Program-made: the position numbers and the translations under genes
The notes under the pieces: generated by a model
Told to the model about the DNA's origin: nothing
Seen by the model: the letters and a program-made list of their open reading frames with translations, nothing else
The model's database searches: none
Assembly (NCBI RefSeq): GCF_003334405.1
Contig: NZ_QOWM01000005.1
From: Escherichia coli
GTDB lineage: Bacteria; Pseudomonadota; Gammaproteobacteria; Enterobacterales; Enterobacteriaceae
Length of the DNA: 64,000 nucleotides
Direction: 5' to 3' (one strand)
Shown: piece by piece, positions 1 through 64,000 of the stretch
How positions within the stretch are numbered: position 1 is the stretch's first letter
How the letters are laid out: each line of letters begins with the position of its first letter

Positions 1-169
1 TCTGGTATTGGGTCAGACGCTGTTTATCCAGCCCACGACCATACAGCAGCCAGCCGCTACGACCTGCGTGGTAATCCAGTGGCATCACTTCATCACCACT
101 TAATGAAAGAGGCAGACCAGGCCATAAAGAGACATCTTCAGGCAGGTCGCACCAGGTAATATTAGGCAT
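1..169 (-). CDS. serB: phosphoserine phosphatase, 5' end only (first 56 codons; gene continues past window start)
   Basis: Minus-strand ATG at 167-169 preceded by AGGAG; translation MPNITWCDLPEDVSLWPGLPLSLSGDEVMPLDYHAGRSGW matches SerB N-terminus; divergent from ytjB. Confidence 0.85.
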   Translation of the reverse strand, partial: MPNITWCDLPEDVSLWPGLPLSLSGDEVMPLDYHAGRSGWLLYGRGLDKQRLTQYQ

Positions 170-274
170 TAAGGCTCCTGTAAAATCGTTCGAAGCAGGG
201 AAAATAACGCATGAGGCTACCTTGTATCCATTGCTTCTGGCAACATTAAGTCTCAAATTTTCAAAGGGTGGAAG

Positions 275-919
275 ATGGCTCGCACAAAACTGAAATTCCG
301 GCTGCATCGGGCAGTGATTGTCCTGTTCTGTCTTGCCTTGTTAGTGGCACTGATGCAGGGGGCGTCATGGTTTAGTCAAAACCACCAGCGACAGCGTAAT
401 CCACAGCTGGAAGAACTGGCCCGCACCCTGGCGCGTCAGGTGACGCTGAACGTTGCACCGCTGATGCGTACCGACTCACCAGATGAAAAACGCATTCAGG
501 CGATCCTCGATCAGTTAACGGATGAAAGCCGCATCCTCGACGCGGGTGTGTATGACGAACAAGGCGATCTTATCGCCCGTTCAGGCGAAAGCGTCGAAGT
601 GCGCGACCGGCTGGCGCTCGACGGTAAAAAAGCAGGCGGCTATTTTAACCAGCAGATTGTCGAGCCAATTGCGGGTAAAAACGGACCGCTCGGCTATCTG
701 CGCCTGACACTCGACACCCATACGCTCGCCACCGAAGCCCAACAGGTGGATAACACCACTAACATTTTACGCCTGATGTTGCTGCTCTCACTGGCAATCG
801 GCGTAGTGCTGACCCGCACGCTGCTACAGGGTAAACGCACCCGCTGGCAGCAATCGCCCTTCCTGTTAACCGCCAGCAAACCGGTGCCGGAAGAGGAAGA
901 AAGCGAGAAAAAAGAGTGA
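275..919 (+). CDS. ytjB: inner membrane protein YtjB (Smp)
   Basis: 214-aa ORF MARTKLKFRLHRAVIVLFCLALLVAL with N-terminal TM segment; sits between serB and lplA. Confidence 0.9.
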   Translation: MARTKLKFRLHRAVIVLFCLALLVALMQGASWFSQNHQRQRNPQLEELARTLARQVTLNVAPLMRTDSPDEKRIQAILDQLTDESRILDAGVYDEQGDLIARSGESVEVRDRLALDGKKAGGYFNQQIVEPIAGKNGPLGYLRLTLDTHTLATEAQQVDNTTNILRLMLLLSLAIGVVLTRTLLQGKRTRWQQSPFLLTASKPVPEEEESEKKE

Positions 920-946
920 CCCATTACTACAAGAAAGGAAATCGTT

Positions 947-1963
947 ATGTCCACATTACGCCTGCTCATCTCTGACTCTTACGACCCGTGGTTTAACCTG
1001 GCGGTGGAAGAGTGTATTTTTCGCCAAATGCCCGCCACGCAGCGCGTTCTGTTTCTCTGGCGCAATGCCGACACGGTAGTGATTGGTCGCGCGCAGAACC
1101 CGTGGAAAGAGTGTAATACCCGGCGGATGGAAGAAGATAACGTCCGCCTGGCGCGGCGCAGTAGCGGTGGCGGCGCGGTGTTCCACGATCTCGGCAATAC
1201 CTGCTTTACCTTTATGGCTGGCAAGCCGGAGTACGATAAAACCATCTCTACGTCGATTGTGCTCAATGCGCTGAACGCGCTCGGCGTCAGCGCCGAAGCG
1301 TCCGGGCGTAACGATCTGGTGGTGAAAACAGTCGAAGGCGACCGCAAAGTCTCAGGCTCGGCCTATCGCGAAACCAAAGATCGTGGCTTCCACCACGGCA
1401 CTTTGCTGCTCAATGCCGACCTTAGCCGCCTGGCAAACTATCTCAATCCGGATAAAAAGAAACTGGCGGCGAAAGGCATTACCTCAGTGCGTTCCCGCGT
1501 GACCAACCTCACCGAGCTGCTGCCGGGGATCACCCATGAGCAGGTTTGCGAGGTCATAACCAAGGCCTTTTTCGCCCATTATGGCGAGCGTGTAGAAGCG
1601 GAAATCATCTCCCCGGACAAAACGCCAGACTTGCCAAACTTCGCCGAAACCTTTGCCCGTCAGAGTAGCTGGGAATGGAACTTCGGTCAGGCTCCGGCAT
1701 TCTCGCATCTGCTGGATGAACGCTTTAGCTGGGGCGGCGTGGAACTGCATTTCGACGTTGAAAAAGGCCATATCACCCGCGCCCAGGTGTTTACCGACAG
1801 CCTCAACCCCGCGCCGCTGGAAGCCCTCGCCGGGCGACTGCAAGGCTGCCTGTACCGCGCGGATATGCTGCAACAAGAGTGCGAAGCGCTGTTGGTTGAC
1901 TTCCCGGACCAGGAAAAAGAGCTACGGGAGTTGTCGACGTGGATAGCGGGGGCGGTAAGGTAA
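947..1963 (+). CDS. lplA: lipoate-protein ligase A
   Basis: 338-aa [28 protein letters not shown], LplA family; RBS AAGGAAA upstream. Confidence 0.95.
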
Positions 1964-1994
1964 CTCGCTGATTAAAATACCAAAGGAAGGGAAT

Positions 1995-2258
1995 ATGATC
2001 GATCTGGAAAACCAGGAGCGGGAGATTATCAATTTAATGTTAAGCCAGCGTATTTCCTGGCTAGCCGCCGTGCGTATCAGGCATAAATTATCGCTTGCTG
2101 AAGTAAGTAAAATGTTAGGTATCTCGATTAATTCTCTAAAACAGATCGAAAAGACGGAACGGCTTAGCTCAAACATCAAAAGCAAAATGGCAGAAATTTA
2201 TGGTTGTCCACCAGAGTTGCTGATATGCCCTTCCTGGATGACGGCTGAACATAAATGA
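1995..2258 (+). CDS. small XRE/HipB-like helix-turn-helix protein (87 aa); possibly the HTH-only remnant of a yjjJ-type HipA-like kinase gene
   Basis: ORF with strong RBS AAGGAAGG 6 nt upstream of ATG; HTH motif LSLAEVSKMLGISINSLKQIEKTER; only 160 bp of AT-rich non-coding DNA follow before the deoD terminator. Confidence 0.6.
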   Translation: MIDLENQEREIINLMLSQRISWLAAVRIRHKLSLAEVSKMLGISINSLKQIEKTERLSSNIKSKMAEIYGCPPELLICPSWMTAEHK

Positions 2259-2353
2259 ATAGATTCGTGAATAGATACTTGAATGGATTTTATTTTCTAT
2301 CCATATGAAAAATAATAGTAAATCTATAAATCAGTTGCTATTGATGAATAGAT

Positions 2354-2386
2354 ACTAAAAAGCCGGAGCAGTCTCCTGCTCCGGCT
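2354..2386 (-). terminator. rho-independent terminator of the deo operon (after deoD)
   Basis: GC hairpin gccggagcag-tctc-ctgctccggc followed on the minus strand by a T-run. Confidence 0.75.
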
Positions 2387-2418
2387 TAACACGACGTTCG
2401 CCTTTCAGCGAAACACAA

Positions 2419-3138
2419 TTACTCTTTATCGCCCAGCAGAACGGATTCCAGTGCGATTTTGATCATGTCGTTGAAGGTGGTCTGACGCTCAGCGGCAGTG
2501 GTCTGCTCGTGAGTGCGGATGTGGTCAGACACGGTGCAGATGGTCAGGGCTTTCGCGCCAAACTCTGCAGCGACGCCGTAGATACCAGCCGCTTCCATTT
2601 CCACGCCGAGGATGCCGTATTTTTCCATCACGTCGAACATTTCGCCGTCCGGAGAGTAGAACAGGTCAGCGGAGAACAGGTTACCCACGCGAGCATCAAC
2701 ACCCAGTGCTTTAGCCGCGTCTACCGCGTTACGCACCATGTCAAAGTCAGCGATAGCGGCAAAGTCATGGTCTTTAAAACGGATACGGTTAACTTTGGAA
2801 TCGGTGCAGGCACCCATACCGATAACGACGTCGCGCAGTTTTACGTGCGGCAGAACTGCGCCACAGGAACCCACGCGGATAATTTTCTTCACGCCGAAAT
2901 CGGTGATCAGTTCTTTGGTGTAGATGGAGCAGGACGGGATACCCATACCGTGACCCATTACGGAAATTTTGCGGCCTTTGTAAGTACCGGTGAAGCCCAG
3001 CATACCGCGAACGTTGTTCACTTCACGGGCATCTTCAAGGAAAGTTTCAGCAATATACTTCGCACGCAGCGGGTCGCCTGGCATCAAAACTACGTCAGCG
3101 AAATCGCCCATTTCTGCATTAATGTGTGGGGTAGCCAT
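2419..3138 (-). CDS. deoD: purine nucleoside phosphorylase
   Basis: 239-aa [39 protein letters not shown]; deoCABD order. Confidence 0.97.
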
Positions 3139-3217
3139 TGTTTTATCCTTATCAACATGTTTTCACCCTCTCCCTGTGGGAGAGGGCCGGGGTGAGGGCA
3201 TCAAGCCGCACCCATTA

Positions 3218-4462
<1,245 letters not shown>

Positions 4463-4492
4463 TCAAATTTAAATGATCAGATCAGTATACCG

Positions 4493-5815
4493 TTATTCGC
4501 TGATACGGCGATAGACAGTTGGTGTGCTTTCCGGTGCTTTATCGGCAAGTTTAATTGCCGCTTTCACCGCTTTCGCCGCTTCCTGCCAGCTGTTTTCGTC
4601 TTTCGCGTGGATAACCGCCAGCGGACGCTGACCGTCTACCTGGTCGCCCAAACGCGCCATATCAGTAAAGCCGACGCTGTAATCAATGGTGTCAGATGCC
4701 TGACGACGACCGCCGCCCATTGCAACCACTGCCATCCCCAGCGCGCGGGTATCCATTTCACTGACAAAACCTTCGGTATCAGCATAGACTGCTTTCGTCA
4801 GCATCGCTGTCGGCAGATACTTCGCGTAGTTCTCAACGAAGTCGGTCGGGCCTTTTTGTGCCGCTACCATACGACCAAAGACTTCTGCCGCTTTACCGTT
4901 GTCCAGCACCGCCTGCAATTTCGCGCGCGCTTCGGCGTCATCTTTCGCCAGTTTGCCGGAGATCAGCATCTCCACGCACAGCGCCATCGTGACATCAAAC
5001 AGACGCGGGTTACGATATTCACCCGTCAGGAACTGCACCGCTTCACGAACTTCAACCGCGTTACCTGCACTGGAGGCCAGTACCTGATTCATGTCGGTGA
5101 GCAGCGCGGTGGTGCGCACGCCAGCGCCGTTAGCCACGCCAACAATCGCTTCGGCAAGGGCTTCAGAGAGTTCGTAGGTCGGCATAAACGCGCCGCTACC
5201 CACTTTCACGTCCATCACCAGCGCGTCCAGACCTTCCGCCAGTTTCTTCGCCAGAATAGAGGCGGTGATCAGCGGGATGGAGTCCACGGTTGCGGTAATA
5301 TCACGGGTCGCGTAGAAACGTTTATCCGCCGGAGCCAGTGAGCTGGTCTGACCGATAATCGCCACGCCGACGTCTTTAATAATTTCGCGGAAACGGTTGT
5401 CATCCGGGAAAATGTCGAAGCCAGGGATGGATTCCAGTTTGTCGAGCGTACCGCCAGTATGACCGAGGCCGCGACCGGAGATCATCGGAATATAGCCGCC
5501 GCAGGCTGCGACCATCGGCCCCAACATCAGCGAAGTCACATCGCCGACGCCGCCGGTGGAGTGTTTATCAACAATCGGGCCATTCAGATGCAGGCTTTTC
5601 CAGTCGAGAACGGTTCCTGAATCTCGCATCGCCATGGTCAGCGAGACACGCTCAGGCATTGTCATATCGTGGAAGAAAATGGTCATCGCGAGGGCGGCAA
5701 TCTGCCCTTCGGAGATAGTGTTGTCGCGAATACCGTTGATAAAGAAACGAATTTCTTCATCGCTTAGCGCATGACCATCACGTTTTTTACGAATAATTTC
5801 TTGTGCGAGAAACAA
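4493..5815 (-). CDS. deoA: thymidine phosphorylase
   Basis: 440-aa [28 protein letters not shown] with TTG start codon. Confidence 0.96.
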
Positions 5816-5825
5816 GGTAACCTCC

Positions 5826-5938
5826 CGAGGAAAAGAGTATGAGGCGGCTTTTGCCGGATGCGTCTACGCCTTATCCGGCCTACGGGTAGATACGTCTCGT
5901 AGGCCTGATAAGCGCAGCGCATCAGGCGTAAAGCATCT
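5826..5938. repeat. REP-type palindromic elements in the deoC-deoA intergenic region
   Basis: gccggatgcg...cgccttatccggcctac and inverted partner cctgataagcgcagcgcatcaggc. Confidence 0.6.
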
Positions 5939-5941
5939 TAC

Positions 5942-6721
5942 TTAGTAGCTGCTGGCGCTCTTACCGTCGCCGTGGCCCAGCGCTTTCAGCAGGCTTGCCA
6001 GCAGGCTGGAAGCACCAAAGCGGTAGTGACGCGCATCAGCCCAGTCAGCACCGAACAGTTCATCTGCGATGGCGAGATATTTCTGCGCATCTTCCGCAGT
6101 ACGCACGCCGCCCGCCGGTTTGAAACCAACGGTTTTTTCTACGCCCATATCACGGATCACTTCCATCATGATGCGCGCGCTTTCCGGCGTCGCGTTCACA
6201 GCCACTTTACCGGTAGAGGTTTTGATGAAGTCCGCACCCGCTTTGATGGAGATTTCAGACGCTTTACGGATCAGCGCTTCGTCTTTCAGTTCGCCGGTTT
6301 CGATGATCACTTTCAGCAGTACATTCGCTGCCGCGCAAGCCTCTTTACAGGCTTTCACCAGGTCAAAACCAACCTGCTCGTTACCCGCCATCAGCGCGCG
6401 GTACGGGAACACAACGTCAACTTCATCTGCACCGTAGGCGATTGCCGCACGGGTTTCTGCCAGCGCGATTTCGATGTCATCGTTACCGTGTGGGAAGTTG
6501 GTTACCGTAGCGATTCGGATTTCCGGGGTGCCCTGCTCTTTCAGCGTTTTGCGAGCAATCGGGATAAAGCGAGGATAGATACAGATAGCGGCGGTATTGC
6601 CGACCGGAGTTTTGGCCTGATGACACAGAGCAATTACTTTCTCGTCGGTGTCGTCGTCATTCAGGGTGGTCAGGTCCATCAATTTCAGTGCACGCAGGCT
6701 GCTTGCTTTCAGATCAGTCAT
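5942..6721 (-). CDS. deoC: deoxyribose-phosphate aldolase
   Basis: 259-aa product from ATG at 6719-6721 ([24 protein letters not shown]); the ORF track extends to an upstream TTG. Confidence 0.95.
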
Positions 6722-6765
6722 TTCATTCTCCTGGCTTGTCGCCAATAAAATTCACCTTGCGAGTT

Positions 6766-6781
6766 TGTTAGTATTCTAACA
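6766..6781. promoter_or_regulatory. DeoR operator O2 at deoP2 (imperfect palindrome tgttagtattctaaca)
   Basis: 16-bp palindrome 45 bp upstream of deoC ATG; exactly 600 bp from the perfect copy at 7366. Confidence 0.7.
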
Positions 6782-6979
6782 TCTACTCCGCAACACACTT
6801 CGATATACATCACAATTAAGGAAATCTACTTACAAGTTTGCATCACTGTAATGCGATCTGGTTCAAATAATTCACTTTCAAATGAATGCGTCAGTGGTGG
6901 CAAACGCATCAGGATCAAAGTGAACATCACGAAACTTCTTACAATGGCGCATCACCTTCGGCATAAAAAGGAACAGAAG

Positions 6980-8530
6980 ATGTCCACTTCTCATGAAAAT
7001 GCACTGCAACAACGTTGCCAGCAAATTGTCACCAGCCCAGTGCTTAGCCCGGAGCAGAAGCGCCATTTTCTGGCACTGGAAGCAGAAAACAATCTGCCTT
7101 ACCCACAGCTGCCTGCCGAAGCCCGCCGCGCGCTGGATGAAGGTGTAATCTGCGATATGTTTGAAGGTCATGCGCCGTACAAACCGCGCTATGTCTTACC
7201 CGATTACGCCCGTTTTCTGGCGAACGGTTCCGAATGGCTGGAGCTGGAAGGCGCGAAAGATCTTGATGACGCACTCTCTCTGCTGACCATTCTTTACCAC
7301 CACGTACCGTCGGTCACATCGATGCCGGTCTACCTGGGGCAACTGGATGCGTTGTTGCAACCGTATGTTAGAATTCTAACACAAGACGAGATCGATATTC
7401 GAATAAAACGTTTCTGGCGTTACCTCGACAGAACCCTGCCAGACGCCTTTATGCACGCCAATATCGGCCCGTCTGATTCGCCCATTACCCGTGCAATCTT
7501 ACGTGCAGACGCAGAGTTGAAGCAGGTTTCACCGAACCTGACCTTTATCTACGATCCTGAAATCACCCCTGATGACCTACTGCTGGAAGTGGCGAAGAAC
7601 ATCTGTGAATGTAGCAAACCGCACATCGCCAACGGTCCGGTGCATGATAAAATTTTCACAAAAGGGGGCTACGGGATTGTGAGCTGTTACAACTCACTGC
7701 CGCTGGCGGGTGGTGGCAGCACGCTGGTACGCCTTAACCTGAAAGCCATTGCCGAGCGCAGCGAATCGCTGGATGACTTCTTTACGCGCACTCTACCGCA
7801 CTACTGCCAGCAGCAGATCGCCATCATCGATGCGCGGTGTGAATTCCTCTATCAACAATCACACTTCTTTGAGAATAGCTTCCTGGTGAAAGAAGGGCTG
7901 ATTAACCCTGAACGTTTTGTGCCAATGTTTGGCATGTATGGGCTGGCGGAAGCGGTTAACTTGCTGTGTGAGAAAGAAGGGATTGCCGCGCGCTACGGTA
8001 AAGAAGCCGCCGCAAATGAAGTGGGTTATCGCATCAGCGCGCAACTGGCGGAGTTTGTCGCCAATACCCCCGTGAAATATGGCTGGCAAAAACGCGCCAT
8101 GTTACACGCACAGTCGGGGATCAGTTCCGATATCGGCACCACGCCGGGCGCGCGTTTACCCTATGGCGATGAGCCAGATCCGATCACCCATCTGCAAACT
8201 GTCGCCCCGCATCATGCTTATTATTATTCCGGCATCAGCGACATTCTGACGCTCGACGAAACCATCAAACGTAATCCGCAGGCGCTGGTACAGCTTTGCC
8301 TCGGTGCCTTTAAAGCCGGAATGCGTGAATTTACCGCCAATGTCAGCGGTAACGATCTGGTTCGCGTTACCGGTTATATGGTGCGTTTGTCGGATTTAGA
8401 AAAATATCGCGCCGAAGGTTCACGCACCAACACCACCTGGCTGGGCGAAGAAGCCGCACGCAACACTCGTATTCTGGAACGCCAGCCGCGCGTGATAAGC
8501 CATGAACAGCAGATGCGCTTTAGTCAGTAA
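6980..8530 (+). CDS. yjjI: YjjI-family glycyl-radical-enzyme-like protein (516 aa)
   Basis: ORF from ATG 6980 ([17 protein letters not shown]); track ORF extends upstream to 6851; 3' end overlaps yjjW by 29 bp. Confidence 0.9.
7366..7381. promoter_or_regulatory. DeoR operator O1 at deoP1 (perfect palindrome tgttagaattctaaca), inside yjjI coding sequence
   Basis: perfect 16-bp palindrome; 600 bp from O2. Confidence 0.75.
7645..7660. promoter_or_regulatory. candidate distal DeoR operator OE (tgataaaattttcaca, 12 of 16 matches)
   Basis: lies exactly 279 bp beyond O1, the spacing I recall for OE; weaker palindrome. Confidence 0.45.
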
Positions 8531-9365
8531 GATTATCCCCTTCTCCTGCGTTGACGGGCCAGGCAGTCGTCTGGCTCTGTTTTTGCAGGGCTGCAATCTG
8601 CGCTGCAAAAACTGTCACAATCCGTGGACGATGGGGCGCTGTAATCATTGCGGAGAGTGCGTGCCACAGTGTCCGCATCAGGCGTTGCAGATTGTTGACG
8701 GCAAAGTGGTGTGGAACGCTGCGGTCTGCGAGCAGTGTGATACCTGCCTGAAGAGGTGTCCGCAACATGCCACGCCGATGGCGCAATCCATGAGCGTGGA
8801 CGAAGTGCTTAGCCATGTCCGCAAAGCGGTGCTGTTTATTGAAGGGATAACGGTAAGCGGCGGCGAAGCCACGACCCAACTGCCGTTTGTAGTGGCGCTG
8901 TTTACTGCTATCAAAAACGATCCGCAACTGCGCCATCTCACCTGTCTGGTGGACAGTAACGGCATGTTGAGCGAAACCGGCTGGGAAAAATTACTCCCGG
9001 TGTGTGACGGCGCAATGCTCGATCTCAAAGCATGGGGTAGCGAATGTCATCAACAATTAACCGGACGCGATAATCAGCAGATTAAGCGCAGCATCTGTTT
9101 GCTGGCAGAGCGCGGCAAGCTGGCGGAACTGCGTTTGCTGGTAATCCCTGGCCAGGTGGATTATTTGCAACACATCGAAGAACTGGCGGCGTTTATCAAG
9201 GGACTTGGCGATGTTCCGGTACGCCTGAACGCGTTTCATGCCCACGGCGTGTATGGCGAGGCGCAAAGCTGGGCGAGCGCCACGCCGGAAGACGTTGAGC
9301 CGTTGGCTGATGCATTAAAGGTGCGCGGGGTGGGCCGGTTGATATTTCCGGCGCTGTATTTGTGA
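8502..9365 (+). CDS. yjjW: glycyl-radical enzyme activating protein (radical SAM, ferredoxin-like Cys clusters)
   Basis: 287-aa ORF with CxxCxxC-type cysteine motifs ([32 protein letters not shown]). Confidence 0.9.
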
Positions 9366-9366
9366 C

Positions 9367-9870
<504 letters not shown>

Positions 9871-9881
9871 CGAAGGGTAAA

Positions 9882-10664
9882 CTACCCACTAACGCTAAAC
9901 AACGCATACGTATTATTAAGCAACACTTCGGCAATCTCATCTTCTGGTTCCGGGCGCAACTCGCAAAGCACGTCAAACACCCGCACAGCCTGTTCCGGTC
10001 GGTTAGGCTGCCCCTGAAAGCCGTTGAGCGGCATATCCGGCGCGTCGGTTTCCAGCAACAACGATGCCAGCGGTAATTTTGCGATGACATCGCGGGTTTT
10101 ACTGGCGCGTGGATAGGTGATAGTACCGCCTACGCCGATTTTGTAGCCCAGCTGTACAAACCGCTCGGCCTGTTGCAGGCTGCCGGAAAAACCGTGAACC
10201 ACGCCAGTGCACGGTAAATCGTGACGTTTAAGATGCATCGCCAGTTTGTCGTGTGTACGCCGGGAATGAAGGATCACCGGCAGATCGTAGCGTTTCGCCA
10301 GTTTCAGCTGTTCGTCGAGTAACCACTGCTGCCTCTCAAATTGCGGATCGTCGCCGAAGAGATCCAGACCGATCTCCCCCACCGCCACCACCTTCGCCGG
10401 ACGCCTTTCCAGCGCCTGCTGTAGCTGATCAAGAGACACATCGCTATGTTTTTCCAACATCCCCGGATGCAACCCCAATGCGGCATACAGCGGTTGATAT
10501 TTTTCCGCTAACGCCTGCACGCGGGCAAAATTTTCCGCCTCTGTCGCCGGAACAATGATCTTGCCTACGCCCGCTTGTGCCGCGCGTTGCAGGCTGGCCT
10601 CTTCATCGCCACTAAACGGCGGGAAATCAAAATGGCAGTGGGTATCGATAAAACGGCAAATCAA
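9882..10664 (-). CDS. yjjV: TatD-family metal-dependent hydrolase/DNase
   Basis: 260-aa ORF MICRFIDTHCHFDFPPF, typical TatD N-terminus. Confidence 0.9.
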   Translation of the reverse strand: MICRFIDTHCHFDFPPFSGDEEASLQRAAQAGVGKIIVPATEAENFARVQALAEKYQPLYAALGLHPGMLEKHSDVSLDQLQQALERRPAKVVAVGEIGLDLFGDDPQFERQQWLLDEQLKLAKRYDLPVILHSRRTHDKLAMHLKRHDLPCTGVVHGFSGSLQQAERFVQLGYKIGVGGTITYPRASKTRDVIAKLPLASLLLETDAPDMPLNGFQGQPNRPEQAVRVFDVLCELRPEPEDEIAEVLLNNTYALFSVSG

Positions 10665-11770
10665 GCCAGATCCTCATTGTTAAATGTCGGGTCGTTCGCC
10701 TGCGGAGCATCGCTCACTTCGGCAACCAGCGTATCGTTGGCGACTGGCGCAGGCGGAATAACGATCGATTCCGGCGTCACCACTGGCACCAGATGGCGGG
10801 TAAGCGGCGCTTTTTCAGTTAATAGCTTGCCAACCGTGGCGAGGAAATAACGACCGCATAAACGCCCAAGTTTATAGTCTTCACGCAGCGCCGGAATCCG
10901 ACTGCCAAGCGCGATACTATGTAATGGTTTCGGTGGATAAATTTCGAATATCCGCAGCTTGCCCGGTGGTTTCTCAATAAATTGCTGAATGTCACGATAG
11001 CTGGTTTCATGATGCTGCACCAGATTGACCAGCGGCTGCAGGCTACTGTCACCCAGCCAGCGTTCCATGCGTTTGAACCACTGCGGCGTGTAGTACATTT
11101 GTGACGGCACAGTGCGGATGACGACCAACGTTTTAGCGCCCTGCCTTGCCGCCTCTTTAACCGGAATCGCATCACTGATCCCGCCATCCAGGTAGTTAAT
11201 GCCTTCCAGCGACACTCCGCTACGATAAAAGCCAGGTATCGCACTGGAGGCGCGAATCACATCCAGCCAGTTTTGTTTGGTTGGTAAAAAGTAATTCGGC
11301 GCGTAGTCATCCTGACGACAGGCGCACATATAAAACGATTTGCCGCTGTCAAACAACCGCGCGGCGGTATCCATTTGCAACGGCATCTGGCTTGCGGTGG
11401 CCTCCACCAGCCAGTCGAGATCGATAAGATTTCCTCCACGGACAAAGCGCAATGGATCGAAAAATTCGCGTTTTGTGGTATAGCACATGATGACTTTGCG
11501 CGCGTAACCGGGCTGATTGCAGATAAACGCCGAGAGGTTCTGCGCCCCGGCAGATGTGCCGAGATAAAGATCGAAAGGATTAAACTGCGCGCGCATAAAC
11601 TCATCCAGCACGCCAGCCGTGAAAATTCCACGCTGTCCGCCGCCTTCGCACACCAGAGCTATTCGTCCAGGCTGGAACGGCCTTAGCGACAACGGCGCAA
11701 TATTACCAAGCGTTACAGGTATTCGCTGCCCCACCTCTGCCTTCCTGTTTTTGTTGTGAAAGAATGACAA
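10661..11770 (-). CDS. yjjU: patatin-like phospholipase family protein
   Basis: ORF with GxSxG motif (LGTSAGAQN); exact start uncertain; overlaps yjjV by 4 bp. Confidence 0.85.
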   Translation of the reverse strand: MSFFHNKNRKAEVGQRIPVTLGNIAPLSLRPFQPGRIALVCEGGGQRGIFTAGVLDEFMRAQFNPFDLYLGTSAGAQNLSAFICNQPGYARKVIMCYTTKREFFDPLRFVRGGNLIDLDWLVEATASQMPLQMDTAARLFDSGKSFYMCACRQDDYAPNYFLPTKQNWLDVIRASSAIPGFYRSGVSLEGINYLDGGISDAIPVKEAARQGAKTLVVIRTVPSQMYYTPQWFKRMERWLGDSSLQPLVNLVQHHETSYRDIQQFIEKPPGKLRIFEIYPPKPLHSIALGSRIPALREDYKLGRLCGRYFLATVGKLLTEKAPLTRHLVPVVTPESIVIPPAPVANDTLVAEVSDAPQANDPTFNNEDLA

Positions 11771-11855
11771 AGTAACGCAATTTATTATTCGCTAAAACCG
11801 CAAAAGCCAGTCCGCTGGACTGGCTTTGGATAAAATTTTCTTAATGGTCTGAAAT

Positions 11856-12017
11856 CTAGGGTCGTTTTCGGCCCATGAACAAACTCACCAGGAACAGAAT
11901 AATCCCGACGACAAAGACAATTTTAGCTGCGCCTGCAGCGGTACCGGCCAGACCACCAAACCCAAGTGCGGCGGCGATTAACGCGATAACCAGAAATATG
12001 ATGCCCCAACGAAACAT
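11856..12017 (-). CDS. ytjA: small membrane protein YtjA (DUF1328, 53 aa)
   Basis: [53 protein letters not shown] from ATG at 12017. Confidence 0.8.
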
Positions 12018-12143
12018 AAGCGTCTCCTTTACCATAGTTAATGTCACCGCTTGATATGAGCGTGAAAATCACTCAATGCGATATTTTTAGTGTGGTGCAC
12101 ATCGCGCCTCCCGACAAAGTTCGGGAGGACGAATTACGACGAA

Positions 12144-12749
12144 TTACTTAGTTTTCAGATCATTTTTAACGCTTTTCACACCATCTACCGCTTTGGCGAT
12201 ACTTTCAGCACGGTCACTTTGTGCCTGAGAATCTACGGTACCGGAGAGCTGAACCACGCCATCGGTGGTTTCAACTTTCACATGACGGGAAGGGACGATA
12301 TCGTCCGCCAGCAGTTTGGCTTTGATTTCACTGGTGGTGGCGGTGTCACCCGCGTAGCCCTTCACCGAGCCTTCTTTAGCGTCGCGAACGTGCAGTTTGT
12401 CGCTGACAGAGGTCACCCCTTCAACGCCTTTCGCCACTTTCACTGCCTCTTCGGCCTGGGCCTGGCTTTCAACGAAACCGCTCAGGGTCACGACTTTTTG
12501 ATCGGTTTTTACAGAGATATCGGTGCTCTTGATGTTGTCATGATCCACCAGGGCCGCCTTCACTTTCGCGGTGATGGCGCTGTCATCCATGAAATTACCG
12601 ACTTTATTCATAGAGCTATCGACTTTTTGCCCTGCGCTTTCATTGGTAGTCTGTGCGTTGTTTTCCGCGTAGGCAGAGCCGGTCGCGACGGCAGAGGTCA
12701 ACATTACAGCCAGCAGAGTTTTCGAAATCTTCAGTCTTGTCATAGTCAT
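12144..12749 (-). CDS. osmY: osmotically inducible periplasmic protein OsmY (two BON domains)
   Basis: 201-aa product [28 protein letters not shown] with signal peptide. Confidence 0.95.
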
Positions 12750-13141
12750 CGATTTATTCCTGTATGTTTGCTCGTAATTTGAGCCTGGCAACACGAGGTT
12801 GCATTGCTGAATAGGGAGAGACTTCACCCTCTACAGAAGTCAATGGTCGCCATCACAAAAGCGATGGGTGATGAATAACGACCATTACAGCCTCTGAATC
12901 AGTTATTAATATCGGTAGAATGACAATCGACGGCTTTAGATACTGATATCTACGCATTGAACGGTATTTAACGCCGTCAGAAATGTCATTACTTTGTTAA
13001 ATATAGATCACAATTTTGAAACCGCTCGGGATATCAGCGAAAACATAAGCAAAAGTGAATGTTTTAAGAACATTCCGTAAGCGGCTAATAAGGAAGGGAA
13101 ATTGACAGGGCGCAGCGGCTACCGCGCCCTGGAGGCAAGAA

Positions 13142-14731
13142 TTAATGCTCGCGGGTCTGGTGGAACTGAACGTCCGGATAACGTTCCTGCGCCAGGCGCA
13201 GGTTGACCATGCTGGTAGCGATGTAAGCGAGGTTATCGCCGCCATCAAGCGCCAGTTGGCTTTCGTTCTTACGCTTGAACTCTTCGAATTTCTTCGCGTC
13301 TGCACATTCTACCCAGCGGGCGGTGGCAACGTTGACTGATTCATATACTGCTTCAACGTTGTATTCGCTCTTCAGGCGCGATACCACCACATCAAACTGC
13401 AGCACACCAACCGCACCAACGATCAGATCGTTGTTGGAGATTGGACGGAACACCTGCACCGCGCCCTCTTCGGAAAGCTGTACCAGCCCTTTGAGTAGCT
13501 GTTTTTGCTTCAGCGGATCTTTCAGGCGGATACGACGGAACAGTTCTGGTGCGAAGTTCGGAATACCGGTGAACTTCATCATCTCACCCTGGGTAAAGGT
13601 GTCGCCGATCTGAATGGTGCCGTGGTTGTGCAGGCCGAGGATATCGCCAGGATACGCTTCTTCAACGTGCGAACGGTCACCCGCCATAAAGGTCAGCGCG
13701 TCAGAGATCACCACGTCTTTCGCGGTGCGCACCTGGCGCAGCTTCATGCCTTTTTCATATTTACCGGATACCACGCGCATAAACGCCACGCGGTCGCGGT
13801 GTTTCGGGTCCATGTTGGCCTGAATTTTAAATACGAAGCCGGTAAATTTGTCTTCGCTCGCTTCTACGGTACGGGTATCAGTCTGACGCGGCATCGGCGC
13901 AGGTGCCCACTCCACCAGGCCATCCAGCATATGATCGACACCGAAGTTACCCAGCGCAGTACCGAAGAATACCGGGGTGATTTCGCCCGCAAGGAACAGC
14001 TCTTTGTCGAACTCGTTAGACGCGCCTTTAACCAGTTCCAGTTCGTCACGCAGCTGCTGTGCCAGATCTTCACCAACCGCAGCATCGAGATCCGGGTTAT
14101 TCAGCCCTTTAACAATGCGGACTTCCTGAATGGTGTGGCCTTTACCGCTCTGATAGAGATAGGTTTCATCTTTATAAAGGTGGTAAACGCCTTTAAACAG
14201 CTTGCCGCAGCCAATCGGCCAGGTGATCGGTGCGCAGCCGATTTTCAGCTCGTTCTCAACTTCATCGAGCAGTTCCATCGGGTCGCGGATATCACGGTCA
14301 AGTTTGTTCATAAAGGTGAGGATCGGCGTGTCGCGCAGACGGGTAACTTCCATCAGCTTACGGGTACGATCTTCAACACCTTTTGCGGCGTCGATAACCA
14401 TCAGGCAGCAGTCCACCGCCGTCAGGGTACGATAGGTATCTTCCGAGAAGTCTTCGTGCCCCGGGGTGTCGAGCAGGTTAACCAGGCAATCGTGATACGG
14501 AAACTGCATCACAGACGTAGTAATGGAGATCCCACGCTGCTTTTCCATCTCCATCCAGTCCGACTTAGCGTGCTGGTTGGAACCACGGCCTTTTACTGTA
14601 CCGGCGGTCTGAATGGCCTGTCCGAACAGCAGCACCTTCTCGGTGATGGTAGTCTTACCGGCGTCCGGGTGAGAAATAATGGCAAAAGTGCGGCGCTTCG
14701 CCACCTCTTGCAAATAAGGAGACAACGTCAT
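13142..14731 (-). CDS. prfC: peptide chain release factor 3
   Basis: 529-aa product [28 protein letters not shown] with GTPase P-loop. Confidence 0.97.
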
Positions 14732-14821
14732 AATTCTTTCTTCTTGAGTAAGCGGCATCGCGCCGCGCTTGTTGAAAACGAAAAATTGCGGCTATTTTAC
14801 CCATCAACGGGGGGGAGGCAA

Positions 14822-15499
14822 TCAGTGTTTACACAGGAGCTGCTCCAGTTCGTGCAACGAAGAAACGGTCCAGGTGGGCGCGATGCCTTCTGGTTGCTCG
14901 CGATGGTGCGCATTCAGCCAGCAGGTCGCAAGCCCGGCGTTGATGCCACCGAGAATATCGGACTCGGCAGTGTCGCCAACCATCAGCACGCGTGAACGGT
15001 CAGGATTGCCCGCCTGTTCCAGCGCATAATCGAAAATTTTCTTATTCGGTTTGGCAACGCCAACTTCTTCGGAAATCACCAGCAAATCGAAATAATCACG
15101 CAAACCCGTGCGTTCCAGACGCACTTGCTGCAAGGCGCTAAAGCCGTTGGTGATGATGCCGATTTTGGCGTTGCCACGAATGGCGTTAAGCAGAGAAACC
15201 GCGCCCGGCAGCGGCGTGCAGATTTCCGCCATCGCATTAATAAAGGCATCGTTAAGCAAGCCTGCTTCAACTTTCAGCCGTTCGGCCCAGCTCTCGAAAC
15301 GCCCGTGCTGAAGCTGTAATGAAGTGATCGCGCCGTTTTGATAATCCACCCACAGTGGCTTGTTAACGGCCTGATAGTCCTGAAAATCTTCAGCGGTAAA
15401 GGTGACGCTGTAATCAAGAAACATCCGCTGCAGGCCGGTGAATGAGTCAAAGGTAAACAGCGTTTCATCGGCATCAAAGAAAATCCAGTCCCACTTCAT
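14822..15499 (-). CDS. yjjG: HAD-family pyrimidine 5'-nucleotidase YjjG
   Basis: 225-aa [18 protein letters not shown] with HAD motif I. Confidence 0.93.
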
Positions 15500-15513
15500 T
15501 ATTCCACCTTGTC

Positions 15514-15960
15514 TTACATACTGATTGGCAACGCCATGATGATGGCGTCTTCGCGACCGTCCGTGGTGGGGTAGTAATTGCGGCGAATCGTCGCCTCGTT
15601 AAAGCCTAAACTTTCGTACAGGGCAATGGCGGCAGCGTTTGAGGCACGGACTTCCAGCCAGAGCGTCGCCACGCCGCGTTTTTCCAGTTCGTCGATCAGA
15701 TGTTCCAGCAGCGCCCTTCCCAATCCCTGACGCTGATAGTCAGGATCGACCGCAATATTGAACAATGTAGCTTCATCCAGCACCACTTGCGTAATCGCAA
15801 ACGCCGCCATTTTGCCGTTTTGCGTTAACTGAAAGTTGAGATAACGCTCGCCCTGGTTGCTGGCAAAGGTTTTTTCACTCCACGGAAAGGCGTGGGCGCG
15901 TTGTTCAATGTGGTAAGCCGCTGGTAAATCAGTCGTTTCGAGGGAAGAAATCGTGTTCAT
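15514..15960 (-). CDS. rimI: ribosomal protein S18 alanine N-acetyltransferase
   Basis: 148-aa [34 protein letters not shown]. Confidence 0.95.
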
Positions 15961-16342
15961 ATGTGCAAATTTGTTGCCATAACGCGGTGCGTGCCGTTGG
16001 GTTTGCCCGTAATTCGGTGAGCGCCGGTGATGCCACCTGAGCGCCTTCCAATGATAGCGGTTCGTCAGTACCCAACCGCCAGCTGTTACAGCGACTGCCT
16101 TGCGGCAGCATCGCGATTTTTTCTGGCGTCAGTTGCAGCACTTGATCGGGACTGACGGTTAATGCGCGCAGAACATCGCTCACTAAAGGATCAGTCAGGG
16201 CGGGAAGATCGTTTGCCACCATCACCAGACGGACGTGTGCCGGGATCGCAATGGCAATCTCCCCCTGCAACGCGCCAGGGCGACGCAGCGACCACTGGGT
16301 AATGCCCAGTTGTTGTAACTGCCAGTCTCGTCGGGATGTCAT
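15929..16342 (-). CDS. holD: DNA polymerase III psi subunit
   Basis: 137-aa ORF MTSRRDWQLQQLGITQWSLRRP; overlaps rimI start by 32 bp. Confidence 0.95.
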   Translation of the reverse strand: MTSRRDWQLQQLGITQWSLRRPGALQGEIAIAIPAHVRLVMVANDLPALTDPLVSDVLRALTVSPDQVLQLTPEKIAMLPQGSRCNSWRLGTDEPLSLEGAQVASPALTELRANPTARTALWQQICTYEHDFFPRND

Positions 16343-16444
16343 AGCGAATCGCTCCTGTTGTCAGGGGCGCAAATATAGCAAATTCGTCGATACCGCGCCA
16401 ACATATGGCTATAATCGCCGCCAGTATCAATTGAGGAGCATTCC

Positions 16445-17476
16445 ATGTCTGCATTTACCCCGGCAAGTGAAGTCTTGCTGCGTCACAGTGATGATTTCGA
16501 ACAAAGCCGTATTCTGTTTGCCGGAGACTTACAGGATGACCTGCCCGCGCGTTTAGATACCGCGGCCAGCCGTGCTCATACCCAGCAATTCCACCACTGG
16601 CAGGTGTTAAGCCGCCAGATGGGGGATAACGCCCGTTTTAGTCTGGTCGCCACGGCGAATGATGTCGCAGATTGCGATACGCTGATTTACTACTGGCCGA
16701 AGAACAAACCGGAAGCCCAGTTCCAGTTGATGAATTTACTTTCTCTGCTGCCGGTGGGGACGGATATTTTTGTCGTTGGCGAGAACCGCAGCGGCGTGCG
16801 CAGCGCCGAGCAGATGCTGGCAGATTATGCGCCGTTGAATAAAGTCGACAGCGCTCGTCGCTGTGGCCTCTATTTTGGTCGTCTGGAAAAACAGCCAGTA
16901 TTTGATGCGGATAAATTCTGGGGCGAATACAGCGTCGATGGCCTGACGATCAAAACGCTGCCGGGCGTGTTTAGCCGCGACGGTCTGGATGTCGGTAGCC
17001 AGTTGCTGCTCTCGACGTTAACTCCGCACACGAAAGGTAAAGTGCTGGATGTCGGCTGTGGCGCGGGGGTGCTTTCAGTTGCCTTTGCGCGCCATTCACC
17101 GAAAATTCGTCTCACCTTGTGCGATGTCTCTGCCCCGGCGGTAGAAGCCAGCCGTGCGACGCTTGCGGCCAACGGTGTTGAAGGTGAAGTCTTTGCCAGC
17201 AACGTCTTTTCCGAGGTGAAAGGTCGTTTTGATATGATCATCTCCAACCCGCCGTTCCACGATGGGATGCAAACCAGCCTGGATGCGGCGCAAACGCTGA
17301 TTCGCGGCGCGGTGCGTCATCTTAATAGCGGCGGCGAGCTGCGAATTGTAGCGAACGCCTTCCTGCCTTATCCGGACGTGCTGGATGAGACATTTGGCTT
17401 CCATGAAGTGATTGCGCAAACCGGGCGTTTCAAGGTGTATCGCGCCATTATGACCCGCCAGGCGAAGAAAGGTTAA
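16445..17476 (+). CDS. rsmC: 16S rRNA m2G1207 methyltransferase
   Basis: 343-aa [31 protein letters not shown] with SAM-binding motif [12 protein letters not shown]. Confidence 0.95.
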
Positions 17477-17485
17477 GTATCCCGC

Positions 17486-17660
<175 letters not shown>

Positions 17661-17707
17661 CTGATGGACATTTTTCCAGCAATTACACCTCCGGCGATAA
17701 TTAACTA

Positions 17708-17735
17708 TTGACGAAAAGCTGAAAACCACTAGAAT
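17708..17735 (+). promoter_or_regulatory. sigma70 promoter of the tRNA-Leu gene (TTGACG - 16 bp - TAGAAT, GC-rich discriminator)
   Basis: hexamers at 17708-17713 and 17730-17735; gcgcctccg discriminator typical of stable-RNA promoters; about 40 bp upstream of the tRNA. Confidence 0.6.
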
Positions 17736-17776
17736 GCGCCTCCGTGGTAGCAATTCTTTTTAAGAATTGATGGTAT

Positions 17777-17863
17777 GCGAAGGTGGCGGAATTGGTAGAC
17801 GCGCTAGCTTCAGGTGTTAGTGTCCTTACGGACGTGGGGGTTCAAGTCCCCCCCCTCGCACCA
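17777..17863 (+). tRNA. tRNA-Leu (anticodon CAG), single copy
   Basis: 87-nt sequence gcgaaggtggcggaattggtagacgcg...ctcgcacca with encoded CCA end, long variable arm and anticodon loop cttCAGgt. Confidence 0.95.
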
Positions 17864-17901
17864 ATTATCTTTACTTCCTTTCTTGTTTCTTCCCTGTTTT
17901 G

Positions 17902-18138
17902 TCATCCCTGATTCAAATTCACTATCATCAGCATGATGCCAGCAATAAGCGCCAGGCACGATGGTAGCAAAATGTAATGCCGCAACTGTTTGTGATACAG
18001 CATCACAGGCGTCAATACTAATCCCATCAGAATGACAATCCGCCACTGATCCGGCGATAAATCCGCATACATCAGCCCTGCAATCAGCAATCCCGGCAGC
18101 AACACTCCCCAGCCACTGCCCAGCATACGTTGCAACAT
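17902..18138 (-). CDS. yjjZ: small Fur-regulon membrane protein YjjZ (78 aa)
   Basis: MLQRMLGSGWGVLLPGLLIAGLMYADLSPDQW from ATG at 18138; divergent from fhuF. Confidence 0.8.
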   Translation of the reverse strand: MLQRMLGSGWGVLLPGLLIAGLMYADLSPDQWRIVILMGLVLTPVMLYHKQLRHYILLPSCLALIAGIMLMIVNLNQG

Positions 18139-18154
18139 GGTTTCATCTCTTTCA

Positions 18155-18262
18155 TTGATAATGATAACCAATATCATATGATAATTTTTATCATTTGCAA
18201 GCCAGAGAAATCCCTTGCTATCGGGTAAACCTATCGCTAGGATTAGCAATCATTATCATTTA
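18155..18262. promoter_or_regulatory. cluster of Fur-box-like sites in the yjjZ-fhuF divergent promoter region
   Basis: gataatgataacc (18157-18169), atgataatttttatcatt (18178-18195), aatcattatcatt (18248-18260) resemble the GATAATGATAATCATTATC Fur consensus. Confidence 0.65.
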
Positions 18263-18278
18263 GATTACTATCCCGATT

Positions 18279-19067
18279 ATGGCCTATCGTTCCGCACCGC
18301 TCTATGAAGATATCATCTGGCGAACGCATCTCCAGCCACAGGATGCTGGGCTTGCACAAGCCGTACGTGCGACGATCGCCGAACATCGTGAACATTTGCT
18401 GGAGTTTATCCGTCTGGATGAACCCGCCCCGCTTCGCGCCATGACGCTGGCGCAATGGTCATCACCGAATACGCTAAGTTCCCTACTGGCGGTCTATTCC
18501 GATCATATCTACCGCAACCAACCAACGATGATCCGCGAGAACAAGCCGCTGATCTCACTGTGGGCACAATGGTATATCGGCCTGATGGTGCCACCATTAA
18601 TGCTGGCGCTGCTGACGCAGGAAAAAGCATTAGATGTGACGCCGGAACATTTCCACGTTGAGTTTCACGAAACCGGACGCGCCGCCTGTTTCTGGGTCGA
18701 TGTGTGTGAAGATAAAAACGCAACACTACATTCGCCGCAGCAGCGAATGGAAACGTTAATCAGCCAGGCGCTTGTTCCGGTTGTGCAGGCACTAGAAGCA
18801 ACGGGAGAGATTAACGGTAAACTTATCTGGAGCAATACCGGTTATTTGATCAACTGGTATCTGACTGAGATGAAACAGCTGCTCGGCGAGGCGACGGTTG
18901 AATCGCTGCGCCATGCCCTCTTTTTTGAGAAAACGCTCACGAACGGTGAAGATAATCCACTCTGGCGTACCGTGGTGCTGCGCGACGGCCTGCTGGTGCG
19001 CCGCACTTGCTGCCAGCGTTATCGCTTACCGGATGTGCAGCAATGTGGCGATTGTACGCTGAAATGA
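18279..19067 (+). CDS. fhuF: ferric-siderophore reductase FhuF (C-terminal 2Fe-2S Cys motif)
   Basis: 262-aa ORF MAYRSAPLYEDIIWRTHLQ ending CCQRYRLPDVQQCGDC. Confidence 0.95.
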   Translation: MAYRSAPLYEDIIWRTHLQPQDAGLAQAVRATIAEHREHLLEFIRLDEPAPLRAMTLAQWSSPNTLSSLLAVYSDHIYRNQPTMIRENKPLISLWAQWYIGLMVPPLMLALLTQEKALDVTPEHFHVEFHETGRAACFWVDVCEDKNATLHSPQQRMETLISQALVPVVQALEATGEINGKLIWSNTGYLINWYLTEMKQLLGEATVESLRHALFFEKTLTNGEDNPLWRTVVLRDGLLVRRTCCQRYRLPDVQQCGDCTLK

Positions 19068-19073
19068 AAGCAC

Positions 19074-19095
19074 TGCCGGGGAAGTAAACCCGGCA
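19074..19095. terminator. hairpin between convergent fhuF and bglJ (probable bidirectional terminator)
   Basis: tgccggg-gaagtaaa-cccggca. Confidence 0.5.
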
Positions 19096-19104
19096 TCATG
19101 CAAA

Positions 19105-19782
19105 TTAATAGGGATGCAACACATTACTTGCTTCGCAATGCCGCATACATAACAGAATATCTGCGGCCTCCAACAACCCTGCATCAGAACTGACGCCCAG
19201 TTTCGACATCACATTAAATTTATGTGCACGGATCGTTTTAATATTGCGTTTAAGCTGCTCGGCAATTTGTGTCATTGAGTAGCCACGCGACATAAAGCGC
19301 AATATTTCTCTCTCCGTCGGGCTTAGCGTCCGGCTTTGGTTAATGTACCACTGATTGTTCAGTCGGTCGGTCGCCTGACGTACACCATTTAATGACAAAA
19401 AGAGTTCCTGATGAAAAATCTCCAGCGTTGACGCTTTACTTAATACACCGTCCAGCGGTGATGGCGACAATGAACCGATCAGCCGAGCTTCAATATCATC
19501 ATCCGCAATAACTAAACGTCGGGTACGCGGAAACTTAATCGCCAGTTCAGTCAGGCAAGATAATCCCTCTCTGCGTTCACTTCTCATGGCAGAAAAAGAA
19601 AAAATGACCGCCGCAAACGAGATCCGCGACATGGCATCCTGAAATGACTCCTGACTGGTATAGGTATGGAGCTTATAAGGGTTACCTGCAAACTTTCTGA
19701 ATAAACTCTCAATACCGATACTGCTCATGACGCATTTTTCTATGAGTGCGACATTTCTCTTCTTAATTCGGCTGTGTTCCAT
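19105..19782 (-). CDS. bglJ: LuxR-family transcriptional regulator BglJ
   Basis: 225-aa ORF with C-terminal LuxR HTH; overlaps yjjQ 3' end by 43 bp. Confidence 0.9.
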
Positions 19783-20465
19783 TCTGCGGCATCTCCATAA
19801 ACAGAAGGCAAGTTAAGTTCTCTTGCACCCTGCGCGCTATTTATCCATGCATACATTTCAGCGTTGCTGTGAATTGCCAGTCGACGCATCGCACTGTTTT
19901 TTTGGGCGCTGATAGTTTTATTACTTTTCTTAAGCAATGAAGCTATCTGGTTGATGCCCCATCCTTTACCTAATAGCCGCAGTACCTTGCGCTCTGAAAG
20001 AGTGAGAATGACGGAGCGATAGCTAAAATCATGAGTTTCAGTCATTGCCGGAGAGGTCAGCATGGCGCTGATACGCTCTGCGTGCGTATTGCCGGAACGT
20101 ACGGTCTTGACCAGATTCTCAATGGGTTCACCATCAGACAATAACGTCGCCGTAGGGCACATGAGCAGTTCTACTGCCTGGGAATACCAGGAGCGTGACA
20201 CCATGAAAACCCAGTGAATTTCCCGATATTGTGAGATTAAAGAATAATAATGTTCACAAACAGAACGTGGATCTTCACTTTCACCGGCTAAATCAGCAAT
20301 GACTAATCCGGAACGACGTAATTGTAATAAGGTAAGGTCCTCCGCAGAGGCGCTGGATATTATTTCATATTCAGGGAAGTGAGTCCTCATGACCTCTTTT
20401 AACCCTGCTTGCATAACAGGTATTTTACTGATAACAATTCCATTTTTGCAGCATCCTGGCAACAT
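19740..20465 (-). CDS. yjjQ: LuxR-family transcriptional regulator YjjQ
   Basis: 241-aa [28 protein letters not shown]; AT-rich upstream region. Confidence 0.9.
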
Positions 20466-21083
20466 ATTTCCTCCACATCCACTGTCTAAAAATCATGATG
20501 GTTTATTCAGGATATTCATTCCTTAAATGTTTCCAGCAAATTAATAGATTAAGCGAATAAATTATCCTTAGCATTCACTTTCATATCAGCATACTCCTGC
20601 TGCACAACAACTCCACAGCATGTGTCAGAAGGTTAGCATCAAATGATAACCTGGTGAAATAGCCTGGAGACATTTAAAATATCTACATTAAGTTGTTAGA
20701 AATACTTAATGAAAAACAGAGTTCTCATTCATTTAATTTATAATTAACTGATATCCCTTCCCGCAGAATGCAAAATCACACAATCAATATTTGTTCAATA
20801 AAATCTGATAGTTTTAACTTGTAAAAATTAAAAAACGCGCCCAGTTATCTTTTATCCTGATTCGTAAAGGCTAAAGAATAAATTCATTATAGTGATAATA
20901 TTCATGTGATAATTTGTTTGCGGCGAGAGATAATTCCCTTTTTATCACCGAGCTTGTCCCGATAACCAGGATTAATCAGCGCAATTTTGATCTTAACCTA
21001 CCGCAAAACTACCGTGCTTCATGATACAAATGGATTCTCATTATCTGAACAATACGCAGCACGTCTATGACAAAGGGCGAGTT

Positions 21084-21854
21084 ATGCAAACTGAGCAACA
21101 GCGAGCCGTAACACGGCTTTGTATCCAGTGTGGATTATTTCTTTTGCAACATGGTGCGGAAAGCGCGTTGGTTGATGAGCTTTCCTCACGACTGGGTCGG
21201 GCGTTGGGGATGGACAGCGTCGAAAGTTCTATCTCTTCGAACGCCATAGTGCTGACAACCATTAAAGATGGGCAATGCCTGACATCGACACGTAAAAATC
21301 AAGATCGCGGCATTAATATGCATGTGGTGACTGAAGTCCAGCACATTGTGATTCTGGCGGAGCACCATCTGCTGGATTACAAAGGCGTAGAGAAACGATT
21401 TAGCCAAATTCAGCCATTACGTTACCCAAGATGGCTGGTAGCCTTAATGGTTGGCCTTTCCTGCGCCTGTTTCTGTAAACTCAATAAAGGTGGCTGGGAT
21501 GGTGCCGTCATCACCTTCTTTGCCAGTACGGCCGCGATGTATATCCGCCAGCTGCTGGCACAACGTCATCTTCATCCACAGATCAACTTTTGCCTTACCG
21601 CTTTCGCCGCCACCACCATTTCCGGATTGCTTTTGCAACTCCCTACTTTCAGCAATACCCCCACCATCGCGATGGCCGCCAGCGTTCTGCTGCTGGTGCC
21701 GGGCTTTCCGTTGATTAATGCCGTCGCCGATATGTTTAAAGGCCACATCAATACCGGACTGGCACGCTGGGCGATCGCCAGTCTGCTGACACTGGCTACC
21801 TGCGTCGGCGTGGTGATGGCACTGACGATTTGGGGGCTACGCGGATGGGTGTGA
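21084..21854 (+). CDS. yjjP: inner membrane protein YjjP (ThrE-like putative exporter component)
   Basis: 256-aa product from ATG 21084 ([17 protein letters not shown]); track ORF starts 21021. Confidence 0.85.
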
Positions 21855-22318
21855 TCGAGTTTCTGTTTACATTGGCGCAGGATATGATCCTCGCCGCCAT
21901 TCCAGCGGTCGGCTTTGCGATGGTGTTCAACGTTCCCGTTCGGGCGTTACGCTGGTGTGCGCTGCTTGGCGCGATTGGTCATGGTTCACGAATGATCTTA
22001 ATGACCAGCGGGCTGAATATTGAGTGGTCAACTTTTATGGCTTCTATGCTGGTCGGCACCATTGGTATTCAATGGTCGCGCTGGTATCTGGCGCATCCGA
22101 AAGTGTTTACCGTGGCGGCCGTTATCCCTATGTTCCCTGGCATATCGGCTTATACCGCAATGATTTCGGCGGTAAAAATCAGCCAGTTAGGTTACAGCGA
22201 GTCATTGATGATTACCCTGTTAACCAACTTTCTTACAGCTTCATCGATTGTTGGTGCGTTATCCATCGGTCTTTCCATTCCTGGATTATGGTTGTACCGC
22301 AAGCGCCCTCGCGTATAA
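21845..22318 (+). CDS. yjjB: inner membrane protein YjjB
   Basis: 157-aa hydrophobic product [26 protein letters not shown]; overlaps yjjP 3' end. Confidence 0.85.
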
Positions 22319-22425
22319 AATTGCCTCGCTTAAAGCACACGGATGAGAGACAGCCTCCTCTCCTCCATGTGTTACTATAAAAGTTATCTCCCTTCTCGTT
22401 CATCGTTCCATATTTGAGAAACAGT

Positions 22426-22965
22426 ATGTCTTCCAGAGTTTTGACCCCGGACGTCGTTGGTATTGACGCCCTGGTACACGATCACCAAACCGTTCTGGCA
22501 AAAGCTGAAGGCGGTGTGGTTGCCGTATTTGCTAACAATGCCCCGGCGTTTTATGCCGTCACGCCTGCACGCCTGGCTGAACTGCTGGCGCTGGAAGAAA
22601 AGCTGGCGCGTCCGGGAAGCGATGTCGCTCTGGACGATCAACTCTATCAGGAACCGCAAGCCGCTCCCGTTGCTGTACCCATGGGGAAATTCGCCATGTA
22701 TCCGGACTGGCAACCCGATGCCGACTTTATCCGCCTGGCGGCGCTATGGGGCGTGGCGCTAAGAGAGCCGGTGACCACCGAAGAACTGGCCTCATTCATT
22801 GCCTACTGGCAGGCGGAAGGTAAAGTCTTTCACCATGTACAGTGGCAACAAAAACTGGCGCGCAGCCTGCAAATCGGCCGTGCCAGCAACGGCGGACTGC
22901 CGAAACGAGATGTGAATACGGTCAGCGAACCTGACAGCCAAATTCCACCAGGATTCAGAGGGTAA
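22426..22965 (+). CDS. dnaT: primosomal protein DnaT
   Basis: 179-aa product [30 protein letters not shown]. Confidence 0.95.
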
Positions 22966-22967
22966 CG

Positions 22968-23705
22968 ATGAAAAACATTGGCGACCTGATGCAACGCCTG
23001 CAAAAAATGATGCCTGCCCATATCAAACCTGCGTTTAAAACGGGTGAAGAACTACTGGCCTGGCAGAAAGAACAAGGGGCGATCCGCTCCGCCGCTCTCG
23101 AACGTGAAAATCGGGCGATGAAAATGCAGCGCACCTTTAACCGCTCCGGTATTCGTCCACTGCATCAGAACTGCTCCTTTGAGAACTATCGCGTTGAGTG
23201 TGAAGGGCAGATGAATGCGTTAAGCAAAGCGCGCCAGTATGTCGAAGAGTTTGACGGCAACATCGCCAGCTTCATCTTTTCTGGTAAGCCAGGAACCGGC
23301 AAAAACCATCTGGCGGCGGCAATCTGCAACGAGCTGCTGCTACGCGGTAAATCCGTATTGATCATCACCGTGGCCGATATTATGTCGGCGATGAAAGATA
23401 CCTTCAGGAATAGCGGTACCAGCGAAGAACAACTGCTTAACGATCTGAGCAACGTTGATCTGCTGGTGATCGATGAGATCGGCGTGCAGACCGAATCGAA
23501 ATACGAAAAAGTGATCATCAACCAGATCGTCGATCGCCGCTCTTCTTCCAAACGCCCAACCGGGATGCTGACCAACAGTAATATGGAAGAGATGACCAAG
23601 TTGCTGGGCGAACGCGTGATGGACCGTATGCGCCTGGGTAACAGTTTGTGGGTGATCTTCAACTGGGATAGCTACCGTAGCCGTGTAACAGGTAAAGAGT
23701 ATTAA
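22968..23705 (+). CDS. dnaC: DNA replication protein DnaC (helicase loader)
   Basis: 245-aa ORF with Walker A GKPGTGKNHLAAAI; 2-nt gap after dnaT. Confidence 0.97.
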   Translation: MKNIGDLMQRLQKMMPAHIKPAFKTGEELLAWQKEQGAIRSAALERENRAMKMQRTFNRSGIRPLHQNCSFENYRVECEGQMNALSKARQYVEEFDGNIASFIFSGKPGTGKNHLAAAICNELLLRGKSVLIITVADIMSAMKDTFRNSGTSEEQLLNDLSNVDLLVIDEIGVQTESKYEKVIINQIVDRRSSSKRPTGMLTNSNMEEMTKLLGERVMDRMRLGNSLWVIFNWDSYRSRVTGKEY

Positions 23706-23750
23706 TCCCCGTTTCTGGCGGTATACTGCGACACAATTCCACCTTGAGTA

Positions 23751-24248
23751 ATGATGATGAAAACTGTTAAACATCTTCTGTGCTGTGCCATTGCCGCCAG
23801 CGCATTAATTTCCACCGGGGTGCATGCTGCGTCCTGGAAAGATGCGCTCTCCAGCGCCGCCAGCGAACTTGGCAACCAAAACAGCACGACACAGGAAGGC
23901 GGTTGGTCGCTCGCGTCATTAACTAACTTGCTTAGCAGCGGGAACCAGGCCTTAAGCGCAGATAACATGAACAACGCCGCAGGCATTCTGCAATACTGCG
24001 CGAAGCAAAAGCTGGCTTCGGTAACCGATGCCGAAAACATCAAGAATCAGGTGCTGGAAAAGCTGGGCCTGAACAGTGAAGAGCAAAAAGAAGACACCAA
24101 CTATCTGGACGGTATTCAGGGTTTGCTGAAAACCAAAGATGGTCAGCAACTCAATCTGGATAACATCGGAACGACTCCGCTGGCAGAAAAGGTGAAAACC
24201 AAAGCCTGCGATCTGGTGTTAAAGCAGGGGCTGAACTTCATTTCCTGA
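23751..24248 (+). CDS. yjjA: periplasmic protein YjjA (signal peptide)
   Basis: 165-aa ORF MMKTVKHLLCCAIAASALISTGVHA. Confidence 0.85.
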   Translation: MMMKTVKHLLCCAIAASALISTGVHAASWKDALSSAASELGNQNSTTQEGGWSLASLTNLLSSGNQALSADNMNNAAGILQYCAKQKLASVTDAENIKNQVLEKLGLNSEEQKEDTNYLDGIQGLLKTKDGQQLNLDNIGTTPLAEKVKTKACDLVLKQGLNFIS

Positions 24249-24501
24249 ACCGCGAAACGCCGCGTTTTAGCTGTTACCCGGCTGACGCGGCTCTCTCCTG
24301 CCCTTTTCCCTGCTCCTGGACGGTTTTCCCCCTGTTACACGGGAAGCGACCGCGATCAAAAAAGTCTGTTTATAAACTAATTCCTAACAACATCGCATTT
24401 TTTTGACACTAGAATTGCAGCAATATGGCGACGCCATTACATTGTGCTTCTCAAAAAGCTTAAACGTTGGCTAAACGGCCCGGTTTAGTGAGGATCGCCC
24501 G

Positions 24502-26793
24502 TTGTCAGAACTACTCTCTTTCGCCCTTTTTCTCGCCTCTGTGCTGATTTACGCATGGAAAGCGGGACGTAACACCTGGTGGTTTGCAGCCACATTAACG
24601 GTGCTGGGGCTATTTGTCGTTTTAAATATCACCCTGTTTGCCAGCGACTATTTTACTGGCGATGGTATTAACGACGCGGTTCTCTATACCTTAACCAACA
24701 GCCTGACCGGTGCTGGCGTCAGCAAATACATCCTGCCGGGTATCGGCATTGTGCTGGGGCTGACAGCGGTGTTCGGTGCGCTGGGCTGGATCCTGCGCCG
24801 TCGTCGTCATCATCCGCACCATTTTGGTTACAGCCTGCTTGCGCTCTTACTGGCGCTGGGTTCAGTGGATGCCAGCCCGGCATTTCGTCAGATAACGGAA
24901 CTGGTGAAATCCCAGTCACGCGACGGCGACCCGGACTTTGCGGCTTATTATAAAGAGCCGTCGAAAACTATCCCTGACCCGAAACTCAACCTGGTTTATA
25001 TCTACGGCGAAAGTCTCGAGCGAACCTATTTTGATAACGAAGCTTTCCCGGATCTCACGCCTGAACTGGGCGCGTTGAAAAATGAAGGCCTGGATTTCAG
25101 CCACACGCAGCAGCTGCCAGGAACGGATTACACGATTGCGGGCATGGTGGCTTCTCAGTGCGGCATACCGCTGTTTGCCCCCTTTGAAGGCAACGCCTCC
25201 GCCTCTGTCTCCAGCTTCTTCCCGCAGAACATCTGTCTGGGCGATATCCTGAAAAACTCGGGTTATCAGAACTATTTCGTGCAGGGCGCGAATCTGCGTT
25301 TTGCCGGTAAAGATGTGTTCCTGAAATCGCACGGCTTCGACCACTTATACGGCTCAGAAGAGCTGAAAAGCGTGGTGGCCGACCCGCACTATCGCAACGA
25401 CTGGGGATTCTACGACGATACCGTTCTCGATGAAGCGTGGAAAAAGTTTGAAGAGCTTTCCCGCTCAGGTCAGCGATTCTCACTGTTTACCCTGACGGTC
25501 GATACCCATCACCCGGATGGTTTTATCTCGCGCACCTGTAACCGCAAAAAATATGATTTTGACGGTAAGCCTAATCAGTCATTCAGCGCGGTAAGTTGCA
25601 GCCAGGAGAACATCGCGACGTTTATCAACAAAATCAAAGCGTCACCGTGGTTTAAAGATACCGTCATCGTCGTCTCTTCTGACCATTTAGCGATGAACAA
25701 CACGGCGTGGAAATACCTCAATAAGCAGGATCGCAATAACCTGTTTTTTGTCATTCGTGGCGACAAGCCGCAGCAAGAGACGCTGGCAGTGAAGCGTAAC
25801 ACGATGGATAACGGCGCGACGGTGCTGGACATTCTCGGTGGCGATAACTATCTCGGACTTGGTCGTAGCAGTTTATCCGGGCAGTCGATGTCGGAAATCT
25901 TCCTCAATATCAAAGAGAAAACATTGGCGTGGAAGCCAGATATCATCCGCCTGTGGAAATTCCCTAAAGAGATGAAAGAGTTCACCATCGACCAGCAGAA
26001 AAACATGATTGCCTTCTCGGGTAGCCATTTCCGTTTGCCGCTGCTGTTGCGGGTTTCAGACAAACGCGTGGAACCGCTGCCGGAAAGCGAATACTCAGCA
26101 CCGCTGCGTTTCCAGCTGGCCGATTTCGCTCCACGCGACAATTTCGTCTGGGTTGACCGTTGCTACAAGATGGCACAACTCTGGGCTCCGGAACTGGCAC
26201 TTTCCACCGACTGGTGTGTCTCGCAGGGGCAGCTTGGCGGTCAGCAAATTGTTCAGCATGTTGACAAAACAACATGGAAGGGCAAAACGGCATTTAAAGA
26301 TACGGTCATCGACATGGCGCGTTACAAAGGCAATGTCGATACGCTGAAGATTGTTGATAACGATATTCGCTACAAAGCCGACAGTTTCATCTTTAACGTC
26401 GCCGGTGCGCCAGAAGAGGTGAAACAGTTTAGCGGGATTTCCCGTCCGGAGTCGTGGGGCCGCTGGTCCAACGCGCAGCTGGGCGATGAAGTAAAAATCG
26501 AGTACAAGCATCCGCTGCCGAAGAAATTTGACCTGGTGATTACCGCCAAAGCATACGGCAATAACGCCAGCCGTCCTATTCCGGTACGCGTAGGCAATGA
26601 AGAACAAACTCTTGTGCTGGGCAATGAAGTGACCACCACCACACTGCATTTCGATAACCCAACCGATGCCGACACACTGGTAATTGTGCCGCCGGAACCT
26701 GTCTCAACCAACGAAGGGAATATCCTCGGACACTCGCCGCGTAAGCTCGGGATCGGCATGGTGGAAATTAAAGTGGTAGAACGTGAAGGGTAA
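24502..26793 (+). CDS. opgB: phosphoglycerol transferase I (OPG biosynthesis)
   Basis: 763-aa ORF starting at TTG ([22 protein letters not shown]); N-terminal TM helices plus sulfatase-like domain. Confidence 0.95.
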
Positions 26794-26804
26794 TTCCTGA
26801 CTGA

Positions 26805-26835
26805 TGTGTAGGTCGCATAAGGTGCGACCTACACA
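26805..26835. terminator. hairpin between convergent opgB and lgoD
   Basis: tgtgtaggtcgcataaggtgcgacctacaca perfect inverted repeat. Confidence 0.5.
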
Positions 26836-26929
26836 CCTTCTACGGCTTACAACACATTATTAAGAAACAAAAAAACAGCGCCCAACACTTCCCCGGACGC
26901 TGCATGGCAACTTTAATAATCTCGCCTTA

Positions 26930-27952
26930 TCAGAAAGTAATTACACCCTTAATCAAATCACGATTGTTAATCACATCGCGCTCGTAGGTTTCTGCCAGCG
27001 TGGCGAACGGATAGCGATGGGTTAACATCATGTCAGCAGTGATTTTCCCTTCCGCCATCAGTCGACCGACTTTAGCGAAATCTTCCGGCGTGGCGTTGCG
27101 GCTGCCCATCATCGTCGTTTCTTTTTTATGGAATTCCGGATCAGAGAACTGCAACTCACCTTTAAACAGGCCGACAAATACCACCGTGCCGCCGTGACGA
27201 ATCAGATTCACGGTGTTATTCATCGCATGTTGATTACCTGTCGCGTCGATCACTTTCTGCGCCAGCGAACCACCAAACTGCGCCCGCAGCTGCGCGTCAA
27301 AATCTTCGGCTGACGGGTCCAGCACGGGCAACTCCAGACGCGTTGCCACATGTTCACGGCGCGCCGGACTGGTATCCGCCACCACCACCTGTGCGCCATC
27401 GGCTTTAGCGATTGCCGCCGCGCCCAGACCGATTGGCCCCGCCCCGACCACCAGCACCTGCTCGCCGGGAGCAATGGCTGCGCGACGCACCGCATGAGCG
27501 CTAATAGCGAAAGGTTCAATCAATGCGGCCGCCTGCGGGTCAATACCGTCTGCGGGCAAAATGTTCGCCACCGGCACGCTCAAATACTCACTAAAACCGC
27601 CATCCTGATGCACGCCGATGACTGAAATTTTTTCACAGCAATTGGTACGACCGCTTTTACACGCTGGGCATTGCTGACAGGCAACATAAGGGATCACAGC
27701 AACTTGCTGACCATTTTTAAGATCAGCAATATTTTTACCCAGCCCAACAATCTCCCCACATATTTCATGGCCTAAAACCCGTGGATAACTAAAAAATGGT
27801 TGATGTCCACCCCAGGCATGAATATCGGTACCGCAAATCCCGACAGACTTAATTTTTATTAATGCTTCATTGTCACCCGGAATAGGTATCTCGCGTTGTT
27901 TCCAGACTAATTCTTTCGGCTGCTGGCAAATTAAAACATTCATCGTAGACAT
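26930..27952 (-). CDS. lgoD: L-galactonate 5-dehydrogenase (Zn-dependent alcohol dehydrogenase family)
   Basis: 340-aa product MSTMNVLICQQPKELVWKQREIPIPGDNEAL with GHEICGEIV zinc motif. Confidence 0.9.
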   Translation of the reverse strand: MSTMNVLICQQPKELVWKQREIPIPGDNEALIKIKSVGICGTDIHAWGGHQPFFSYPRVLGHEICGEIVGLGKNIADLKNGQQVAVIPYVACQQCPACKSGRTNCCEKISVIGVHQDGGFSEYLSVPVANILPADGIDPQAAALIEPFAISAHAVRRAAIAPGEQVLVVGAGPIGLGAAAIAKADGAQVVVADTSPARREHVATRLELPVLDPSAEDFDAQLRAQFGGSLAQKVIDATGNQHAMNNTVNLIRHGGTVVFVGLFKGELQFSDPEFHKKETTMMGSRNATPEDFAKVGRLMAEGKITADMMLTHRYPFATLAETYERDVINNRDLIKGVITF

Positions 27953-28081
27953 GATTCGGCTCTCCATTTTTTGTTGCCTTAGATATCAATGAAAATGAAA
28001 AATGGCAGCGGAACGGAAAATCTGTTTTGTGAAAACACACGCATAAAAATGTTTTAAATCGGGTTTTAATGGACTCACAAG

Positions 28082-29276
<1,195 letters not shown>

Positions 29277-29378
29277 TGAGCGGTAGTAAAGTCCTAAAAC
29301 TTTAACCTGCCGTTAATGTCAACCTTGCGTAATGCACAATTACGTAAACAATTAAAATTATAAATATAGGAGTCCGGC

Positions 29379-30740
29379 GTGGAAAAAGAAAATATCACCA
29401 TCGATCCGCGTTCTTCATTTACTCCATCTTCGTCGGCAGATATTCCCGTGCCACCAGATGGATTAGTTCAACGCAGTACCCGAATTAAACGCATTCAAGC
29501 CACCGCCATGTTGTTATTATTTTTTGCGGCGGTAATCAATTATCTCGACCGCAGTTCGCTGTCGGTAGTAAATTTAACGATTCGTGAAGAATTGGGATTA
29601 AGTGCCACCGAAATCGGCGCTTTGCTCTCCGTGTTTTCACTCGCTTACGGGATTGCGCAACTTCCTTGCGGCCCACTATTGGATCGTAAAGGCCCACGCC
29701 TGATGCTGGGACTGGGGATGTTCTTCTGGTCACTGTTCCAGGCCATGTCTGGCATGGTGCACAGCTTTACGCAGTTCGTGTTGGTGCGTATTGGTATGGG
29801 GATTGGTGAAGCGCCGATGAACCCATGCGGTGTAAAAGTCATTAACGACTGGTTCAACATCAAAGAGCGCGGACGCCCGATGGGCTTTTTCAACGCAGCT
29901 TCTACCATTGGCGTTGCCGTAAGCCCACCGATTCTGGCGGCGATGATGCTGGTGATGGGCTGGCGCGGGATGTTTATTACCATTGGTGTACTGGGGATTT
30001 TTCTCGCCATCGGCTGGTATATGCTCTATCGCAACCGCGAGCACGTAGAACTGACTGCCGTTGAACAAGCTTATCTCAATGCAGGTAGCGTCAATGCCCG
30101 CCGAGATCCGCTCAGTTTTGCCGAATGGCGCAGCCTGTTCCGTAACCGCACAATGTGGGGAATGATGCTCGGATTCAGTGGCATCAACTACACTGCGTGG
30201 CTGTATCTGGCCTGGCTTCCTGGTTACCTGCAAACAGCCTATAACCTGGATTTAAAAAGCACAGGATTGATGGCGGCTATCCCTTTCCTGTTTGGGGCTG
30301 CCGGGATGCTGGTCAACGGTTACGTTACCGACTGGCTGGTCAAAGGGGGAATGGCTCCGATTAAAAGCCGTAAGATCTGCATTATTGCCGGGATGTTCTG
30401 TTCTGCCGCCTTTACGCTGGTCGTACCGCAAGCGACAACATCCATGACAGCGGTTCTGCTGATTGGCATGGCACTGTTTTGTATTCACTTTGCCGGAACA
30501 TCCTGCTGGGGCTTGATCCACGTCGCAGTTGCTTCTCGCATGACGGCGTCGGTGGGCAGTATCCAGAACTTTGCCAGCTTCATCTGCGCCTCTTTCGCGC
30601 CGATCATTACTGGTTTTATTGTTGATACCACCCATTCATTCCGTCTGGCACTAATCATCTGCGGTTGCGTCACTGCGGCGGGTGCACTGACGTACATCTT
30701 CCTGGTTCGTCAGCCGATCAACGCCCCACGGAAAGATTAA
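29379..30740 (+). CDS. lgoT: L-galactonate:H+ symporter (MFS)
   Basis: 453-aa 12-TM MFS ORF MEKENITIDPRSSFTPSSSADIPVPPDGLV. Confidence 0.9.
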   Translation: MEKENITIDPRSSFTPSSSADIPVPPDGLVQRSTRIKRIQATAMLLLFFAAVINYLDRSSLSVVNLTIREELGLSATEIGALLSVFSLAYGIAQLPCGPLLDRKGPRLMLGLGMFFWSLFQAMSGMVHSFTQFVLVRIGMGIGEAPMNPCGVKVINDWFNIKERGRPMGFFNAASTIGVAVSPPILAAMMLVMGWRGMFITIGVLGIFLAIGWYMLYRNREHVELTAVEQAYLNAGSVNARRDPLSFAEWRSLFRNRTMWGMMLGFSGINYTAWLYLAWLPGYLQTAYNLDLKSTGLMAAIPFLFGAAGMLVNGYVTDWLVKGGMAPIKSRKICIIAGMFCSAAFTLVVPQATTSMTAVLLIGMALFCIHFAGTSCWGLIHVAVASRMTASVGSIQNFASFICASFAPIITGFIVDTTHSFRLALIICGCVTAAGALTYIFLVRQPINAPRKD

Positions 30741-30749
30741 TCTCCCTAT

Positions 30750-30783
30750 GCCCGATAACATTTTGCTTATCGGGCATTTTTAT
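30750..30783. terminator. terminator hairpin between convergent lgoT and tsr
   Basis: gcccgataa-cattttg-cttatcgggc followed by attttta. Confidence 0.7.
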
Positions 30784-30788
30784 GGCGA

Positions 30789-32453
30789 TTAAAACGTTTC
30801 CCAGTTCTCCCCGCTATCTGCTACGGCCATTTTACGCGGCGCAGCTGGCGTCACGGTTTTTACCACAGCCGATGTTTCACGCTGATGTTGCTGCTGTTGC
30901 TGAATCCGGAACACTGCCACAGCTTCGGTCAGGCGACTGGCCTGCTCTTCCAGCGCGGCGGCGGCGGCGGCAGATTCTTCCACCAGCGCAGCGTTCTGTT
31001 GAGTTACCCGGTCCATCTCAGCGACCGCTAAGCCAACCTGATCGATACCACGGCTCTGCTCATCAGAAGCAGAAGCTATTTCGCCCATAATGTCCGTCAC
31101 GCGGGTCACAGCACTGACAATCTCCGCCATTGTTTCCCCGGCGCTTTCGACCAGCGTAGAGCCAACATCCACTTTCCCCACCGAGTCTTCAATCAGGCTT
31201 TTAATTTCACGAGCCGCCTGGGCGCTACGCTGGGCCAGATTACGCACTTCTCCCGCAACCACCGCAAAACCGCGCCCTTGCTCACCCGCACGCGCTGCTT
31301 CAACCGCCGCGTTCAAAGCCAGAATATTGGTCTGGAAGGCAATGCCGTCAATTACGCTGATAATATCGGCGATTTTCTGCGAGCTGGTGGAGATATCGCG
31401 CATAGTCTGTACTACGTTATCCACCACTTTGCCGCCACGTTGCGCCGTTTCAGAAGCACTTAACGCCAGGTGGCTGGCCTGGCGCGCATTCTCGGCGTTC
31501 TGTTTCACCGTTGCGGTCAGTTGCTCCATGCTGGCTGCCGTCTCTTCCAGCGAAGCGGCCTGTTGCTCGGTGCGCGAAGAGAGATCGTTATTGCCGGTGG
31601 CGATTTCGCTGGCACCGCTATAAATGGCATTGGCCCCGTTGCGCACATCACCGACGGTACGCATCAGCTCTCCCTGCATATGGCGCAAACTCTCTGCCAG
31701 TTGCCCCATCTCATTAGAGCCATCCACCTCAATCGGTTTCACCAGATCGCCGCCTGCAATATGACGAATGCTGTCAATCAGGCGATTCATTGGCGCTACC
31801 AGCGAGGCTTTAATACCGAACCAGACGGCGAAGATGACCGCCAGTACGACGATCATCACGCCCACCAGAATCCACATCGCCTGGCTGTAGGAGGCATTAT
31901 TATCGCTGACGGCGATATCATAGAGCCGATCGTTTTGCTCCATGTAAGCCACATACTGCTTCTCGAAACCGTCCTGATATCCCTGGGTCGGCTGATCAAA
32001 GAACTCGTTGATTTTGCCTGCACCTAACAGTTGGATCAGCTCCGCCAGCGCATTGTGATAAATATCGTAATTACGTTTGATCTCTGCCGCTGCGGCGGTG
32101 CTCTGACGCGGGTCACGCGGCAACGCTTCGTAATCCGCCCAGTTTTTTTCCGCCTGTTTCAGCGAAATACTGGCACTCTCCATCAGCTCAGCAACGGTTG
32201 AACCGCTACCAATATTATTCTGATCCATCATGTAGCGGATACCCGCGCGGTTGAGGGTGTTACGCGTCTGCAACAACGCGACCCAGCTGCCATTCAGCGT
32301 GGATTGCTGCTGGCGAATGGTTTGTAAAACAGTGAAATTTTCTTTGTCATTCTTTAAGGCATTAAAGAACAGACCGCCTGATGTCAGTTGTAAAAGGCCA
32401 AAAACGGCCAAAACCAGCAGTAAGCTGGTCACAATTTTGATACGTTTTAACAT
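30789..32453 (-). CDS. tsr: methyl-accepting chemotaxis protein I (serine chemoreceptor)
   Basis: 554-aa [24 protein letters not shown] ending NWETF pentapeptide. Confidence 0.95.
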
Positions 32454-32483
32454 GGTTTCTCTTTCCTGTGGACCGATGCAAGA

Positions 32484-32510
32484 TTTTCGGCCAGGAAAGG
32501 AAAAACTTTA
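32484..32510 (-). promoter_or_regulatory. sigma28 (FliA) class 3 promoter of tsr
   Basis: minus strand reads TAAAGTTT - 11 bp - GCCGAAAA, close to the TAAAGTTT-N11-GCCGATAA consensus, about 30 bp upstream of tsr ATG. Confidence 0.65.
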
Positions 32511-32829
32511 TGAATATCCCGCGGAGATTACGCCGAGTAATTTTATTCACACTCTGAATTTAAAAAGCCATTATTTACATAAATTACTCACAATATAAAT
32601 ATGTGATATGAATCACATATTTATCGTCACTTAAACGACGCCTTTGCCGCTCAACCGCAAAACTGACCGCTTACATCCCTAAAATAACCACTCAGTTATT
32701 TACCTTACTTTACGCGCGCGTAACTCTGGCAACATCACTACAGGATAGCGGTCAATTTACCTCCTCAAACGCAACGCAAACCTAGAACGGCTTCGGCCAA
32801 CTATTAATCAATACATGCCAGGTTTTACT

Positions 32830-34980
32830 ATGGATACTAAAAAGATATTCAAGCACATACCCTGGGTGATTCTCGGAATCATCGGTGCATTCTGCCTCGC
32901 GGTAGTTGCATTACGTCGGGGGGAGCACGTCAGCGCCCTGTGGATCGTGGTCGCCTCTGTGTCGGTGTATCTGGTGGCGTATCGCTACTACAGTCTGTAC
33001 ATCGCCCAGAAGGTGATGAAACTCGACCCCACGCGCGCGACGCCTGCGGTTATTAACAACGACGGTTTGAACTACGTTCCGACCAACCGTTACGTGTTGT
33101 TTGGTCACCACTTCGCCGCTATCGCCGGTGCTGGTCCGCTGGTGGGTCCGGTTCTCGCCGCGCAGATGGGCTACCTGCCTGGCACGCTGTGGCTGCTGGC
33201 GGGGGTCGTGCTGGCCGGTGCGGTTCAGGACTTTATGGTGCTGTTTATCTCCTCTCGCCGTAATGGCGCATCTCTTGGTGAGATGATCAAAGAAGAGATG
33301 GGACCAGTACCGGGGACTATCGCGCTGTTTGGCTGTTTCTTAATCATGATCATCATCCTCGCCGTCCTGGCGCTGATTGTGGTTAAAGCCCTGGCCGAAA
33401 GTCCGTGGGGTGTCTTCACCGTTTGCTCAACCGTACCGATTGCGCTGTTTATGGGTATCTACATGCGCTTTATTCGTCCGGGGCGTGTGGGTGAAGTCTC
33501 TGTCATTGGTATCGTGCTGCTGGTTGCCTCTATCTACTTCGGTGGCGTGATTGCTCACGATCCGTACTGGGGTCCGGCACTGACCTTTAAAGACACCACC
33601 ATTACCTTCGCGCTGATTGGCTATGCGTTTGTTTCCGCACTGCTGCCAGTGTGGCTGATCCTCGCACCGCGCGACTATCTGGCAACCTTCCTGAAAATCG
33701 GCGTTATCGTCGGCCTGGCGCTGGGTATCGTGGTGCTGAACCCGGAACTGAAAATGCCTGCCATGACCCAGTACATTGACGGTACTGGCCCGCTGTGGAA
33801 AGGCGCTCTGTTCCCGTTCCTGTTCATCACCATCGCCTGTGGTGCGGTATCTGGCTTCCACGCGCTGATCTCTTCCGGTACGACGCCAAAACTGCTGGCT
33901 AATGAAACCGACGCGCGTTTCATCGGCTACGGCGCAATGCTGATGGAGTCCTTCGTGGCGATTATGGCGCTGGTTGCTGCGTCCATCATCGAACCGGGTC
34001 TTTACTTCGCGATGAACACCCCGCCTGCTGGCCTTGGCATCACCATGCCTAACCTGCATGAAATGGGGGGCGAGAACGCGCCGATCATCATGGCGCAGCT
34101 GAAAGACGTTACCGCACACGCGGCAGCGACCGTCAGCTCCTGGGGCTTCGTGATTTCGCCAGAGCAGATCCTGCAAACCGCGAAAGACATTGGTGAGCCT
34201 TCTGTCCTGAACCGTGCAGGTGGTGCGCCGACGCTGGCGGTAGGTATCGCTCACGTGTTCCACAAAGTGCTGCCGATGGCTGACATGGGCTTCTGGTATC
34301 ACTTCGGTATTCTGTTCGAAGCACTGTTCATCCTGACCGCGCTGGATGCGGGTACCCGTTCTGGCCGCTTTATGCTGCAAGACCTGCTGGGTAACTTCAT
34401 CCCGTTCCTGAAAAAAACCGACTCTCTGGTTGCCGGTATCATCGGTACTGCGGGCTGTGTGGGTCTGTGGGGCTACCTGCTGTATCAGGGCGTGGTCGAT
34501 CCGCTGGGCGGCGTTAAGAGCCTGTGGCCGCTGTTCGGTATTTCCAACCAGATGCTGGCAGCCGTAGCGCTGGTACTGGGCACCGTTGTGCTGATTAAGA
34601 TGAAGCGCACCCAATACATCTGGGTAACTGTTGTTCCGGCTGTATGGCTGCTTATCTGCACCACCTGGGCGCTGGGCCTGAAACTGTTCAGCACCAACCC
34701 GCAGATGGAAGGCTTCTTCTACATGGCAAGCCAGTACAAAGAGAAGATTGCTAACGGTACTGACCTGACGACGCAGCAGATTGCCAACATGAACCACATC
34801 GTTGTGAACAACTACACCAACGCAGGTCTGAGTATTCTGTTCCTGATTGTGGTGTACAGCATCATCTTCTACGGTTTCAAAACCTGGCTTGCGGTGCGTA
34901 ACAGCGACAAACGTACTGACAAAGAAACACCGTACGTTCCAATCCCGGAAGGCGGCGTGAAGATCTCTTCGCACCACTAA
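32830..34980 (+). CDS. btsT: CstA-family pyruvate/H+ symporter
   Basis: 716-aa product from ATG 32830 (MDTKKIFKHIPWVILGIIGAF); track ORF starts 32815. Confidence 0.93.
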   Translation: MDTKKIFKHIPWVILGIIGAFCLAVVALRRGEHVSALWIVVASVSVYLVAYRYYSLYIAQKVMKLDPTRATPAVINNDGLNYVPTNRYVLFGHHFAAIAGAGPLVGPVLAAQMGYLPGTLWLLAGVVLAGAVQDFMVLFISSRRNGASLGEMIKEEMGPVPGTIALFGCFLIMIIILAVLALIVVKALAESPWGVFTVCSTVPIALFMGIYMRFIRPGRVGEVSVIGIVLLVASIYFGGVIAHDPYWGPALTFKDTTITFALIGYAFVSALLPVWLILAPRDYLATFLKIGVIVGLALGIVVLNPELKMPAMTQYIDGTGPLWKGALFPFLFITIACGAVSGFHALISSGTTPKLLANETDARFIGYGAMLMESFVAIMALVAASIIEPGLYFAMNTPPAGLGITMPNLHEMGGENAPIIMAQLKDVTAHAAATVSSWGFVISPEQILQTAKDIGEPSVLNRAGGAPTLAVGIAHVFHKVLPMADMGFWYHFGILFEALFILTALDAGTRSGRFMLQDLLGNFIPFLKKTDSLVAGIIGTAGCVGLWGYLLYQGVVDPLGGVKSLWPLFGISNQMLAAVALVLGTVVLIKMKRTQYIWVTVVPAVWLLICTTWALGLKLFSTNPQMEGFFYMASQYKEKIANGTDLTTQQIANMNHIVVNNYTNAGLSILFLIVVYSIIFYGFKTWLAVRNSDKRTDKETPYVPIPEGGVKISSHH

Positions 34981-34989
34981 CCGTGTTTA

Positions 34990-35016
34990 GCCCCGCTTCG
35001 GCGGGGCTTTGTTCTT
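34990..35016 (+). terminator. hairpin after btsT
   Basis: gccccgc-ttcg-gcggggc followed by tttgttctt. Confidence 0.6.
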
Positions 35017-35029
35017 ATCAGAGTGAACT

Positions 35030-35233
35030 ATGTTTGGTAACTTAGGACAGGCAAAAAAATATCTCGGCCAGGCGGCGAAGATGTTGATTGGCATTCCAGA
35101 CTACGACAACTACGTCGAGCATATGAAGACCAACCATCCCGACAAGCCGTACATGAGCTATGAAGAATTCTTCCGCGAACGCCAGAACGCACGCTACGGC
35201 GGCGATGGTAAAGGCGGTATGCGCTGTTGTTAA
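35030..35233 (+). CDS. yjiX: small protein YjiX (DUF466)
   Basis: 67-aa [51 protein letters not shown]. Confidence 0.85.
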
Positions 35234-35243
35234 TGGAGAGAGC

Positions 35244-36200
35244 ATGAACCCGATTGCAGTTACCCTACTCACCGGTTTTTTAGGCGCGGGCAAAACCACC
35301 CTGCTGCGCCATATTCTTAACGAACAACACGGCTACAAGATTGCCGTGATTGAAAACGAATTCGGCGAAGTCTCCGTTGATGATCAACTGATTGGCGACC
35401 GCGCCACGCAGATCAAAACGCTGACCAACGGCTGCATCTGCTGTTCGCGCTCCAACGAGCTGGAAGACGCACTACTCGACCTGCTGGATAATCTCGACAA
35501 GGGCAATATTCAGTTCGACCGTCTGGTCATTGAATGCACCGGCATGGCCGATCCCGGCCCGATTATTCAGACCTTTTTCTCCCATGAGATTTTATGCCAG
35601 CGCTACCTGCTGGACGGCGTGATTGCGCTGGTGGATGCGGTACATGCCGATGAGCAGATGAACCAGTTCACCATCGCCCAGTCCCAGGTTGGCTACGCCG
35701 ACCGTATTCTGCTGACGAAAACCGACGTCGCAGGCGAAGCAGAGAAACTGCGTGAACGCCTGGCGCGCATCAACGCCCGCGCACCGGTCTACACCGTTAC
35801 CCACGGCGATATCGACCTGGGCCTTCTGTTCAACACCAACGGTTTTATGCTGGAAGAAAACGTCGTCAGCACCAAACCGCGTTTCCACTTTATCACGGAC
35901 AAACAAAACGATATTTCGTCGATTGTGGTGGAACTGGATTACCCGGTAGATATCAGCGAAGTTTCCCGGGTGATGGAAAACCTGCTGCTGGAGTCGGCGG
36001 ATAAACTACTGCGTTACAAAGGGATGCTATGGATTGACGGCGAACCTAACCGCCTGCTATTCCAGGGCGTCCAACGCCTCTACAGCGCCGACTGGGACCG
36101 CCCGTGGGGCGATGAAAAACCGCATAGCACGATGGTGTTTATCGGGATTCAGTTGCCGGAGGAAGAGATTCGGGCAGCGTTTGCGGGGTTGAGGAAGTAA
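35244..36200 (+). CDS. yjiA: COG0523/CobW-family GTPase YjiA
   Basis: 318-aa product MNPIAVTLLTGFLGAGKTTLLRHIL with P-loop and CxCC motif. Confidence 0.93.
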   Translation: MNPIAVTLLTGFLGAGKTTLLRHILNEQHGYKIAVIENEFGEVSVDDQLIGDRATQIKTLTNGCICCSRSNELEDALLDLLDNLDKGNIQFDRLVIECTGMADPGPIIQTFFSHEILCQRYLLDGVIALVDAVHADEQMNQFTIAQSQVGYADRILLTKTDVAGEAEKLRERLARINARAPVYTVTHGDIDLGLLFNTNGFMLEENVVSTKPRFHFITDKQNDISSIVVELDYPVDISEVSRVMENLLLESADKLLRYKGMLWIDGEPNRLLFQGVQRLYSADWDRPWGDEKPHSTMVFIGIQLPEEEIRAAFAGLRK

Positions 36201-36233
36201 TTTTGGATGATGGCCGCCATGTGGCGGCCTGAA

Positions 36234-36536
36234 TTATTTTTTGTTCTGATCGCGCAGCATCGCTTCACGTAAAATTGCGTTCAGGCGAGTTTGATAGCCT
36301 TTACCTGGTCGCTTCAACCATTCCATCACATCAGCATCAATACGCACCGAAGCCTGAGTTTTCAATGGCCGATAAAACTTACCGCGTTCGGCGTTAGACC
36401 ATTGCTCATCGCTGGAAGGTGGGATATCACTGTAATCAATATCTTCGTCGGATTTATTCGCCAGCGCCTTCAGTTCGGCCTCATGCTGCACATCGAGTGT
36501 AGAGGAGGTCCCTCGTTTATGTTTAACCATGCTCAT
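36234..36536 (-). CDS. BrnA-like antitoxin (100 aa, RHH/CopG-like)
   Basis: ORF from ATG 36536 (MSMVKHKRGTSSTLDVQHEAELKAL...VRIDADVMEWLKRPGKGYQTRLNAILREAML); start overlaps the stop of the upstream toxin frame (ATGAGCATGGTTAA). Confidence 0.7.
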   Translation of the reverse strand: MSMVKHKRGTSSTLDVQHEAELKALANKSDEDIDYSDIPPSSDEQWSNAERGKFYRPLKTQASVRIDADVMEWLKRPGKGYQTRLNAILREAMLRDQNKK

Positions 36537-36794
36537 AGCGATTCCTCTCTTTACGATCTGCTTTTCGTGCACTGATGATTCGAATAATTTCATTTCCGCT
36601 TTCGAAACGGATGGTATGCGCAACCAGAATAACCACGATGCCGTAATGTCTGCCAGCGATACTCACCGTTTTCTATGCGTTCTTGCTGTGACAAATGTTG
36701 TGGATCATCAAACAATAACACCGCATCTTCAAAGCGGATGCCATGTTTCACCCGATTACTTTTGGCCTTGTTTTCATCCCATTCAAACTCCATT
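36523..36794 (-). pseudogene. BrnT-like (DUF497) toxin gene disrupted by a 1-nt frameshift near 36640-36650
   Basis: N-terminal frame MEFEWDENKAKSNRVKHGIRFEDAVLLFDDPQHLSQQERIENGEYRWQTL then runs into a stop at 36590; the BrnT-like C-terminus GIVVILVAHTIRFESGNEIIRIISARKADRKERNRYEHG is in a different frame ending at TAA 36523. Confidence 0.65.
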
Positions 36795-36997
36795 GGCATA
36801 ATTGCCATCCCTAATTGTATATACAAAAATGTATCTACAATTATTCTGCAATTATAGCGTTGATGTTGGAAATAGCATCACGTTTCGAATAATCAACCAT
36901 GAAATTGACAATGAGTAAGTTGGACTTGATTCATCCAATAGAATTTCTCGCCTGACATGGCACACTAAACACCTCGCTGTCGGGTAATGACTCCAAC

Positions 36998-37501
36998 TTA
37001 CTGATAGTGTTTTATGTTCAGATAATGCCCGATGACCTTGTCATGCAGCTCCACCGATTTTGAGAACGACAGTGACTTCCGTCCCAGCCTTGCCAGATGT
37101 TGTCTCAGATTCAGATTATGTCGCTCAATGCGCTGAGTGTAACGCTTGCTGATAACGTGCAGCTTTCCCTTCAGGCGTGATTCATACAGCGGCCAGCCAT
37201 CCGTCATCTATACCACGACCTCAAAGGCCGACAGCAGGCTCAGAAGACGTTCCAGTGTGGCCAGAGTGCGTTCACCGAAGACGTGCGCCACAACCGTCCT
37301 CCGTATCCTGTCATACGCGTAAAACAGCCAGCGCTGACGTGATTTAGCACCGACGTAGCCCCACTGTTCGTCCATTTCAGCGCAGACAATCACATCACTG
37401 CCCGGTTGTATGCGCGAGGTTACCGACTGCGGCCTGAGTTTTTTAAGTGACGTAAAACCGTGTTGAGGCCAACGCCCATAATGCGTGCACTGGCGCGACA
37501 T
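36998..37501 (-). CDS. insB: IS1 InsB reading frame (expressed as InsAB' by frameshifting)
   Basis: ORF ending [69 protein letters not shown]. Confidence 0.9.
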
Positions 37502-37695
37502 CCGACGCCATTCATGGCCATATCAATGATTTTCTGGTGCGTACCGGGCTGAGAGGCGGTGTAAGTGAACTGTAGTTGCCATGTTTTACGGCAATGAGAG
37601 CAGAGATAGCGCTGATGTCCGGCAGTGCTTTTGCCGTTACGCACCACGCCTTCAGTAGCGGAGCAGGAAGGACATCTGATGGAAATGGAAGCCAC
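37420..37695 (-). CDS. insA: IS1 protein InsA
   Basis: 91-aa [46 protein letters not shown]. Confidence 0.95.
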
Positions 37696-37750
37696 GCAAG
37701 CACCTTAAAATCACCATCATACACTAAATCAGTAAGTTGGCAGCATTACC

Positions 37751-37846
37751 CGGATTCCATAATGATTCCACGCCCCGTTATGACAAATCTGCCGCCGATC
37801 TTGCCTGGCAAAGGACACTGAAATGGTTCGATAAATATCTCTCCTG
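37751..37846 (+). pseudogene. 3' remnant (31 codons plus stop) of a dienelactone-hydrolase-family gene truncated by IS1
   Basis: frame starting directly at the IS1 boundary encodes [31 protein letters not shown]-stop, which resembles a DLH-family C-terminus. Confidence 0.5.
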
Positions 37847-37965
37847 ATAGGTTTATCTCTTACGGGATTACGTCTTAAACAAGCATGAAAAAATAGCGTG
37901 CGCAAAAGTCGTTCTTTGCCTAAAATATCGCTATATATGGCGATATATAGCGAATAAAGTGAACG

Positions 37966-39225
37966 ATGAATAACCATTTTGGTAAAGGCTTAATGGCGGG
38001 ATTAAAAGCAACGCATGCCGCCACGCTGTTTTTCCCGATGGAGTTGATTTTGTATGATTTTGCCGCGTACCTGTCGACGGACCTGATTCAGCCGGGGATC
38101 ATTAATGTGGTCCGTGATTTTAATGCCGATGTCAGTCTGGCCCCGGCAGCCGTCAGTCTCTATCTCGCGGGCGGTATGGCGTTACAGTGGCTGCTGGGGC
38201 CGCTTTCCGACAGGATTGGCCGCAGGCCGGTGCTGATTACCGGGGCGCTAATATTTACCCTTGCCTGCGCTGCGACAATGTTCACAACGTCTATGACACA
38301 GTTTCTTATCGCGCGTGCAATTCAGGGCACCAGTATCTGTTTTATTGCCACCGTTGGTTATGTCACGGTGCAGGAGGCGTTCGGCCAGACAAAAGGGATC
38401 AGGTTGATGGCGATTATCACCTCCATCGTACTGATTGCGCCGATTATTGGCCCGCTTTCCGGCGCAGCTCTGATGCACTTTGTGCACTGGAAAGTCCTTT
38501 TTGCCATCATTGCGGTTATGGGGTTTATCTCATTTGTTGGCTTACTGCTGGCGATGCCAGAGACGGTGAAGCGCGGCGCGGTTCCATTTAGCGCCAAAAG
38601 CGTCTTGCGCGATTTTCGTAATGTCTTTTGCAATCGGCTGTTCCTCTTTGGCGCAGCAACCATCTCTTTAAGCTATATCCCAATGATGAGTTGGGTGGCT
38701 GTCTCGCCGGTGATCCTGATCGACGCGGGCGGCTTAACAACTTCGCAGTTCGCCTGGACACAGGTTCCGGTGTTCGGCGCGGTGATTGTCGCGAATGCCA
38801 TCGTGGCGCGTTTCGTTAAAGATCCAACCGAACCGCGCTTCATCTGGCGTGCCGTACCCATTCAACTGGTCGGCCTCGCGCTGTTGATTATCGGCAATCT
38901 GCTGTCACCGCACGTCTGGCTGTGGTCGGTGCTGGGCACCAGTTTGTATGCTTTCGGGATTGGTTTGATCTTCCCGACCTTATTCCGCTTTACGCTTTTT
39001 TCCAATAACTTACCGAAAGGGACCGTCTCCGCATCGCTGAATATGGTGATCCTGATGGTGATGTCTGTCTCGGTCGAAATCGGCCGCTGGCTGTGGTTTA
39101 ACGGCGGTCGCTTGCCGTTTCATCTGTTAGCCGTCGTGGCGGGCGTTATCGTCGTTTTCACCCTGGCAGGATTGCTTAATCGCGTGCGCCAACATCAGGC
39201 TGCCGAGCTGGCGGAGGAGCGGTGA
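37966..39225 (+). CDS. mdtM: MFS multidrug efflux transporter MdtM
   Basis: 419-aa ORF with MFS motif [16 protein letters not shown]; N-terminal residues and true start not verified. Confidence 0.88.
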
Positions 39226-39265
39226 TTTTTGCGCGATCCTGCCGTCAGGCTCTATTCTTAACGTT

Positions 39266-40546
39266 ATGAATAAACTCATTGAACTCAGACGCGCCAAAAT
39301 GTTGGCGCTCTCTTTACTGCTTATCGCCGCTGCTACCTTTGTCGTTACGCTGTTTTTGCCGCCCAATTTTTGGGTGAGCGGCGTGAAGGCGATTGCTGAA
39401 GCGGCGATGGTCGGCGCGCTGGCGGACTGGTTTGCGGTGGTGGCGCTGTTTCGCCGCGTGCCGATTCCGATCATTTCTCGTCATACGGCGATTATCCCGC
39501 GTAATAAAGACCGGATTGGCGAAAATCTCGGCCAGTTCGTGCAGGAAAAATTTCTCGATACCCAGTCGCTGGTGGCATTGATTCGACGTCACGAACCGGC
39601 GTTGTTGATTGGCAACTGGTTTAGTCAGCCGGAGAACGCCCGCCGCGTTGGTCAGCATCTGTTGCAGATCATGAGCGGTTTTCTTGAACTGACCGATGAT
39701 GCGCGTATTCAGCGCCTGCTTAAGCGCGCGGTCCATCGGGCGATTGATAAGGTCGATCTTTCCGGCACCAGTGCGTTGATGCTGGAGAGTATGACCAAAA
39801 ACAATCGTCATCAGGTGCTGCTGGATACGCTGATCGCACAGTTGATCGCCCTTCTCCAGCGCGATAAATCGCGCAAGTTTATTGCCCAGCAAATTGTTCG
39901 CTGGCTGGAGAGCGAGCATCCGCTGAAAGCCAAAATTTTGCCTACTGAATGGCTGGGCGAACATAGCGCGGAGTTGGTTTCTGACGCGGTGAATTCTTTG
40001 CTTGATGATATCAGCCGCGATCGTGCGCATCAGATCCGCCATGCATTTGATCGCGCCACCTTTGCCCTGATCGACAAGTTGAAAAACGATCCGGAAATGG
40101 CAGCGCGAGCCGATGCCGTAAAAAGTTATCTGAAAGAAGATGAAGCTTTTAACCGCTATCTCAGTGAATTGTGGGGGGATTTACGGGAATGGCTGAAAGC
40201 GGATATCAACAGTGAAGATTCTCGTGTGAAAGAACGTATCGCGCGGGCGGGTCAATGGTTTGGCGAAACGTTAATTGCCGATGATGCCTTGCGGGCATCG
40301 TTAAATGGTCACCTGGAACAAGCCGCGCACCGCGTCGCGCCTGAGTTTTCCGCATTCCTGACGCGCCACATCAGCGATACAGTAAAAAGCTGGGATGCTC
40401 GGGATATGTCGCGGCAAATCGAGTTAAATATCGGCAAAGATCTGCAGTTTATCCGTGTCAACGGTACGCTGGTTGGCGGTTGTATTGGGCTAATTTTATA
40501 TTTGTTGTCGCAGCTCCCGGCCTTGTTCCCCCTCAGCAATTTTTAG
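39266..40546 (+). CDS. yjiN: DUF445-family inner membrane protein YjiN
   Basis: 426-aa [34 protein letters not shown]. Confidence 0.85.
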
Positions 40547-40661
40547 AAATCCATGAAAAACTAAGTGGCTAACCGCGAGAGAGATCAAATAAACCACACT
40601 AAAAGAATGGTAATAATGTGGCCTCTTTTCATTATCTCCCGTGGTACGGGGAAGGAAAATC

Positions 40662-43769
<3,108 letters not shown>

Positions 43770-43836
43770 CAGGCTGGCATATTTCACCTTTTTGTTATTA
43801 ACTTGTTAACAACAAAAATGACATACAAGGTTAAAC

Positions 43837-45015
43837 ATGCCTTCGTCCTCGCATCCCGTAGAACGCTTTTCTTTCAGCACCGCGCTTTTCGGGATGCTGG
43901 TTCTGACCTTAGGTATGGGATTAGGTCGCTTCCTTTATACGCCTATGTTGCCCGTCATGATGGCGGAAGGGGCGTTTTCATTTAGCCAGCTCTCGTGGAT
44001 TGCCAGCGGCAACTATGCGGGGTATCTGGCTGGCAGTCTGCTATTTTCGTTTGGCGCATTTCACCAGCCGTCGCGCCTGCGCCCATTTCTGTTGGTTTCT
44101 GCCCTGGCGAGCGGGTTGTTGATCCTCGCAATGGCATGGTTGCCGCCATTTATTCTGGTGTTATTGATTCGCTTCCTGGCGGGTGTCGCCAGCGCCGGTA
44201 TGCTGATTTTTGGTTCGACGCTGATTATGCAGCACACGCGCCATCCTTTTGTGCTGGCAGCTTTGTTTTCTGGCGTTGGCATTGGCATTGCACTGGGCAA
44301 CGAATATGTTCTGGCAGGCCTGCATTTTGCCTTCTCCTCGCAAACGTTATGGCAAGGCGCCGGGGCGCTTTCTGGCATGATGCTGATTGCACTTACGCTT
44401 TTAATGCCCTCGAAAAAACACGCCATCGCACCAATGCCATTGGCAAAAACGGAGCAACAGATAATGAGCTGGTGGTTACTGGCTATTCTGTACGGCCTGG
44501 CGGGATTTGGTTATATCATCGTCGCGACTTACCTGCCGCTCATGGCGAAAGATGCAGGCTCACCATTGTTAACCGCCCATCTCTGGACGTTAGTCGGCTT
44601 ATCAATTGTGCCAGGCTGCTTTGGCTGGCTATGGGCAGCAAAACGTTGGGGGGCTTTGCCTTGCCTGACGGCGAATTTGCTGGTGCAGGCTATCAGTGTG
44701 CTGCTTACTCTCGCCAGCGACTCTCCTCTCTTGCTTATCATTAGTAGTATCGGTTTTGGCGGTACCTTTATGGGCACGACATCTCTGGTGATGACTATCG
44801 CCCGCCAACTGAGCGTTCCGGGAAATCTCAATCTTTTAGGCTTTGTGACGCTCATTTACGGCATTGGACAAATCCTCGGCCCGGCGCTGACCAGTATGCT
44901 CGGCAATGGAACATCGGCGCTTGCCAGCGCCACTCTCTGCGGCGCGGCGGCGTTGTTTATTGCTGCGCTTATCAGCACAGTGCAATTATTTAAGCTACAA
45001 GTGGTCACTTCATGA
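43837..45015 (+). CDS. yjiJ: MFS transporter YjiJ
   Basis: 392-aa multi-[37 protein letters not shown]. Confidence 0.88.
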
Positions 45016-45027
45016 GGGAAGTTTCCC

Positions 45028-45582
45028 TTACCACTCAAGAAACTCAACCGCAACCGTTGATGTCAGCCAGACCCCGTTTTCCGCTTGCCAGAAAGGGAGG
45101 CCTCGTTTCGCCATTTCCTGTGCTTTGACGGTTAAAATAACCGGCGATCCGTGTCTTGCTCCCACTTTGCGTGCCGTTGCTTCATCAGCAGAGAGATGTA
45201 CGTAGTGACGCTCACCTGCAATCAGCCCCTGTTTTTTTATCTCGTCAAGGAAACGGCTTGCCGTACCGTGGTAGAGAAACTGTGGCGGTGTTTTTTCGGC
45301 AAAGGAAATAGCGACCTGCGAAGTCGAATGCCCCTGAACCGCGCGGATGCACCTACCATCACTGGAATAACTAAAACGCTTTTTATCGCTGGTGGCAACC
45401 ACAGTATCCAGCAATGCACGGGTTAACCGCTTGCCCGCTTTTTGGGCACAAAGTATGAGCTTATCGATATCCGCCCATCCTTCACGGTCCAGTACGATAC
45501 CAATCGCCTCCGGTTTGTGTCGGAGGACAAAACTTAAAAACTTGCTCGTATCCGCCAGCTCTTTTTCGTTGTACTTTGCCAT
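45028..45582 (-). CDS. kptA: RNA 2'-phosphotransferase (Tpt1 family)
   Basis: 184-aa [32 protein letters not shown]. Confidence 0.93.
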
Positions 45583-45819
45583 CGCGTTTTCGTCCCTGGA
45601 TTATCTGTTTTTTATTTACTATGTCATTGTCACTGGGTTTATGAATTTTCTGCAACTCAATCCTGCGTAGAACCTTTTCCACACAGCGTAATTTTACCGC
45701 TATGCAAAAAACGCATAGTCAGAAACATACTTGCATTTTCCCCATACCCACATGGCTGATAAGGTTTTTCAGCTCCAGGAATTTTCCTGGCTCAAGCAAC
45801 ACACAAACACAAAAAAACA

Positions 45820-46515
45820 ATGGGGATTGTTATGACACAACAAGGGGATGCTGTAGCCGGGGAGCTGGCGACAGAAAAAGTGGGCATTAAAGGGTATCTG
45901 GCTTTTTTTCTCACCATAATCTTTTTTTCCGGTGTTTTTTCCGGGACAGACAGTTGGTGGCGCGTTTTTGATTTTTCCGTTCTGAACGGATCGTTTGGGC
46001 AACTGCCTGGTGCGAACGGAGCCACCACCTCGTTTCGCGGCGCGGGTGGCGCGGGGGCTAAAGATGGCTTTCTCTTTGCGCTGGAGCTGGCACCGTCAGT
46101 CATTCTCTCTCTGGGGATTATTTCAATTACCGATGGTCTTGGCGGATTACGCGCCGCGCAGCAGTTAATGACGCCAGTGCTAAAACCGTTGTTGGGCATT
46201 CCAGGGATCTGCTCGCTGGCGCTGATCGCTAACCTGCAAAACACCGATGCCGCCGCAGGTATGACCAAAGAGCTGGCGCAGGAAGGTGAAATTACCGAAC
46301 GCGATAAAGTGATTTTCGCCGCATATCAAACCAGCGGTAGCGCCATTATCACCAACTACTTCTCTTCCGGCGTCGCGGTGTTTGCCTTTCTGGGCACGTC
46401 CGTAATCGTACCTTTAGCAGTCATCCTGGTGTTTAAATTTGTCGGAGCCAACATTTTGCGCGTCTGGCTTAACTTCGAAGAACGTCGCAACCCAACGCAA
46501 GGAGCGCAAGCATGA
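45820..46515 (+). CDS. yjiH: nucleoside-recognition (Gate) domain membrane protein YjiH
   Basis: 231-aa ORF; exact start uncertain; overlaps yjiG start by 4 bp. Confidence 0.85.
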   Translation: MGIVMTQQGDAVAGELATEKVGIKGYLAFFLTIIFFSGVFSGTDSWWRVFDFSVLNGSFGQLPGANGATTSFRGAGGAGAKDGFLFALELAPSVILSLGIISITDGLGGLRAAQQLMTPVLKPLLGIPGICSLALIANLQNTDAAAGMTKELAQEGEITERDKVIFAAYQTSGSAIITNYFSSGVAVFAFLGTSVIVPLAVILVFKFVGANILRVWLNFEERRNPTQGAQA

Positions 46516-46973
46516 CAACTCAGGTCCGCAAAAACGTCATGGATATGTTTATCGATGGTGCGCGCCGTGGCTTTACTATCGCCACGACCAACCTGCTGCC
46601 AAACGTGGTGATGGCGTTTGTCATCATTCAGGCGCTGAAAATTACCGGCCTGCTCGACTGGGTGGGGCATATCTGTGAACCCGTAATGGCGCTGTGGGGA
46701 TTACCCGGTGAAGCGGCAACCGTCCTTTTAGCCGCATTAATGAGTATGGGTGGCGCAGTCGGTGTTGCCGCCAGTCTGGCAACCGCTGGCGCATTAACCG
46801 GTCACGATGTCACCGTTTTACTGCCCGCGATGTATTTAATGGGCAACCCGGTGCAAAATGTCGGTCGCTGCCTGGGGACAGCCGAAGTGAATGCCAAATA
46901 TTACCCGCATATCATTACGGTCTGCGTGATTAACGCATTGCTGTCGATCTGGGTTATGCAGCTTATTGTTTAA
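46512..46973 (+). CDS. yjiG: SpmB-like inner membrane protein YjiG
   Basis: 153-aa ORF MTTQVRKNVMDMFIDGARRGFTIATTNLL. Confidence 0.88.
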   Translation: MTTQVRKNVMDMFIDGARRGFTIATTNLLPNVVMAFVIIQALKITGLLDWVGHICEPVMALWGLPGEAATVLLAALMSMGGAVGVAASLATAGALTGHDVTVLLPAMYLMGNPVQNVGRCLGTAEVNAKYYPHIITVCVINALLSIWVMQLIV

Positions 46974-46985
46974 CAAGGAGTTACC

Positions 46986-48158
46986 ATGATTGATTATACC
47001 GCAGCCGGTTTTACCCTGCTGCAGGGAGCGCATTTGTATGCGCCGGAAGATCGGGGAATTTGCGATGTCCTCGTCGCTAACGGCAAAATTATCGCCGTTG
47101 CCAGTAATATCCCTTCTGACATTGTACCGGACTGCACGGTTGTCGATCTCAGCGGGCAGATCCTCTGCCCAGGTTTTATTGATCAACACGTCCATTTGAT
47201 TGGCGGTGGCGGCGAAGCAGGTCCCACGACGCGCACGCCGGAAGTGGCGTTAAGTCGTCTGACGGAAGCAGGCGTCACGTCAGTGGTTGGTCTGCTGGGC
47301 ACCGACTCTATCTCTCGCCACCCGGAATCCCTGCTCGCCAAGACCCGTGCGCTCAATGAAGAAGGCATCAGCGCCTGGATGCTGACCGGCGCTTATCATG
47401 TCCCTTCCCGCACTATTACGGGTTCCGTGGAAAAAGACGTGGCGATTATCGATCGCGTGATTGGCGTGAAATGCGCCATCTCTGATCACCGTTCTGCCGC
47501 ACCGGACGTTTATCACCTGGCTAATATGGCGGCGGAATCCCGCGTTGGCGGTTTGCTCGGCGGTAAACCTGGCGTCACCGTGTTCCACATGGGCGACAGC
47601 AAAAAGGCGTTACAGCCTGTCTATGACCTGCTGGAAAACTGCGATGTGCCGATTAGCAAGTTGCTGCCGACCCACGTTAACCGCAACGTTCCGTTGTTTG
47701 AGCAGGCGCTGGAGTTCGCGCGCAAAGGCGGCACCATCGATATCACCAGCAGCATTGACGAACCAGTCGCCCCTGCCGAAGGTATTGCCCGCGCCGTTCA
47801 GGCGGGTATTCCGCTGGCACGCGTCACCCTCAGCTCCGACGGCAACGGTAGCCAGCCGTTCTTCGATGACGAAGGGAATTTAACCCATATCGGTGTTGCC
47901 GGTTTTGAAACGTTGCTGGAAACCGTGCAGGTGCTGGTCAAAGATTATGATTTCAGTATCAGCGATGCCCTGCGCCCGCTCACCAGTAGCGTAGCCGGTT
48001 TCCTTAACCTGAGCGGGAAAGGCGAAATTCTGCCAGGCAATGACGCAGACTTACTGGTCATGACGCCAGAATTACGCATTGAGCAGGTATACGCTCGCGG
48101 CAAGCTGATGGTCAAAGACGGCAAAGCCTGCGTGAAAGGAACGTTTGAAACGGCATAA
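46986..48158 (+). CDS. iadA: isoaspartyl dipeptidase
   Basis: 390-aa amidohydrolase ORF with CPGFIDQHVHLIGGGGE. Confidence 0.95.
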   Translation: MIDYTAAGFTLLQGAHLYAPEDRGICDVLVANGKIIAVASNIPSDIVPDCTVVDLSGQILCPGFIDQHVHLIGGGGEAGPTTRTPEVALSRLTEAGVTSVVGLLGTDSISRHPESLLAKTRALNEEGISAWMLTGAYHVPSRTITGSVEKDVAIIDRVIGVKCAISDHRSAAPDVYHLANMAAESRVGGLLGGKPGVTVFHMGDSKKALQPVYDLLENCDVPISKLLPTHVNRNVPLFEQALEFARKGGTIDITSSIDEPVAPAEGIARAVQAGIPLARVTLSSDGNGSQPFFDDEGNLTHIGVAGFETLLETVQVLVKDYDFSISDALRPLTSSVAGFLNLSGKGEILPGNDADLLVMTPELRIEQVYARGKLMVKDGKACVKGTFETA

Positions 48159-48222
48159 ACGGTTGTCAGCCGCCCGAATGGACGTAGAATGCCCGCAAGG
48201 GCGGCTGACAGAGTAAAACGTA

Positions 48223-49134
48223 ATGGATGACTGTGGTGCGGTTTTGCATAATATTGAAACTAAATGGCTTTATGATTTTCTGACCCTGGAAAAATGCCGC
48301 AATTTTTCCCAGGCAGCAGTCAGTCGCAACGTCTCGCAACCGGCATTCAGCCGCCGCATCCGTGCGCTGGAACAGGCGATTGGCGTTGAATTGTTTAACC
48401 GCCAGGTGACGCCGCTGCAACTCTCGGAACAAGGTAAAATATTCCATTCGCAGATCCGCCATCTGTTGCAACAGTTAGAGAGCAACCTTGCAGAACTCCG
48501 TGGTGGCAGCGATTACGCGCAACGCAAAATTAAAATAGCCGCTGCACACTCTCTTTCCCTCGGGCTGTTACCGTCCATTATCAGCCAGATGCCGCCGCTC
48601 TTTACCTGGGCAATTGAAGCTATTGATGTCGATGAAGCGGTCGATAAACTGCGTGAAGGGCAAAGTGACTGTATTTTTTCCTTTCACGACGAAGATTTGC
48701 TGGAAGCGCCGTTTGACCACATTCGCTTATTTGAATCTCAATTGTTCCCTGTCTGCGCCAGTGACGAACACGGAGAAGCACTTTTTAACCTCGCGCAGCC
48801 ACACTTTCCGTTACTGAATTACAGCCGCAACTCCTACATGGGGCGATTGATTAATCGCACCCTGACGCGCCACAGTGAGTTAAGTTTCAGCACCTTTTTT
48901 GTCTCTTCGATGAGCGAGCTTTTAAAGCAGGTTGCCCTCGACGGCTGTGGGATTGCCTGGCTGCCGGAGTACGCCATCCAACAAGAAATTCGCAGCGGGC
49001 AGCTCGTTGTACTGAATCGGGACGAACTGGTGATCCCGATTCAGGCCTATGCATACCGAATGAATACCCGCATGAATCCAGTTGCCGAACGCTTCTGGCG
49101 TGAACTGCGCGAGCTGGAGATTGTACTTAGCTGA
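48223..49134 (+). CDS. hypT: LysR-family hypochlorite-responsive regulator HypT (YjiE)
   Basis: 303-aa ORF with N-terminal LysR HTH. Confidence 0.9.
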
Positions 49135-49519
49135 CATTCTCGAGCGTCGCACTACGCCAACCGCCATTATCCCAGACCAGATCAAACGTTAGCGGTTCAT
49201 CGTCGTGGTACAGCATTATCTCAAGGCTGATCGCCAGCGTGTGGCTGTACGCTTCTTTCAGATTGACCTGCAACGCCGCAATCCGTGGCTCATGAAATAA
49301 CAGTGCAGAACGCAGCTGACGGCAATACCAGCTCTGGAGATGTTTGTCGCTCTGGTTATGCACTTGCCACTCGGGCATGCCTGAAACAAGTAATGACGGT
49401 AATGCCGAATGAGGAGAATTAAAAAGAGTGAGGAGATCGCTACATATTGATTTACGCAGCGATGACGTTTTATTGCCTGAAATTTCAGGTAAAACAGCCT
49501 GACGTGATTGGCGCATCAT
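49127..49519 (-). CDS. iraD: anti-adaptor protein IraD (RssB inhibitor)
   Basis: 130-aa product [30 protein letters not shown]; overlaps hypT 3' end by 8 bp. Confidence 0.9.
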
Positions 49520-50191
49520 TTTGCGCACTCCTGACGTTTAGCAACATATGCGGCTTGCCCTGAACACCGGGCACCACTGTATTGATGCTCATTTTCCATA
49601 GCCATTCCCTTTTGTTCATTACATCCATGTCAGTCTGAGACAGGCCTGAATCCTGTCAGCAAAGTATAAAACCTTACTTGCCTATGAATATCTACTGACT
49701 TTTCAGGAAAAAAGTCATGATTTGATAAAAATCATCAAACTCAAAAAAAAACCGCTAGTATATTCTGAATATTCCGAATAGTTACGTAGATGAAAATACT
49801 TGTCACCACCGCTACTTAATTCCGGTGTGAAATTATTTATTTCCGCATAATCAGCCATGTATTATTTGAAACAATTAGTTTGTAAATAATATAAATTGAT
49901 AACATATCAAATACATCAAAAATACCATTCACAGGCATTATTAATATAGACATCAATATAGCAACATCAAATTCCAATTAGTAATAAGATATGCTTTTAA
50001 ATTGCATGAAAATAATTTCAAATGAGCGTTTTTTGATACTTTAGAGTGTTTCCTACCCTTTAATATCACCGTGTAGAGTTGATATCACTACAACAGAAAC
50101 ATGCATGTCATTTGTTTACTTCTCATTTTACTACAGAAAAATTTATCTATTTTTCTAAACATCAGTGAAATACTCATAAAAGGTAACTATT

Positions 50192-51022
50192 ATGTCTATG
50201 CCATTAAGCAATACCCTTCAGAGCCAAATTATTACAGATAATCACTTCCTTCATCATCCAAAAGTCGACAGTGAGTTAACACGTAAATATGAACGTGCAC
50301 GCCTGGATACGGAAAATATCTATCTTCTGCCTCTTGCTCGTGGCAATAACCATAATTACGATGGAAAAAGCGTTGTCGAAATTAGAAAACTTGATATTAG
50401 TAAAGAGTCCTGGCCATTTAATTATGTGACAGAAGCATGCAGAGAATCCGATGGTATTACAACAACAGGACGTATGCTCTATCGAAACTTGAAAATCACC
50501 TCAGCTTTAGACGAAATATATGGTGGCATATGTAAAAAGGCGCATGCTGCTACAGAATTAGCAGAAGGTTTACGGCTAAATTTATTTATGAAGAGCCCTT
50601 TCGATCCTGTTGAGGACTATACAGTTCATGAAATAACATTAGGCCCTGGTTGCAATGTTCCAGGTTACGCCGGAACCACGATAGGATATATTTCAACCCT
50701 TCCAGTTTCTCAGGCAAAAAGATGGACCAATGAGCAGCCAAGAATTGATATCTATATTGATCAGATAATAACTGTCTCAGGGGTAGCAAATTCTTCCGGA
50801 TTCGCCCTTGCCGCATTACTTAATGCTAATATTGAGATGGGAAATGACCCAATCATTGGTATAGAAGCCTATCCTGGTACCGCGGAGATCCATGCAAAAA
50901 TGGGATATAAAGTTATCCCCGGTGATGAAGATGCGCCACTCAAACGCATGACTCTGCAACCGTCATCTCTTCCAGAACTGTTTGAATTAAAAAATGGTGA
51001 ATGGAATTATATTGGTAAATAG
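50192..51022 (+). CDS. yjiC: uncharacterised protein YjiC (276 aa) on an AT-rich islet
   Basis: ORF MSMPLSNTLQSQIITDNHFLHHPKVDSELTRKYERARLDTENIYLLPLARG preceded by about 660 bp of AT-rich non-coding DNA. Confidence 0.85.
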   Translation: MSMPLSNTLQSQIITDNHFLHHPKVDSELTRKYERARLDTENIYLLPLARGNNHNYDGKSVVEIRKLDISKESWPFNYVTEACRESDGITTTGRMLYRNLKITSALDEIYGGICKKAHAATELAEGLRLNLFMKSPFDPVEDYTVHEITLGPGCNVPGYAGTTIGYISTLPVSQAKRWTNEQPRIDIYIDQIITVSGVANSSGFALAALLNANIEMGNDPIIGIEAYPGTAEIHAKMGYKVIPGDEDAPLKRMTLQPSSLPELFELKNGEWNYIGK

Positions 51023-51122
51023 CAACTGAGAAGAATGAGTACTAATATTCAGGTTATACAGATATTTAAACAATACCCTGCAATTTACAAAGCAATACTC
51101 ATTGCGACTTCTTAATTTAAGA

Positions 51123-51151
51123 AAGCGCAAGGAACGTTTACCCTTGCGCTT
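51123..51151. terminator. hairpin between convergent yjiC and uxuR
   Basis: agcgcaagg-aacgtttac-ccttgcgct flanked by A/T-rich runs. Confidence 0.5.
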
Positions 51152-51162
51152 ATTATAATAAG

Positions 51163-51936
51163 TCAGACGTCGACTTTATCCAGCGGCCATGAATCAAACA
51201 GATAGCCGTCAAAATAAATATCGTCAACGTTCGAGAATTCCAGCAGACGTTGCTTAACGTTTTCCAGATGCTGCCACATTGCCAGCTTCGCCGCTCGGGC
51301 ATCTTTTTTGATTAACGCGGCGAGGATCTGTTTGTGATCGCCCAACCACTCTTTGCGATACAGGCTGTCATCCAGATGGCTGTGCAACTGGATCCACATT
51401 GGATTGTTTTCCCGCCACTGCCAGGACTGACGGAATAACTCCACCAGCATGCTGTTATGCGTTGCTTCGGCAATGGCGAGATGGAACTGCATATCACCGC
51501 TTTCGCTGCTACCCGGCGCGCTGGAAGCCAGTTCACGCTCTTCCAGTTGCAATGCCTGACGCATTTTGACGATATCTTCGCGGGTAGCCTGCAAAGCGGC
51601 AAATTCCGCGATGTTACTTTCCAGTAACTGACGCGCCTGTAACAGCTCAAAAGGACCCGCATCATTACAGACGTTGGCATCCGAACTGTCTGTGTTGTGG
51701 CTGCCTGAGCTATCAAGAACATAGATACCGGCACCCCGGCGCACTTCCACCAGCCCTTTGATCTCCAGCATGATCAGCGCTTCACGTACCACCGTCCGCG
51801 TGACATCAAGCATTTCTGCAATTTCACGCTCCGGCGGCAGCCGTTCGCCAGGATTGTACGGCGTCTTTATGATCAGATCGCGGATCATCGCCCCGACTTC
51901 CTGGTAAGGTCTTTGCGCAGAGGTGGCAGATTTCAT
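51163..51936 (-). CDS. uxuR: GntR-family repressor of hexuronate utilisation
   Basis: 257-aa ORF MKSATSAQRPYQEVGAMIRDLIIKTPYNPGERLPPEREIAEMLDVTRTVVREAL. Confidence 0.95.
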   Translation of the reverse strand: MKSATSAQRPYQEVGAMIRDLIIKTPYNPGERLPPEREIAEMLDVTRTVVREALIMLEIKGLVEVRRGAGIYVLDSSGSHNTDSSDANVCNDAGPFELLQARQLLESNIAEFAALQATREDIVKMRQALQLEERELASSAPGSSESGDMQFHLAIAEATHNSMLVELFRQSWQWRENNPMWIQLHSHLDDSLYRKEWLGDHKQILAALIKKDARAAKLAMWQHLENVKQRLLEFSNVDDIYFDGYLFDSWPLDKVDV

Positions 51937-51962
51937 GGTGTTGTGTCCGTTAGGTGCGGTTA

Positions 51963-52020
51963 ATCAAATTTTTGCCGGATGCGGCGTGAACGCCTTATCC
52001 GGCCTACAACGGGCAATTTT
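51963..52020. repeat. REP element between uxuR and uxuB
   Basis: tgccggatgcggcgtgaacgccttatccggcctac. Confidence 0.75.
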
Positions 52021-52150
52021 ACGGCCCCTGTTAATCTCAAACTATACCATTAGCACTGGAAGTTGGCACGTACAGGTGGGCAAAAAAACGAAAACTGGTC
52101 AACCAAATATCAGTTTGATTGACCAGTAAGTCTGTAGGGTAATCAGTTAG

Positions 52151-53611
52151 TTACAGCGCAGCCACACACTCGCGCGCACCGCGTTCGCACAGCTGCTGAT
52201 ATGCCGCCGTCACCGCGCCAACAAAGTCGGCATTCTGCGGCAGATCATCGGCAAAAATACCGCTCAGGCCTAGCAGCGCTTTCACGCGGTCTGCGCCCTG
52301 ATACTGCGCGTTAATCTTCTGGAACTCGGCCAGCATCGGGTCGACCACGTCAATGGCATTACCCTGCTCATCCACGCCCTGGGTGTAACGCATCCAGCCA
52401 GCCACGCCCAGCGCCAGGTGACGCCAGCTGCCGCCGTTTTGCAGGTGCAGACGCACCGGGTCCAGCAGACGCTGCGGTAACTTCTGGCTGCCGTCCATCG
52501 CAATCTGCCAGGTACGGTGACGCAGAGACGGGTTGCTGAAACGCTCGATCAGCAGCGTCGCATAGGCGTTCAGGTCCGTACCTTCCGGCATCGACAGCGT
52601 TGGCGCTTGTTCCTGCATCATCAGGGCAAAGGCCGCTTTGCGATAATCCGGGTTAGTCATGGTGTCGGCAATAGTTTCATAGCCGCCGAGGTAACCGAGG
52701 TACGCCAGGAAAGAGTGGCTACCGTTCAGCATACGCAGCTTCATCATTTCGAACGGCACAACGTCTGCAACGAACTGTGCGCCCACTTTATCCCAGTCCG
52801 GGCGACCATTAACGAAATTATCTTCAATCACCCACTGACGGAACGGTTCGCAGGCAATGGCGCACGGGTCGTAAACGCCCAGCTGGTCAGCAATTTCCTG
52901 TAAGGTTTCTGGCGTCGCCGCCGGAACGATGCGGTCAACCATGGTGCACGGGAAGGTGACGTTCTCTTCAATCCATGCCGCTAGCTGCGGGTCACGCGCC
53001 TGAGCCAGCCCCAGTACCGCGACCTTCGCCACATGACCGTTTTCACGCACGTTATCGCAGGACATCACCGTAAATGCTTTCAGCCCTTTTTCACGACGCA
53101 GACGCAAGGCTTCGACGATGTAACCAATCGCGGACTTCGGCGCAGTCGGGTTTTCCAGATCGTGCTTGATCAGCGGGTTATTGAGATCCAGTTGACCGCT
53201 TGCCGCATCAGCGCAGTAGCCTTTTTCCGTGACCGTCAGAGAGACAATCGCCGTTTGCGGACGCGCCATCGCGTTGAGAATACCTTCGCAGCCGTCGATT
53301 TCCGGGTGCAGCGCTTCTTTCATCGAACCGATAATTTTCAGCTCGGTGCTTTCCGCGCCTTTTTCCGCCACGGTGTACAGCAGTTGCTGTTTTTTCAGGT
53401 TTTCGATCAGCACGCGGTCGTTGCCTGGCATCAGGTTAACTTCGCAGATACCCCAGTCGCTGTCGGTGCTTTCCAGCAGATGATGGGTGTACAGCGCCTG
53501 GTGCGCACGGTGAAACGCCCCGCAACCGAGATGCACAATGCGTGATTCCAGACGAGAATGATCCCATGACGGGCGGGCAACCGGCAGATTGCTGTCAACA
53601 ATAGTAGTCAT
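52151..53611 (-). CDS. uxuB: D-mannonate oxidoreductase (fructuronate reductase)
   Basis: 486-aa ORF MTTIVDSNLPVARPSWDHSRLESRIVHLGCGAFHRAHQ. Confidence 0.95.
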   Translation of the reverse strand: MTTIVDSNLPVARPSWDHSRLESRIVHLGCGAFHRAHQALYTHHLLESTDSDWGICEVNLMPGNDRVLIENLKKQQLLYTVAEKGAESTELKIIGSMKEALHPEIDGCEGILNAMARPQTAIVSLTVTEKGYCADAASGQLDLNNPLIKHDLENPTAPKSAIGYIVEALRLRREKGLKAFTVMSCDNVRENGHVAKVAVLGLAQARDPQLAAWIEENVTFPCTMVDRIVPAATPETLQEIADQLGVYDPCAIACEPFRQWVIEDNFVNGRPDWDKVGAQFVADVVPFEMMKLRMLNGSHSFLAYLGYLGGYETIADTMTNPDYRKAAFALMMQEQAPTLSMPEGTDLNAYATLLIERFSNPSLRHRTWQIAMDGSQKLPQRLLDPVRLHLQNGGSWRHLALGVAGWMRYTQGVDEQGNAIDVVDPMLAEFQKINAQYQGADRVKALLGLSGIFADDLPQNADFVGAVTAAYQQLCERGARECVAAL

Positions 53612-53691
53612 CGTAAACTCCAGAATCCGTCTTCAGAGAGTGACGGCAAGGAAGAAGGAACCGGCACGGCGCGCAGCCATGCCGGTGGATA

Positions 53692-54876
53692 TTAACGGCT
53701 AAAGAAAGCGCGCTGGATCGCCAGTTCGACACCGCGAACTTCGGCCAGGCCTTTCAGACGACCAATTGCGGAGTAACCTGGGTTGGTTTTCTTCTTCAGG
53801 TCGTCCAGCATCTGATGACCGTGGTCCGGACGCATCGGGATCAGGTCTTCTTTGCCTTCCGCTTTACGACGGTGTTCTTCTTCAACAATCGCTTTCACCA
53901 CTTCGTACATATCAACGTCACCGTTCAGGTGCGCCGCTTCGTGGAAGGTTTTCGGGTTATCTTCACGCATGGTGGAGCGCAGATGGGTGAAGTAAATACG
54001 CGGACCGAACTGCTTGATCATATCAACCAGATCGTTGTCAGCACGCACGCCGTAGGAACCGGTGCACATGGTGAAACCGTTCGCCATGCTATTTACGGTA
54101 TCAACCATCCACTGCATATCTTCAATGGTAGAAACAATGCGCGGCAGGCCGAGGATTGGGCGCGGCGGATCGTCCGGGTGAACAGCCATACGCACGCCAA
54201 CTTCTTCGGCAACCGGAATAATCGCCTTCAGGAAGACGGCAAAGTTTTCGCGCAGTTTGGCTTTGTCGATATCTTTGTACAGCTCCAGGTGCTTACGGAA
54301 CTGGTCGAGGGTGTACCCTTCTTCCGCGCCCGGCAGACCGGCAATGATGTTACGGGTCAGACGCGCTTTGTCTTCGTCGCTCATAGTGGCGAAGCGTTCA
54401 GCTGCCTGAGCAATTTCTTCTTCGGTGTAATCCGCTTCCGCACCTGGGCGTTTCAGGATATGCATTTCGAATGCAGCGAATTCGATCTGGTCGAAGCGCA
54501 GAGCTTTGGAGCCGTCTGGCAGCACGTATTCGAGGTCAGTACGGGTCCAGTCGAGCACCGGCATGAAGTTGTAGCACACGGTGCGAATACCGCACTGCGC
54601 CAGGTTGCGCAGAGTCTGCTGATAGTTAGCGATCCACTGCTCATAGTTGCCAGTGTGGGTTTTGATATCTTCGTGAATTGGCACGCTTTCTACGACAGAC
54701 CACACCAGGCCTGCATCTTCAACGATAGCCTTGCGTTTGAGGATCTCTTCTACGGACCATACTTCACCGTTCGGGATATGGTGCAAAGCGGTAACCACGC
54801 CAGTCGCGCCCGCCTGACGGACATCAGCTAAAGAAACCGGATCGTTTGGGCCGTACCAGCGCCAGGTCTGTTCCAT
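53692..54876 (-). CDS. uxuA: D-mannonate dehydratase
   Basis: 394-aa product from ATG 54876 ([23 protein letters not shown]); track ORF extends to 54912. Confidence 0.96.
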
Positions 54877-55215
54877 GATTTTTCCTCTTTCACATAGTGG
54901 GTTCCACAGCAAAGAGACGCGGAACCCTGGAGTTGTTTAGGTATCCGGATGAACAACCAGACCGCAGCCGTGGCGTTGCATCGGATGAGATGGCGTATAA
55001 GTTCTACCTTTTGGTAAGACATGTCAACCCGAATTCTGAAATTGGTTAACCACATCACAAGAATTTCACTCTCCTGGTTGTTGCTGCAAATTGCAGCAAA
55101 AGGTAATCGATGGTTATTGATCAGAGGATGTGACATTCATCGCAACAATGGTTGACCAATTTACATAACATGTCGCCCAAAATAACAACGGTTCAACCAG
55201 GTAAGGTAAAACGTT

Positions 55216-56559
55216 ATGCATGTGCTTAACATTCTCTGGGTGGTATTCGGCATTGGTCTGATGCTGGTACTGAATTTGAAGTTCAAAATCAATTCAATGG
55301 TGGCCTTGTTGGTGGCGGCGCTGTCCGTCGGGATGCTGGCGGGCATGGATTTGATGTCGCTGCTGCACACCATGAAAGCGGGCTTCGGCAACACGCTGGG
55401 GGAACTGGCTATCATCGTGGTGTTCGGTGCGGTCATCGGTAAATTGATGGTCGACTCCGGCGCGGCTCACCAGATAGCGCATACGCTGCTGGCACGTCTC
55501 GGTCTGCGTTATGTACAGCTGTCGGTGATTATCATCGGCCTGATTTTCGGTCTGGCGATGTTCTATGAAGTGGCCTTTATCATGTTAGCACCGCTGGTTA
55601 TTGTTATTGCCGCCGAAGCTAAAATTCCGTTCCTGAAACTGGCGATCCCGGCAGTAGCAGCTGCCACTACCGCACATTCACTGTTCCCACCGCAGCCGGG
55701 TCCGGTGGCGCTGGTGAATGCTTATGGCGCGGATATGGGGATGGTTTATATCTATGGCGTACTGGTGACGATCCCAAGTGTCATCTGCGCAGGTCTGATC
55801 CTGCCGAAGTTCCTCGGCAATCTTGAGCGCCCAACGCCATCATTCCTGAAAGCAGATCAACCGGTAGATATGAATAATCTGCCCTCTTTCGGCGTTTCGA
55901 TTCTGGTGCCGTTGATCCCGGCGATCATTATGATCTCTACCACCATCGCCAATATCTGGCTGGTAAAAGATACCCCTGCGTGGGAAGTGGTTAACTTTAT
56001 CGGTTCCTCGCCGATTGCAATGTTTATTGCGATGGTGGTTGCATTCGTACTCTTTGGCACCGCGCGCGGGCACGATATGCAGTGGGTAATGAACGCTTTT
56101 GAAAGCGCGGTGAAAAGCATTGCAATGGTGATTCTGATCATCGGTGCAGGTGGCGTGCTGAAGCAGACCATCATCGACACCGGCATCGGCGACACCATCG
56201 GCATGCTGATGTCCCACGGCAATATCTCGCCCTACATCATGGCATGGCTGATCACCGTACTGATTCGTCTGGCGACGGGTCAGGGTGTGGTTTCAGCGAT
56301 GACCGCCGCCGGGATTATCAGTGCAGCAATCCTTGATCCAGCAACTGGTCAGCTGGTTGGCGTGAATCCGGCGCTGCTGGTACTGGCGACGGCTGCGGGT
56401 TCCAACACCCTCACCCACATTAACGATGCCTCATTCTGGTTGTTCAAAGGTTACTTTGACCTGTCAGTAAAAGACACGTTGAAAACCTGGGGTCTGCTGG
56501 AGCTGGTCAACTCCGTGGTTGGGCTGATTATTGTGCTGATTATTAGCATGGTAGCGTAA
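55216..56559 (+). CDS. gntP: GntP-family permease (fructuronate/gluconate transporter)
   Basis: 447-aa multi-[28 protein letters not shown]; divergent from uxuA. Confidence 0.93.
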
Positions 56560-56570
56560 AAGAGCACCTG

Positions 56571-56690
56571 AGCCTGCCATTGGCAGGCTCTGTTCGGATT
56601 GTCGGTAAAGTGCGCTTTGTTTATGCCAGATGCGACGCTGACGCGTCTTATCTGGCCTACAAAGGGCTAACGTGCAGGTTTTAGCTTCAG
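56571..56690. repeat. terminator hairpin plus REP-like palindromes between gntP and fimH
   Basis: agcctgccattggcaggct hairpin, then gatgcgacgctgacgcgtcttatctggcctac. Confidence 0.6.
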
Positions 56691-56731
56691 GTAATATTGC
56701 GTACCTGCATTAGCAATGCCCTGTGATTTCT

Positions 56732-57634
56732 TTATTGATAAACAAAAGTCACGGCAATAATCGATTGCACATTCCCTGCAGTCACCTGCCCTCCGGTACG
56801 TGCGTAATTTGCCGTTAATCCCAGACTTACCGCCGAAGTCCCTACTGCTCCTAACGATACCGTGTTATTCGCTGGAATAATCGTACCGTTGCGCGTCAAC
56901 TGTACGCCGACGCCCTGTGCAGGTGAAAACGACGCGGTATTGGTGAAAATCGAGTTGCCCGCATCTGCGGTTGTGCCGGAGAGGTAATACCCCAGGTTTT
57001 GGCTTTTCGCACAATAAACGGTAAGAGGAATCGGCACTGAACCAGGGTAGTCCGGCAGAGTAACGGTGACATCACGAGCAGAAACATCGCAGCCGCCAGT
57101 GGGCACCACCACATCATTATTGGCGTAAATATTCCACACAAACTGGAAATCATCGCTGTTATAGTTGTTGGTCTGTCGCAAAATAAGCACGGCAATTAAT
57201 GAGCCAGCTTTAATCACCACCCCGCCCGCACTGCTCACAGGCGTCAAATAAAGCGCCACCGGCCACGGCTTATCCGTTCTCGAATTATAAACAACCCGCG
57301 GCGTTTCACTGGTGGTCGGAAATGGATAGCTACTGCCACTATATTTTACGGTCCCGGAAAAATTAGATAACACGCCGCCATAAGCCGAGCCTCGTTGCAG
57401 TGTGACATAATCTGTAATGGTTTCCGGGTAATCGTTATGGCAAAAGATTTGCGTCGAAAGATCCACGACCAGGTTTTGCCCCACATTCACGGCGGGCGCA
57501 AGGTTTACATAAACATTGGCGCTGCCACCGCCAATAGGGATAGCGGTGCCATTGGCGGTTTTACAGGCGAATGACCAGGCATTTACCGACCAGCCCATCA
57601 GCAGTACAGCAAACAGGTTAATAACTCGTTTCAT
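56732..57634 (-). CDS. fimH: type 1 fimbrial adhesin (mannose-binding tip)
   Basis: 300-aa product MKRVINLFAVLLMGWSVNAWSFACKTANGTAIPIGGG. Confidence 0.97.
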   Translation of the reverse strand: MKRVINLFAVLLMGWSVNAWSFACKTANGTAIPIGGGSANVYVNLAPAVNVGQNLVVDLSTQIFCHNDYPETITDYVTLQRGSAYGGVLSNFSGTVKYSGSSYPFPTTSETPRVVYNSRTDKPWPVALYLTPVSSAGGVVIKAGSLIAVLILRQTNNYNSDDFQFVWNIYANNDVVVPTGGCDVSARDVTVTLPDYPGSVPIPLTVYCAKSQNLGYYLSGTTADAGNSIFTNTASFSPAQGVGVQLTRNGTIIPANNTVSLGAVGTSAVSLGLTANYARTGGQVTAGNVQSIIAVTFVYQ

Positions 57635-57653
57635 TACAATCATCTCTTCGGCT

Positions 57654-58157
57654 TCAGCTGTAGGTATAGGTGATGCTAATCACTGCCTGAATGGTTCCCT
57701 GAGTGGCTCCGCCATTTACCGTCAATGCTCTGACCTGTAACGGGAAGTGCGCTGATTGTGAGGAATCATCCACCTGAACTGTTTTGGTTGCGCCACTATT
57801 CAATGTGTTGCCACTGTCATCCTGTAGCTCTAACTGGATGTTTTGCGCGGTCCCCTGGTTTTTATAATATCCGGTACTGTCGGCTGCCCCGCTGAAGCTG
57901 GCAGTGACCCTCGACGTTCCCACCGGACAATTAGTCAACTCAAGCGCAACATCATGCCAGGCCGATGCCGCCCCGGCAGACATCAGACTGAAAGAATAAA
58001 GATCGCCGAGATCTACCGTGGCATTGGTGGTGGAAACCGTGCACGGTTTGGCGACGACCTTACCGTTCACCGTGATGGTGACATCGGCTGCCTGTATCGT
58101 CGCACTTGCGAGCGCCAATATTGCCGCCAATACATACCCACGTTTGCACCATTTCAT
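57654..58157 (-). CDS. fimG: type 1 fimbrial minor subunit FimG
   Basis: 167-aa ORF MKWCKRGYVLAAILALASATIQAADVTITVNGKVVAKPCTV. Confidence 0.95.
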   Translation of the reverse strand: MKWCKRGYVLAAILALASATIQAADVTITVNGKVVAKPCTVSTTNATVDLGDLYSFSLMSAGAASAWHDVALELTNCPVGTSRVTASFSGAADSTGYYKNQGTAQNIQLELQDDSGNTLNSGATKTVQVDDSSQSAHFPLQVRALTVNGGATQGTIQAVISITYTYS

Positions 58158-58169
58158 GAGCCTCTCCAG

Positions 58170-58700
58170 TTACTGATATTCAAGAGTGAAGGTAGCCGTG
58201 GCATTGATATGCCCCGCAGTGACAGGCACCTGTGTCGCCATTAGCCGGGCGTAAAAATTCAGCGTATTTGGTTTACCCGGCGTCAGGGTCGTCCACGAAA
58301 TCGCGGACGATGGGGCATTAATGGGTATCTGATTTTGTTGCTCATTCAGAAGCTGTATTCCCAGTCCCGCAACCGCTGACACCGTATTTTCAAGTGCAAG
58401 CAGGTTGGCATTGTGGCTATCTGCAACACCGGTAAACCCAACTTTTACGGCAGAAACGGCATTACCACAGGGTGACAGCAAAATACGAAATGGAACGACA
58501 GGAGTCGTCGCGCCAATGTTGTTAAATTGCTTCGCCGCGTTTTCCATCAGATCAACAGTAAAATTGGTTGATTCAGCGGCCACACTACAGCCGTTATCTC
58601 TGACATAGCCGCGGATAGTAATCGTGCTATCCGCAGCCAAAGCGTGACTTACCGCCAGCCACAAAAAAGCGCACAGAAGATAAAAAGGTTTGTTTCTCAT
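58170..58700 (-). CDS. fimF: type 1 fimbrial minor subunit FimF
   Basis: 176-aa product [33 protein letters not shown]. Confidence 0.95.
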
Positions 58701-58709
58701 CACGCCCCC

Positions 58710-61346
58710 TTAACGACATTCAGCTGATAGCTGAGTTAATAACTGCTGCTGACTCTCTGGTGGCAGTTGATAATTGGCGACACAGTGAGCATTTTCCTCT
58801 TCTCCCCATTTCACCTGAACTTTTCCCGCTAAAGGCATTCCGCTGAGGTAAACCTGACCATTATCCGCAACAATGCCGCTACTCTGGCTACTCTCTGATG
58901 TCACCATCGCCCCAAACGGCAGCGGCTTATTATTGTGGGTTAGCGTCATGAGCAGTTTTATCCCAACGCGCGCTTTAAACTCTGCTCGCACGATCGCCCC
59001 ACGGGTGGGAACAACGTTAGCGACCGCGTTATCTAAATCGACGTTATCAGCCAGGGTATTGGTATCCAGCGCTACTCTGTTCTCCCGATATTCAGTGGCA
59101 TAAGGCAGCACGGCATAACCGCGCCAGTCGGTACGCACCCCCGTCTGGTTTTCGACTTTTGCATCTTTTGCGCCAGGCGCTTTAACAAGCACCACCGTAT
59201 CGTTTAACGGCTGCCCCAGCGTTACGCCATTGGCATGAGCCAGTACCCCACCGCTGACTCCGTAATAGAGCTGCTTAATATCATCGCTATGGCTGTAACC
59301 GATGTTGGCATTGCCGTAACCACCGCGATAATTCAGCGTGGCGTAGCCTGTACTTCCGCTATTACCATCACCTCCCCCGGCGTAACCGGTTTGCACGCTA
59401 TAGCTGAGGTTGTTGTCTTCCAGCAACGTACCGTATACACCGACCAGATTGGTCATCCGACCGTTGAGATCGTGTGACATGCTGTAACTGGCACTGGCAT
59501 GTCGCCACTGAGATTTACTGTCAGAACGCAGCCAGTGGCTGAAAGGAATATTGACGTTAAGCGCTAACATCTGATCCCGTCCTTTTTGCCAGGCGTTTTT
59601 CGTCAGGCTATAGCTGAGCGTCCAGTTGATATCTTCGAATGCAGTATTTAAACCAGCCTGGAATTGCTCATCGACATTACTCGTTCCCCAATAAGTTTGA
59701 TGGCTACCACTCAAATACAGTGTTGATGTGCGCCCGAGTTGCTGAGTAACGGTGAGTTGTAATTTCCCGCGTTTGTTATAAGCGAGATTGTAATAGTCGG
59801 TGAATTTCGGCTTAACCTGAATAACACCATCCTGTGTTTCGATGTTGTAGCCATTCATTCGACTGTATGTTGTATCAGCGAAATTAAAATATCCGCTGGT
59901 CGAATAACGGTAACCCACTAACTGAATATTCGTGCCTGATTCATTGAGCGATTTGTTATAGAGAAAACGCACCGATTGTCCGTCATGCTGACTGTCATCG
60001 GGAAGTGTGGAATTAGCCTGCGTCATATCCACAGACAGAGCGCCCAGTGCCCCCATGTTTTTCCCGATACCGAAATTAAACGCACGATAACGATCCGCCA
60101 GTTGCGTTCCACCATATATTGTCCAGCCAGCCGGAAGGCCGTGGAGTAATGTACTCTGGAAAAAGCGGGGTTTTTCCTGCTGCGCATTTCCACTACGGTA
60201 TTCTCCTGCCGTAATGGAATAACGAGTATGCCCTTCACGTTGCAAAAGCGGGACTGACGAATAGGGTACGGTAAAGATCTGCGTGCTGCCGTCAGCCTCT
60301 TTAATCGTTACCTGCAAGTCACCACTATTACCTGCGGCATAGATATCGTTGATGGTAAAAGGCCCCGGCGGCACCGTACTATTATAAATGTCATACCCAT
60401 TTTGTTTAATAGTGACCTGTGCAGTACCACGAGCAATACCGTGGATCACCGGAGCAAATCCTCTTTGGCTATCGGGTAACATATTGTCATCTGAGGCCAA
60501 TTGTGCGCCGCGAAAGTTAATACCATCGAAAATATCGCCCTGGGTATAACCATCACCCAGCGTCAGCCGGGAACGTAACGGAATTATGTCTCGCTCAAGC
60601 CAGGTATTGATATGCTGCCATTTATTTTTGCTACCTGATGAACTGTCGCTACTGTTATAACTCCAGGTGGTATTGTCGCGTAAACGCCACGCACCAATAT
60701 TTAACCCACTCTGTAGGTTTAAATATGCATAATGGCTGTTACCCCCAATCCGATTCTGTACACTATTTCCGCTGAAATTATAATTGAGCAATCCGGCATT
60801 AATACCAGGATCCCATAACTCAGGAGGAATATAACCACGCGCGCGATTACTCATAAATGCCTGAGGGATCGTCAGGTTGAGTCGCTGCTGACCAACATCC
60901 AGATGCGCAGTAGCGTCATGGATCATTGAGGTTAATGGCACGCAGGCATCATCCGCCAGCAGATTCATACCGGAGACAGAAGCCGTATTCAGCTCCATAC
61001 TTGCAAGTTGCGCGCGTGTCAGGCAGGGAACAATCCCTTGTTCACTGTCGCCCGTATTAAATGTGACATCACGCGTTGCCATATAACCATTATTCAAATA
61101 GATATCGACACGATACGTCCCTGGCGGTAATTCTTGCCCATTTTCAAAACGCGATAAATCGGCCACAGCCTGGGGATCATCCGCTAAAAAGCGCGGATTA
61201 AAATAGAGTTCGGCAGATGACAAAGGTGCCTGTGCGGCAAAAGCACAGGCGACAAAGAGCCGGACAAAAAAACCAGCCAAACGATGCTTACGAATATGCA
61301 AGCATTGTGTGTTTCGCTGGTAAAGTCTTAAATTCAGATATGACAT
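58710..61346 (-). CDS. fimD: type 1 fimbrial outer-membrane usher
   Basis: 878-aa ORF. Confidence 0.97.
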   Translation of the reverse strand: MSYLNLRLYQRNTQCLHIRKHRLAGFFVRLFVACAFAAQAPLSSAELYFNPRFLADDPQAVADLSRFENGQELPPGTYRVDIYLNNGYMATRDVTFNTGDSEQGIVPCLTRAQLASMELNTASVSGMNLLADDACVPLTSMIHDATAHLDVGQQRLNLTIPQAFMSNRARGYIPPELWDPGINAGLLNYNFSGNSVQNRIGGNSHYAYLNLQSGLNIGAWRLRDNTTWSYNSSDSSSGSKNKWQHINTWLERDIIPLRSRLTLGDGYTQGDIFDGINFRGAQLASDDNMLPDSQRGFAPVIHGIARGTAQVTIKQNGYDIYNSTVPPGPFTINDIYAAGNSGDLQVTIKEADGSTQIFTVPYSSVPLLQREGHTRYSITAGEYRSGNAQQEKPRFFQSTLLHGLPAGWTIYGGTQLADRYRAFNFGIGKNMGALGALSVDMTQANSTLPDDSQHDGQSVRFLYNKSLNESGTNIQLVGYRYSTSGYFNFADTTYSRMNGYNIETQDGVIQVKPKFTDYYNLAYNKRGKLQLTVTQQLGRTSTLYLSGSHQTYWGTSNVDEQFQAGLNTAFEDINWTLSYSLTKNAWQKGRDQMLALNVNIPFSHWLRSDSKSQWRHASASYSMSHDLNGRMTNLVGVYGTLLEDNNLSYSVQTGYAGGGDGNSGSTGYATLNYRGGYGNANIGYSHSDDIKQLYYGVSGGVLAHANGVTLGQPLNDTVVLVKAPGAKDAKVENQTGVRTDWRGYAVLPYATEYRENRVALDTNTLADNVDLDNAVANVVPTRGAIVRAEFKARVGIKLLMTLTHNNKPLPFGAMVTSESSQSSGIVADNGQVYLSGMPLAGKVQVKWGEEENAHCVANYQLPPESQQQLLTQLSAECR

Positions 61347-61412
61347 TATTCCTCCGGTTTAAAATCACCCGGCAGTCAATTCTTTTTATTCAGGCGAAAA
61401 ATTCCCCCTGCG

Positions 61413-62138
61413 TTATTCCATTACGCCCGTCATTTTGGGGGTAAGTGCGCCATAATCATTTATTGTTCGGTAAGTAATATTGCTTCCTGCATCAGAAGGC
61501 AATTTAACCGTGCTTTCGCCCATTGGAGGCACCAATGCATTTTCAAGAACCCGGGTTCCGGCATTCAACTCTGTTACCGTCAGGTAATAGGGTGTCGGGT
61601 TAATCAGAGTCAGAGAATTCGCGCTACGACGAAATCTTAATTTTTCTGCGGCCTGATCGGGTGGCAACGCTAATTTAGCCGGGCGATAGTACAGTTTAAT
61701 GCGGCTGATAATTGCGAGCTGTAGCGTATTCTCAGTCAATTTTGATTTATCCATTGACGGAATCGCTTTAACGTTCATCCAGAATAAACTTTCCCGATCC
61801 TGTGGCAATTGGTTATTTGTTGCATCAAGAATACGTAAGGTATTCTCTTTTTTTCCCTTCATCGCAAACAGAGGTGGCGTCACGATAAAACGACCATCCT
61901 TTACACCATCGGCATTTTCCACCCATGATTGAATTAAATAGGTGCTATTTTCATCATTATTTGTCACGGCAAGTTGCACTTGTTTTTGCCCTGCCGGATA
62001 AATTACGCGAGTCGCACCTAAGGCCACTCCCGCTTCGGCGCGTCCGGCAACCATCATTGCCATGAACATCAGGATACCTGCCAGCAAGCAGAATGTTATT
62101 TCCTGCGATTTCCTTACATTGACGTTTTTATTACTCAC
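61413..62138 (-). CDS. fimC: type 1 fimbrial periplasmic chaperone
   Basis: 241-aa ORF MSNKNVNVRKSQEITFCLLAGILMFMAMMVAGRAEAGVALGATRVIYPAGQKQ. Confidence 0.97.
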   Translation of the reverse strand: MSNKNVNVRKSQEITFCLLAGILMFMAMMVAGRAEAGVALGATRVIYPAGQKQVQLAVTNNDENSTYLIQSWVENADGVKDGRFIVTPPLFAMKGKKENTLRILDATNNQLPQDRESLFWMNVKAIPSMDKSKLTENTLQLAIISRIKLYYRPAKLALPPDQAAEKLRFRRSANSLTLINPTPYYLTVTELNAGTRVLENALVPPMGESTVKLPSDAGSNITYRTINDYGALTPKMTGVME

Positions 62139-62174
62139 TGTCCTGTTCCTGTTATCACATTATCTGCTGAACAA

Positions 62175-62714
62175 TTACTGATAGGTTAAAGAGAACCAGG
62201 CCTGGGCATTGGCGATGCCGCCAGTAACCCGACGCCCGGTAGCACGATATTTGGCGATGAAATGTAGCGAAGTAGAGCCTGAGTAAAGCCGTTTCCAGTT
62301 TGCTGGAGGACGATTAATCGGTACGAGGTTTCCTTCATCATCAAACAACGCTACGCCAATATTGGTGGCTATCCCTGGCCCCTCTCCCACGGAAAGCACA
62401 TCTGGATTTTTACCATCCGCGACACCGTGAAACGCCACACCCACACGTTCACTCACCACCGTGCTACATTCCCGTAAATGAATAACAAAAGGCACCGGTG
62501 CGCTATCTTCCCCTACCGCATGAAACCGGTTACTGCTGATTTGCCCCATATTGACCGTCATTTGTTTATCACCGGCTTCAATCCGGCAAGTTTCCGCAAT
62601 AATGACGCCCTGAAATTGCATATTTCCGCCGGGCAGCGTGGTGTTCCATTTATTTCCGGCCAGAGCAAACATTGGCAGCAACGACGCTAATAGAAATAAT
62701 CTCTTCCTTTTCAT
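62175..62714 (-). CDS. fimI: fimbrin-like protein FimI
   Basis: 179-aa product from ATG 62714 ([43 protein letters not shown]); track ORF extends to 62846. Confidence 0.85.
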
Positions 62715-62778
62715 CGTTATTTTTATCGCACAAGGGTGGGCATCCCTGCCCGTAATGACGTCCCTGAACCTGGGTAGG

Positions 62779-63333
62779 TTATTGATACTGAACCTTGAAG
62801 GTCGCATCCGCATTAGCAGCACCCGGGGTTGCCTCGCCGATTGCATAATAACGCGCCTGGAACGGAATGGTGTTGGTACCGTTATTCAGGGTTGTTTGTG
62901 CACTAAATGTCGCACCGTCCAGCGTCAGCTCATTTCCTGTTCTGTCCAGTATCTGCACACCAACATTTGTTGCGCTACCCGCAGCTGAACTCTGCAGAGC
63001 CAGTACTTTAGGATGAGCACTGTCAATCGCAGTCCCCAAGAAGGCAACAGCGGCTTTTGTGGCAACACTGGTATCGCAATCATTCAGCTGAATGTTAAAA
63101 CCGACAGCAGAGCTGGTTGCTCCAGTCTGCTTCAGACTAGCGGTACGAACCTGGCCCAACTGAACGGTTTGATCAACAGATCCTGCATCAACTGCGCAAG
63201 CGGCGTTAACAACTTCCCCTTTAAAGTGAACGGTCCCACCATTTACCGTCGTGGGTGTAGTTTCAGCCAGAGCCGCTGTAGAACTCAGGGACAGAGCCGA
63301 CAGAACAACAATTGCCAGAGTTTTAATTTTCAT
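62779..63333 (-). CDS. fimA: type 1 fimbrial major subunit (a non-K-12 allele)
   Basis: 184-aa [51 protein letters not shown]; RBS aaaggaaagc. Confidence 0.95.
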
Positions 63334-63452
63334 ACTGCTTTCCTTTCAAAAAACTATTTCTAAATCGACATGGGCAGTCGTTCCGTACACTTTGTTTTGT
63401 CAACGAGTTTGACTGCCAACACTGCACAGTTTCCCCCCAAAAGATGAAACAT

Positions 63453-63767
63453 TTGGGGCCATTTTGACTCATAGAGGAAAGCATCGCGCACAAACTTTTT
63501 CAGTTTATTTGTTGGCTTTATATTCTATTGTTATCTTTATTTATAGATTTTTATATTGCATGAGGTGGTTTTTGGAGAGAAGAATGAGGAAGTTGCTTCG
63601 AGACACAGAAACGTTAGCTTTACATTTAGCGGAGGTGATGTGAAATTAATTTACAAGAGAAATGATTTACATATCAAACAGTTAGATGCTTTTTGTCGTT
63701 TTATAATATTTTTATGCTTGAGAAAAAATACGTAACTTATTTATGATATGGACAGTTTTGGCCCCAA
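63453..63767. other. fim invertible element (fimS) bounded by 9-bp inverted repeats TTGGGGCCA / TGGCCCCAA
   Basis: ttggggcca at 63453-63461 and tggccccaa at 63759-63767, about 315 bp apart, between fimE 3' end and fimA. Confidence 0.9.
63718..63748 (+). promoter_or_regulatory. fimA promoter inside fimS (TTGAGA - 18 bp - TATGATA), reading on the plus strand away from fimA
   Basis: only good sigma70-like hexamer pair in the element; -10 ends about 10 bp before the fimE-proximal repeat; fimA is on the minus strand at lower coordinates. Confidence 0.5.
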
Positions 63768-63814
63768 TTGTCTTGTATTTATTTGTTTTTTACCTTTACT
63801 ATCAATAAGTTAAA

Positions 63815-64000
63815 TTAAACCTCTTCTCTTTTTAATTTTTCGTTTATAAGATTATTTCTTTCCCATAATCCGGCAAAACGAGCAGCATTACTGGCGGTAT
63901 AACGCACAGTATGGCGAATATTTCGATGCCCGAGATAATCCTGAATTAAACGGGTATCTGCACCACGCTCCGCCAGTTCATAACCGCAAGCATGCCTTAA
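63815..64000 (-). CDS. fimE: fim switch recombinase FimE, 3' end only (gene continues past window end)
   Basis: minus-strand frame ends ...RFAGLWERNNLINEKLKREEV-stop at 63815-63817; tyrosine-recombinase C-terminal motif HTVRY. Confidence 0.85.
   Translation of the reverse strand, partial: LRHACGYELAERGADTRLIQDYLGHRNIRHTVRYTASNAARFAGLWERNNLINEKLKREEV

Follow-up and report, generated by a model that had tools for sequence, protein, structure and literature searches.

A brnTA toxin-antitoxin locus of Escherichia coli with an 11-bp deletion in the toxin gene and an intact antitoxin gene

Introduction

In toxin-antitoxin (TA) systems of the BrnT/BrnA type, the toxin gene precedes the antitoxin gene, this being the T/A order given for PF_BrnT in PMC11980606, and the antitoxin BrnA is an RHH protein for which autoregulation of brnTA has been reported (PMC5086665, PMC11980606). 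According to the review PMC5086665, which cites Heaton 2012, the RNase activity of Brucella BrnT depends in an important way on Asp6, Glu7, Lys9, Arg41 and Glu78, and the same review describes the BrnT fold as a four-stranded antiparallel sheet packed on two short helices. A 2025 review (PMC12707154) names brnAT as one of the TA systems of the immigration control region (ICR), a defence island of Enterobacteriaceae for which yjiA and yjiN serve as anchors. Surveys reviewed in PMC7354431 have encountered type II TA loci that had degraded to an orphan antitoxin, most of the orphans being remnants of canonical pairs, and orphan antitoxins have also been discussed as anti-addiction modules (PMC7354431).

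Here, we describe a chromosomal brnTA locus of E. coli in which the reading frame of the toxin is broken and that of the antitoxin is not. It lies in a stretch of 64 kb, which as a whole is referred to as the window, and it had been pointed out in an earlier note on this DNA as a frameshifted BrnT-like gene beside an intact BrnA-like one. We have located the lesion, traced it through the complete E. coli genomes, and asked what has become of the antitoxin gene in the genomes that carry it.

Results

Gene layout at the locus

Both brnT and brnA are read from the minus strand of the window (Table 1). Translation of brnT can begin at the ATG at 36799-36797 (MPMEFEW, the RefSeq choice) or at the ATG at 36793-36791 (MEFEW). 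Frame 0 runs to ...NGEYRWQT, continues with LRHRGYSGCAYHPFRKRK and is terminated by the TGA at 36592-36590, whereas the C-terminus of BrnT is found in the +1 frame, which reads ...YGIVVILVAHTIRFESGNEIIRIISARKADRKERNRYEHG and is terminated by the TAA at 36525-36523. This TAA is situated inside brnA, whose ATG occupies 36536-36534 within the overlap string ATGAGCATGGTTAA; from the brnA ATG to the end of the brnT TAA there are 14 nt, and this stop/start overlap together with the toxin-first order corresponds to the canonical layout of a brnTA operon. The brnA frame then continues without interruption for 100 amino acids to a stop codon at 36236-36234. The earlier note had read the stop of the toxin frame at 36590, the displacement of the BrnT C-terminus into another frame, the overlap of its TAA with the antitoxin ATG and the intactness of the 100-aa antitoxin frame in the same way, and all of this holds. 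The span that it gave, 36523-36794, contains a real feature, but with 36794 as its end it misses the ATG of MEFEW by one base.

A tblastn search of the window with intact E. coli BrnT aligned residues 1-52 in frame -1 and residues 56-95 in frame -2 (100% identity), and found no second brnT copy in the 64 kb.

Table 1. Features of the brnTA locus, in coordinates of the window
Feature	Position	Strand	Basis
GC-rich hairpin between convergent brnA and yjiA	36212..36229	.	consensus scan
brnA, intact, 100 aa	36234..36536	-	identity to WP_000063156.1, Pfam PF14384
brnT pseudogene, whole remnant, 277 nt (intact allele 288 nt, 95 aa)	36523..36799	-	alignment to intact allele L001:3102-3389, tblastn, RefSeq
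brnT C-terminal remnant, +1 frame, Tyr56-Gly95 including Glu88, and TAA	36523..36645	-	tblastn, residue mapping
Putative Shine-Dalgarno sequence AGAGAGG of brnA	36544..36550	-	sequence reading, presumed function
brnT N-terminal ORF, 51 native residues and 18 out-of-frame residues, then TGA, 69 aa	36590..36799	-	
11-bp deletion junction	36646..36647	-	alignment and 40-nt junction probe
Putative promoter/operator of brnT	36799..36856	-	repeat search and motif count, presumed operator role

Family assignment and the residues lost from the toxin

The BrnT/BrnA identity that had been suggested for the two genes was corroborated by profile searches. Intact (repaired) BrnT covers positions 1-77 of the 77 positions of Pfam BrnT_toxin PF04365, a family of RNases in the RelE/ParE superfamily (E = 4.7e-24), and residues 37-93 of BrnA cover positions 1-68 of the 68 positions of BrnA_antitoxin PF14384 (E = 3.1e-17); by their scores, both matches are far beyond chance. 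When the antitoxin and the truncated, remnant and repaired forms of the toxin were scanned against NCBIfam, no family was obtained at E <= 0.01.

With respect to known structures, intact BrnT is 84% identical over 94 residues to chain A of PDB 7VD7 (E = 4e-52), and its relationship to Brucella abortus BrnT (3U97) is distant (E = 1.6e-4, with 29 of 88 aligned residues identical). The antitoxin of the window, which is identical to WP_000063156.1 and thus the same allele as is found beside intact brnT, matches the antitoxin chain B of 7VD7 with residues 14-57 (E = 1.4e-16). Hence, the N-terminal half of BrnA is likely to be the toxin-binding part and the C-terminal half the RHH DNA-binding part. 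The chains of 7VD7 have been deposited merely as 'toxin' and 'antitoxin', and a literature search found no paper describing this entry.

The 69-aa product that the window encodes matches PF04365 at model positions 1-47 of 77 only (E = 2.1e-12), such that model positions 48-77 (30 of the 77) are missing, and the C-terminal 44 residues of the protein are gone. It thus fails full-length membership in the family, and the window carries a BrnT gene by descent and no intact member. In a HMMER alignment, the five residues linked to the RNase activity in Brucella fall on identical residues in E. coli, namely Asp8, Glu9, Lys11, Arg48 and Glu88. Because the frameshift falls after Thr51, Glu88 is lost, as it lies downstream and is not translated in frame, and the set is therefore incomplete in the window. 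If the hydrophobic alternation of residues 46-81 is read against the fold given in PMC5086665, the lost alternating-hydrophobic segments 52-81 would form most of the sheet. The 69-aa product is presumably non-toxic. A single-sequence AlphaFold2 model of intact BrnT was poor and all-helical (mean pLDDT 63, pTM 0.34), and we discarded it.

An 11-bp deletion in brnT

Alignment to an intact brnT/brnA run, as the earlier note had advised, located the indel. The segment 36200-36900 of the window (701 bp) departs from the intact allele of strain Eco889 in a single respect, the absence of ATCGGCCTGGT between 36647 and 36646; on either side of the junction, over 254 bases ahead of it and 447 bases behind it, the two sequences are identical. 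The junction reads CAGACA/TTACGG in the window (the slash marking the point of loss). The deletion removes the codons for Ile52, Gly53 and Leu54 as well as two bases of the codon for Val55, and it shifts the remainder to the +1 frame. Its placement is unique, the sequence lost is non-repetitive, and neither a homopolymer nor a tandem repeat nor flanking microhomology is present at the junction.

The lesion had been thought to consist of an extra single base, which is not borne out by this comparison, since what distinguishes the window from the Eco889 allele is the loss of 11 bp. Removing one base, as had been proposed, does restore the frame and gives 89 aa counted from MEFEW, but the real 95-aa protein is not regained in this way: the product of such a 'repair' would still be without Ile52, Gly53 and Leu54, and Val55 would be altered. 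The allele that contains the 11 bp is the ancestral one, because it reads as one ORF that covers the family model in full and because 7VD7 has the corresponding residues (TLGLVHG).

Occurrence of the deletion in other genomes

We searched 5,426 complete E. coli genomes with a 40-nt probe centred on the junction, which cannot seed in intact alleles. The junction was present in exactly 24 of them, in all cases on the chromosome. Their sources include human, pig, cattle, dog, frog, river water and wastewater, and they come from several continents. All of the 11 deletion genomes that were inspected for this purpose carry the RefSeq label 'BrnT family toxin, frameshifted'. The protein alleles of yjiA, btsT, tsr and mdtM are common to the deletion-bearing genomes, and from IS1 through lgoT these genomes and the window agree to 99.9%, with 6-8 SNPs over 8.2 kb. 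Six genomes were opened with long flanks, and in four of these ISKpn26 is inserted at the same position as in the window, by an intact lgoT, while in the other two it is found elsewhere. Since the flanking alleles and the ISKpn26 insertion are thus common to the window and those genomes, the deletion allele has been inherited.

The transposase gene of this ISKpn26 (IS5-like) element is at 28228-29208 on the minus strand of the window, where it adjoins lgoT and marks the shared lineage. In LSN03-016011/A, lgoT is cut short by ISKpn26, and in ET776 the element stands in place of tsr-lgoT.

Recombination on the mdtM side and the IS1 copy

On the mdtM-yjiN side (38014-43872), the window is approximately 97.2% identical to the deletion genomes, as opposed to the 99.9% on the yjiA side, and its IS1 differs from theirs at three sites, which are SNPs of another haplotype. 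The divergent right flank and the SNPs in IS1 together indicate a recombination breakpoint at about 36900-37209, in or near IS1. The deletion allele, as these alignments are read, is found on at least two different right-hand flanks. An exact match to the window over 15 kb was not present in the collection of complete E. coli genomes.

The IS1 upstream of brnT (36998-37695, minus strand) has a TGG-to-TAG stop in insB at 37209 (…FEVVV*MTDGW…), and this copy is therefore a pseudogene. The insB stop is also found in Eco889, where it is annotated as an 'internal stop', and IS1 is intact in the deletion-bearing RefSeq genomes that were opened.

The immigration control region and brnTA across E. coli

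The brnTA locus is situated at the yjiA-proximal edge of the ICR, the variable segment bounded by yjiA and yjiN; in the window, yjiA occupies 35160-36200 and mdtM 37966-39225, and yjiN lies beyond mdtM. The ICR is 'empty' in the window in the sense that 35160-39225 holds brnTA, IS1 and a short dienelactone-hydrolase fragment (Eco889 annotation), and no restriction-modification, mcr, mrr or symE genes are found between yjiA and mdtM. The overall layout of this empty ICR is common, over 15 kb, to at least 1,193 genomes.

A megablast search of the 5,426 complete genomes with 36200-36900 found the locus in 2,113, most of the matches having 712 bases as against the 701 of the window. Near full-length brnTA was present in 1,781 genomes and a partial brnT with brnA in 332, and the ancestral single-frame brnT was found in about 1,750. 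In approximately 505 further genomes, there is only a diverged 63-aa N-terminal rump of BrnA (77-80% DNA identity) by yjiA. Such a rump, for instance at 3001-3192 of L016 (strain 07_3636), is annotated as 'antitoxin' and comprises the toxin-binding half, with no RHH half and no brnT.

The toxin gene has also been lost independently in other genomes. In L003 and L004 (at about 1602-1708), where a type I RM/restriction cluster adjoins the locus, an internal deletion of approximately 158 bp has reduced brnT to 34 codons, and in L005 and L006 (at about 2501-2563), a 5′ truncation has left the last 63 nt, abutting a Fic/GmrSD island. Since brnA is intact in all four of these genomes, there are, by this comparison, at least two other independent losses of brnT at the locus in which brnA was spared. 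Most of the differences among the brnA alleles of toxin-less lineages are synonymous (L005 and L006, for example, are separated by 8 synonymous and 2 nonsynonymous changes, pN/pS ~0.07), and the SNPs between these alleles are clustered, as is the case for recombined patches. The low pN/pS could reflect selection on the orphan gene, but we do not take it as evidence of this, since the clustered differences may have been imported by recombination.

With respect to a possible other partner for BrnA, Escherichia plasmids rarely carry a close homologue of BrnT, 11 plasmids in PLSDB doing so. NZ_LT985269.1 is a plasmid whose BrnT is 100% identical, and the one non-identical Escherichia plasmid match among those listed is 45% identical. 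None of the E. coli genomes searched has more than two matching places. From the rarity of plasmid homologues and the maximum of two matching places per genome, it follows that there is no obvious second toxin for BrnA.

Control region of the operon

The DNA ahead of brnT contains a perfect TATAAT (36856-36851) with a weak -35 element, and a consensus promoter scan gave nothing on the brnT strand, for which reason we speak of a putative brnT promoter. Four TAATTGY half-sites are found within 56 bp, two on the plus strand (36799-36805 and 36812-36818) and two on the minus strand (36837-36843 and 36848-36854). They constitute two nested inverted repeats over the -10 box that extend to the brnT ATG, and they are four of the 23 TAATTGY sites in the whole 64 kb. 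The repeat search gave here an inverted repeat, I2, with 14-nt arms that are 93% complementary, and a tandem 11-mer, D1. The TAATTGY array fits an RHH operator, which would make it a putative binding site for BrnA.

The 11-nt tandem repeat (36834-36855) is listed as overlapping the start codon of brnT as well as the perfect TATAAT. Strain WP3-W18-ESBL-08 (L004) is one copy of this repeat short, and the repeat number is thus strain-variable.

At the other end of the locus, the hairpin between brnA and yjiA (Table 1) is predicted to be terminator-like for yjiA on the plus strand and is possibly bidirectional. No Rfam RNA family was found in or near the brnTA locus. Elsewhere in the window, Rfam reports five REP-type naRNA4 copies, four of them in tandem at 9404-9785, one also on the opposite strand, and a further one at 17555-17637, as well as a tRNA gene at 17777-17860; the tRNA and the naRNA4 copies are unrelated to the brnT finding.

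State of the antitoxin gene

The predicted Shine-Dalgarno-like sequence of brnA, as read from the DNA, is AGAGAGG, and 7 nt separate the end of its GAGG from the ATG of brnA. In the minimum-energy RNA fold, this sequence is paired with a downstream CCUCCUC, but the fold is no stabler than those of shuffled sequences (z = -0.28), and we draw nothing from it as to how far brnA depends on coupling. The premature stop of brnT lies 53 nt upstream of the brnA ATG, whereas the stop was formerly 11 nt inside brnA, and the stop/start coupling of the two genes has thereby been lost.

Among the 24 deletion genomes, brnA is wild type in 21, carries one missense change (N86H) in one and a nonsense change (E31*) in two, and synonymous changes are found in none. 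For this tally, 18 of the 24 were identical to the window over the 701 bp and hence have a wild-type brnA, and the other six were inspected singly. The E31* change (G-to-T, at the window-equivalent position 36446) is found in QDFD216 (dog, China) and 50EVAW (human, Singapore), and N86H, which is in the RHH half and results from a double substitution at 36282-36281, in ST12468 (L012). The gene with the E31* change is at 7365-7667 in QDFD216 (L011) and at 565-867 in 50EVAW (L013), and PGAP rescues from it a 68-aa rump, WP_251379885.1.

A brnA null allele would not be expected to survive beside a live toxin, and from its occurrence in the deletion background, the toxin is evidently no longer alive and brnA no longer needed. 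Small as the numbers are, the brnA changes in the deletion lineage point to a relaxed constraint on the gene. Furthermore, over the 701 bp the missing 11 bp are all that sets the deletion allele apart from the common intact haplotype, which argues that the deletion is young. For so young a deletion, an intact brnA of 303 nt is the default expectation, and its intactness is therefore no evidence of retention.

Discussion

Proposed decay of the operon and alternative readings

We propose that the brnT/brnA locus of the window is a type II TA operon in the first stage of decay, its toxin having been killed by an inherited 11-bp deletion, and we hold this reading with a probability of roughly 0.93. 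The deletion shifts the frame after Thr51 and leads to a product of 69 aa. The deletion allele is common to a small lineage of E. coli, and recombination has moved it onto at least one further flank. The promoter/operator region, the ribosome-binding site of brnA and brnA itself are untouched by the deletion, such that BrnA is probably still made. It would then act as an orphan RHH repressor of its own promoter, probably with no toxin left to neutralise. On this proposal, brnA would be intact mainly owing to the young age of the deletion, and it would now be dispensable and decaying in a part of the lineage.

Where one frameshift is the sole defect of a gene, it resembles an error, and the earlier note had accordingly left the choice between an orphaned antitoxin after toxin decay and a base-call error, in which case the gene would truly be intact and its frameshift an artefact of sequencing or assembly. 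The part of this claim that concerns toxin decay stands, but an error does not account for the difference, which amounts to 11 bp of non-repetitive sequence and involves no change in homopolymer length; nor does it account for an identical junction in 24 complete genomes that were sequenced and assembled independently, or for flanking alleles and an ISKpn26 insertion held in common, which speak for an inherited allele. We therefore regard a base-call error as excluded for practical purposes. Hardly more credible is a recoding event in which a programmed +1 shift of the ribosome, somewhere from 36666 to 36590, would restore a functional toxin. It is true that the two brnT frames overlap in an open window of 77 nt, but the arrangement goes back to a recent deletion in an ancestral single-frame gene, and direct reading of the overlap reveals no slippery or prfB-like motif. 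Even a perfect +1 shift would leave the protein without Ile52, Gly53 and Leu54, and thereby without a Gly that is conserved in the family and corresponds to Gly46 of Brucella in the alignment, and brnA nonsense alleles are tolerated in the deletion background. A fusion or -1 slippage of the truncated brnT into the brnA frame was also considered and rejected, as direct reading found no slippery heptamer in the overlap. One might further suppose that the 69-aa BrnT is itself still active, whether through weak toxicity or by acting as co-repressor in a complex with BrnA. The fragment keeps four of the five RNase-linked residues (Asp8, Glu9, Lys11, Arg48) and a recognisable PF04365 match (2.1e-12), but it is without 30 of the 77 positions of the family model and without Glu88, most of the four-stranded sheet described in PMC5086665 should fall within the part that is lost, and brnA E31* is viable alongside the fragment. 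We consider an active fragment highly improbable.

More weight, while still unlikely, has the possibility that orphan BrnA has repeatedly been kept by selection, be it for anti-addiction against an incoming brnTA on a plasmid or phage, or as a transcription factor or regulator at the boundary of the defence island. In favor of this, brnA is intact in at least three independently toxin-less arrangements, the brnA alleles of toxin-less lineages differ mainly at synonymous sites, as exemplified by L005 and L006, and the putative operator array and the Shine-Dalgarno sequence are intact in the window. Against it, the brnA changes within the deletion lineage are nonsense (two genomes) and missense (one genome) and in no case synonymous, and the clustering of the synonymous differences elsewhere suggests imported patches that evolved in intact operons. 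Moreover, about 505 genomes have only the 63-aa BrnA rump, which is without the DNA-binding half, and close BrnT homologues are seldom found on Escherichia plasmids (the 11 in PLSDB). The evidence thus leans against an orphan BrnA that is retained for a function of its own. If BrnA were retained after all, the arrangements with a dead toxin and an intact antitoxin would line up as a natural series in which an antitoxin becomes domesticated.

Family, locus and exact pseudogene are all known already and are annotated in public genomes. What decay of the brnTA operon offers here is a clean and datable example of the order in which TA systems are expected to decay, with a known ancestor, a deletion defined to the base and a later nonsense change in brnA. 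With respect to annotation, brnT in this strain is a pseudogene and brnA an orphan antitoxin, and the pair should be left out of any count of functional TA or defence modules.

Comparison with known systems

The nearest counterpart of the locus is the chromosomal brnTA of Eco889 (BrnT WP_001297643.1, BrnA WP_000063156.1), which occupies the same site between IS1/mdtM and yjiA. The brnA gene, the promoter/operator region and the 14-nt stop/start overlap are identical in the two, and the window differs in that brnT is without the 11 bp. The 24 RefSeq genomes with a 'BrnT family toxin, frameshifted' (e.g., SCU-172, LHM10-1 and MIN9) have the same junction as the window, but they differ from it on the mdtM-yjiN side, which is approximately 97.2% identical, and in their IS1, which is without the insB stop.

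In the 7VD7 complex, in contrast to the window, the toxin is intact, and it belongs to another organism or is another allele than E. coli BrnT. To our knowledge, BrnT/BrnA of E. coli have not been tested experimentally. BrnT/BrnA of Brucella abortus (PDB 3U97) belong to the same Pfam families as the E. coli proteins and have the same toxin-first gene order. All five residues linked to RNase activity in Brucella are conserved in intact E. coli BrnT, whereas the copy in the window is a pseudogene.

Finally, the locus resembles the degraded TA loci with orphan antitoxins (PMC7354431) in that the toxin was lost first while the antitoxin ORF is intact. Unlike for those loci, the inactivating event, the ancestor and the later decay of the antitoxin are here all visible within one species.

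Follow-up and report, generated by a model that had tools for sequence, protein, structure and literature searches.

How did a copy of IS1 in the Escherichia coli chromosome come to lie, with no target duplication, between the upstream flank of a toxin gene and the 3' end of a gene resembling those of dienelactone hydrolases, and which events are needed to explain the DNA that now stands on its two sides? The window, that is, the whole stretch of 64,000 nucleotides that was analysed, carries this element in the interval that separates yjiA from mdtM, which is the E. coli “immigration control region”. On the basis of the comparative analysis of the two flanks, it is almost certain that the locus consists, from left to right, of the brnT flank, IS1, a 270-bp copy of the yghX-yghW region, and mdtM, the copy being joined to the latter via the heptanucleotide CATGCCG.

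The IS1 Element

The element, an IS1F-like copy recognizable from the sequence, the NCBIfam models, and the PGAP annotation, extends for 768 bp on the minus strand (36983-37750). Its left terminus is the one given in a preliminary description of the sequence, while the right one, placed there at 37749, has to be moved to 37750, so that the length becomes 768 bp. Both the size and the imperfect inverted repeats starting with GGTRATG (36983-37005 and 37728-37750, the two 23-bp ends being identical at 20 of 23 positions) are those of the IS1 family, whose members measure about 768 bp, and are as described for this element (PMC12428005). The reading frames are also those of the family: insA (37420-37695, minus strand) and insB' are joined by a -1 frameshift at the A6C motif TTAAAAAAC (37438-37446, minus strand), and three ORF fragments cover positions 1-81, 75-153, and 156-199 of the NCBIfam model NF033558 (transpos_IS1). 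The insB' frame is broken by a TAG codon (37208-37210) replacing TGG, and the copy in the window does not possess the intact transposase of an autonomous element; PGAP labels the identical copy of H10407 with an 'internal stop', and TGG is found instead of TAG at the same site in QDFD216, TBE6, L013, and L019.

The 9-mers beside the element, TCGCTGTCG (36974-36982) and CGGATTCCA (37751-37759), differ from each other, as had been pointed out, and the flanks of 7, 8, 10, and 14 nt are likewise unlike. Indeed, an 8-9 bp target duplication was sought around IS1 and none was found, the flanks of every length from 7 to 14 nt showing mismatches. An IS1 junction without target duplication is the classic signature of IS1 adjacent deletion. 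The earlier conclusion that a single, simple transposition does not account for the presence of the element is borne out.

The Immigration Control Region and the Missing Cargo

In K-12, the interval between yjiA and mdtM is 19 kb long and contains mrr, hsdRMS, symE, mcrBC, yjiV/T/S/R, and rpnD. The blast comparison with this strain revealed that homology ends at the stop codon of yjiA (36200) and returns at 38014, inside mdtM. The conserved framework gene yjiA itself (35244-36200, plus strand) was recognized from the PGAP annotation of the identical H10407 locus and by blast against K-12. In the window, the interval between the two genes holds only brnA, a frameshifted brnT, IS1, and the hydrolase stump. 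The brnA antitoxin gene (36234-36536, minus strand) is intact, as judged from the annotation of H10407, SE15, and ATCC 25922, and Pfam BrnA_antitoxin matches the brnA gene of related loci. The brnT toxin gene is a pseudogene (36523-36799, minus strand), its frame being shifted by an 11-bp deletion that the alignment to H10407 places between 36646 and 36647; the same 277-nt frameshifted brnT is present in TBE6 and QDFD216.

The region upstream of brnT (36800-36982, unstranded) is a conserved flank, as revealed by the comparison with IS1-free genomes. In these genomes, the flank runs 13 bp further and then a restriction endonuclease gene starts; in ATCC 25922, the sequence at the point corresponding to the left junction is TCGCTGTCG followed directly by TTAAGGGATTACCGTG. 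The flank without IS1 occurs in about 650 of the 5426 complete E. coli genomes that served as the population sample for all the junction counts. After it, the order of the genes in ATCC 25922 is restriction endonuclease, hsdM, hsdS, hsdR, symE, yjiS, yjiR, rpn, and mdtM, and with respect to this strain about 11.5 kb (11.55 kb) are missing from the window, including the promoter and the first 7 codons of mdtM. A deletion had been postulated in the history of the locus, and this comparison confirms it, given that the identical left flank continues, in IS1-free genomes, into about 11.5 kb of restriction genes that are absent here. As these alignments show, IS1, which is fixed and, in the genome under study, dead, marks the site at which the immigration control region lost its cargo. 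Restriction-minus strains of E. coli are known, namely W and Crooks (PMC3032704).

A plain IS1-bounded deletion leaves two flanks that, in IS-free relatives, run directly into the two ends of the lost segment. This is true of the left flank of IS1 in the window; the right flank comes from the yghX-yghW region and not from the island.

A Sequence Resembling the IS1 End

An IS1-end-like sequence with an 11-bp core had been noticed outside the left terminus of IS1 and interpreted as a relic of an older IS1-family insertion. The likeness and its core are real, but the position and the distance were not correct: the sequence lies at 36914-36936 (plus strand) and not at 36924-36948, and its end is 46 bp, not about 35 bp, from the IS1 terminus. 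The core AGTAAGTTGGA (36914-36924, 59-69 bp outside the element) matches exactly, in inverted orientation, the left end of IS1 (36992-37002). The exactness of the match speaks for a relic, and so do the lack of any other match of at least 11 nt to an IS1 end elsewhere in the remaining 63 kb of the window and the low chance probability of the match (P about 0.0045, calculated post hoc with a composition-matched shuffle of the 150-bp flank). However, neither an IS1 body nor a second end is found beside the 11-mer, the orientation would lay the body of the element across the brnT promoter, and the likeness to IS1 in the surroundings ends after 15/17 nt. Moreover, the 11-mer sits in the conserved region upstream of brnT and is identical, together with its surroundings, in the IS1-free ATCC 25922. 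That it is the leftover of an older IS1-family element is, in the light of these data, very improbable, and the original interpretation finds no support. The present IS1 did not create the 11-mer either, because this also occurs in IS1-free alleles. It is likelier that it represents a chance match or a putative target-site feature; indeed, IHF sites reportedly occur in the ends of IS1, and IS1 hot spots are said to resemble the ends of the element.

Origin of the Hydrolase Stump

At the right end of IS1, the frame of the stump (37752-37847) encodes 31 residues that match positions 263-292 of the 292 positions of the NCBIfam YghX model NF041440 (E = 3e-14), and full-length YghX matches Pfam DLH (PF01738, E = 1.5e-47). 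These matches bear out the first impression of a dienelactone-hydrolase-like sequence and assign the stump, by sequence, to the YghX family. A complete alpha/beta-hydrolase domain is not present, since only 31 of 295 codons are left, with no start codon; the junction with IS1 falls within the codon for the conserved His of the HGF motif, and PGAP calls the stump of H10407 a pseudogene, 'missing N-terminus'.

The similarity with the yghX region extends well beyond the coding sequence of the hydrolase. The comparison with KO11FL, together with the NCBIfam YghX match, revealed that the 3'-terminal 97 nt of yghX are present here as an ectopic copy (37751-37847, plus strand), that is, the stump, followed on the same strand by the 118-nt yghX-yghW spacer (37848-37965), as established by a base-by-base comparison with KO11FL, and by the first 18 codons of yghW (37966-38019), identical to those of native yghW in KO11FL and recognizable in translation, which now form the 5' end of the mdtM frame. 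The whole ectopic copy spans 270 bp (37751-38020). When 37751-37992 was compared with complete E. coli genomes, a native yghX-yghW region with 96-99% identity was found in 5418 of 5426. The native locus lies between gpr and hybO, at about 1.4 Mb from mdtM (K-12 coordinates), and the two genes are intact there in essentially all E. coli genomes. The stump is therefore a displaced duplicate of the yghX 3' end, and it probably does not derive from a gene once resident at this site. The idea that a local hydrolase gene had lost its 5' part at the 37750 boundary does not agree with a near-exact ectopic yghX copy that brings along the spacer and 18 codons of yghW, nor with a native locus that is intact. 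Accordingly, what PGAP annotates in hundreds of E. coli as a 'dienelactone hydrolase, missing N-terminus' pseudogene is a duplicated fragment of yghX, and this annotation is no evidence for a gene lost at this locus.

The Fusion between yghW and mdtM

Homology with yghW ends at 38020, and homology with mdtM (as found in K-12, in ATCC 25922, and in the type 2 allele described below) begins at 38014. The overlap is the 7-nt microhomology CATGCCG (38014-38020, plus strand), shared by codons 17-19 of yghW and codons 8-10 of mdtM. Both parents contain the heptanucleotide and read it in one and the same phase (..T H A.. for YghW, ..R H A.. for MdtM); it is the crossover point of an in-frame yghW'/mdtM join. 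According to the ORF list, the resulting yghW'-'mdtM fusion ORF encodes 419 aa (37966-39225, plus strand); PGAP sets the start at the second ATG (37993), obtaining an MdtM of 410 aa (WP_001339512.1). Residues 15-414 of the fusion score 853 bits against the NCBIfam MdtM equivalog NF011932, above its cut-off of 700, which identifies the product as an MdtM, and the N-terminal 16 residues derive from YghW.

In this allele, which we refer to as type 1, mdtM is without its own promoter and first 7 codons because the yghX-yghW copy was joined to it in frame at CATGCCG; the native promoter, the leader, and codons 1-7 are all gone. As far as can be predicted from this arrangement, transcripts of the gene must originate either at the copied promoter of yghW or at the IS1 junction, and a YghW-MdtM N-terminal hybrid would be made.

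Distribution of Type 1 and Type 2 Alleles

The left junction, that is, the brnT flank followed by IS1, was found in 1113 of the 5426 genomes, the IS1-stump junction that is typical of type 1 in 664, and the yghW'-mdtM fusion in 661. A second allele, type 2, has the same left junction, and the right end of its IS1 is joined to native DNA at a point 270 bp upstream of mdtM; this right junction, in which IS1 is followed by AAATTTTAATTACAC, is present in 496 of the 5426 genomes. About 450-500 of the 5426 carry type 2 with the standard left junction, and in approximately 47 genomes the type 2 right junction is associated with some other left side, as 664 and 496 together exceed 1113. Type 2 is also without target duplication, and the DNA on each side of its IS1 continues, in IS-free relatives, into the missing segment. 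From its structure, type 2 is a plain IS1-bounded deletion, of exactly the form expected from adjacent deletion or from recombination between the resident IS1 and a locally hopped copy. Indeed, IS1 hops locally, recombination between IS copies yields deletions, and IS-anchored deletions have been documented in mutation-accumulation data (PMC5009759). The IS1-mediated adjacent deletion or IS1-IS1 recombination initially proposed for the window thus fits its sister allele, while the window itself needs, in addition, an illegitimate join at 38014-38020.

The IS1 copies of the two types differ at 3-6 of 768 nt, and intact copies are found at this site in some genomes of both types. The TAG codon in insB was considered as a means of ordering type 1 and type 2, and was rejected since the TAG/TGG variants (and the T/C variants at 37250) occur in both; for the same reason, the state of IS1 at the time of the rearrangement is unreadable from the dead transposase.

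The exact fusion-type MdtM protein was retrieved from 14,635 blocks of a public assembly collection, and it adjoins brnAT in all ten places read (10/10). The exact 24-mer of the fusion junction and the 29-mer of the IS1-stump junction were absent from 100,044 GTDB species-representative genomes. About one fifth of complete E. coli genomes are without the whole hsd/mcr/mrr restriction island via these IS1-marked alleles, and in 12% of genomes the promoter, the leader, and the first codons of mdtM have been replaced. The element itself, IS1-linked deletions, restriction-minus alleles of the island (PMC3032704, PMC4498929), and the pseudogene calls at this locus were already known or annotated. 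A literature search of partial coverage retrieved no description of a yghW-mdtM fusion, of the yghX origin of the stump, or of an IS1 adjoining mdtM.

Spread and Mosaicism

The distribution of sequence identities suggests that the type 1 allele moves by homologous recombination. SE15, which carries type 1, has flanks 99.7-99.9% identical to those of the window, and ATCC 25922 is 96-98.4% identical over the same flanks; we take both strains to belong to phylogroup B2. The stretch 28000-36982 of the window is 100% identical to the corresponding one of TBE6, a type 2 genome that has in common with it the 11-bp deletion in brnT as well as ISKpn26. The IS1 of the window is 100% identical to that of the type 1 strain H10407, from which the 270-bp patch differs at 1 base; for mdtM, the identity to each of the alleles sampled is only about 98%. 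The window is, according to these comparisons, a mosaic of a type 2 left flank with a type 1 IS1 and patch. Evidence for allele exchange by recombination at the immigration control region has been reported (PMC4498929).

Proposed History and Alternative Explanations

A remaining question concerns the events that might have produced, 270 nt apart, one junction at an IS1 terminus and another within a 7-nt microhomology. We suggest that IS1 might already have been resident at the brnT-side boundary; the left junction is treated as the older, anchored end because it is common to type 1 and type 2. A break to the right of the resident IS1 would then have been repaired using as homologous template a second IS1 copy inserted in native yghX; the synthesis would have left the yghX-borne IS1, proceeded for 270 nt into yghX-yghW, and ended with a microhomology-mediated closure on mdtM. 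Such a process would correspond to homology-facilitated illegitimate recombination or to templated patch repair, after which the allele would have spread among lineages by homologous recombination. IS1-templated repair represents the shortest route to the two junctions observed. The explanation as a whole, embedding the structure of the locus, templated repair, and spread by recombination, has in our estimation a probability of about 0.6; the specific route of templated repair, which is deduced from its product only, has by itself roughly even odds.

The genomes at hand were searched for precursors. Comparison of the flanks with other genomes, which the preliminary description had proposed, recovered the IS1-free arrangement of the left flank (ATCC 25922); an uninterrupted precursor of the right flank at this locus was not found in the 5426 E. 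coli genomes. Within the same set, IS1 at the brnT flank was never found together with a target duplication and, behind it, the restriction cargo; a simple insertion of IS1 at -270 of mdtM in a genome that retains the island was likewise absent, as was an IS1 at the site predicted in native yghX. A query across the latter site returned 7 of 5423 genomes without an intact junction, and the one inspected, NCTC9041, turned out to be an unrelated large replacement. The direct query of the predicted yghX/IS1 junction retrieved only STK78-E, with an IS1 inserted about 60 bp further downstream than predicted; in UID2309220033, IS1 lies in the yghX-yghW spacer, in the opposite orientation. Independent IS1 insertions within about 130 bp of the predicted site are thus found in two genomes. 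These insertions near native yghX make an IS1 donor there plausible, the proposed template being hypothetical.

Other scenarios can be imagined. A longer or complete ectopic yghX-yghW' might have been fused to mdtM at the end of the island, and an adjacent deletion by the resident IS1 might then have trimmed into the yghX copy, removing the island. This would account for the lack of a target duplication, which is the classic mark of IS1 adjacent deletions, and IS-anchored deletions are on record (PMC5009759); the intact IS1 copies found at this site in some type 1 and type 2 genomes and the left junction common with type 2 are also in its favor. Yet, the fusion junction never occurs apart from the IS1-stump junction (661 against 664 of 5426 genomes, none of the 5426 carrying the fusion without IS1), and this scenario introduces an unexplained prior event and a second unknown junction, so that more steps are required; on balance, we consider it unlikely. 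The join at the 7-nt microhomology might otherwise derive from a tandem duplication of about 1.4 Mb, from mdtM to yghW. Since yghX-yghW and mdtM have the same orientation in K-12 and H10407, the yghW'-mdtM sequence is the joint expected from such an event, after which an IS1 in the upstream yghX copy would have deleted leftwards to the brnT flank, eliminating one copy of the duplication and the island. In this case, however, the left junction would be the new one, yet type 2 has an identical left junction and a different right one, and it would be necessary to assume that the same target was struck twice or that recombination occurred later; moreover, the duplicated segment would span oriC and would need to be maintained until a rare deletion took place. 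A history of this kind seems improbable.

The exact coincidence of the beginning of the patch with the IS1 terminus, together with the fact that IS1 does insert in or near native yghX, might also suggest that IS1 and the 270 bp of yghX-yghW moved as a unit, with the genuine left end of IS1 and, in place of its right end, a surrogate within yghW. Nevertheless, no duplication surrounds this 1038-bp unit (TCGCTGTCG at 36974-36982 against CCACGCTGT at 38021-38029), and the right end of the patch, CATGCCG, agrees with the IS1 terminus, CATTACC, at 4/7 positions. The flanks of the unit are 11.5 kb apart in IS1-free genomes, so that a deletion would be required anyway, and the identical left junction of type 2 also stands against a transposition of this kind, which we regard as hardly credible.

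Putative Regulatory Consequences

The joining of the patch to mdtM raises the question of the signals that might now drive the expression of the gene. A constitutive yghW promoter has been mapped in the yghX-yghW spacer of K-12 by SELEX with the RpoD holoenzyme (PMC3946193), and the copied spacer contains a -35-like hexamer, TTGCCT (37916-37921), and an 11-bp perfect inverted repeat (37928-37953). A candidate hybrid promoter also spans the end of IS1 and the stump, with a -35-like TTGGCA in the IS1 end facing outward and a -10-like hexamer in the flank. A terminator scan predicted no plus-strand terminator between the stump and mdtM, and an Rfam scan of 36000-38600 returned nothing credible, with a single match at E = 0.34.

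The Shine-Dalgarno sequence of yghW (37956-37959) reads AAAG in the window and GAGG in the native locus. Among the 14 type 1 copies inspected, AAAG is found in 11, GAAG in 2, and AAGG in 1, while GAGG is present in the 2 native copies inspected, and the patch-specific substitutions with respect to native copies are confined to this site. Such a clustering suggests that selection might have tuned translation after the fusion had formed. Because the only patch-specific substitutions fall in the Shine-Dalgarno sequence of yghW, one might go further and interpret the patch as an adaptive rewiring by which mdtM, the gene of a bile-salt/alkaline-pH/multidrug pump, came under the yghW promoter and a palindromic operator, with a new N-terminus, in about 1 in 8 E. 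coli genomes; this is a tentative and rather doubtful interpretation. Comparisons among strains of MdtM expression, of bile or alkaline tolerance, and of low-level drug efflux should in any case allow for the type 1 allele.

Comparison with Known Systems

The arrangement described in this work shares features with several known systems. With the cassette variation of the immigration control region, it shares the locus, the retention of framework genes, and a cargo that is variable or absent. The published framework, however, counts yjiPRS as conserved, whereas the window is without yjiS, yjiR, and rpn (yjiP), and its boundary falls within the coding sequence of mdtM. As in IS1-associated deletions, one IS1 is kept, its termini being fused exactly to sequences that do not adjoin each other in relatives; a target duplication of 8-9 bp is lacking, and about 11.5 kb are gone with respect to IS1-free alleles. 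The difference is that the right flank of IS1 in the window is not the far side of the deletion but a 270-bp copy of a distant region.

The form of the junctions resembles that seen in homology-facilitated illegitimate recombination, or microhomology-mediated templated repair, in which long homology (here IS1) is found at one end and a microhomology of 7 nt at the other, and a short foreign patch replaces resident DNA. Type 1, whose two junctions lie in an IS and in a 7-nt microhomology, respectively, would represent a clean natural example of what such a repair leaves behind, although in this case the mechanism is deduced from the product alone and the IS1 copy required in yghX is hypothetical. 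Finally, the locus recalls IS-driven promoter capture, such as the activation of bgl by IS1/IS5 and the efflux genes upregulated by IS elements, in that a rearrangement linked to an IS has exchanged the regulatory region of the gene downstream; here, however, the candidate promoter is the duplicated chromosomal promoter of yghW, and the N-terminal codons of the downstream gene have been swapped in frame as well.

Mosaic Make-Up of the Region

The comparison of the window with the two IS1-bearing alleles of this locus, type 1 (in which the right end of IS1 abuts the ectopic yghX-yghW copy fused to mdtM, as in H10407) and type 2 (in which it abuts the native mdtM upstream DNA, as in TBE6), shows that positions 28000-42000 are a recombinational mosaic. 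The left flank matches that of the type 2 strain TBE6 at 100% identity, while the IS1 is 100% identical to that of the type 1 strain H10407, from which the yghX-yghW patch (37751-38020) differs by one base; mdtM and its downstream DNA share about 98% identity with each allele sampled. This exact combination of flank, IS1, patch, and mdtM was absent from the complete RefSeq E. coli genomes. Close to the yghW'-mdtM fusion point, the mdtM codon at 38042 gives PM(E)L in the window vs. PM(A)L in all the other alleles inspected, a non-synonymous change specific to the window.

To the left of the IS1, an 11-bp deletion between 36646 and 36647 frameshifts the toxin gene brnT (36523-36799), beside an intact antitoxin gene brnA. 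The same deletion is present in the type 2 strains TBE6 and QDFD216, and it was found in none of the type 1 genomes inspected. Further to the left, the IS5-like element ISKpn26 (approximately 28083-29276; ends GGAAGGTGCGAATAAG) takes the place of 1037 bp that contained the entire lgoR gene, and its flanks (CAAG and TGAG) do not form a YTAR duplication; this is a second IS-associated deletion in the window, and it is shared with TBE6, QDFD216, and other strains.

Putative Expression Signals Upstream of mdtM

A hybrid promoter-like site directed toward mdtM occupies 37737-37766, with 9 of 12 consensus matches; its -35 box (TTGGCA) lies within the right end of IS1 and its -10 box (AATGAT) in the yghX stump, separated by an 18-nt spacer. 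The copied yghX-yghW spacer also embeds a perfect 11-bp inverted repeat (TCGCTATATAT-GGCG-ATATATAGCGA, 37928-37953), directly 5' of the yghW Shine-Dalgarno sequence, and this repeat looks like an operator. Among the type 1 copies, positions 37926, 37941, and 37952, which lie within or beside the repeat, are variable. The Shine-Dalgarno sequence itself (37956-37959) is GAGG at the native locus vs. AAAG, GAAG, or AAGG in the ectopic copies (14 of the 14 inspected); both single-step intermediates between GAGG and AAAG exist.

IS1 Insertions and Loss of yghX in Other Strains

Independent IS1 insertions occur at the native locus, in the yghX-yghW spacer of UID2309220033 (L009, 4293-4990) and in the yghX 3' end of STK78-E (H366); IS1 seems to have targeted this short AT-rich stretch repeatedly. 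The type 1 strain NCTC9041 (L010, 42571-48960) lacks any native yghX region, and therefore the ectopic stump is its sole yghX sequence; 3' of dkgA, its truncated yqhD precedes remnants of IS4 and IS30 as well as T6SS fragments. Lastly, in one type 1 genome (GCA_053102915.1; L018), a second, IS1A-like IS1 (5232-6000) is embedded within the copied yghW codons and stops directly 5' of the second ATG, the annotated start of MdtM (junction …GCATCACC/ATGGCGGGAT), so that neither the yghW promoter nor the first ATG remains joined to mdtM.

Follow-up and report, generated by a model that had tools for sequence, protein, structure and literature searches.

In the 64-kb stretch of Escherichia coli DNA analysed here (the window), yjiC is located between iraD and uxuR, and RefSeq annotates idlP, ytiD and ytiC as additional genes at the same locus (Table 1). 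The iraD product is an anti-adaptor which stabilises RpoS; the 3' end of the gene and the end of hypT share 8 bp. A Shine-Dalgarno-like AAGG is found 8 nt upstream of yjiC. Of 5426 complete E. coli genomes, 4886 contain DNA that matches the locus at 100% to 96%.

Table 1. Features of the iraD-yjiC-uxuR locus (positions are those of the window)
Feature	Position	Strand	Basis or remark
iraD	49127..49519	-	NCBIfam NF010726, E 4.2e-89; RefSeq annotation
idlP, 27-aa iraD leader peptide	49516..49599	-	RefSeq annotation, translation
iraD-yjiC divergent spacer	49520..50191		672 bp, 32.0% GC
DnaA box TTTTCCATA	49592..49600	+	Sequence; Sass et al.
iraD promoter P2	49656..49668	-	TSS published, hexamer read from sequence
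ytiD (ORF47), 47-aa small protein within P1 transcript	49715..49858	-	RefSeq annotation
HusR (YnfL) binding sequence CCGCTAGTATATTCTG	49752..49767	+	gSELEX table, sequence
Truly variable segment	49790..51162		1373 bp, 35.5% GC; alignment A1, loci L002 and L012
ytiC, 33 aa as annotated in K-12	49837..49938	-	RefSeq annotation
iraD promoter P1	49936..49970	-	TSS published, hexamers from promoter scan and sequence
yjiC, 276 aa, Pfam DUF2686	50192..51022	+	ORF, Pfam, structure prediction
Hairpin AAGCGCAAGG-9 nt-CCTTGCGCTT	51123..51151		10-bp perfect stem

A preliminary description of this DNA had taken positions 49530-50190 for a long non-coding leader of yjiC without a credible ORF. Neither part of that claim was supported, as idlP, ytiD and ytiC are annotated in this interval and all three are reported to be translated, and the 672-bp spacer is the dissected control region of iraD. 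The suggestion that the opposite strand carries the iraD promoter region agrees with the literature, since P1 and P2 map to the minus strand. Transcription start sites at -417 and -137, together with a fusion comprising the 672 bp, have been published (Sass et al., bioRxiv 10.1101/2021.05.20.444958). The P1 start site (-417) maps to 49936, downstream of a -35 hexamer TTGATG (49970-49965) and a -10 hexamer TATATT (49948-49943) separated by a 16-nt spacer; the P2 start site (-137) maps to an A at 49656, with TATACT (49668-49663) as the -10 hexamer. Both start sites thus lie 7 nt past a -10-like hexamer in this window. The DnaA box, reported at -81 from the iraD ATG (same source), overlaps the start codon of idlP. 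The HusR sequence is listed in a gSELEX table (PMC12844172), and a conserved palindrome, TATTCTGAATATTCCGAATA, at 49761-49780 (I3) adjoins it.

The stop codon of idlP overlaps the iraD start (ATGA), which leads to CsrA-controlled translational coupling of the two genes, the leader RNA bearing CsrA sites (Park et al. 2017, PMC5574718). The element found here is the same, with a 27-aa idlP and the ATGA overlap; it belongs to iraD and not to yjiC, and does not differ in substance from the one published. A lacZ fusion to ytiD (ORF47) is reported to be expressed, as is a fusion to ORF23, which probably corresponds to a 22-aa version of ytiC starting from the internal ATG at 49905; detection of SPA-tagged ytiC has been published under the name ytiB. 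Searches against Rfam gave two sub-threshold chance matches in 48500-52000 at E<=1, and at the gathering score no match inside the region when the whole window was scanned. Within the RpoS network, the AT-rich spacer is one of the better-studied control regions.

Compared with K-12, the spacer shows 99.0% nucleotide identity without indels, which exceeds every flanking gene (95.1% for yjiC, 97-98% for the neighbouring genes) and makes it the best-conserved part of the locus. Its proximal part (49520-49789, 39.3% GC) is conserved genus-wide, its distal part (49790-50191, 27.1% GC) within E. coli only. The proximal 270 bp are kept in E. albertii, in which ytiC and ytiD are not conserved as ORFs, and even in the single yjiC-less E. 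coli genome that was examined, which carries the ibeA island and in which about 150 bp of unrelated sequence replace the variable segment. The DNA that truly varies is about 49790-51162 and not the 49530-51160 first given to the AT-rich islet.

With respect to base composition, the preliminary description was borne out. The GC content of 49530-50190 is 31.8%, as compared to 51.2% for the window, and falls to 27.2% in the core at 49700-50191; yjiC itself has 40.1% GC and the whole block 49530-51160 has 36.1%. The yjiC region is the stretch of lowest GC content in the window, about 4 standard deviations below the mean of sliding windows of the same size (mean 0.513, sd 0.036-0.048), and the two spacers flanking yjiC rank lowest among the 29 gaps in the window. 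Codon usage of yjiC was likewise found to be atypical: its GC3 of 0.307 is the lowest of the 54 ORFs in the window (mean 0.579, sd 0.074), and its CAI of 0.21, based on the weights of Sharp & Li, is the third lowest. As in xenogeneic islets, both GC content and codon usage of the yjiC region are far from those of the host.

The hairpin between yjiC and uxuR, located 11 nt beyond the stop codon of uxuR and 100 nt beyond that of yjiC, had been termed bidirectional. Both strands give a strong, perfect stem, with z about -3.8 to -3.9. Bidirectionality was not confirmed: the tail is modest on the minus strand (UCUUAAAUU) and poor on the plus strand (AUUAUAAUAA), and the terminator scan called the hairpin on neither strand. 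It lies inside the variable segment, and another hairpin takes its place in locus L002. Probably it is the terminator of uxuR.

Panyukov & Ozoline (2013) described the yjiC/iraD spacer as a "promoter island" overlapping a predicted genomic island and associated it with genes predicted to be foreign. According to that report, which cites the ChIP-chip sets of Kahramanoglou (2011) and Oshima (2006), the spacer is bound by H-NS. The association with H-NS proposed for this DNA is therefore corroborated, as far as this secondary citation goes. Since both H-NS binding and the predicted foreign origin of the spacer were already in print, the first reading is largely right but not new. The spacer, itself listed among the H-NS-bound promoter islands, resembles them in being very AT-rich and in adjoining a gene restricted to one lineage. 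It differs from them in that much of it is the productive, highly conserved control region of iraD, and in that neither mobility signatures nor an excess of promoter-like sites over shuffled sequences were found. In Shigella, induction of yjiC goes together with that of virulence-plasmid genes and of fimB/fimE, which we read as typical of H-NS-controlled genes. Induction by AZT has been reported to reach 260-fold for ytiC, 33-fold for ytiD, 14-fold for iraD and 11-fold for yjiC; as AZT does not globally relieve silencing by H-NS, something else may underlie the 11-fold increase of yjiC.

No tRNA gene is present within 40000-60000, no terminal repeats flank yjiC apart from short matches at chance level, and neither an integrase gene nor direct or inverted terminal repeats that would mark a mobile-element island were found at yjiC. 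An inverted pair of 16 nt (88%) at 49758-49773 and 51044-51059 was judged to be due to chance, because its left arm lies in DNA that is also present in the yjiC-less genome. A tblastn search of a phage collection gave no match to YjiC. Nine records of a plasmid collection matched, all of them E. coli entries with lengths from 373 kb to 4.9 Mb; they are probably chromosomal DNA filed as plasmids. No donor for the low-GC segment was found, and given this and the lack of mobility signatures, horizontal acquisition is unproven. Of the earlier proposal of horizontal acquisition, composition, restricted distribution, the presence/absence pattern and the published predictions speak in its favour, while the absence of tRNA genes and terminal repeats does not, and recent acquisition is contradicted by synteny: in E. 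albertii, where the product is 62% identical in amino acid sequence, and in divergent lineages, yjiC is likewise flanked by iraD and uxuR, indicating long residence. The low GC content would reflect either import long ago from an AT-rich source or a young origin specific to the lineage.

YjiC had been regarded as assignable to no family; the protein is in fact a full-length match to Pfam DUF2686 (PF10887; YjfZ/YjiC family), residues 1-276 covering model positions 1-285 of 285 (E 4.5e-153), and has a paralogue, YjfZ (b4204), which is 41% identical over 226 residues. NCBIfam contains no family for YjiC, YtiD or IdlP, and PADLOC and PHROGs yielded no match. YjfZ shares DUF2686 and the same predicted fold with YjiC, and its gene is AT-rich too (42.4% GC, GC3 0.37), but it is encoded at another locus (rplI-ytfA) and is reported as a conserved signature of E. 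coli and Shigella, whereas about 10% of genomes lack yjiC, whose alleles diverge strongly. One of the two E. coli DUF2686 proteins is in use as a diagnostic marker specific for E. coli. Searches of two libraries, which hold 5.8 and 1.84 billion proteins, detected DUF2686 only in Escherichia/Shigella-type sequences; two further matches, to repeat proteins, were judged spurious.

Among the 5426 complete E. coli genomes, yjiC is absent from 530, and 4882 carry a full-length or almost full-length ORF. Within E. coli, YjiC alleles with 64% amino acid identity occur where the flanking proteins are 96-100% identical. Truncated forms of 229-262 aa, including a 257-aa form in Shigella, are common, and IS1 insertions occur in or near the gene in some genomes. 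With dN of 0.19-0.26 and dN/dS of 0.31-0.54, as compared to dN/dS of 0.007-0.28 for its neighbours, yjiC evolves far faster than the genes around it; purifying selection on the gene is real, though relaxed, and yjiC is highly variable between strains and dispensable.

For YjiC residues ~60-276, a GNAT-like fold was predicted, preceded by about 50 N-terminal residues predicted to be disordered. The predicted model shows the GNAT core topology b1-a1-a2-b2-b3-b4-a3-b5-a4-b6(-b7) and similarity to solved GNAT structures. Confidence of the models is low overall, with mean pLDDT values of 53.8 and 56.5 obtained from alignments of only 12-14 closely related sequences; the C-terminal half alone reaches 66-90. 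GNAT motif A (Q/R-x-x-G-x-G/A) binds the pyrophosphate of CoA. The residues N200-S-S-G203-F-A205 at the predicted b4-a3 junction, placed by eye rather than from a printed structural alignment, fit this motif except for Asn in place of Gln/Arg. N200, G203 and F204, but not A205, are invariant in an alignment of five sequences including YjfZ, and the invariant DUF2686 residues cluster in b4-a3, the predicted cofactor site. H233 of YjiC corresponds to Y in YjfZ.

YjiC lacks the sequence-profile matches of established GNATs such as SpeG, PaiA, AAC(6')-Ib, the N-terminal domain of DfoC, and TacT/AtaT: at E<=10 no Pfam domain besides DUF2686 and no GNAT (Acetyltransf_*) profile matched, and sequence searches of the PDB with YjiC alone or with the family profile gave no meaningful match. 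It further differs from GNATs by its disordered N-terminus, a 25-residue insert between a1 and a2, and the Asn in motif A. From the predicted structure we infer that YjiC may be a highly diverged acyl-CoA N-acyltransferase of the GNAT fold. A type II GNAT toxin (TacT/AtaT/KacT) was considered and rejected because yjiC, unlike the TacT/AtaT toxins, has no antitoxin-like partner gene beside it; no annotated or conserved small ORF forms an operon with yjiC, and PADLOC found no match. Among the papers searched, none names yjiC together with yjfZ or with GNAT.

We consider it likely that this DNA is the annotated yjiC-iraD locus of E. coli, a low-GC, Escherichia-restricted and long-resident segment which combines iraD control, a divergent yjiC and the uxuR hairpin. 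On the minus strand, the spacer acts as the iraD control region, with P1, P2, the DnaA box, the HusR and CsrA sites and the three translated small ORFs, of which idlP couples repression by CsrA to translation of iraD; these steps have been shown in the literature and are here mapped onto the window. yjiC would be transcribed separately and divergently from iraD, and the hairpin would mainly mark the end of uxuR. Judging from the published ChIP-chip data as cited by Panyukov & Ozoline, H-NS would coat the AT-rich DNA and hold yjiC and stray promoters quiet, and replication stress, as caused by AZT, would induce the whole divergent unit.

The low GC content might alternatively not be a mark of transfer at all, if DUF2686 genes and small ORFs alike originated or diverged where they now lie, in AT-rich regulatory DNA of the Escherichia lineage, and if selection for the function of promoters and nucleoid proteins has maintained the AT-richness. 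The lack of any homologue outside Escherichia among billions of proteins, the AT-richness of both paralogues, the ytiC and ytiD ORFs not being conserved in E. albertii, and the extreme conservation of the spacer within E. coli are consistent with such an origin. The complete predicted GNAT-like topology with motif A, however, would point to an origin within an ancient superfamily and not to emergence from non-coding DNA, and regulatory selection leaves a GC3 of 0.31 across 276 codons unexplained, so that we regard an origin in place as possible but unlikely.

To read the 660 bp as a long non-coding 5' leader of yjiC, within a recently imported, H-NS-silenced islet at 49530-51160, seems distinctly improbable. 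With a promoter-like site on the plus strand at 49896-49923, the 5' UTR of yjiC would be about 260 nt long, and an islet would account for the low GC content, the atypical codon usage of yjiC, the reported H-NS binding and the tenth or so of genomes without the gene. Yet iraD P1 and P2 lie in the spacer, along with three minus-strand ORFs that are translated, and a simple hexamer scan found 6 promoter-like sites in the region versus 7.4 expected in composition-matched shuffles, i.e. no excess. An islet of this extent is at odds with the proximal 270 bp being retained in the yjiC-less genome and in E. albertii, and recent import with the syntenic, 62% identical yjiC of E. albertii and with the lack of flanking tRNA genes or terminal repeats. 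That yjiC is a decaying, functionless remnant, whose GNAT-like prediction has no present-day meaning, is very unlikely despite its absence from 530 genomes, the common truncated forms, the IS1 insertions and the high amino acid divergence, as dN/dS is 0.31-0.54 in every comparison, the ORF is (nearly) full-length in 4882 genomes and retained in E. albertii, invariant residues cluster in the predicted cofactor site, and expression rises 11-fold with AZT.

Being annotated in K-12, with H-NS binding and predicted foreign origin in print, the locus carries little weight as a discovery. It does illustrate that, within a locus, conservation and density of function can be highest in a very AT-rich, seemingly empty stretch. 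In addition, both DUF2686 proteins of E. coli now have a testable biochemical hypothesis, namely that they are GNAT-type acyltransferases. It is conceivable, albeit doubtful, that DUF2686 (YjiC/YjfZ) represents an unrecognised, genus-restricted branch of GNAT acyltransferases whose fast protein evolution, replacement of alleles within E. coli and joint induction with iraD upon replication stress reflect a role in conflict or stress. If this were true, they might for example modify a target belonging to a phage, the host or a competitor, or else an amine of the cell in DNA-damage tolerance.

The stretch is part of the E. coli chromosome, in reversed orientation relative to MG1655. Of 5426 complete E. 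coli genomes, 5404 match nucleotides 49400-51200, and 4886 do so across 80% or more of this interval. The AT-richness that a preliminary description ascribed to yjiC and its surroundings, and the contrast to the neighbouring genes, are well beyond chance as judged by sliding-window GC, GC3 and codon adaptation index (CAI). At 36.1% GC, as compared to 51.2% for the window, the yjiC region as a whole is the most AT-rich stretch in the 64 kb, about 4 sd under sliding windows of the same size. GC contents are 31.8% for 49530-50190 (27.2% in the core, 49700-50191), 40.1% for yjiC, and 32.9% for the yjiC–uxuR gap, while iadA (56%), hypT (51%) and uxuR (53%) are ordinary. Of the 29 gaps in the window, none is as low in GC as the two on either side of yjiC. 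The GC3 of yjiC (0.307) is the lowest among 54 long ORFs (mean 0.579, sd 0.074) and its CAI of 0.21 the third lowest; its codons include 7 ATA, 4 AGA and 7 GGA. GC3 and the window-internal measures are independent of the CAI weights (Sharp & Li). Two other low-GC stretches of the window (about 32–35% GC) lie at 20100-20900, where a 555-bp divergent spacer (20466-21020) is flanked by two ORFs of 45% GC (19105-20465), and at 63200-63500.

The AT-rich sequence between yjiC and iraD (49520-50191, 672 bp) had been described as a leader of yjiC devoid of credible ORFs, which is wrong on both counts: idlP, ytiD and ytiC are annotated and reported to be translated, and the spacer is the dissected control region of iraD, with two promoters, a DnaA box and CsrA sites. 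The same description had correctly placed the iraD promoter region on the opposite strand, where both P1 and P2 map. Transcription from P1, starting at −417 relative to the iraD ATG, is induced as cells enter stationary phase, and P2 (−137) is active in all growth phases; both are ppGpp-responsive and induced by the replication-stress inducer AZT (Sass et al., bioRxiv 10.1101/2021.05.20.444958). The same authors reported a DnaA box, TTTTCCATA, at −81, binding of purified DnaA to the iraD control fragment with a Kd of 42 nM, and modulation of iraD expression by SspA. The leader RNA carries four CsrA sites and three translated ORFs, of which the 27-aa ORF now named idlP overlaps the iraD start and transmits CsrA repression by translational coupling, whereas ORF47 (ytiD) and ORF23 (the shorter version of ytiC), although expressed, leave iraD unaffected (Park et al. 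2017, PMC5574718). YtiC, under its then-name YtiB, was detected by chromosomal SPA tagging. Gene positions were transferred from the RefSeq and MG1655 annotations, and agree with the ORF list and translations.

Features of the hypT–uxuB region and mapped sites in the iraD control region
Feature	Position	Strand	Basis
hypT	48223-49134	+	annotation transfer
iraD	49127-49519	-	annotation transfer
idlP	49516-49599	-	annotation transfer
DnaA box	49592-49600		sequence match to published box
P2 start	49656	-	published start mapped; 7 nt after -10-like TATACT (49668-49663)
ytiD	49715-49858	-	annotation transfer
HusR (YnfL) gSELEX site CCGCTAGTATATTCTG	49752-49767		PMC12844172 and sequence
ytiC	49837-49938	-	annotation transfer
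P1 start	49936	-	published start mapped; 7 nt after -10-like TATATT (49948-49943)
yjiC	50192-51022	+	annotation transfer
uxuR	51163-51936	-	annotation transfer
uxuB	52151-53611	-	annotation transfer

The ATG of the annotated 33-aa ytiC (49936-49938) coincides with the published P1 start. The P1 transcript could thus encode only a 22-aa YtiC (internal ATG at 49905), or else would be a leaderless mRNA if it started 2 nt upstream; in many RefSeq genomes, only the short form is annotated. An overlapping palindrome, TATTCTGAATATTCCGAATA (49761-49780), adjoins the HusR site about 105–125 bp upstream of P2; since both E. albertii and the yjiC-less allele largely retain it, it looks like a candidate regulator site. 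At the other end of iraD, the convergent hypT and iraD genes share 8 bp at their 3' ends (49127-49134), leaving no room for a terminator between them. No Rfam family matched the region. The spacer is rich in functional elements, and the function is that of iraD, which fits its conservation: it is 99.0% identical to that of K-12 without a single indel, as compared to 97–98% for the flanking genes. The least conserved part of the locus is yjiC, with 95.1% nucleotide identity and 19 of 276 residues differing; population-level identities agree with this comparison.

The proposal that the islet is horizontally acquired and probably H-NS-silenced largely holds as far as its foreign-looking, reportedly H-NS-bound character is concerned; horizontal transfer is plausible. 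This character was already published for exactly this spacer, listed as a 526-bp “promoter island” (yjiC(−)/iraD(+)) overlapping a GIST-predicted genomic island (Panyukov & Ozoline 2013). The table of that paper associates the island with genes that Nakamura et al. and Lawrence et al. had predicted to be foreign, and relays its binding by H-NS from two data sets, those of Kahramanoglou (MG1655) and of Oshima (W3110). Our hexamer scan found 6 promoter-like sites, as compared to 7.4 in composition-matched shuffles; by this measure, base composition accounts for the “island” character. In Shigella flexneri exposed to RNA polymerase inhibitors, yjiC was co-induced with virulence-plasmid genes, fimB and fimE, which we read as a pattern typical of H-NS-controlled genes. 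In a published expression study, ytiC was the gene most induced by AZT in the genome (260-fold), followed within the locus by ytiD (33-fold), idlP (18-fold), iraD (14-fold) and yjiC (11-fold), all independently of LexA. In that study AZT did not globally relieve H-NS silencing, so the response of yjiC may stem from something other than H-NS relief.

YjiC had been considered unassignable to any family; it is, in fact, a full-length member of Pfam DUF2686 (PF10887; E = 4.5e-153), named “YjfZ/YjiC family protein” in RefSeq. Its sole paralogue, YjfZ, is 41% identical and likewise encoded by an AT-rich gene (42.4% GC, GC3 0.37). Apart from two repeat-protein matches in the HMMER search (P0056, P0059), which look like low-complexity noise, searches of 5.8 billion proteins (word index) and 1.84 billion representatives (exhaustive HMMER) yielded Escherichia- and Shigella-type sequences and fragments only. 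Matches from the plasmid collection lie on records between 373 kb and 4.9 Mb long, which probably represent misfiled chromosomal DNA. No match was found in phages, PADLOC, PHROGs or NCBIfam, nor in PDB sequences, family profile included.

The AlphaFold2 models of YjiC and YjfZ, which derive from shallow alignments, have mean pLDDT values of 53.8 (66–90 in the C-terminal half) and 56.5, respectively. In both, some 50 disordered N-terminal residues precede b1-a1-a2-b2-b3-b4-a3-b5-a4-b6-b7, an order of elements that is the same as in GNATs. Foldseek searches of AFDB50 with the YjiC model (428 matches at E ≤ 1e-3) ranked DUF2686 proteins first, Xenorhabdus “N-acetyltransferases” next (E about 3e-7) and generic GNATs after them; the YjfZ model matched PaiA, SpeG and AAC(6')-Ib in the PDB (E = 1e-5 to 3e-4; 91 matches at E ≤ 1e-3). 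The Xenorhabdus cluster (205–241 aa, E about 3e-7 to 5e-6, ranks 17–28) comprises the closest structural neighbours outside DUF2686, and may hint at a donor lineage or at the nearest relatives. Invariant residues of DUF2686 concentrate in b4-a3 (I185, D186, Y188, I189, T194, V195, G197, V198, N200, G203, F204, A207–A212), where N200-S-S-G203-F-A205 resembles the CoA-pyrophosphate motif Q/R-x-x-G-x-G/A of GNATs; I-H-x-x-x-G-Y in a4 (I-Y-S-G-L-G-F in YjfZ) resembles the GNAT motif Y-x-x-x-G-F. DUF2686 is thus most likely a strongly diverged GNAT-fold family, as predicted from models of low overall confidence; a Pfam search of YjiC gave no sequence-profile support for the link, and our literature search retrieved no paper connecting yjiC to GNATs.

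A yjiC gene also lies between iraD and uxuR in E. albertii (62% amino acid identity), in a divergent Escherichia metagenome lineage (70%), and in GCA_009799345.1, labelled E. coli (64%), with spacers of 654–672 bp and 31–32% GC. Synteny in E. albertii implies that yjiC predates the E. coli/E. albertii split, and its GC content has not drifted toward that of the host. Its dN (0.19–0.26) far exceeds that of iadA, uxuR, uxuB and uxuA (0.001–0.025), and its dN/dS is 0.31–0.54 versus 0.007–0.28 for the neighbours; yjiC is coding and constrained, though loosely. In GCA_009799345.1, the flanks are at within-species distance (dS 0.01–0.09), the IraD, UxuR, UxuB and UxuA proteins being 96–100% identical (IraD 96%, UxuR 99%), whereas yjiC (5001-5831 of locus L009) has a dS of 0.48, an allelic replacement confined to yjiC.

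Within E. coli, yjiC is present in 4896 of the 5426 genomes at 90–100% nucleotide identity, nine genomes carry alleles of only 60–80% identity, and truncated forms and IS1 insertions occur. IS1 copies interrupt the iraD–yjiC–uxuR interval in several strains (H1, H11, H12, H22, H26, H38), lying within the AT-rich spacer in H26 and splitting yjiC in H38. The gene is missing from about 530 genomes. In the one of these that was examined (L002/L012), 49790-51162 is replaced by about 150 bp of unrelated sequence that includes another hairpin, and homology restarts exactly at the uxuR stop codon; the truly variable segment is thus about 49790-51162 (1373 bp, 35.5% GC), containing P1, ytiC, the start of ytiD, yjiC and the hairpin. 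Across the genus, the proximal 270 bp of the spacer (P2, leader, idlP) are conserved. The IraD allele of this genome is only 76% identical to the common allele and 84% to that of E. albertii, and its iraD is separated from hypT by the ibeA island, which we take to be the island known as GimA. This block of about 20 kb, within locus L012 (NZ_CP039403.1, 712000-735000), includes ptsP-like, dhaKL, gcl, hyi, glycerate kinase, dhaR, ibeA and nhaC genes.

Neither a tRNA, an integrase nor a convincing terminal repeat was found at the locus. Since yjiC is old in the lineage, horizontal acquisition of the segment is plausible at most as an old event. That yjiC instead arose in-lineage within AT-rich DNA seems less likely, as the full GNAT topology of the model argues against birth from non-coding sequence.

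The hairpin at 51123-51151, previously described as bidirectional, does form a strong stem on both strands (perfect 10 bp, z about −3.8 on each), but its tails are somewhat U-rich on the minus strand only, and it was not among the calls of the terminator scan. It lies 11 nt past the uxuR stop and 100 nt past that of yjiC; we regard it as the terminator of uxuR. Between uxuR and uxuB lies a weak, cut-off naRNA4 match (51959-52000). Elsewhere in the window, four tandem naRNA4 (REP/BIME-type) repeats about 101 bp apart (9404-9785), a further one (17555-17637) and a tRNA gene (17777-17860, +) score above the Rfam gathering threshold.

Beyond what was already known, the analysis adds the predicted fold-level assignment of DUF2686 to GNAT acyltransferases and a description of how yjiC evolves: it is a fast-evolving, recombining, dispensable gene limited to one genus. 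There is a modest chance that YjiC and YjfZ represent an interesting lineage-specific acyltransferase.

Follow-up and report, generated by a model that had tools for sequence, protein, structure and literature searches.

The type 1 fimbrial switch fimS in an Escherichia coli contig and its apparent phase-OFF orientation

The fim locus and its invertible element

The DNA analyzed here, called the window, is a stretch of 64,000 nucleotides from Escherichia coli contig NZ_QOWM01000005.1, and its upper end carries most of the fim gene cluster. The gene for the major subunit, fimA, is an intact open reading frame of 184 codons on the minus strand at 62779-63333, the strand and side on which the sequence-only reading had placed it. 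The genes fimI, fimC, fimD, fimF, fimG, and fimH, all of them open reading frames, occupy 56732-62714 on the same strand. Just after fimA, at 62734-62768 on the minus strand, lies the sequence of the FimR2 small RNA, identical to the K-12 annotation. FimR2 is reportedly processed from the fim operon transcript (PMC9723502), so its production should also depend on phase ON. At the window's upper edge (63815-64000, minus strand) is the 3' end of fimE, cut by the end of the window after the last 60 codons plus stop; this fragment matches positions 139-198 of the 198 in profile NF007371, a tyrosine-type DNA invertase, at its C-terminal end. The rest of fimE, and fimB, lie beyond the window. A genome with no difference from the window over 39001-64000 carries fimE at the corresponding position, and both fimE and fimB are intact there.

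Between fimE and fimA lies a segment of 315 bp, at 63453-63767, whose G+C content is 32%, versus 51% for the window as a whole. It is bounded by, and its length includes, two 9-bp inverted repeats. The fimA-proximal repeat, TTGGGGCCA, occupies 63453-63461 on the plus strand and corresponds to IRR in the convention that draws fimE on the left; the fimE-proximal repeat, IRL, occupies 63759-63767 on the minus strand, where the plus strand reads TGGCCCCAA. The start codon of fimA is 119 bp from the former, and the stop codon of fimE is 47 bp from the latter. A re-reading of the sequence finds both repeats where the sequence-only reading had them, and every other coordinate it gave is likewise correct. 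Both repeats are perfect, and the 9-mer occurs nowhere else in the 64 kb, once per strand in inverted arrangement. Its chance expectation is 0.61, and two or more matches were reached in 14 of 100 shuffles, so the count taken by itself is weak evidence and was rejected as proof of significance. Imperfect pairing between the two ends, at 77%, reaches 22 nt (63440-63461 with 63759-63780, by repeat finder), which we take to reflect recombinase half-sites flanking the core repeats.

Identity of the segment is certain because of its homology to the K-12 element, rather than because of its repeats or promoter hexamers. Aligned in operon sense to fimS of MG1655 (NC_000913.3, between fimE b4313 and fimA b4314), it is identical at 304 of 314 positions, leaving 10 substitutions and one indel; the two share repeats, position, orientation, promoter hexamers, and SnaBI site, while the FimA alleles differ (184 residues in the window, 182 in MG1655). 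Compared to fimS of UTI89 (NC_007946.1), whose orientation and architecture it shares, it is identical at 300 of 314 positions, with 14 substitutions and a length difference of 1 bp. A segment of about 314 bp with perfect 9-bp repeats, situated between fimE and fimA and homologous to the K-12 element, is what defines fimS, and comparative evidence adds inversion itself: strain 102651 has the same allele in reverse, with the inversion bounded exactly by the repeats. Sequence comparison thus confirms the feature as the E. coli type 1 fimbrial phase switch fimS, a real but ordinary example of biology already known.

The indel accounts for the length of the window's allele, 315 bp versus the canonical 314. 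It is a single extra T, in plus-strand terms, in the T run nearest the promoter (63752-63758), where the window has four T and both K-12 and UTI89 have three. The extra base sits between the -10 hexamer and the promoter-proximal repeat.

Orientation of the element

By definition, the switch is ON when its promoter is directed at fimA and OFF when that promoter is disconnected from fimA (PMC2647292; PMC2636892). The window's fimS has its promoter end beside fimE, pointing toward that gene. The promoter hexamers, TTGAGA at 63718 and TATGAT at 63742-63747, separated by 18 nt (63718-63747, plus strand), agree with the consensus at 10 of 12 positions and are the best sigma-70 match found by a consensus scan of 63300-64000. 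A gap of 12 nt separates them from the fimE-proximal repeat, and they read toward fimE, away from fimA. The same hexamers occur in the same place in K-12 and UTI89, and are inverted in the genomes of Z142-7 and 102651. Where the sequence-only reading described this pair, its coordinates, strand, and direction stand; its view that the pair is the only good one does not, as the scan also returned three weaker sites, each matching 9 of 12 positions, at 63497 and 63528 on the plus strand and at 63677 on the minus strand. The last of these (63677-63648) faces fimA in the window's orientation. The total of four sites compares to 2.1 +/- 1.4 in shuffled sequence, which is not above chance for DNA this AT-rich, and a consensus scan that includes one weak site facing fimA was judged insufficient as proof of orientation. 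Homology to the K-12 switch, which has been mapped, is instead the basis for assigning the fimA promoter. Olsen and Klemm reportedly mapped the transcription start site of this promoter in 1994.

Orientation was evaluated by three tests chosen to be independent of the hexamer reading. The first is a restriction assay that the sequence-only reading had proposed, based on the SnaBI site TACGTA at 63729-63734, which falls in the promoter spacer and serves as an asymmetric marker. In the published assay, primers CAGTAATGCTGCTCGTTTTGCCG and CAGAGCCGACAGAACAACG yield a 601-bp amplicon that SnaBI cuts into 403 and 198 bp in the ON state and 440 and 161 bp in the OFF state (PMC11724981; PMC4374849). 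Run in silico with the published primers, of which CAGAGCCGACAGAACAACG has a single 3' mismatch to the window's fimA allele, the assay gives 162 and 440 bp for the window, which is the published OFF pattern, and the same two fragments for MG1655 and K-12 DHB4. The inverted genome, Z142-7, gives 405 and 196 bp, near the published ON pattern. A HinfI orientation assay was tried and set aside for the window; the fimA-side primer has more than three mismatches to this fimA allele, and no amplicon results. The HinfI assay in silico gives 359 and 201 bp for MG1655 and DHB4, and 75 and 484 bp for Z142-7.

The second test is comparison to a genome whose state is in print. The UTI89 reference genome is described as fimS OFF (bioRxiv 10.1101/494401), and the window's element aligns to it in the same orientation with a score of 284, versus -27 when inverted. 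The window's orientation also matches that of MG1655.

For the third test, an ON version was constructed by inverting 63453-63767 within the span 63250-63950, and was searched against complete genomes. Strain 102651 (NZ_CP189662.1) matches this constructed sequence at 100% over all 701 bases. Direct comparison of 102651 to the window shows identical flanks, an element that becomes identical, base for base, only after inversion, and promoter hexamers that face fimA; the comparison, extended by 1703 bases on the fimA side, adds just one mismatch. Because the flanks are the same while the element is inverted, what separates the two states is a clean, repeat-to-repeat inversion. The SnaBI pattern, the orientation shared with UTI89 and MG1655, and the inverted twin in 102651 together support the claim of the sequence-only reading that the switch is OFF for fimAICDFGH, with the promoter apparently directed away from fimA. 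That reading had added, rightly, that OFF describes the sequenced molecule or the consensus of its population.

Proposed effect and alternative readings

We consider it about 95% probable that this region is a fimS switch with the promoter of fimAICDFGH disconnected from its operon, that is, in phase OFF. According to the literature, the tyrosine recombinases FimB and FimE would invert the 315-bp segment by recombination within the 9-bp repeats, and the sigma-70 promoter of fimAICDFGH would lie near one end of the segment, the end found here beside fimE. With the promoter end in that place and reading toward fimE, the operon should be cut off from its promoter. Published work on the switch leads us to expect that the promoter, where active, would fire toward fimE and leave fimA and the rest of the operon silent, and that cells with the window's arrangement would make neither type 1 fimbriae nor FimR2 RNA derived from the operon. 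A Rho-dependent terminator inside fimS is described as shortening and destabilizing the fimE transcript in the OFF orientation only (PMC2647292; PMC5386303; PMC9993118). The window's orientation would present this terminator to the fimE transcript, and early termination of that transcript is predicted.

The OFF state could also be fixed rather than momentary. A lesion outside the window, in fimB or fimE, or the extra A/T pair next to the promoter-proximal repeat, may have locked the switch; with that pair, the inner recombinase half-site could also be displaced by 1 bp, altering the rate or bias of switching. We regard such readings as unlikely. They have precedent, as locked-OFF lineages are documented among EHEC and ST131 (bioRxiv 10.1101/494401) as well as for EPEC E2348/69, and also for Shigella (PMC4374849). 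The window ends within fimE, so that fimB and most of fimE fall past the inspected sequence, its element has 1 bp more than the canonical 314, and two close relatives, H1 and H31, carry IS1 inside the 701-bp fimA-fimE query span. Against a locked state, both repeats are perfect, and the FimE and FimB proteins of the genome identical over 39001-64000 are the same as those of K-12. The 315-bp allele also occurs in both orientations in nature and appears to be OFF no more often than other alleles are. The identical allele is inverted in 102651, and alleles 99.4-99.9% identical to it show the inverted state in 20 or more further genomes among the matches listed, so the extra base is no bar to inversion. 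The deposited sequences of EHEC O157:H7, EPEC E2348/69, and Shigella are OFF, as is the window, but in those lineages the state is fixed by changes in the switch, recombinase mutations, or regulators, whereas the window's element is of full length, has perfect repeats, and represents an allele that is inverted elsewhere. By this comparison the window's allele is evidently switchable, and it is improbable that a lesion elsewhere in the genome locks it.

Two other readings question the orientation itself rather than its permanence. The true fimA promoter might lie elsewhere in the element and face fimA, in which case the sequence would really be ON; the minus-strand site of 9 of 12 positions does read toward fimA, and consensus matches in the region do not exceed chance. 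We give this almost no credence, however. The published restriction assay, calibrated on fimbriation phenotypes, returns OFF with no use of the hexamers, and the UTI89 reference, oriented alike, is stated to be OFF. Overexpression of fimB or fimX, which biases the switch toward ON, gave a signal of fimS inversion relative to the UTI89 reference (bioRxiv 10.1101/494401). It is also very unlikely, if slightly less so, that the orientation is an artefact of assembly that corresponds to no real molecule. Invertible segments from a mixed culture may be resolved arbitrarily, but both junctions here are contiguous with unique flanks, and identical junctions occur in thousands of independent complete assemblies. 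Repeats of 9 bp are far too short to mislead an assembler, and the consensus orientation therefore requires reads that span the junctions. Phase OFF in an allele able to invert remains the preferred reading.

Frequency of the OFF orientation among genomes

The region found matches in 4721 of 5426 complete E. coli genomes. The window's arrangement, counted where a single contiguous place covers at least 80% of the query, occurs in 4458 genomes, the inverted arrangement occurs in 248, and about 15 show neither; OFF and ON thus make up about 95% and 5%, respectively, of the 4706 complete genomes that could be classified. Because FimE drives switching from ON to OFF, shaken broth cultures are mostly OFF. 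With about 95% of genomes OFF, this orientation in a deposited genome is the default and no surprise, and the recorded state most likely represents the majority orientation of the culture that was sequenced, as in most deposited genomes. Similar observations appear elsewhere. The deposited sequence of EPEC E2348/69 is OFF, a laboratory evolution study refers to an "ancestral off" state, and of the 129 Shigella genome sequences available at the time, every one had the switch OFF (PMC4374849).

The orientation in an assembly is consequently to be read as a default rather than as a property of the strain, and the tally of 95% to 5% supplies a useful baseline. For users of a deposited genome, the orientation of fimS tells them that their reference represents the non-fimbriate state. 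Against such a reference, read mappers will call an "inversion" in fimbriate cultures, and predictions of fimA expression based on the promoter in the reference will be misleading. Beyond correct annotation, the observation has little importance.

Other features of the window and its relatives

Strains H1 (NZ_CP060969.1) and H31 (NZ_CM134208.1) match the window's fimA-fimS-fimE segment at 100% identity, and both have an IS1 inside this span, which runs from the 5' end of fimA through fimS into the 3' end of fimE. One of the two has the window's arrangement and the other the inverted one. If IS1 disrupts fimE or the switch, these strains could be locked variants of the window's allele.

The half of the window that contains the fim, uxu, and yji genes (39001-64000) is 100% identical to many genomes, 2017.20.01CC among them. 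Over 1-39000, the best of those genomes shows 93-98% identity across the lplA-deo-prfC region and 99.2-99.7% across the fhuF-tsr region. This pattern suggests that the window is a mosaic with respect to its closest relatives, with recombination breakpoints inside it.

Several loci differ in gene content from an annotated comparison genome or from K-12. The 1332-bp gene yjjJ, encoding a HipA-family toxin, stands between lplA and deoD in that genome and is missing from the window, where lplA (947-1963) is separated from the deoD side by only about 290 bp that match no family (1963-2255). An IS5-family element at 28083-29276, with a transposase open reading frame of 326 codons on the minus strand (28228-29208), stands where the comparison genome has lgoR, a GntR-type regulator gene between lgoD and lgoT. 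The gene lgoR thus appears to have been replaced rather than just interrupted. The restriction cluster hsd-mcr-mrr, which in K-12 we take to lie between yjiA and mdtM, is absent from the window at about 35160-39225. Gene order there, read by alignment to the annotated comparison genome at 99.2% identity, runs from yjiA to a brnT/brnA toxin-antitoxin pair (about 36234-36810), a degraded IS1 (36998-37695), the remnant of a hydrolase gene, and then mdtM.

Repeated sequences also vary. Between yjjW and yjjV, at 9377-9864, a 101-bp REP-type unit is repeated 4.8 times in tandem, and the comparison genome has an array of another length. The units score as naRNA4 (Rfam), with five hits above the gathering score, some of them on both strands. 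One more copy occurs at 17555-17637, between rsmC and a tRNA gene. That gene, a single tRNA-Leu(CAG) at 17777-17863 on the plus strand, lies between rsmC and yjjZ, at a position where strain 2017.20.01CC has three tandem tRNA-Leu copies, presumably the leuQPV array of K-12. In the window, recombination appears to have collapsed the first copy onto the third. The one-copy arrangement is matched contiguously in about 507 of the 5426 complete genomes.
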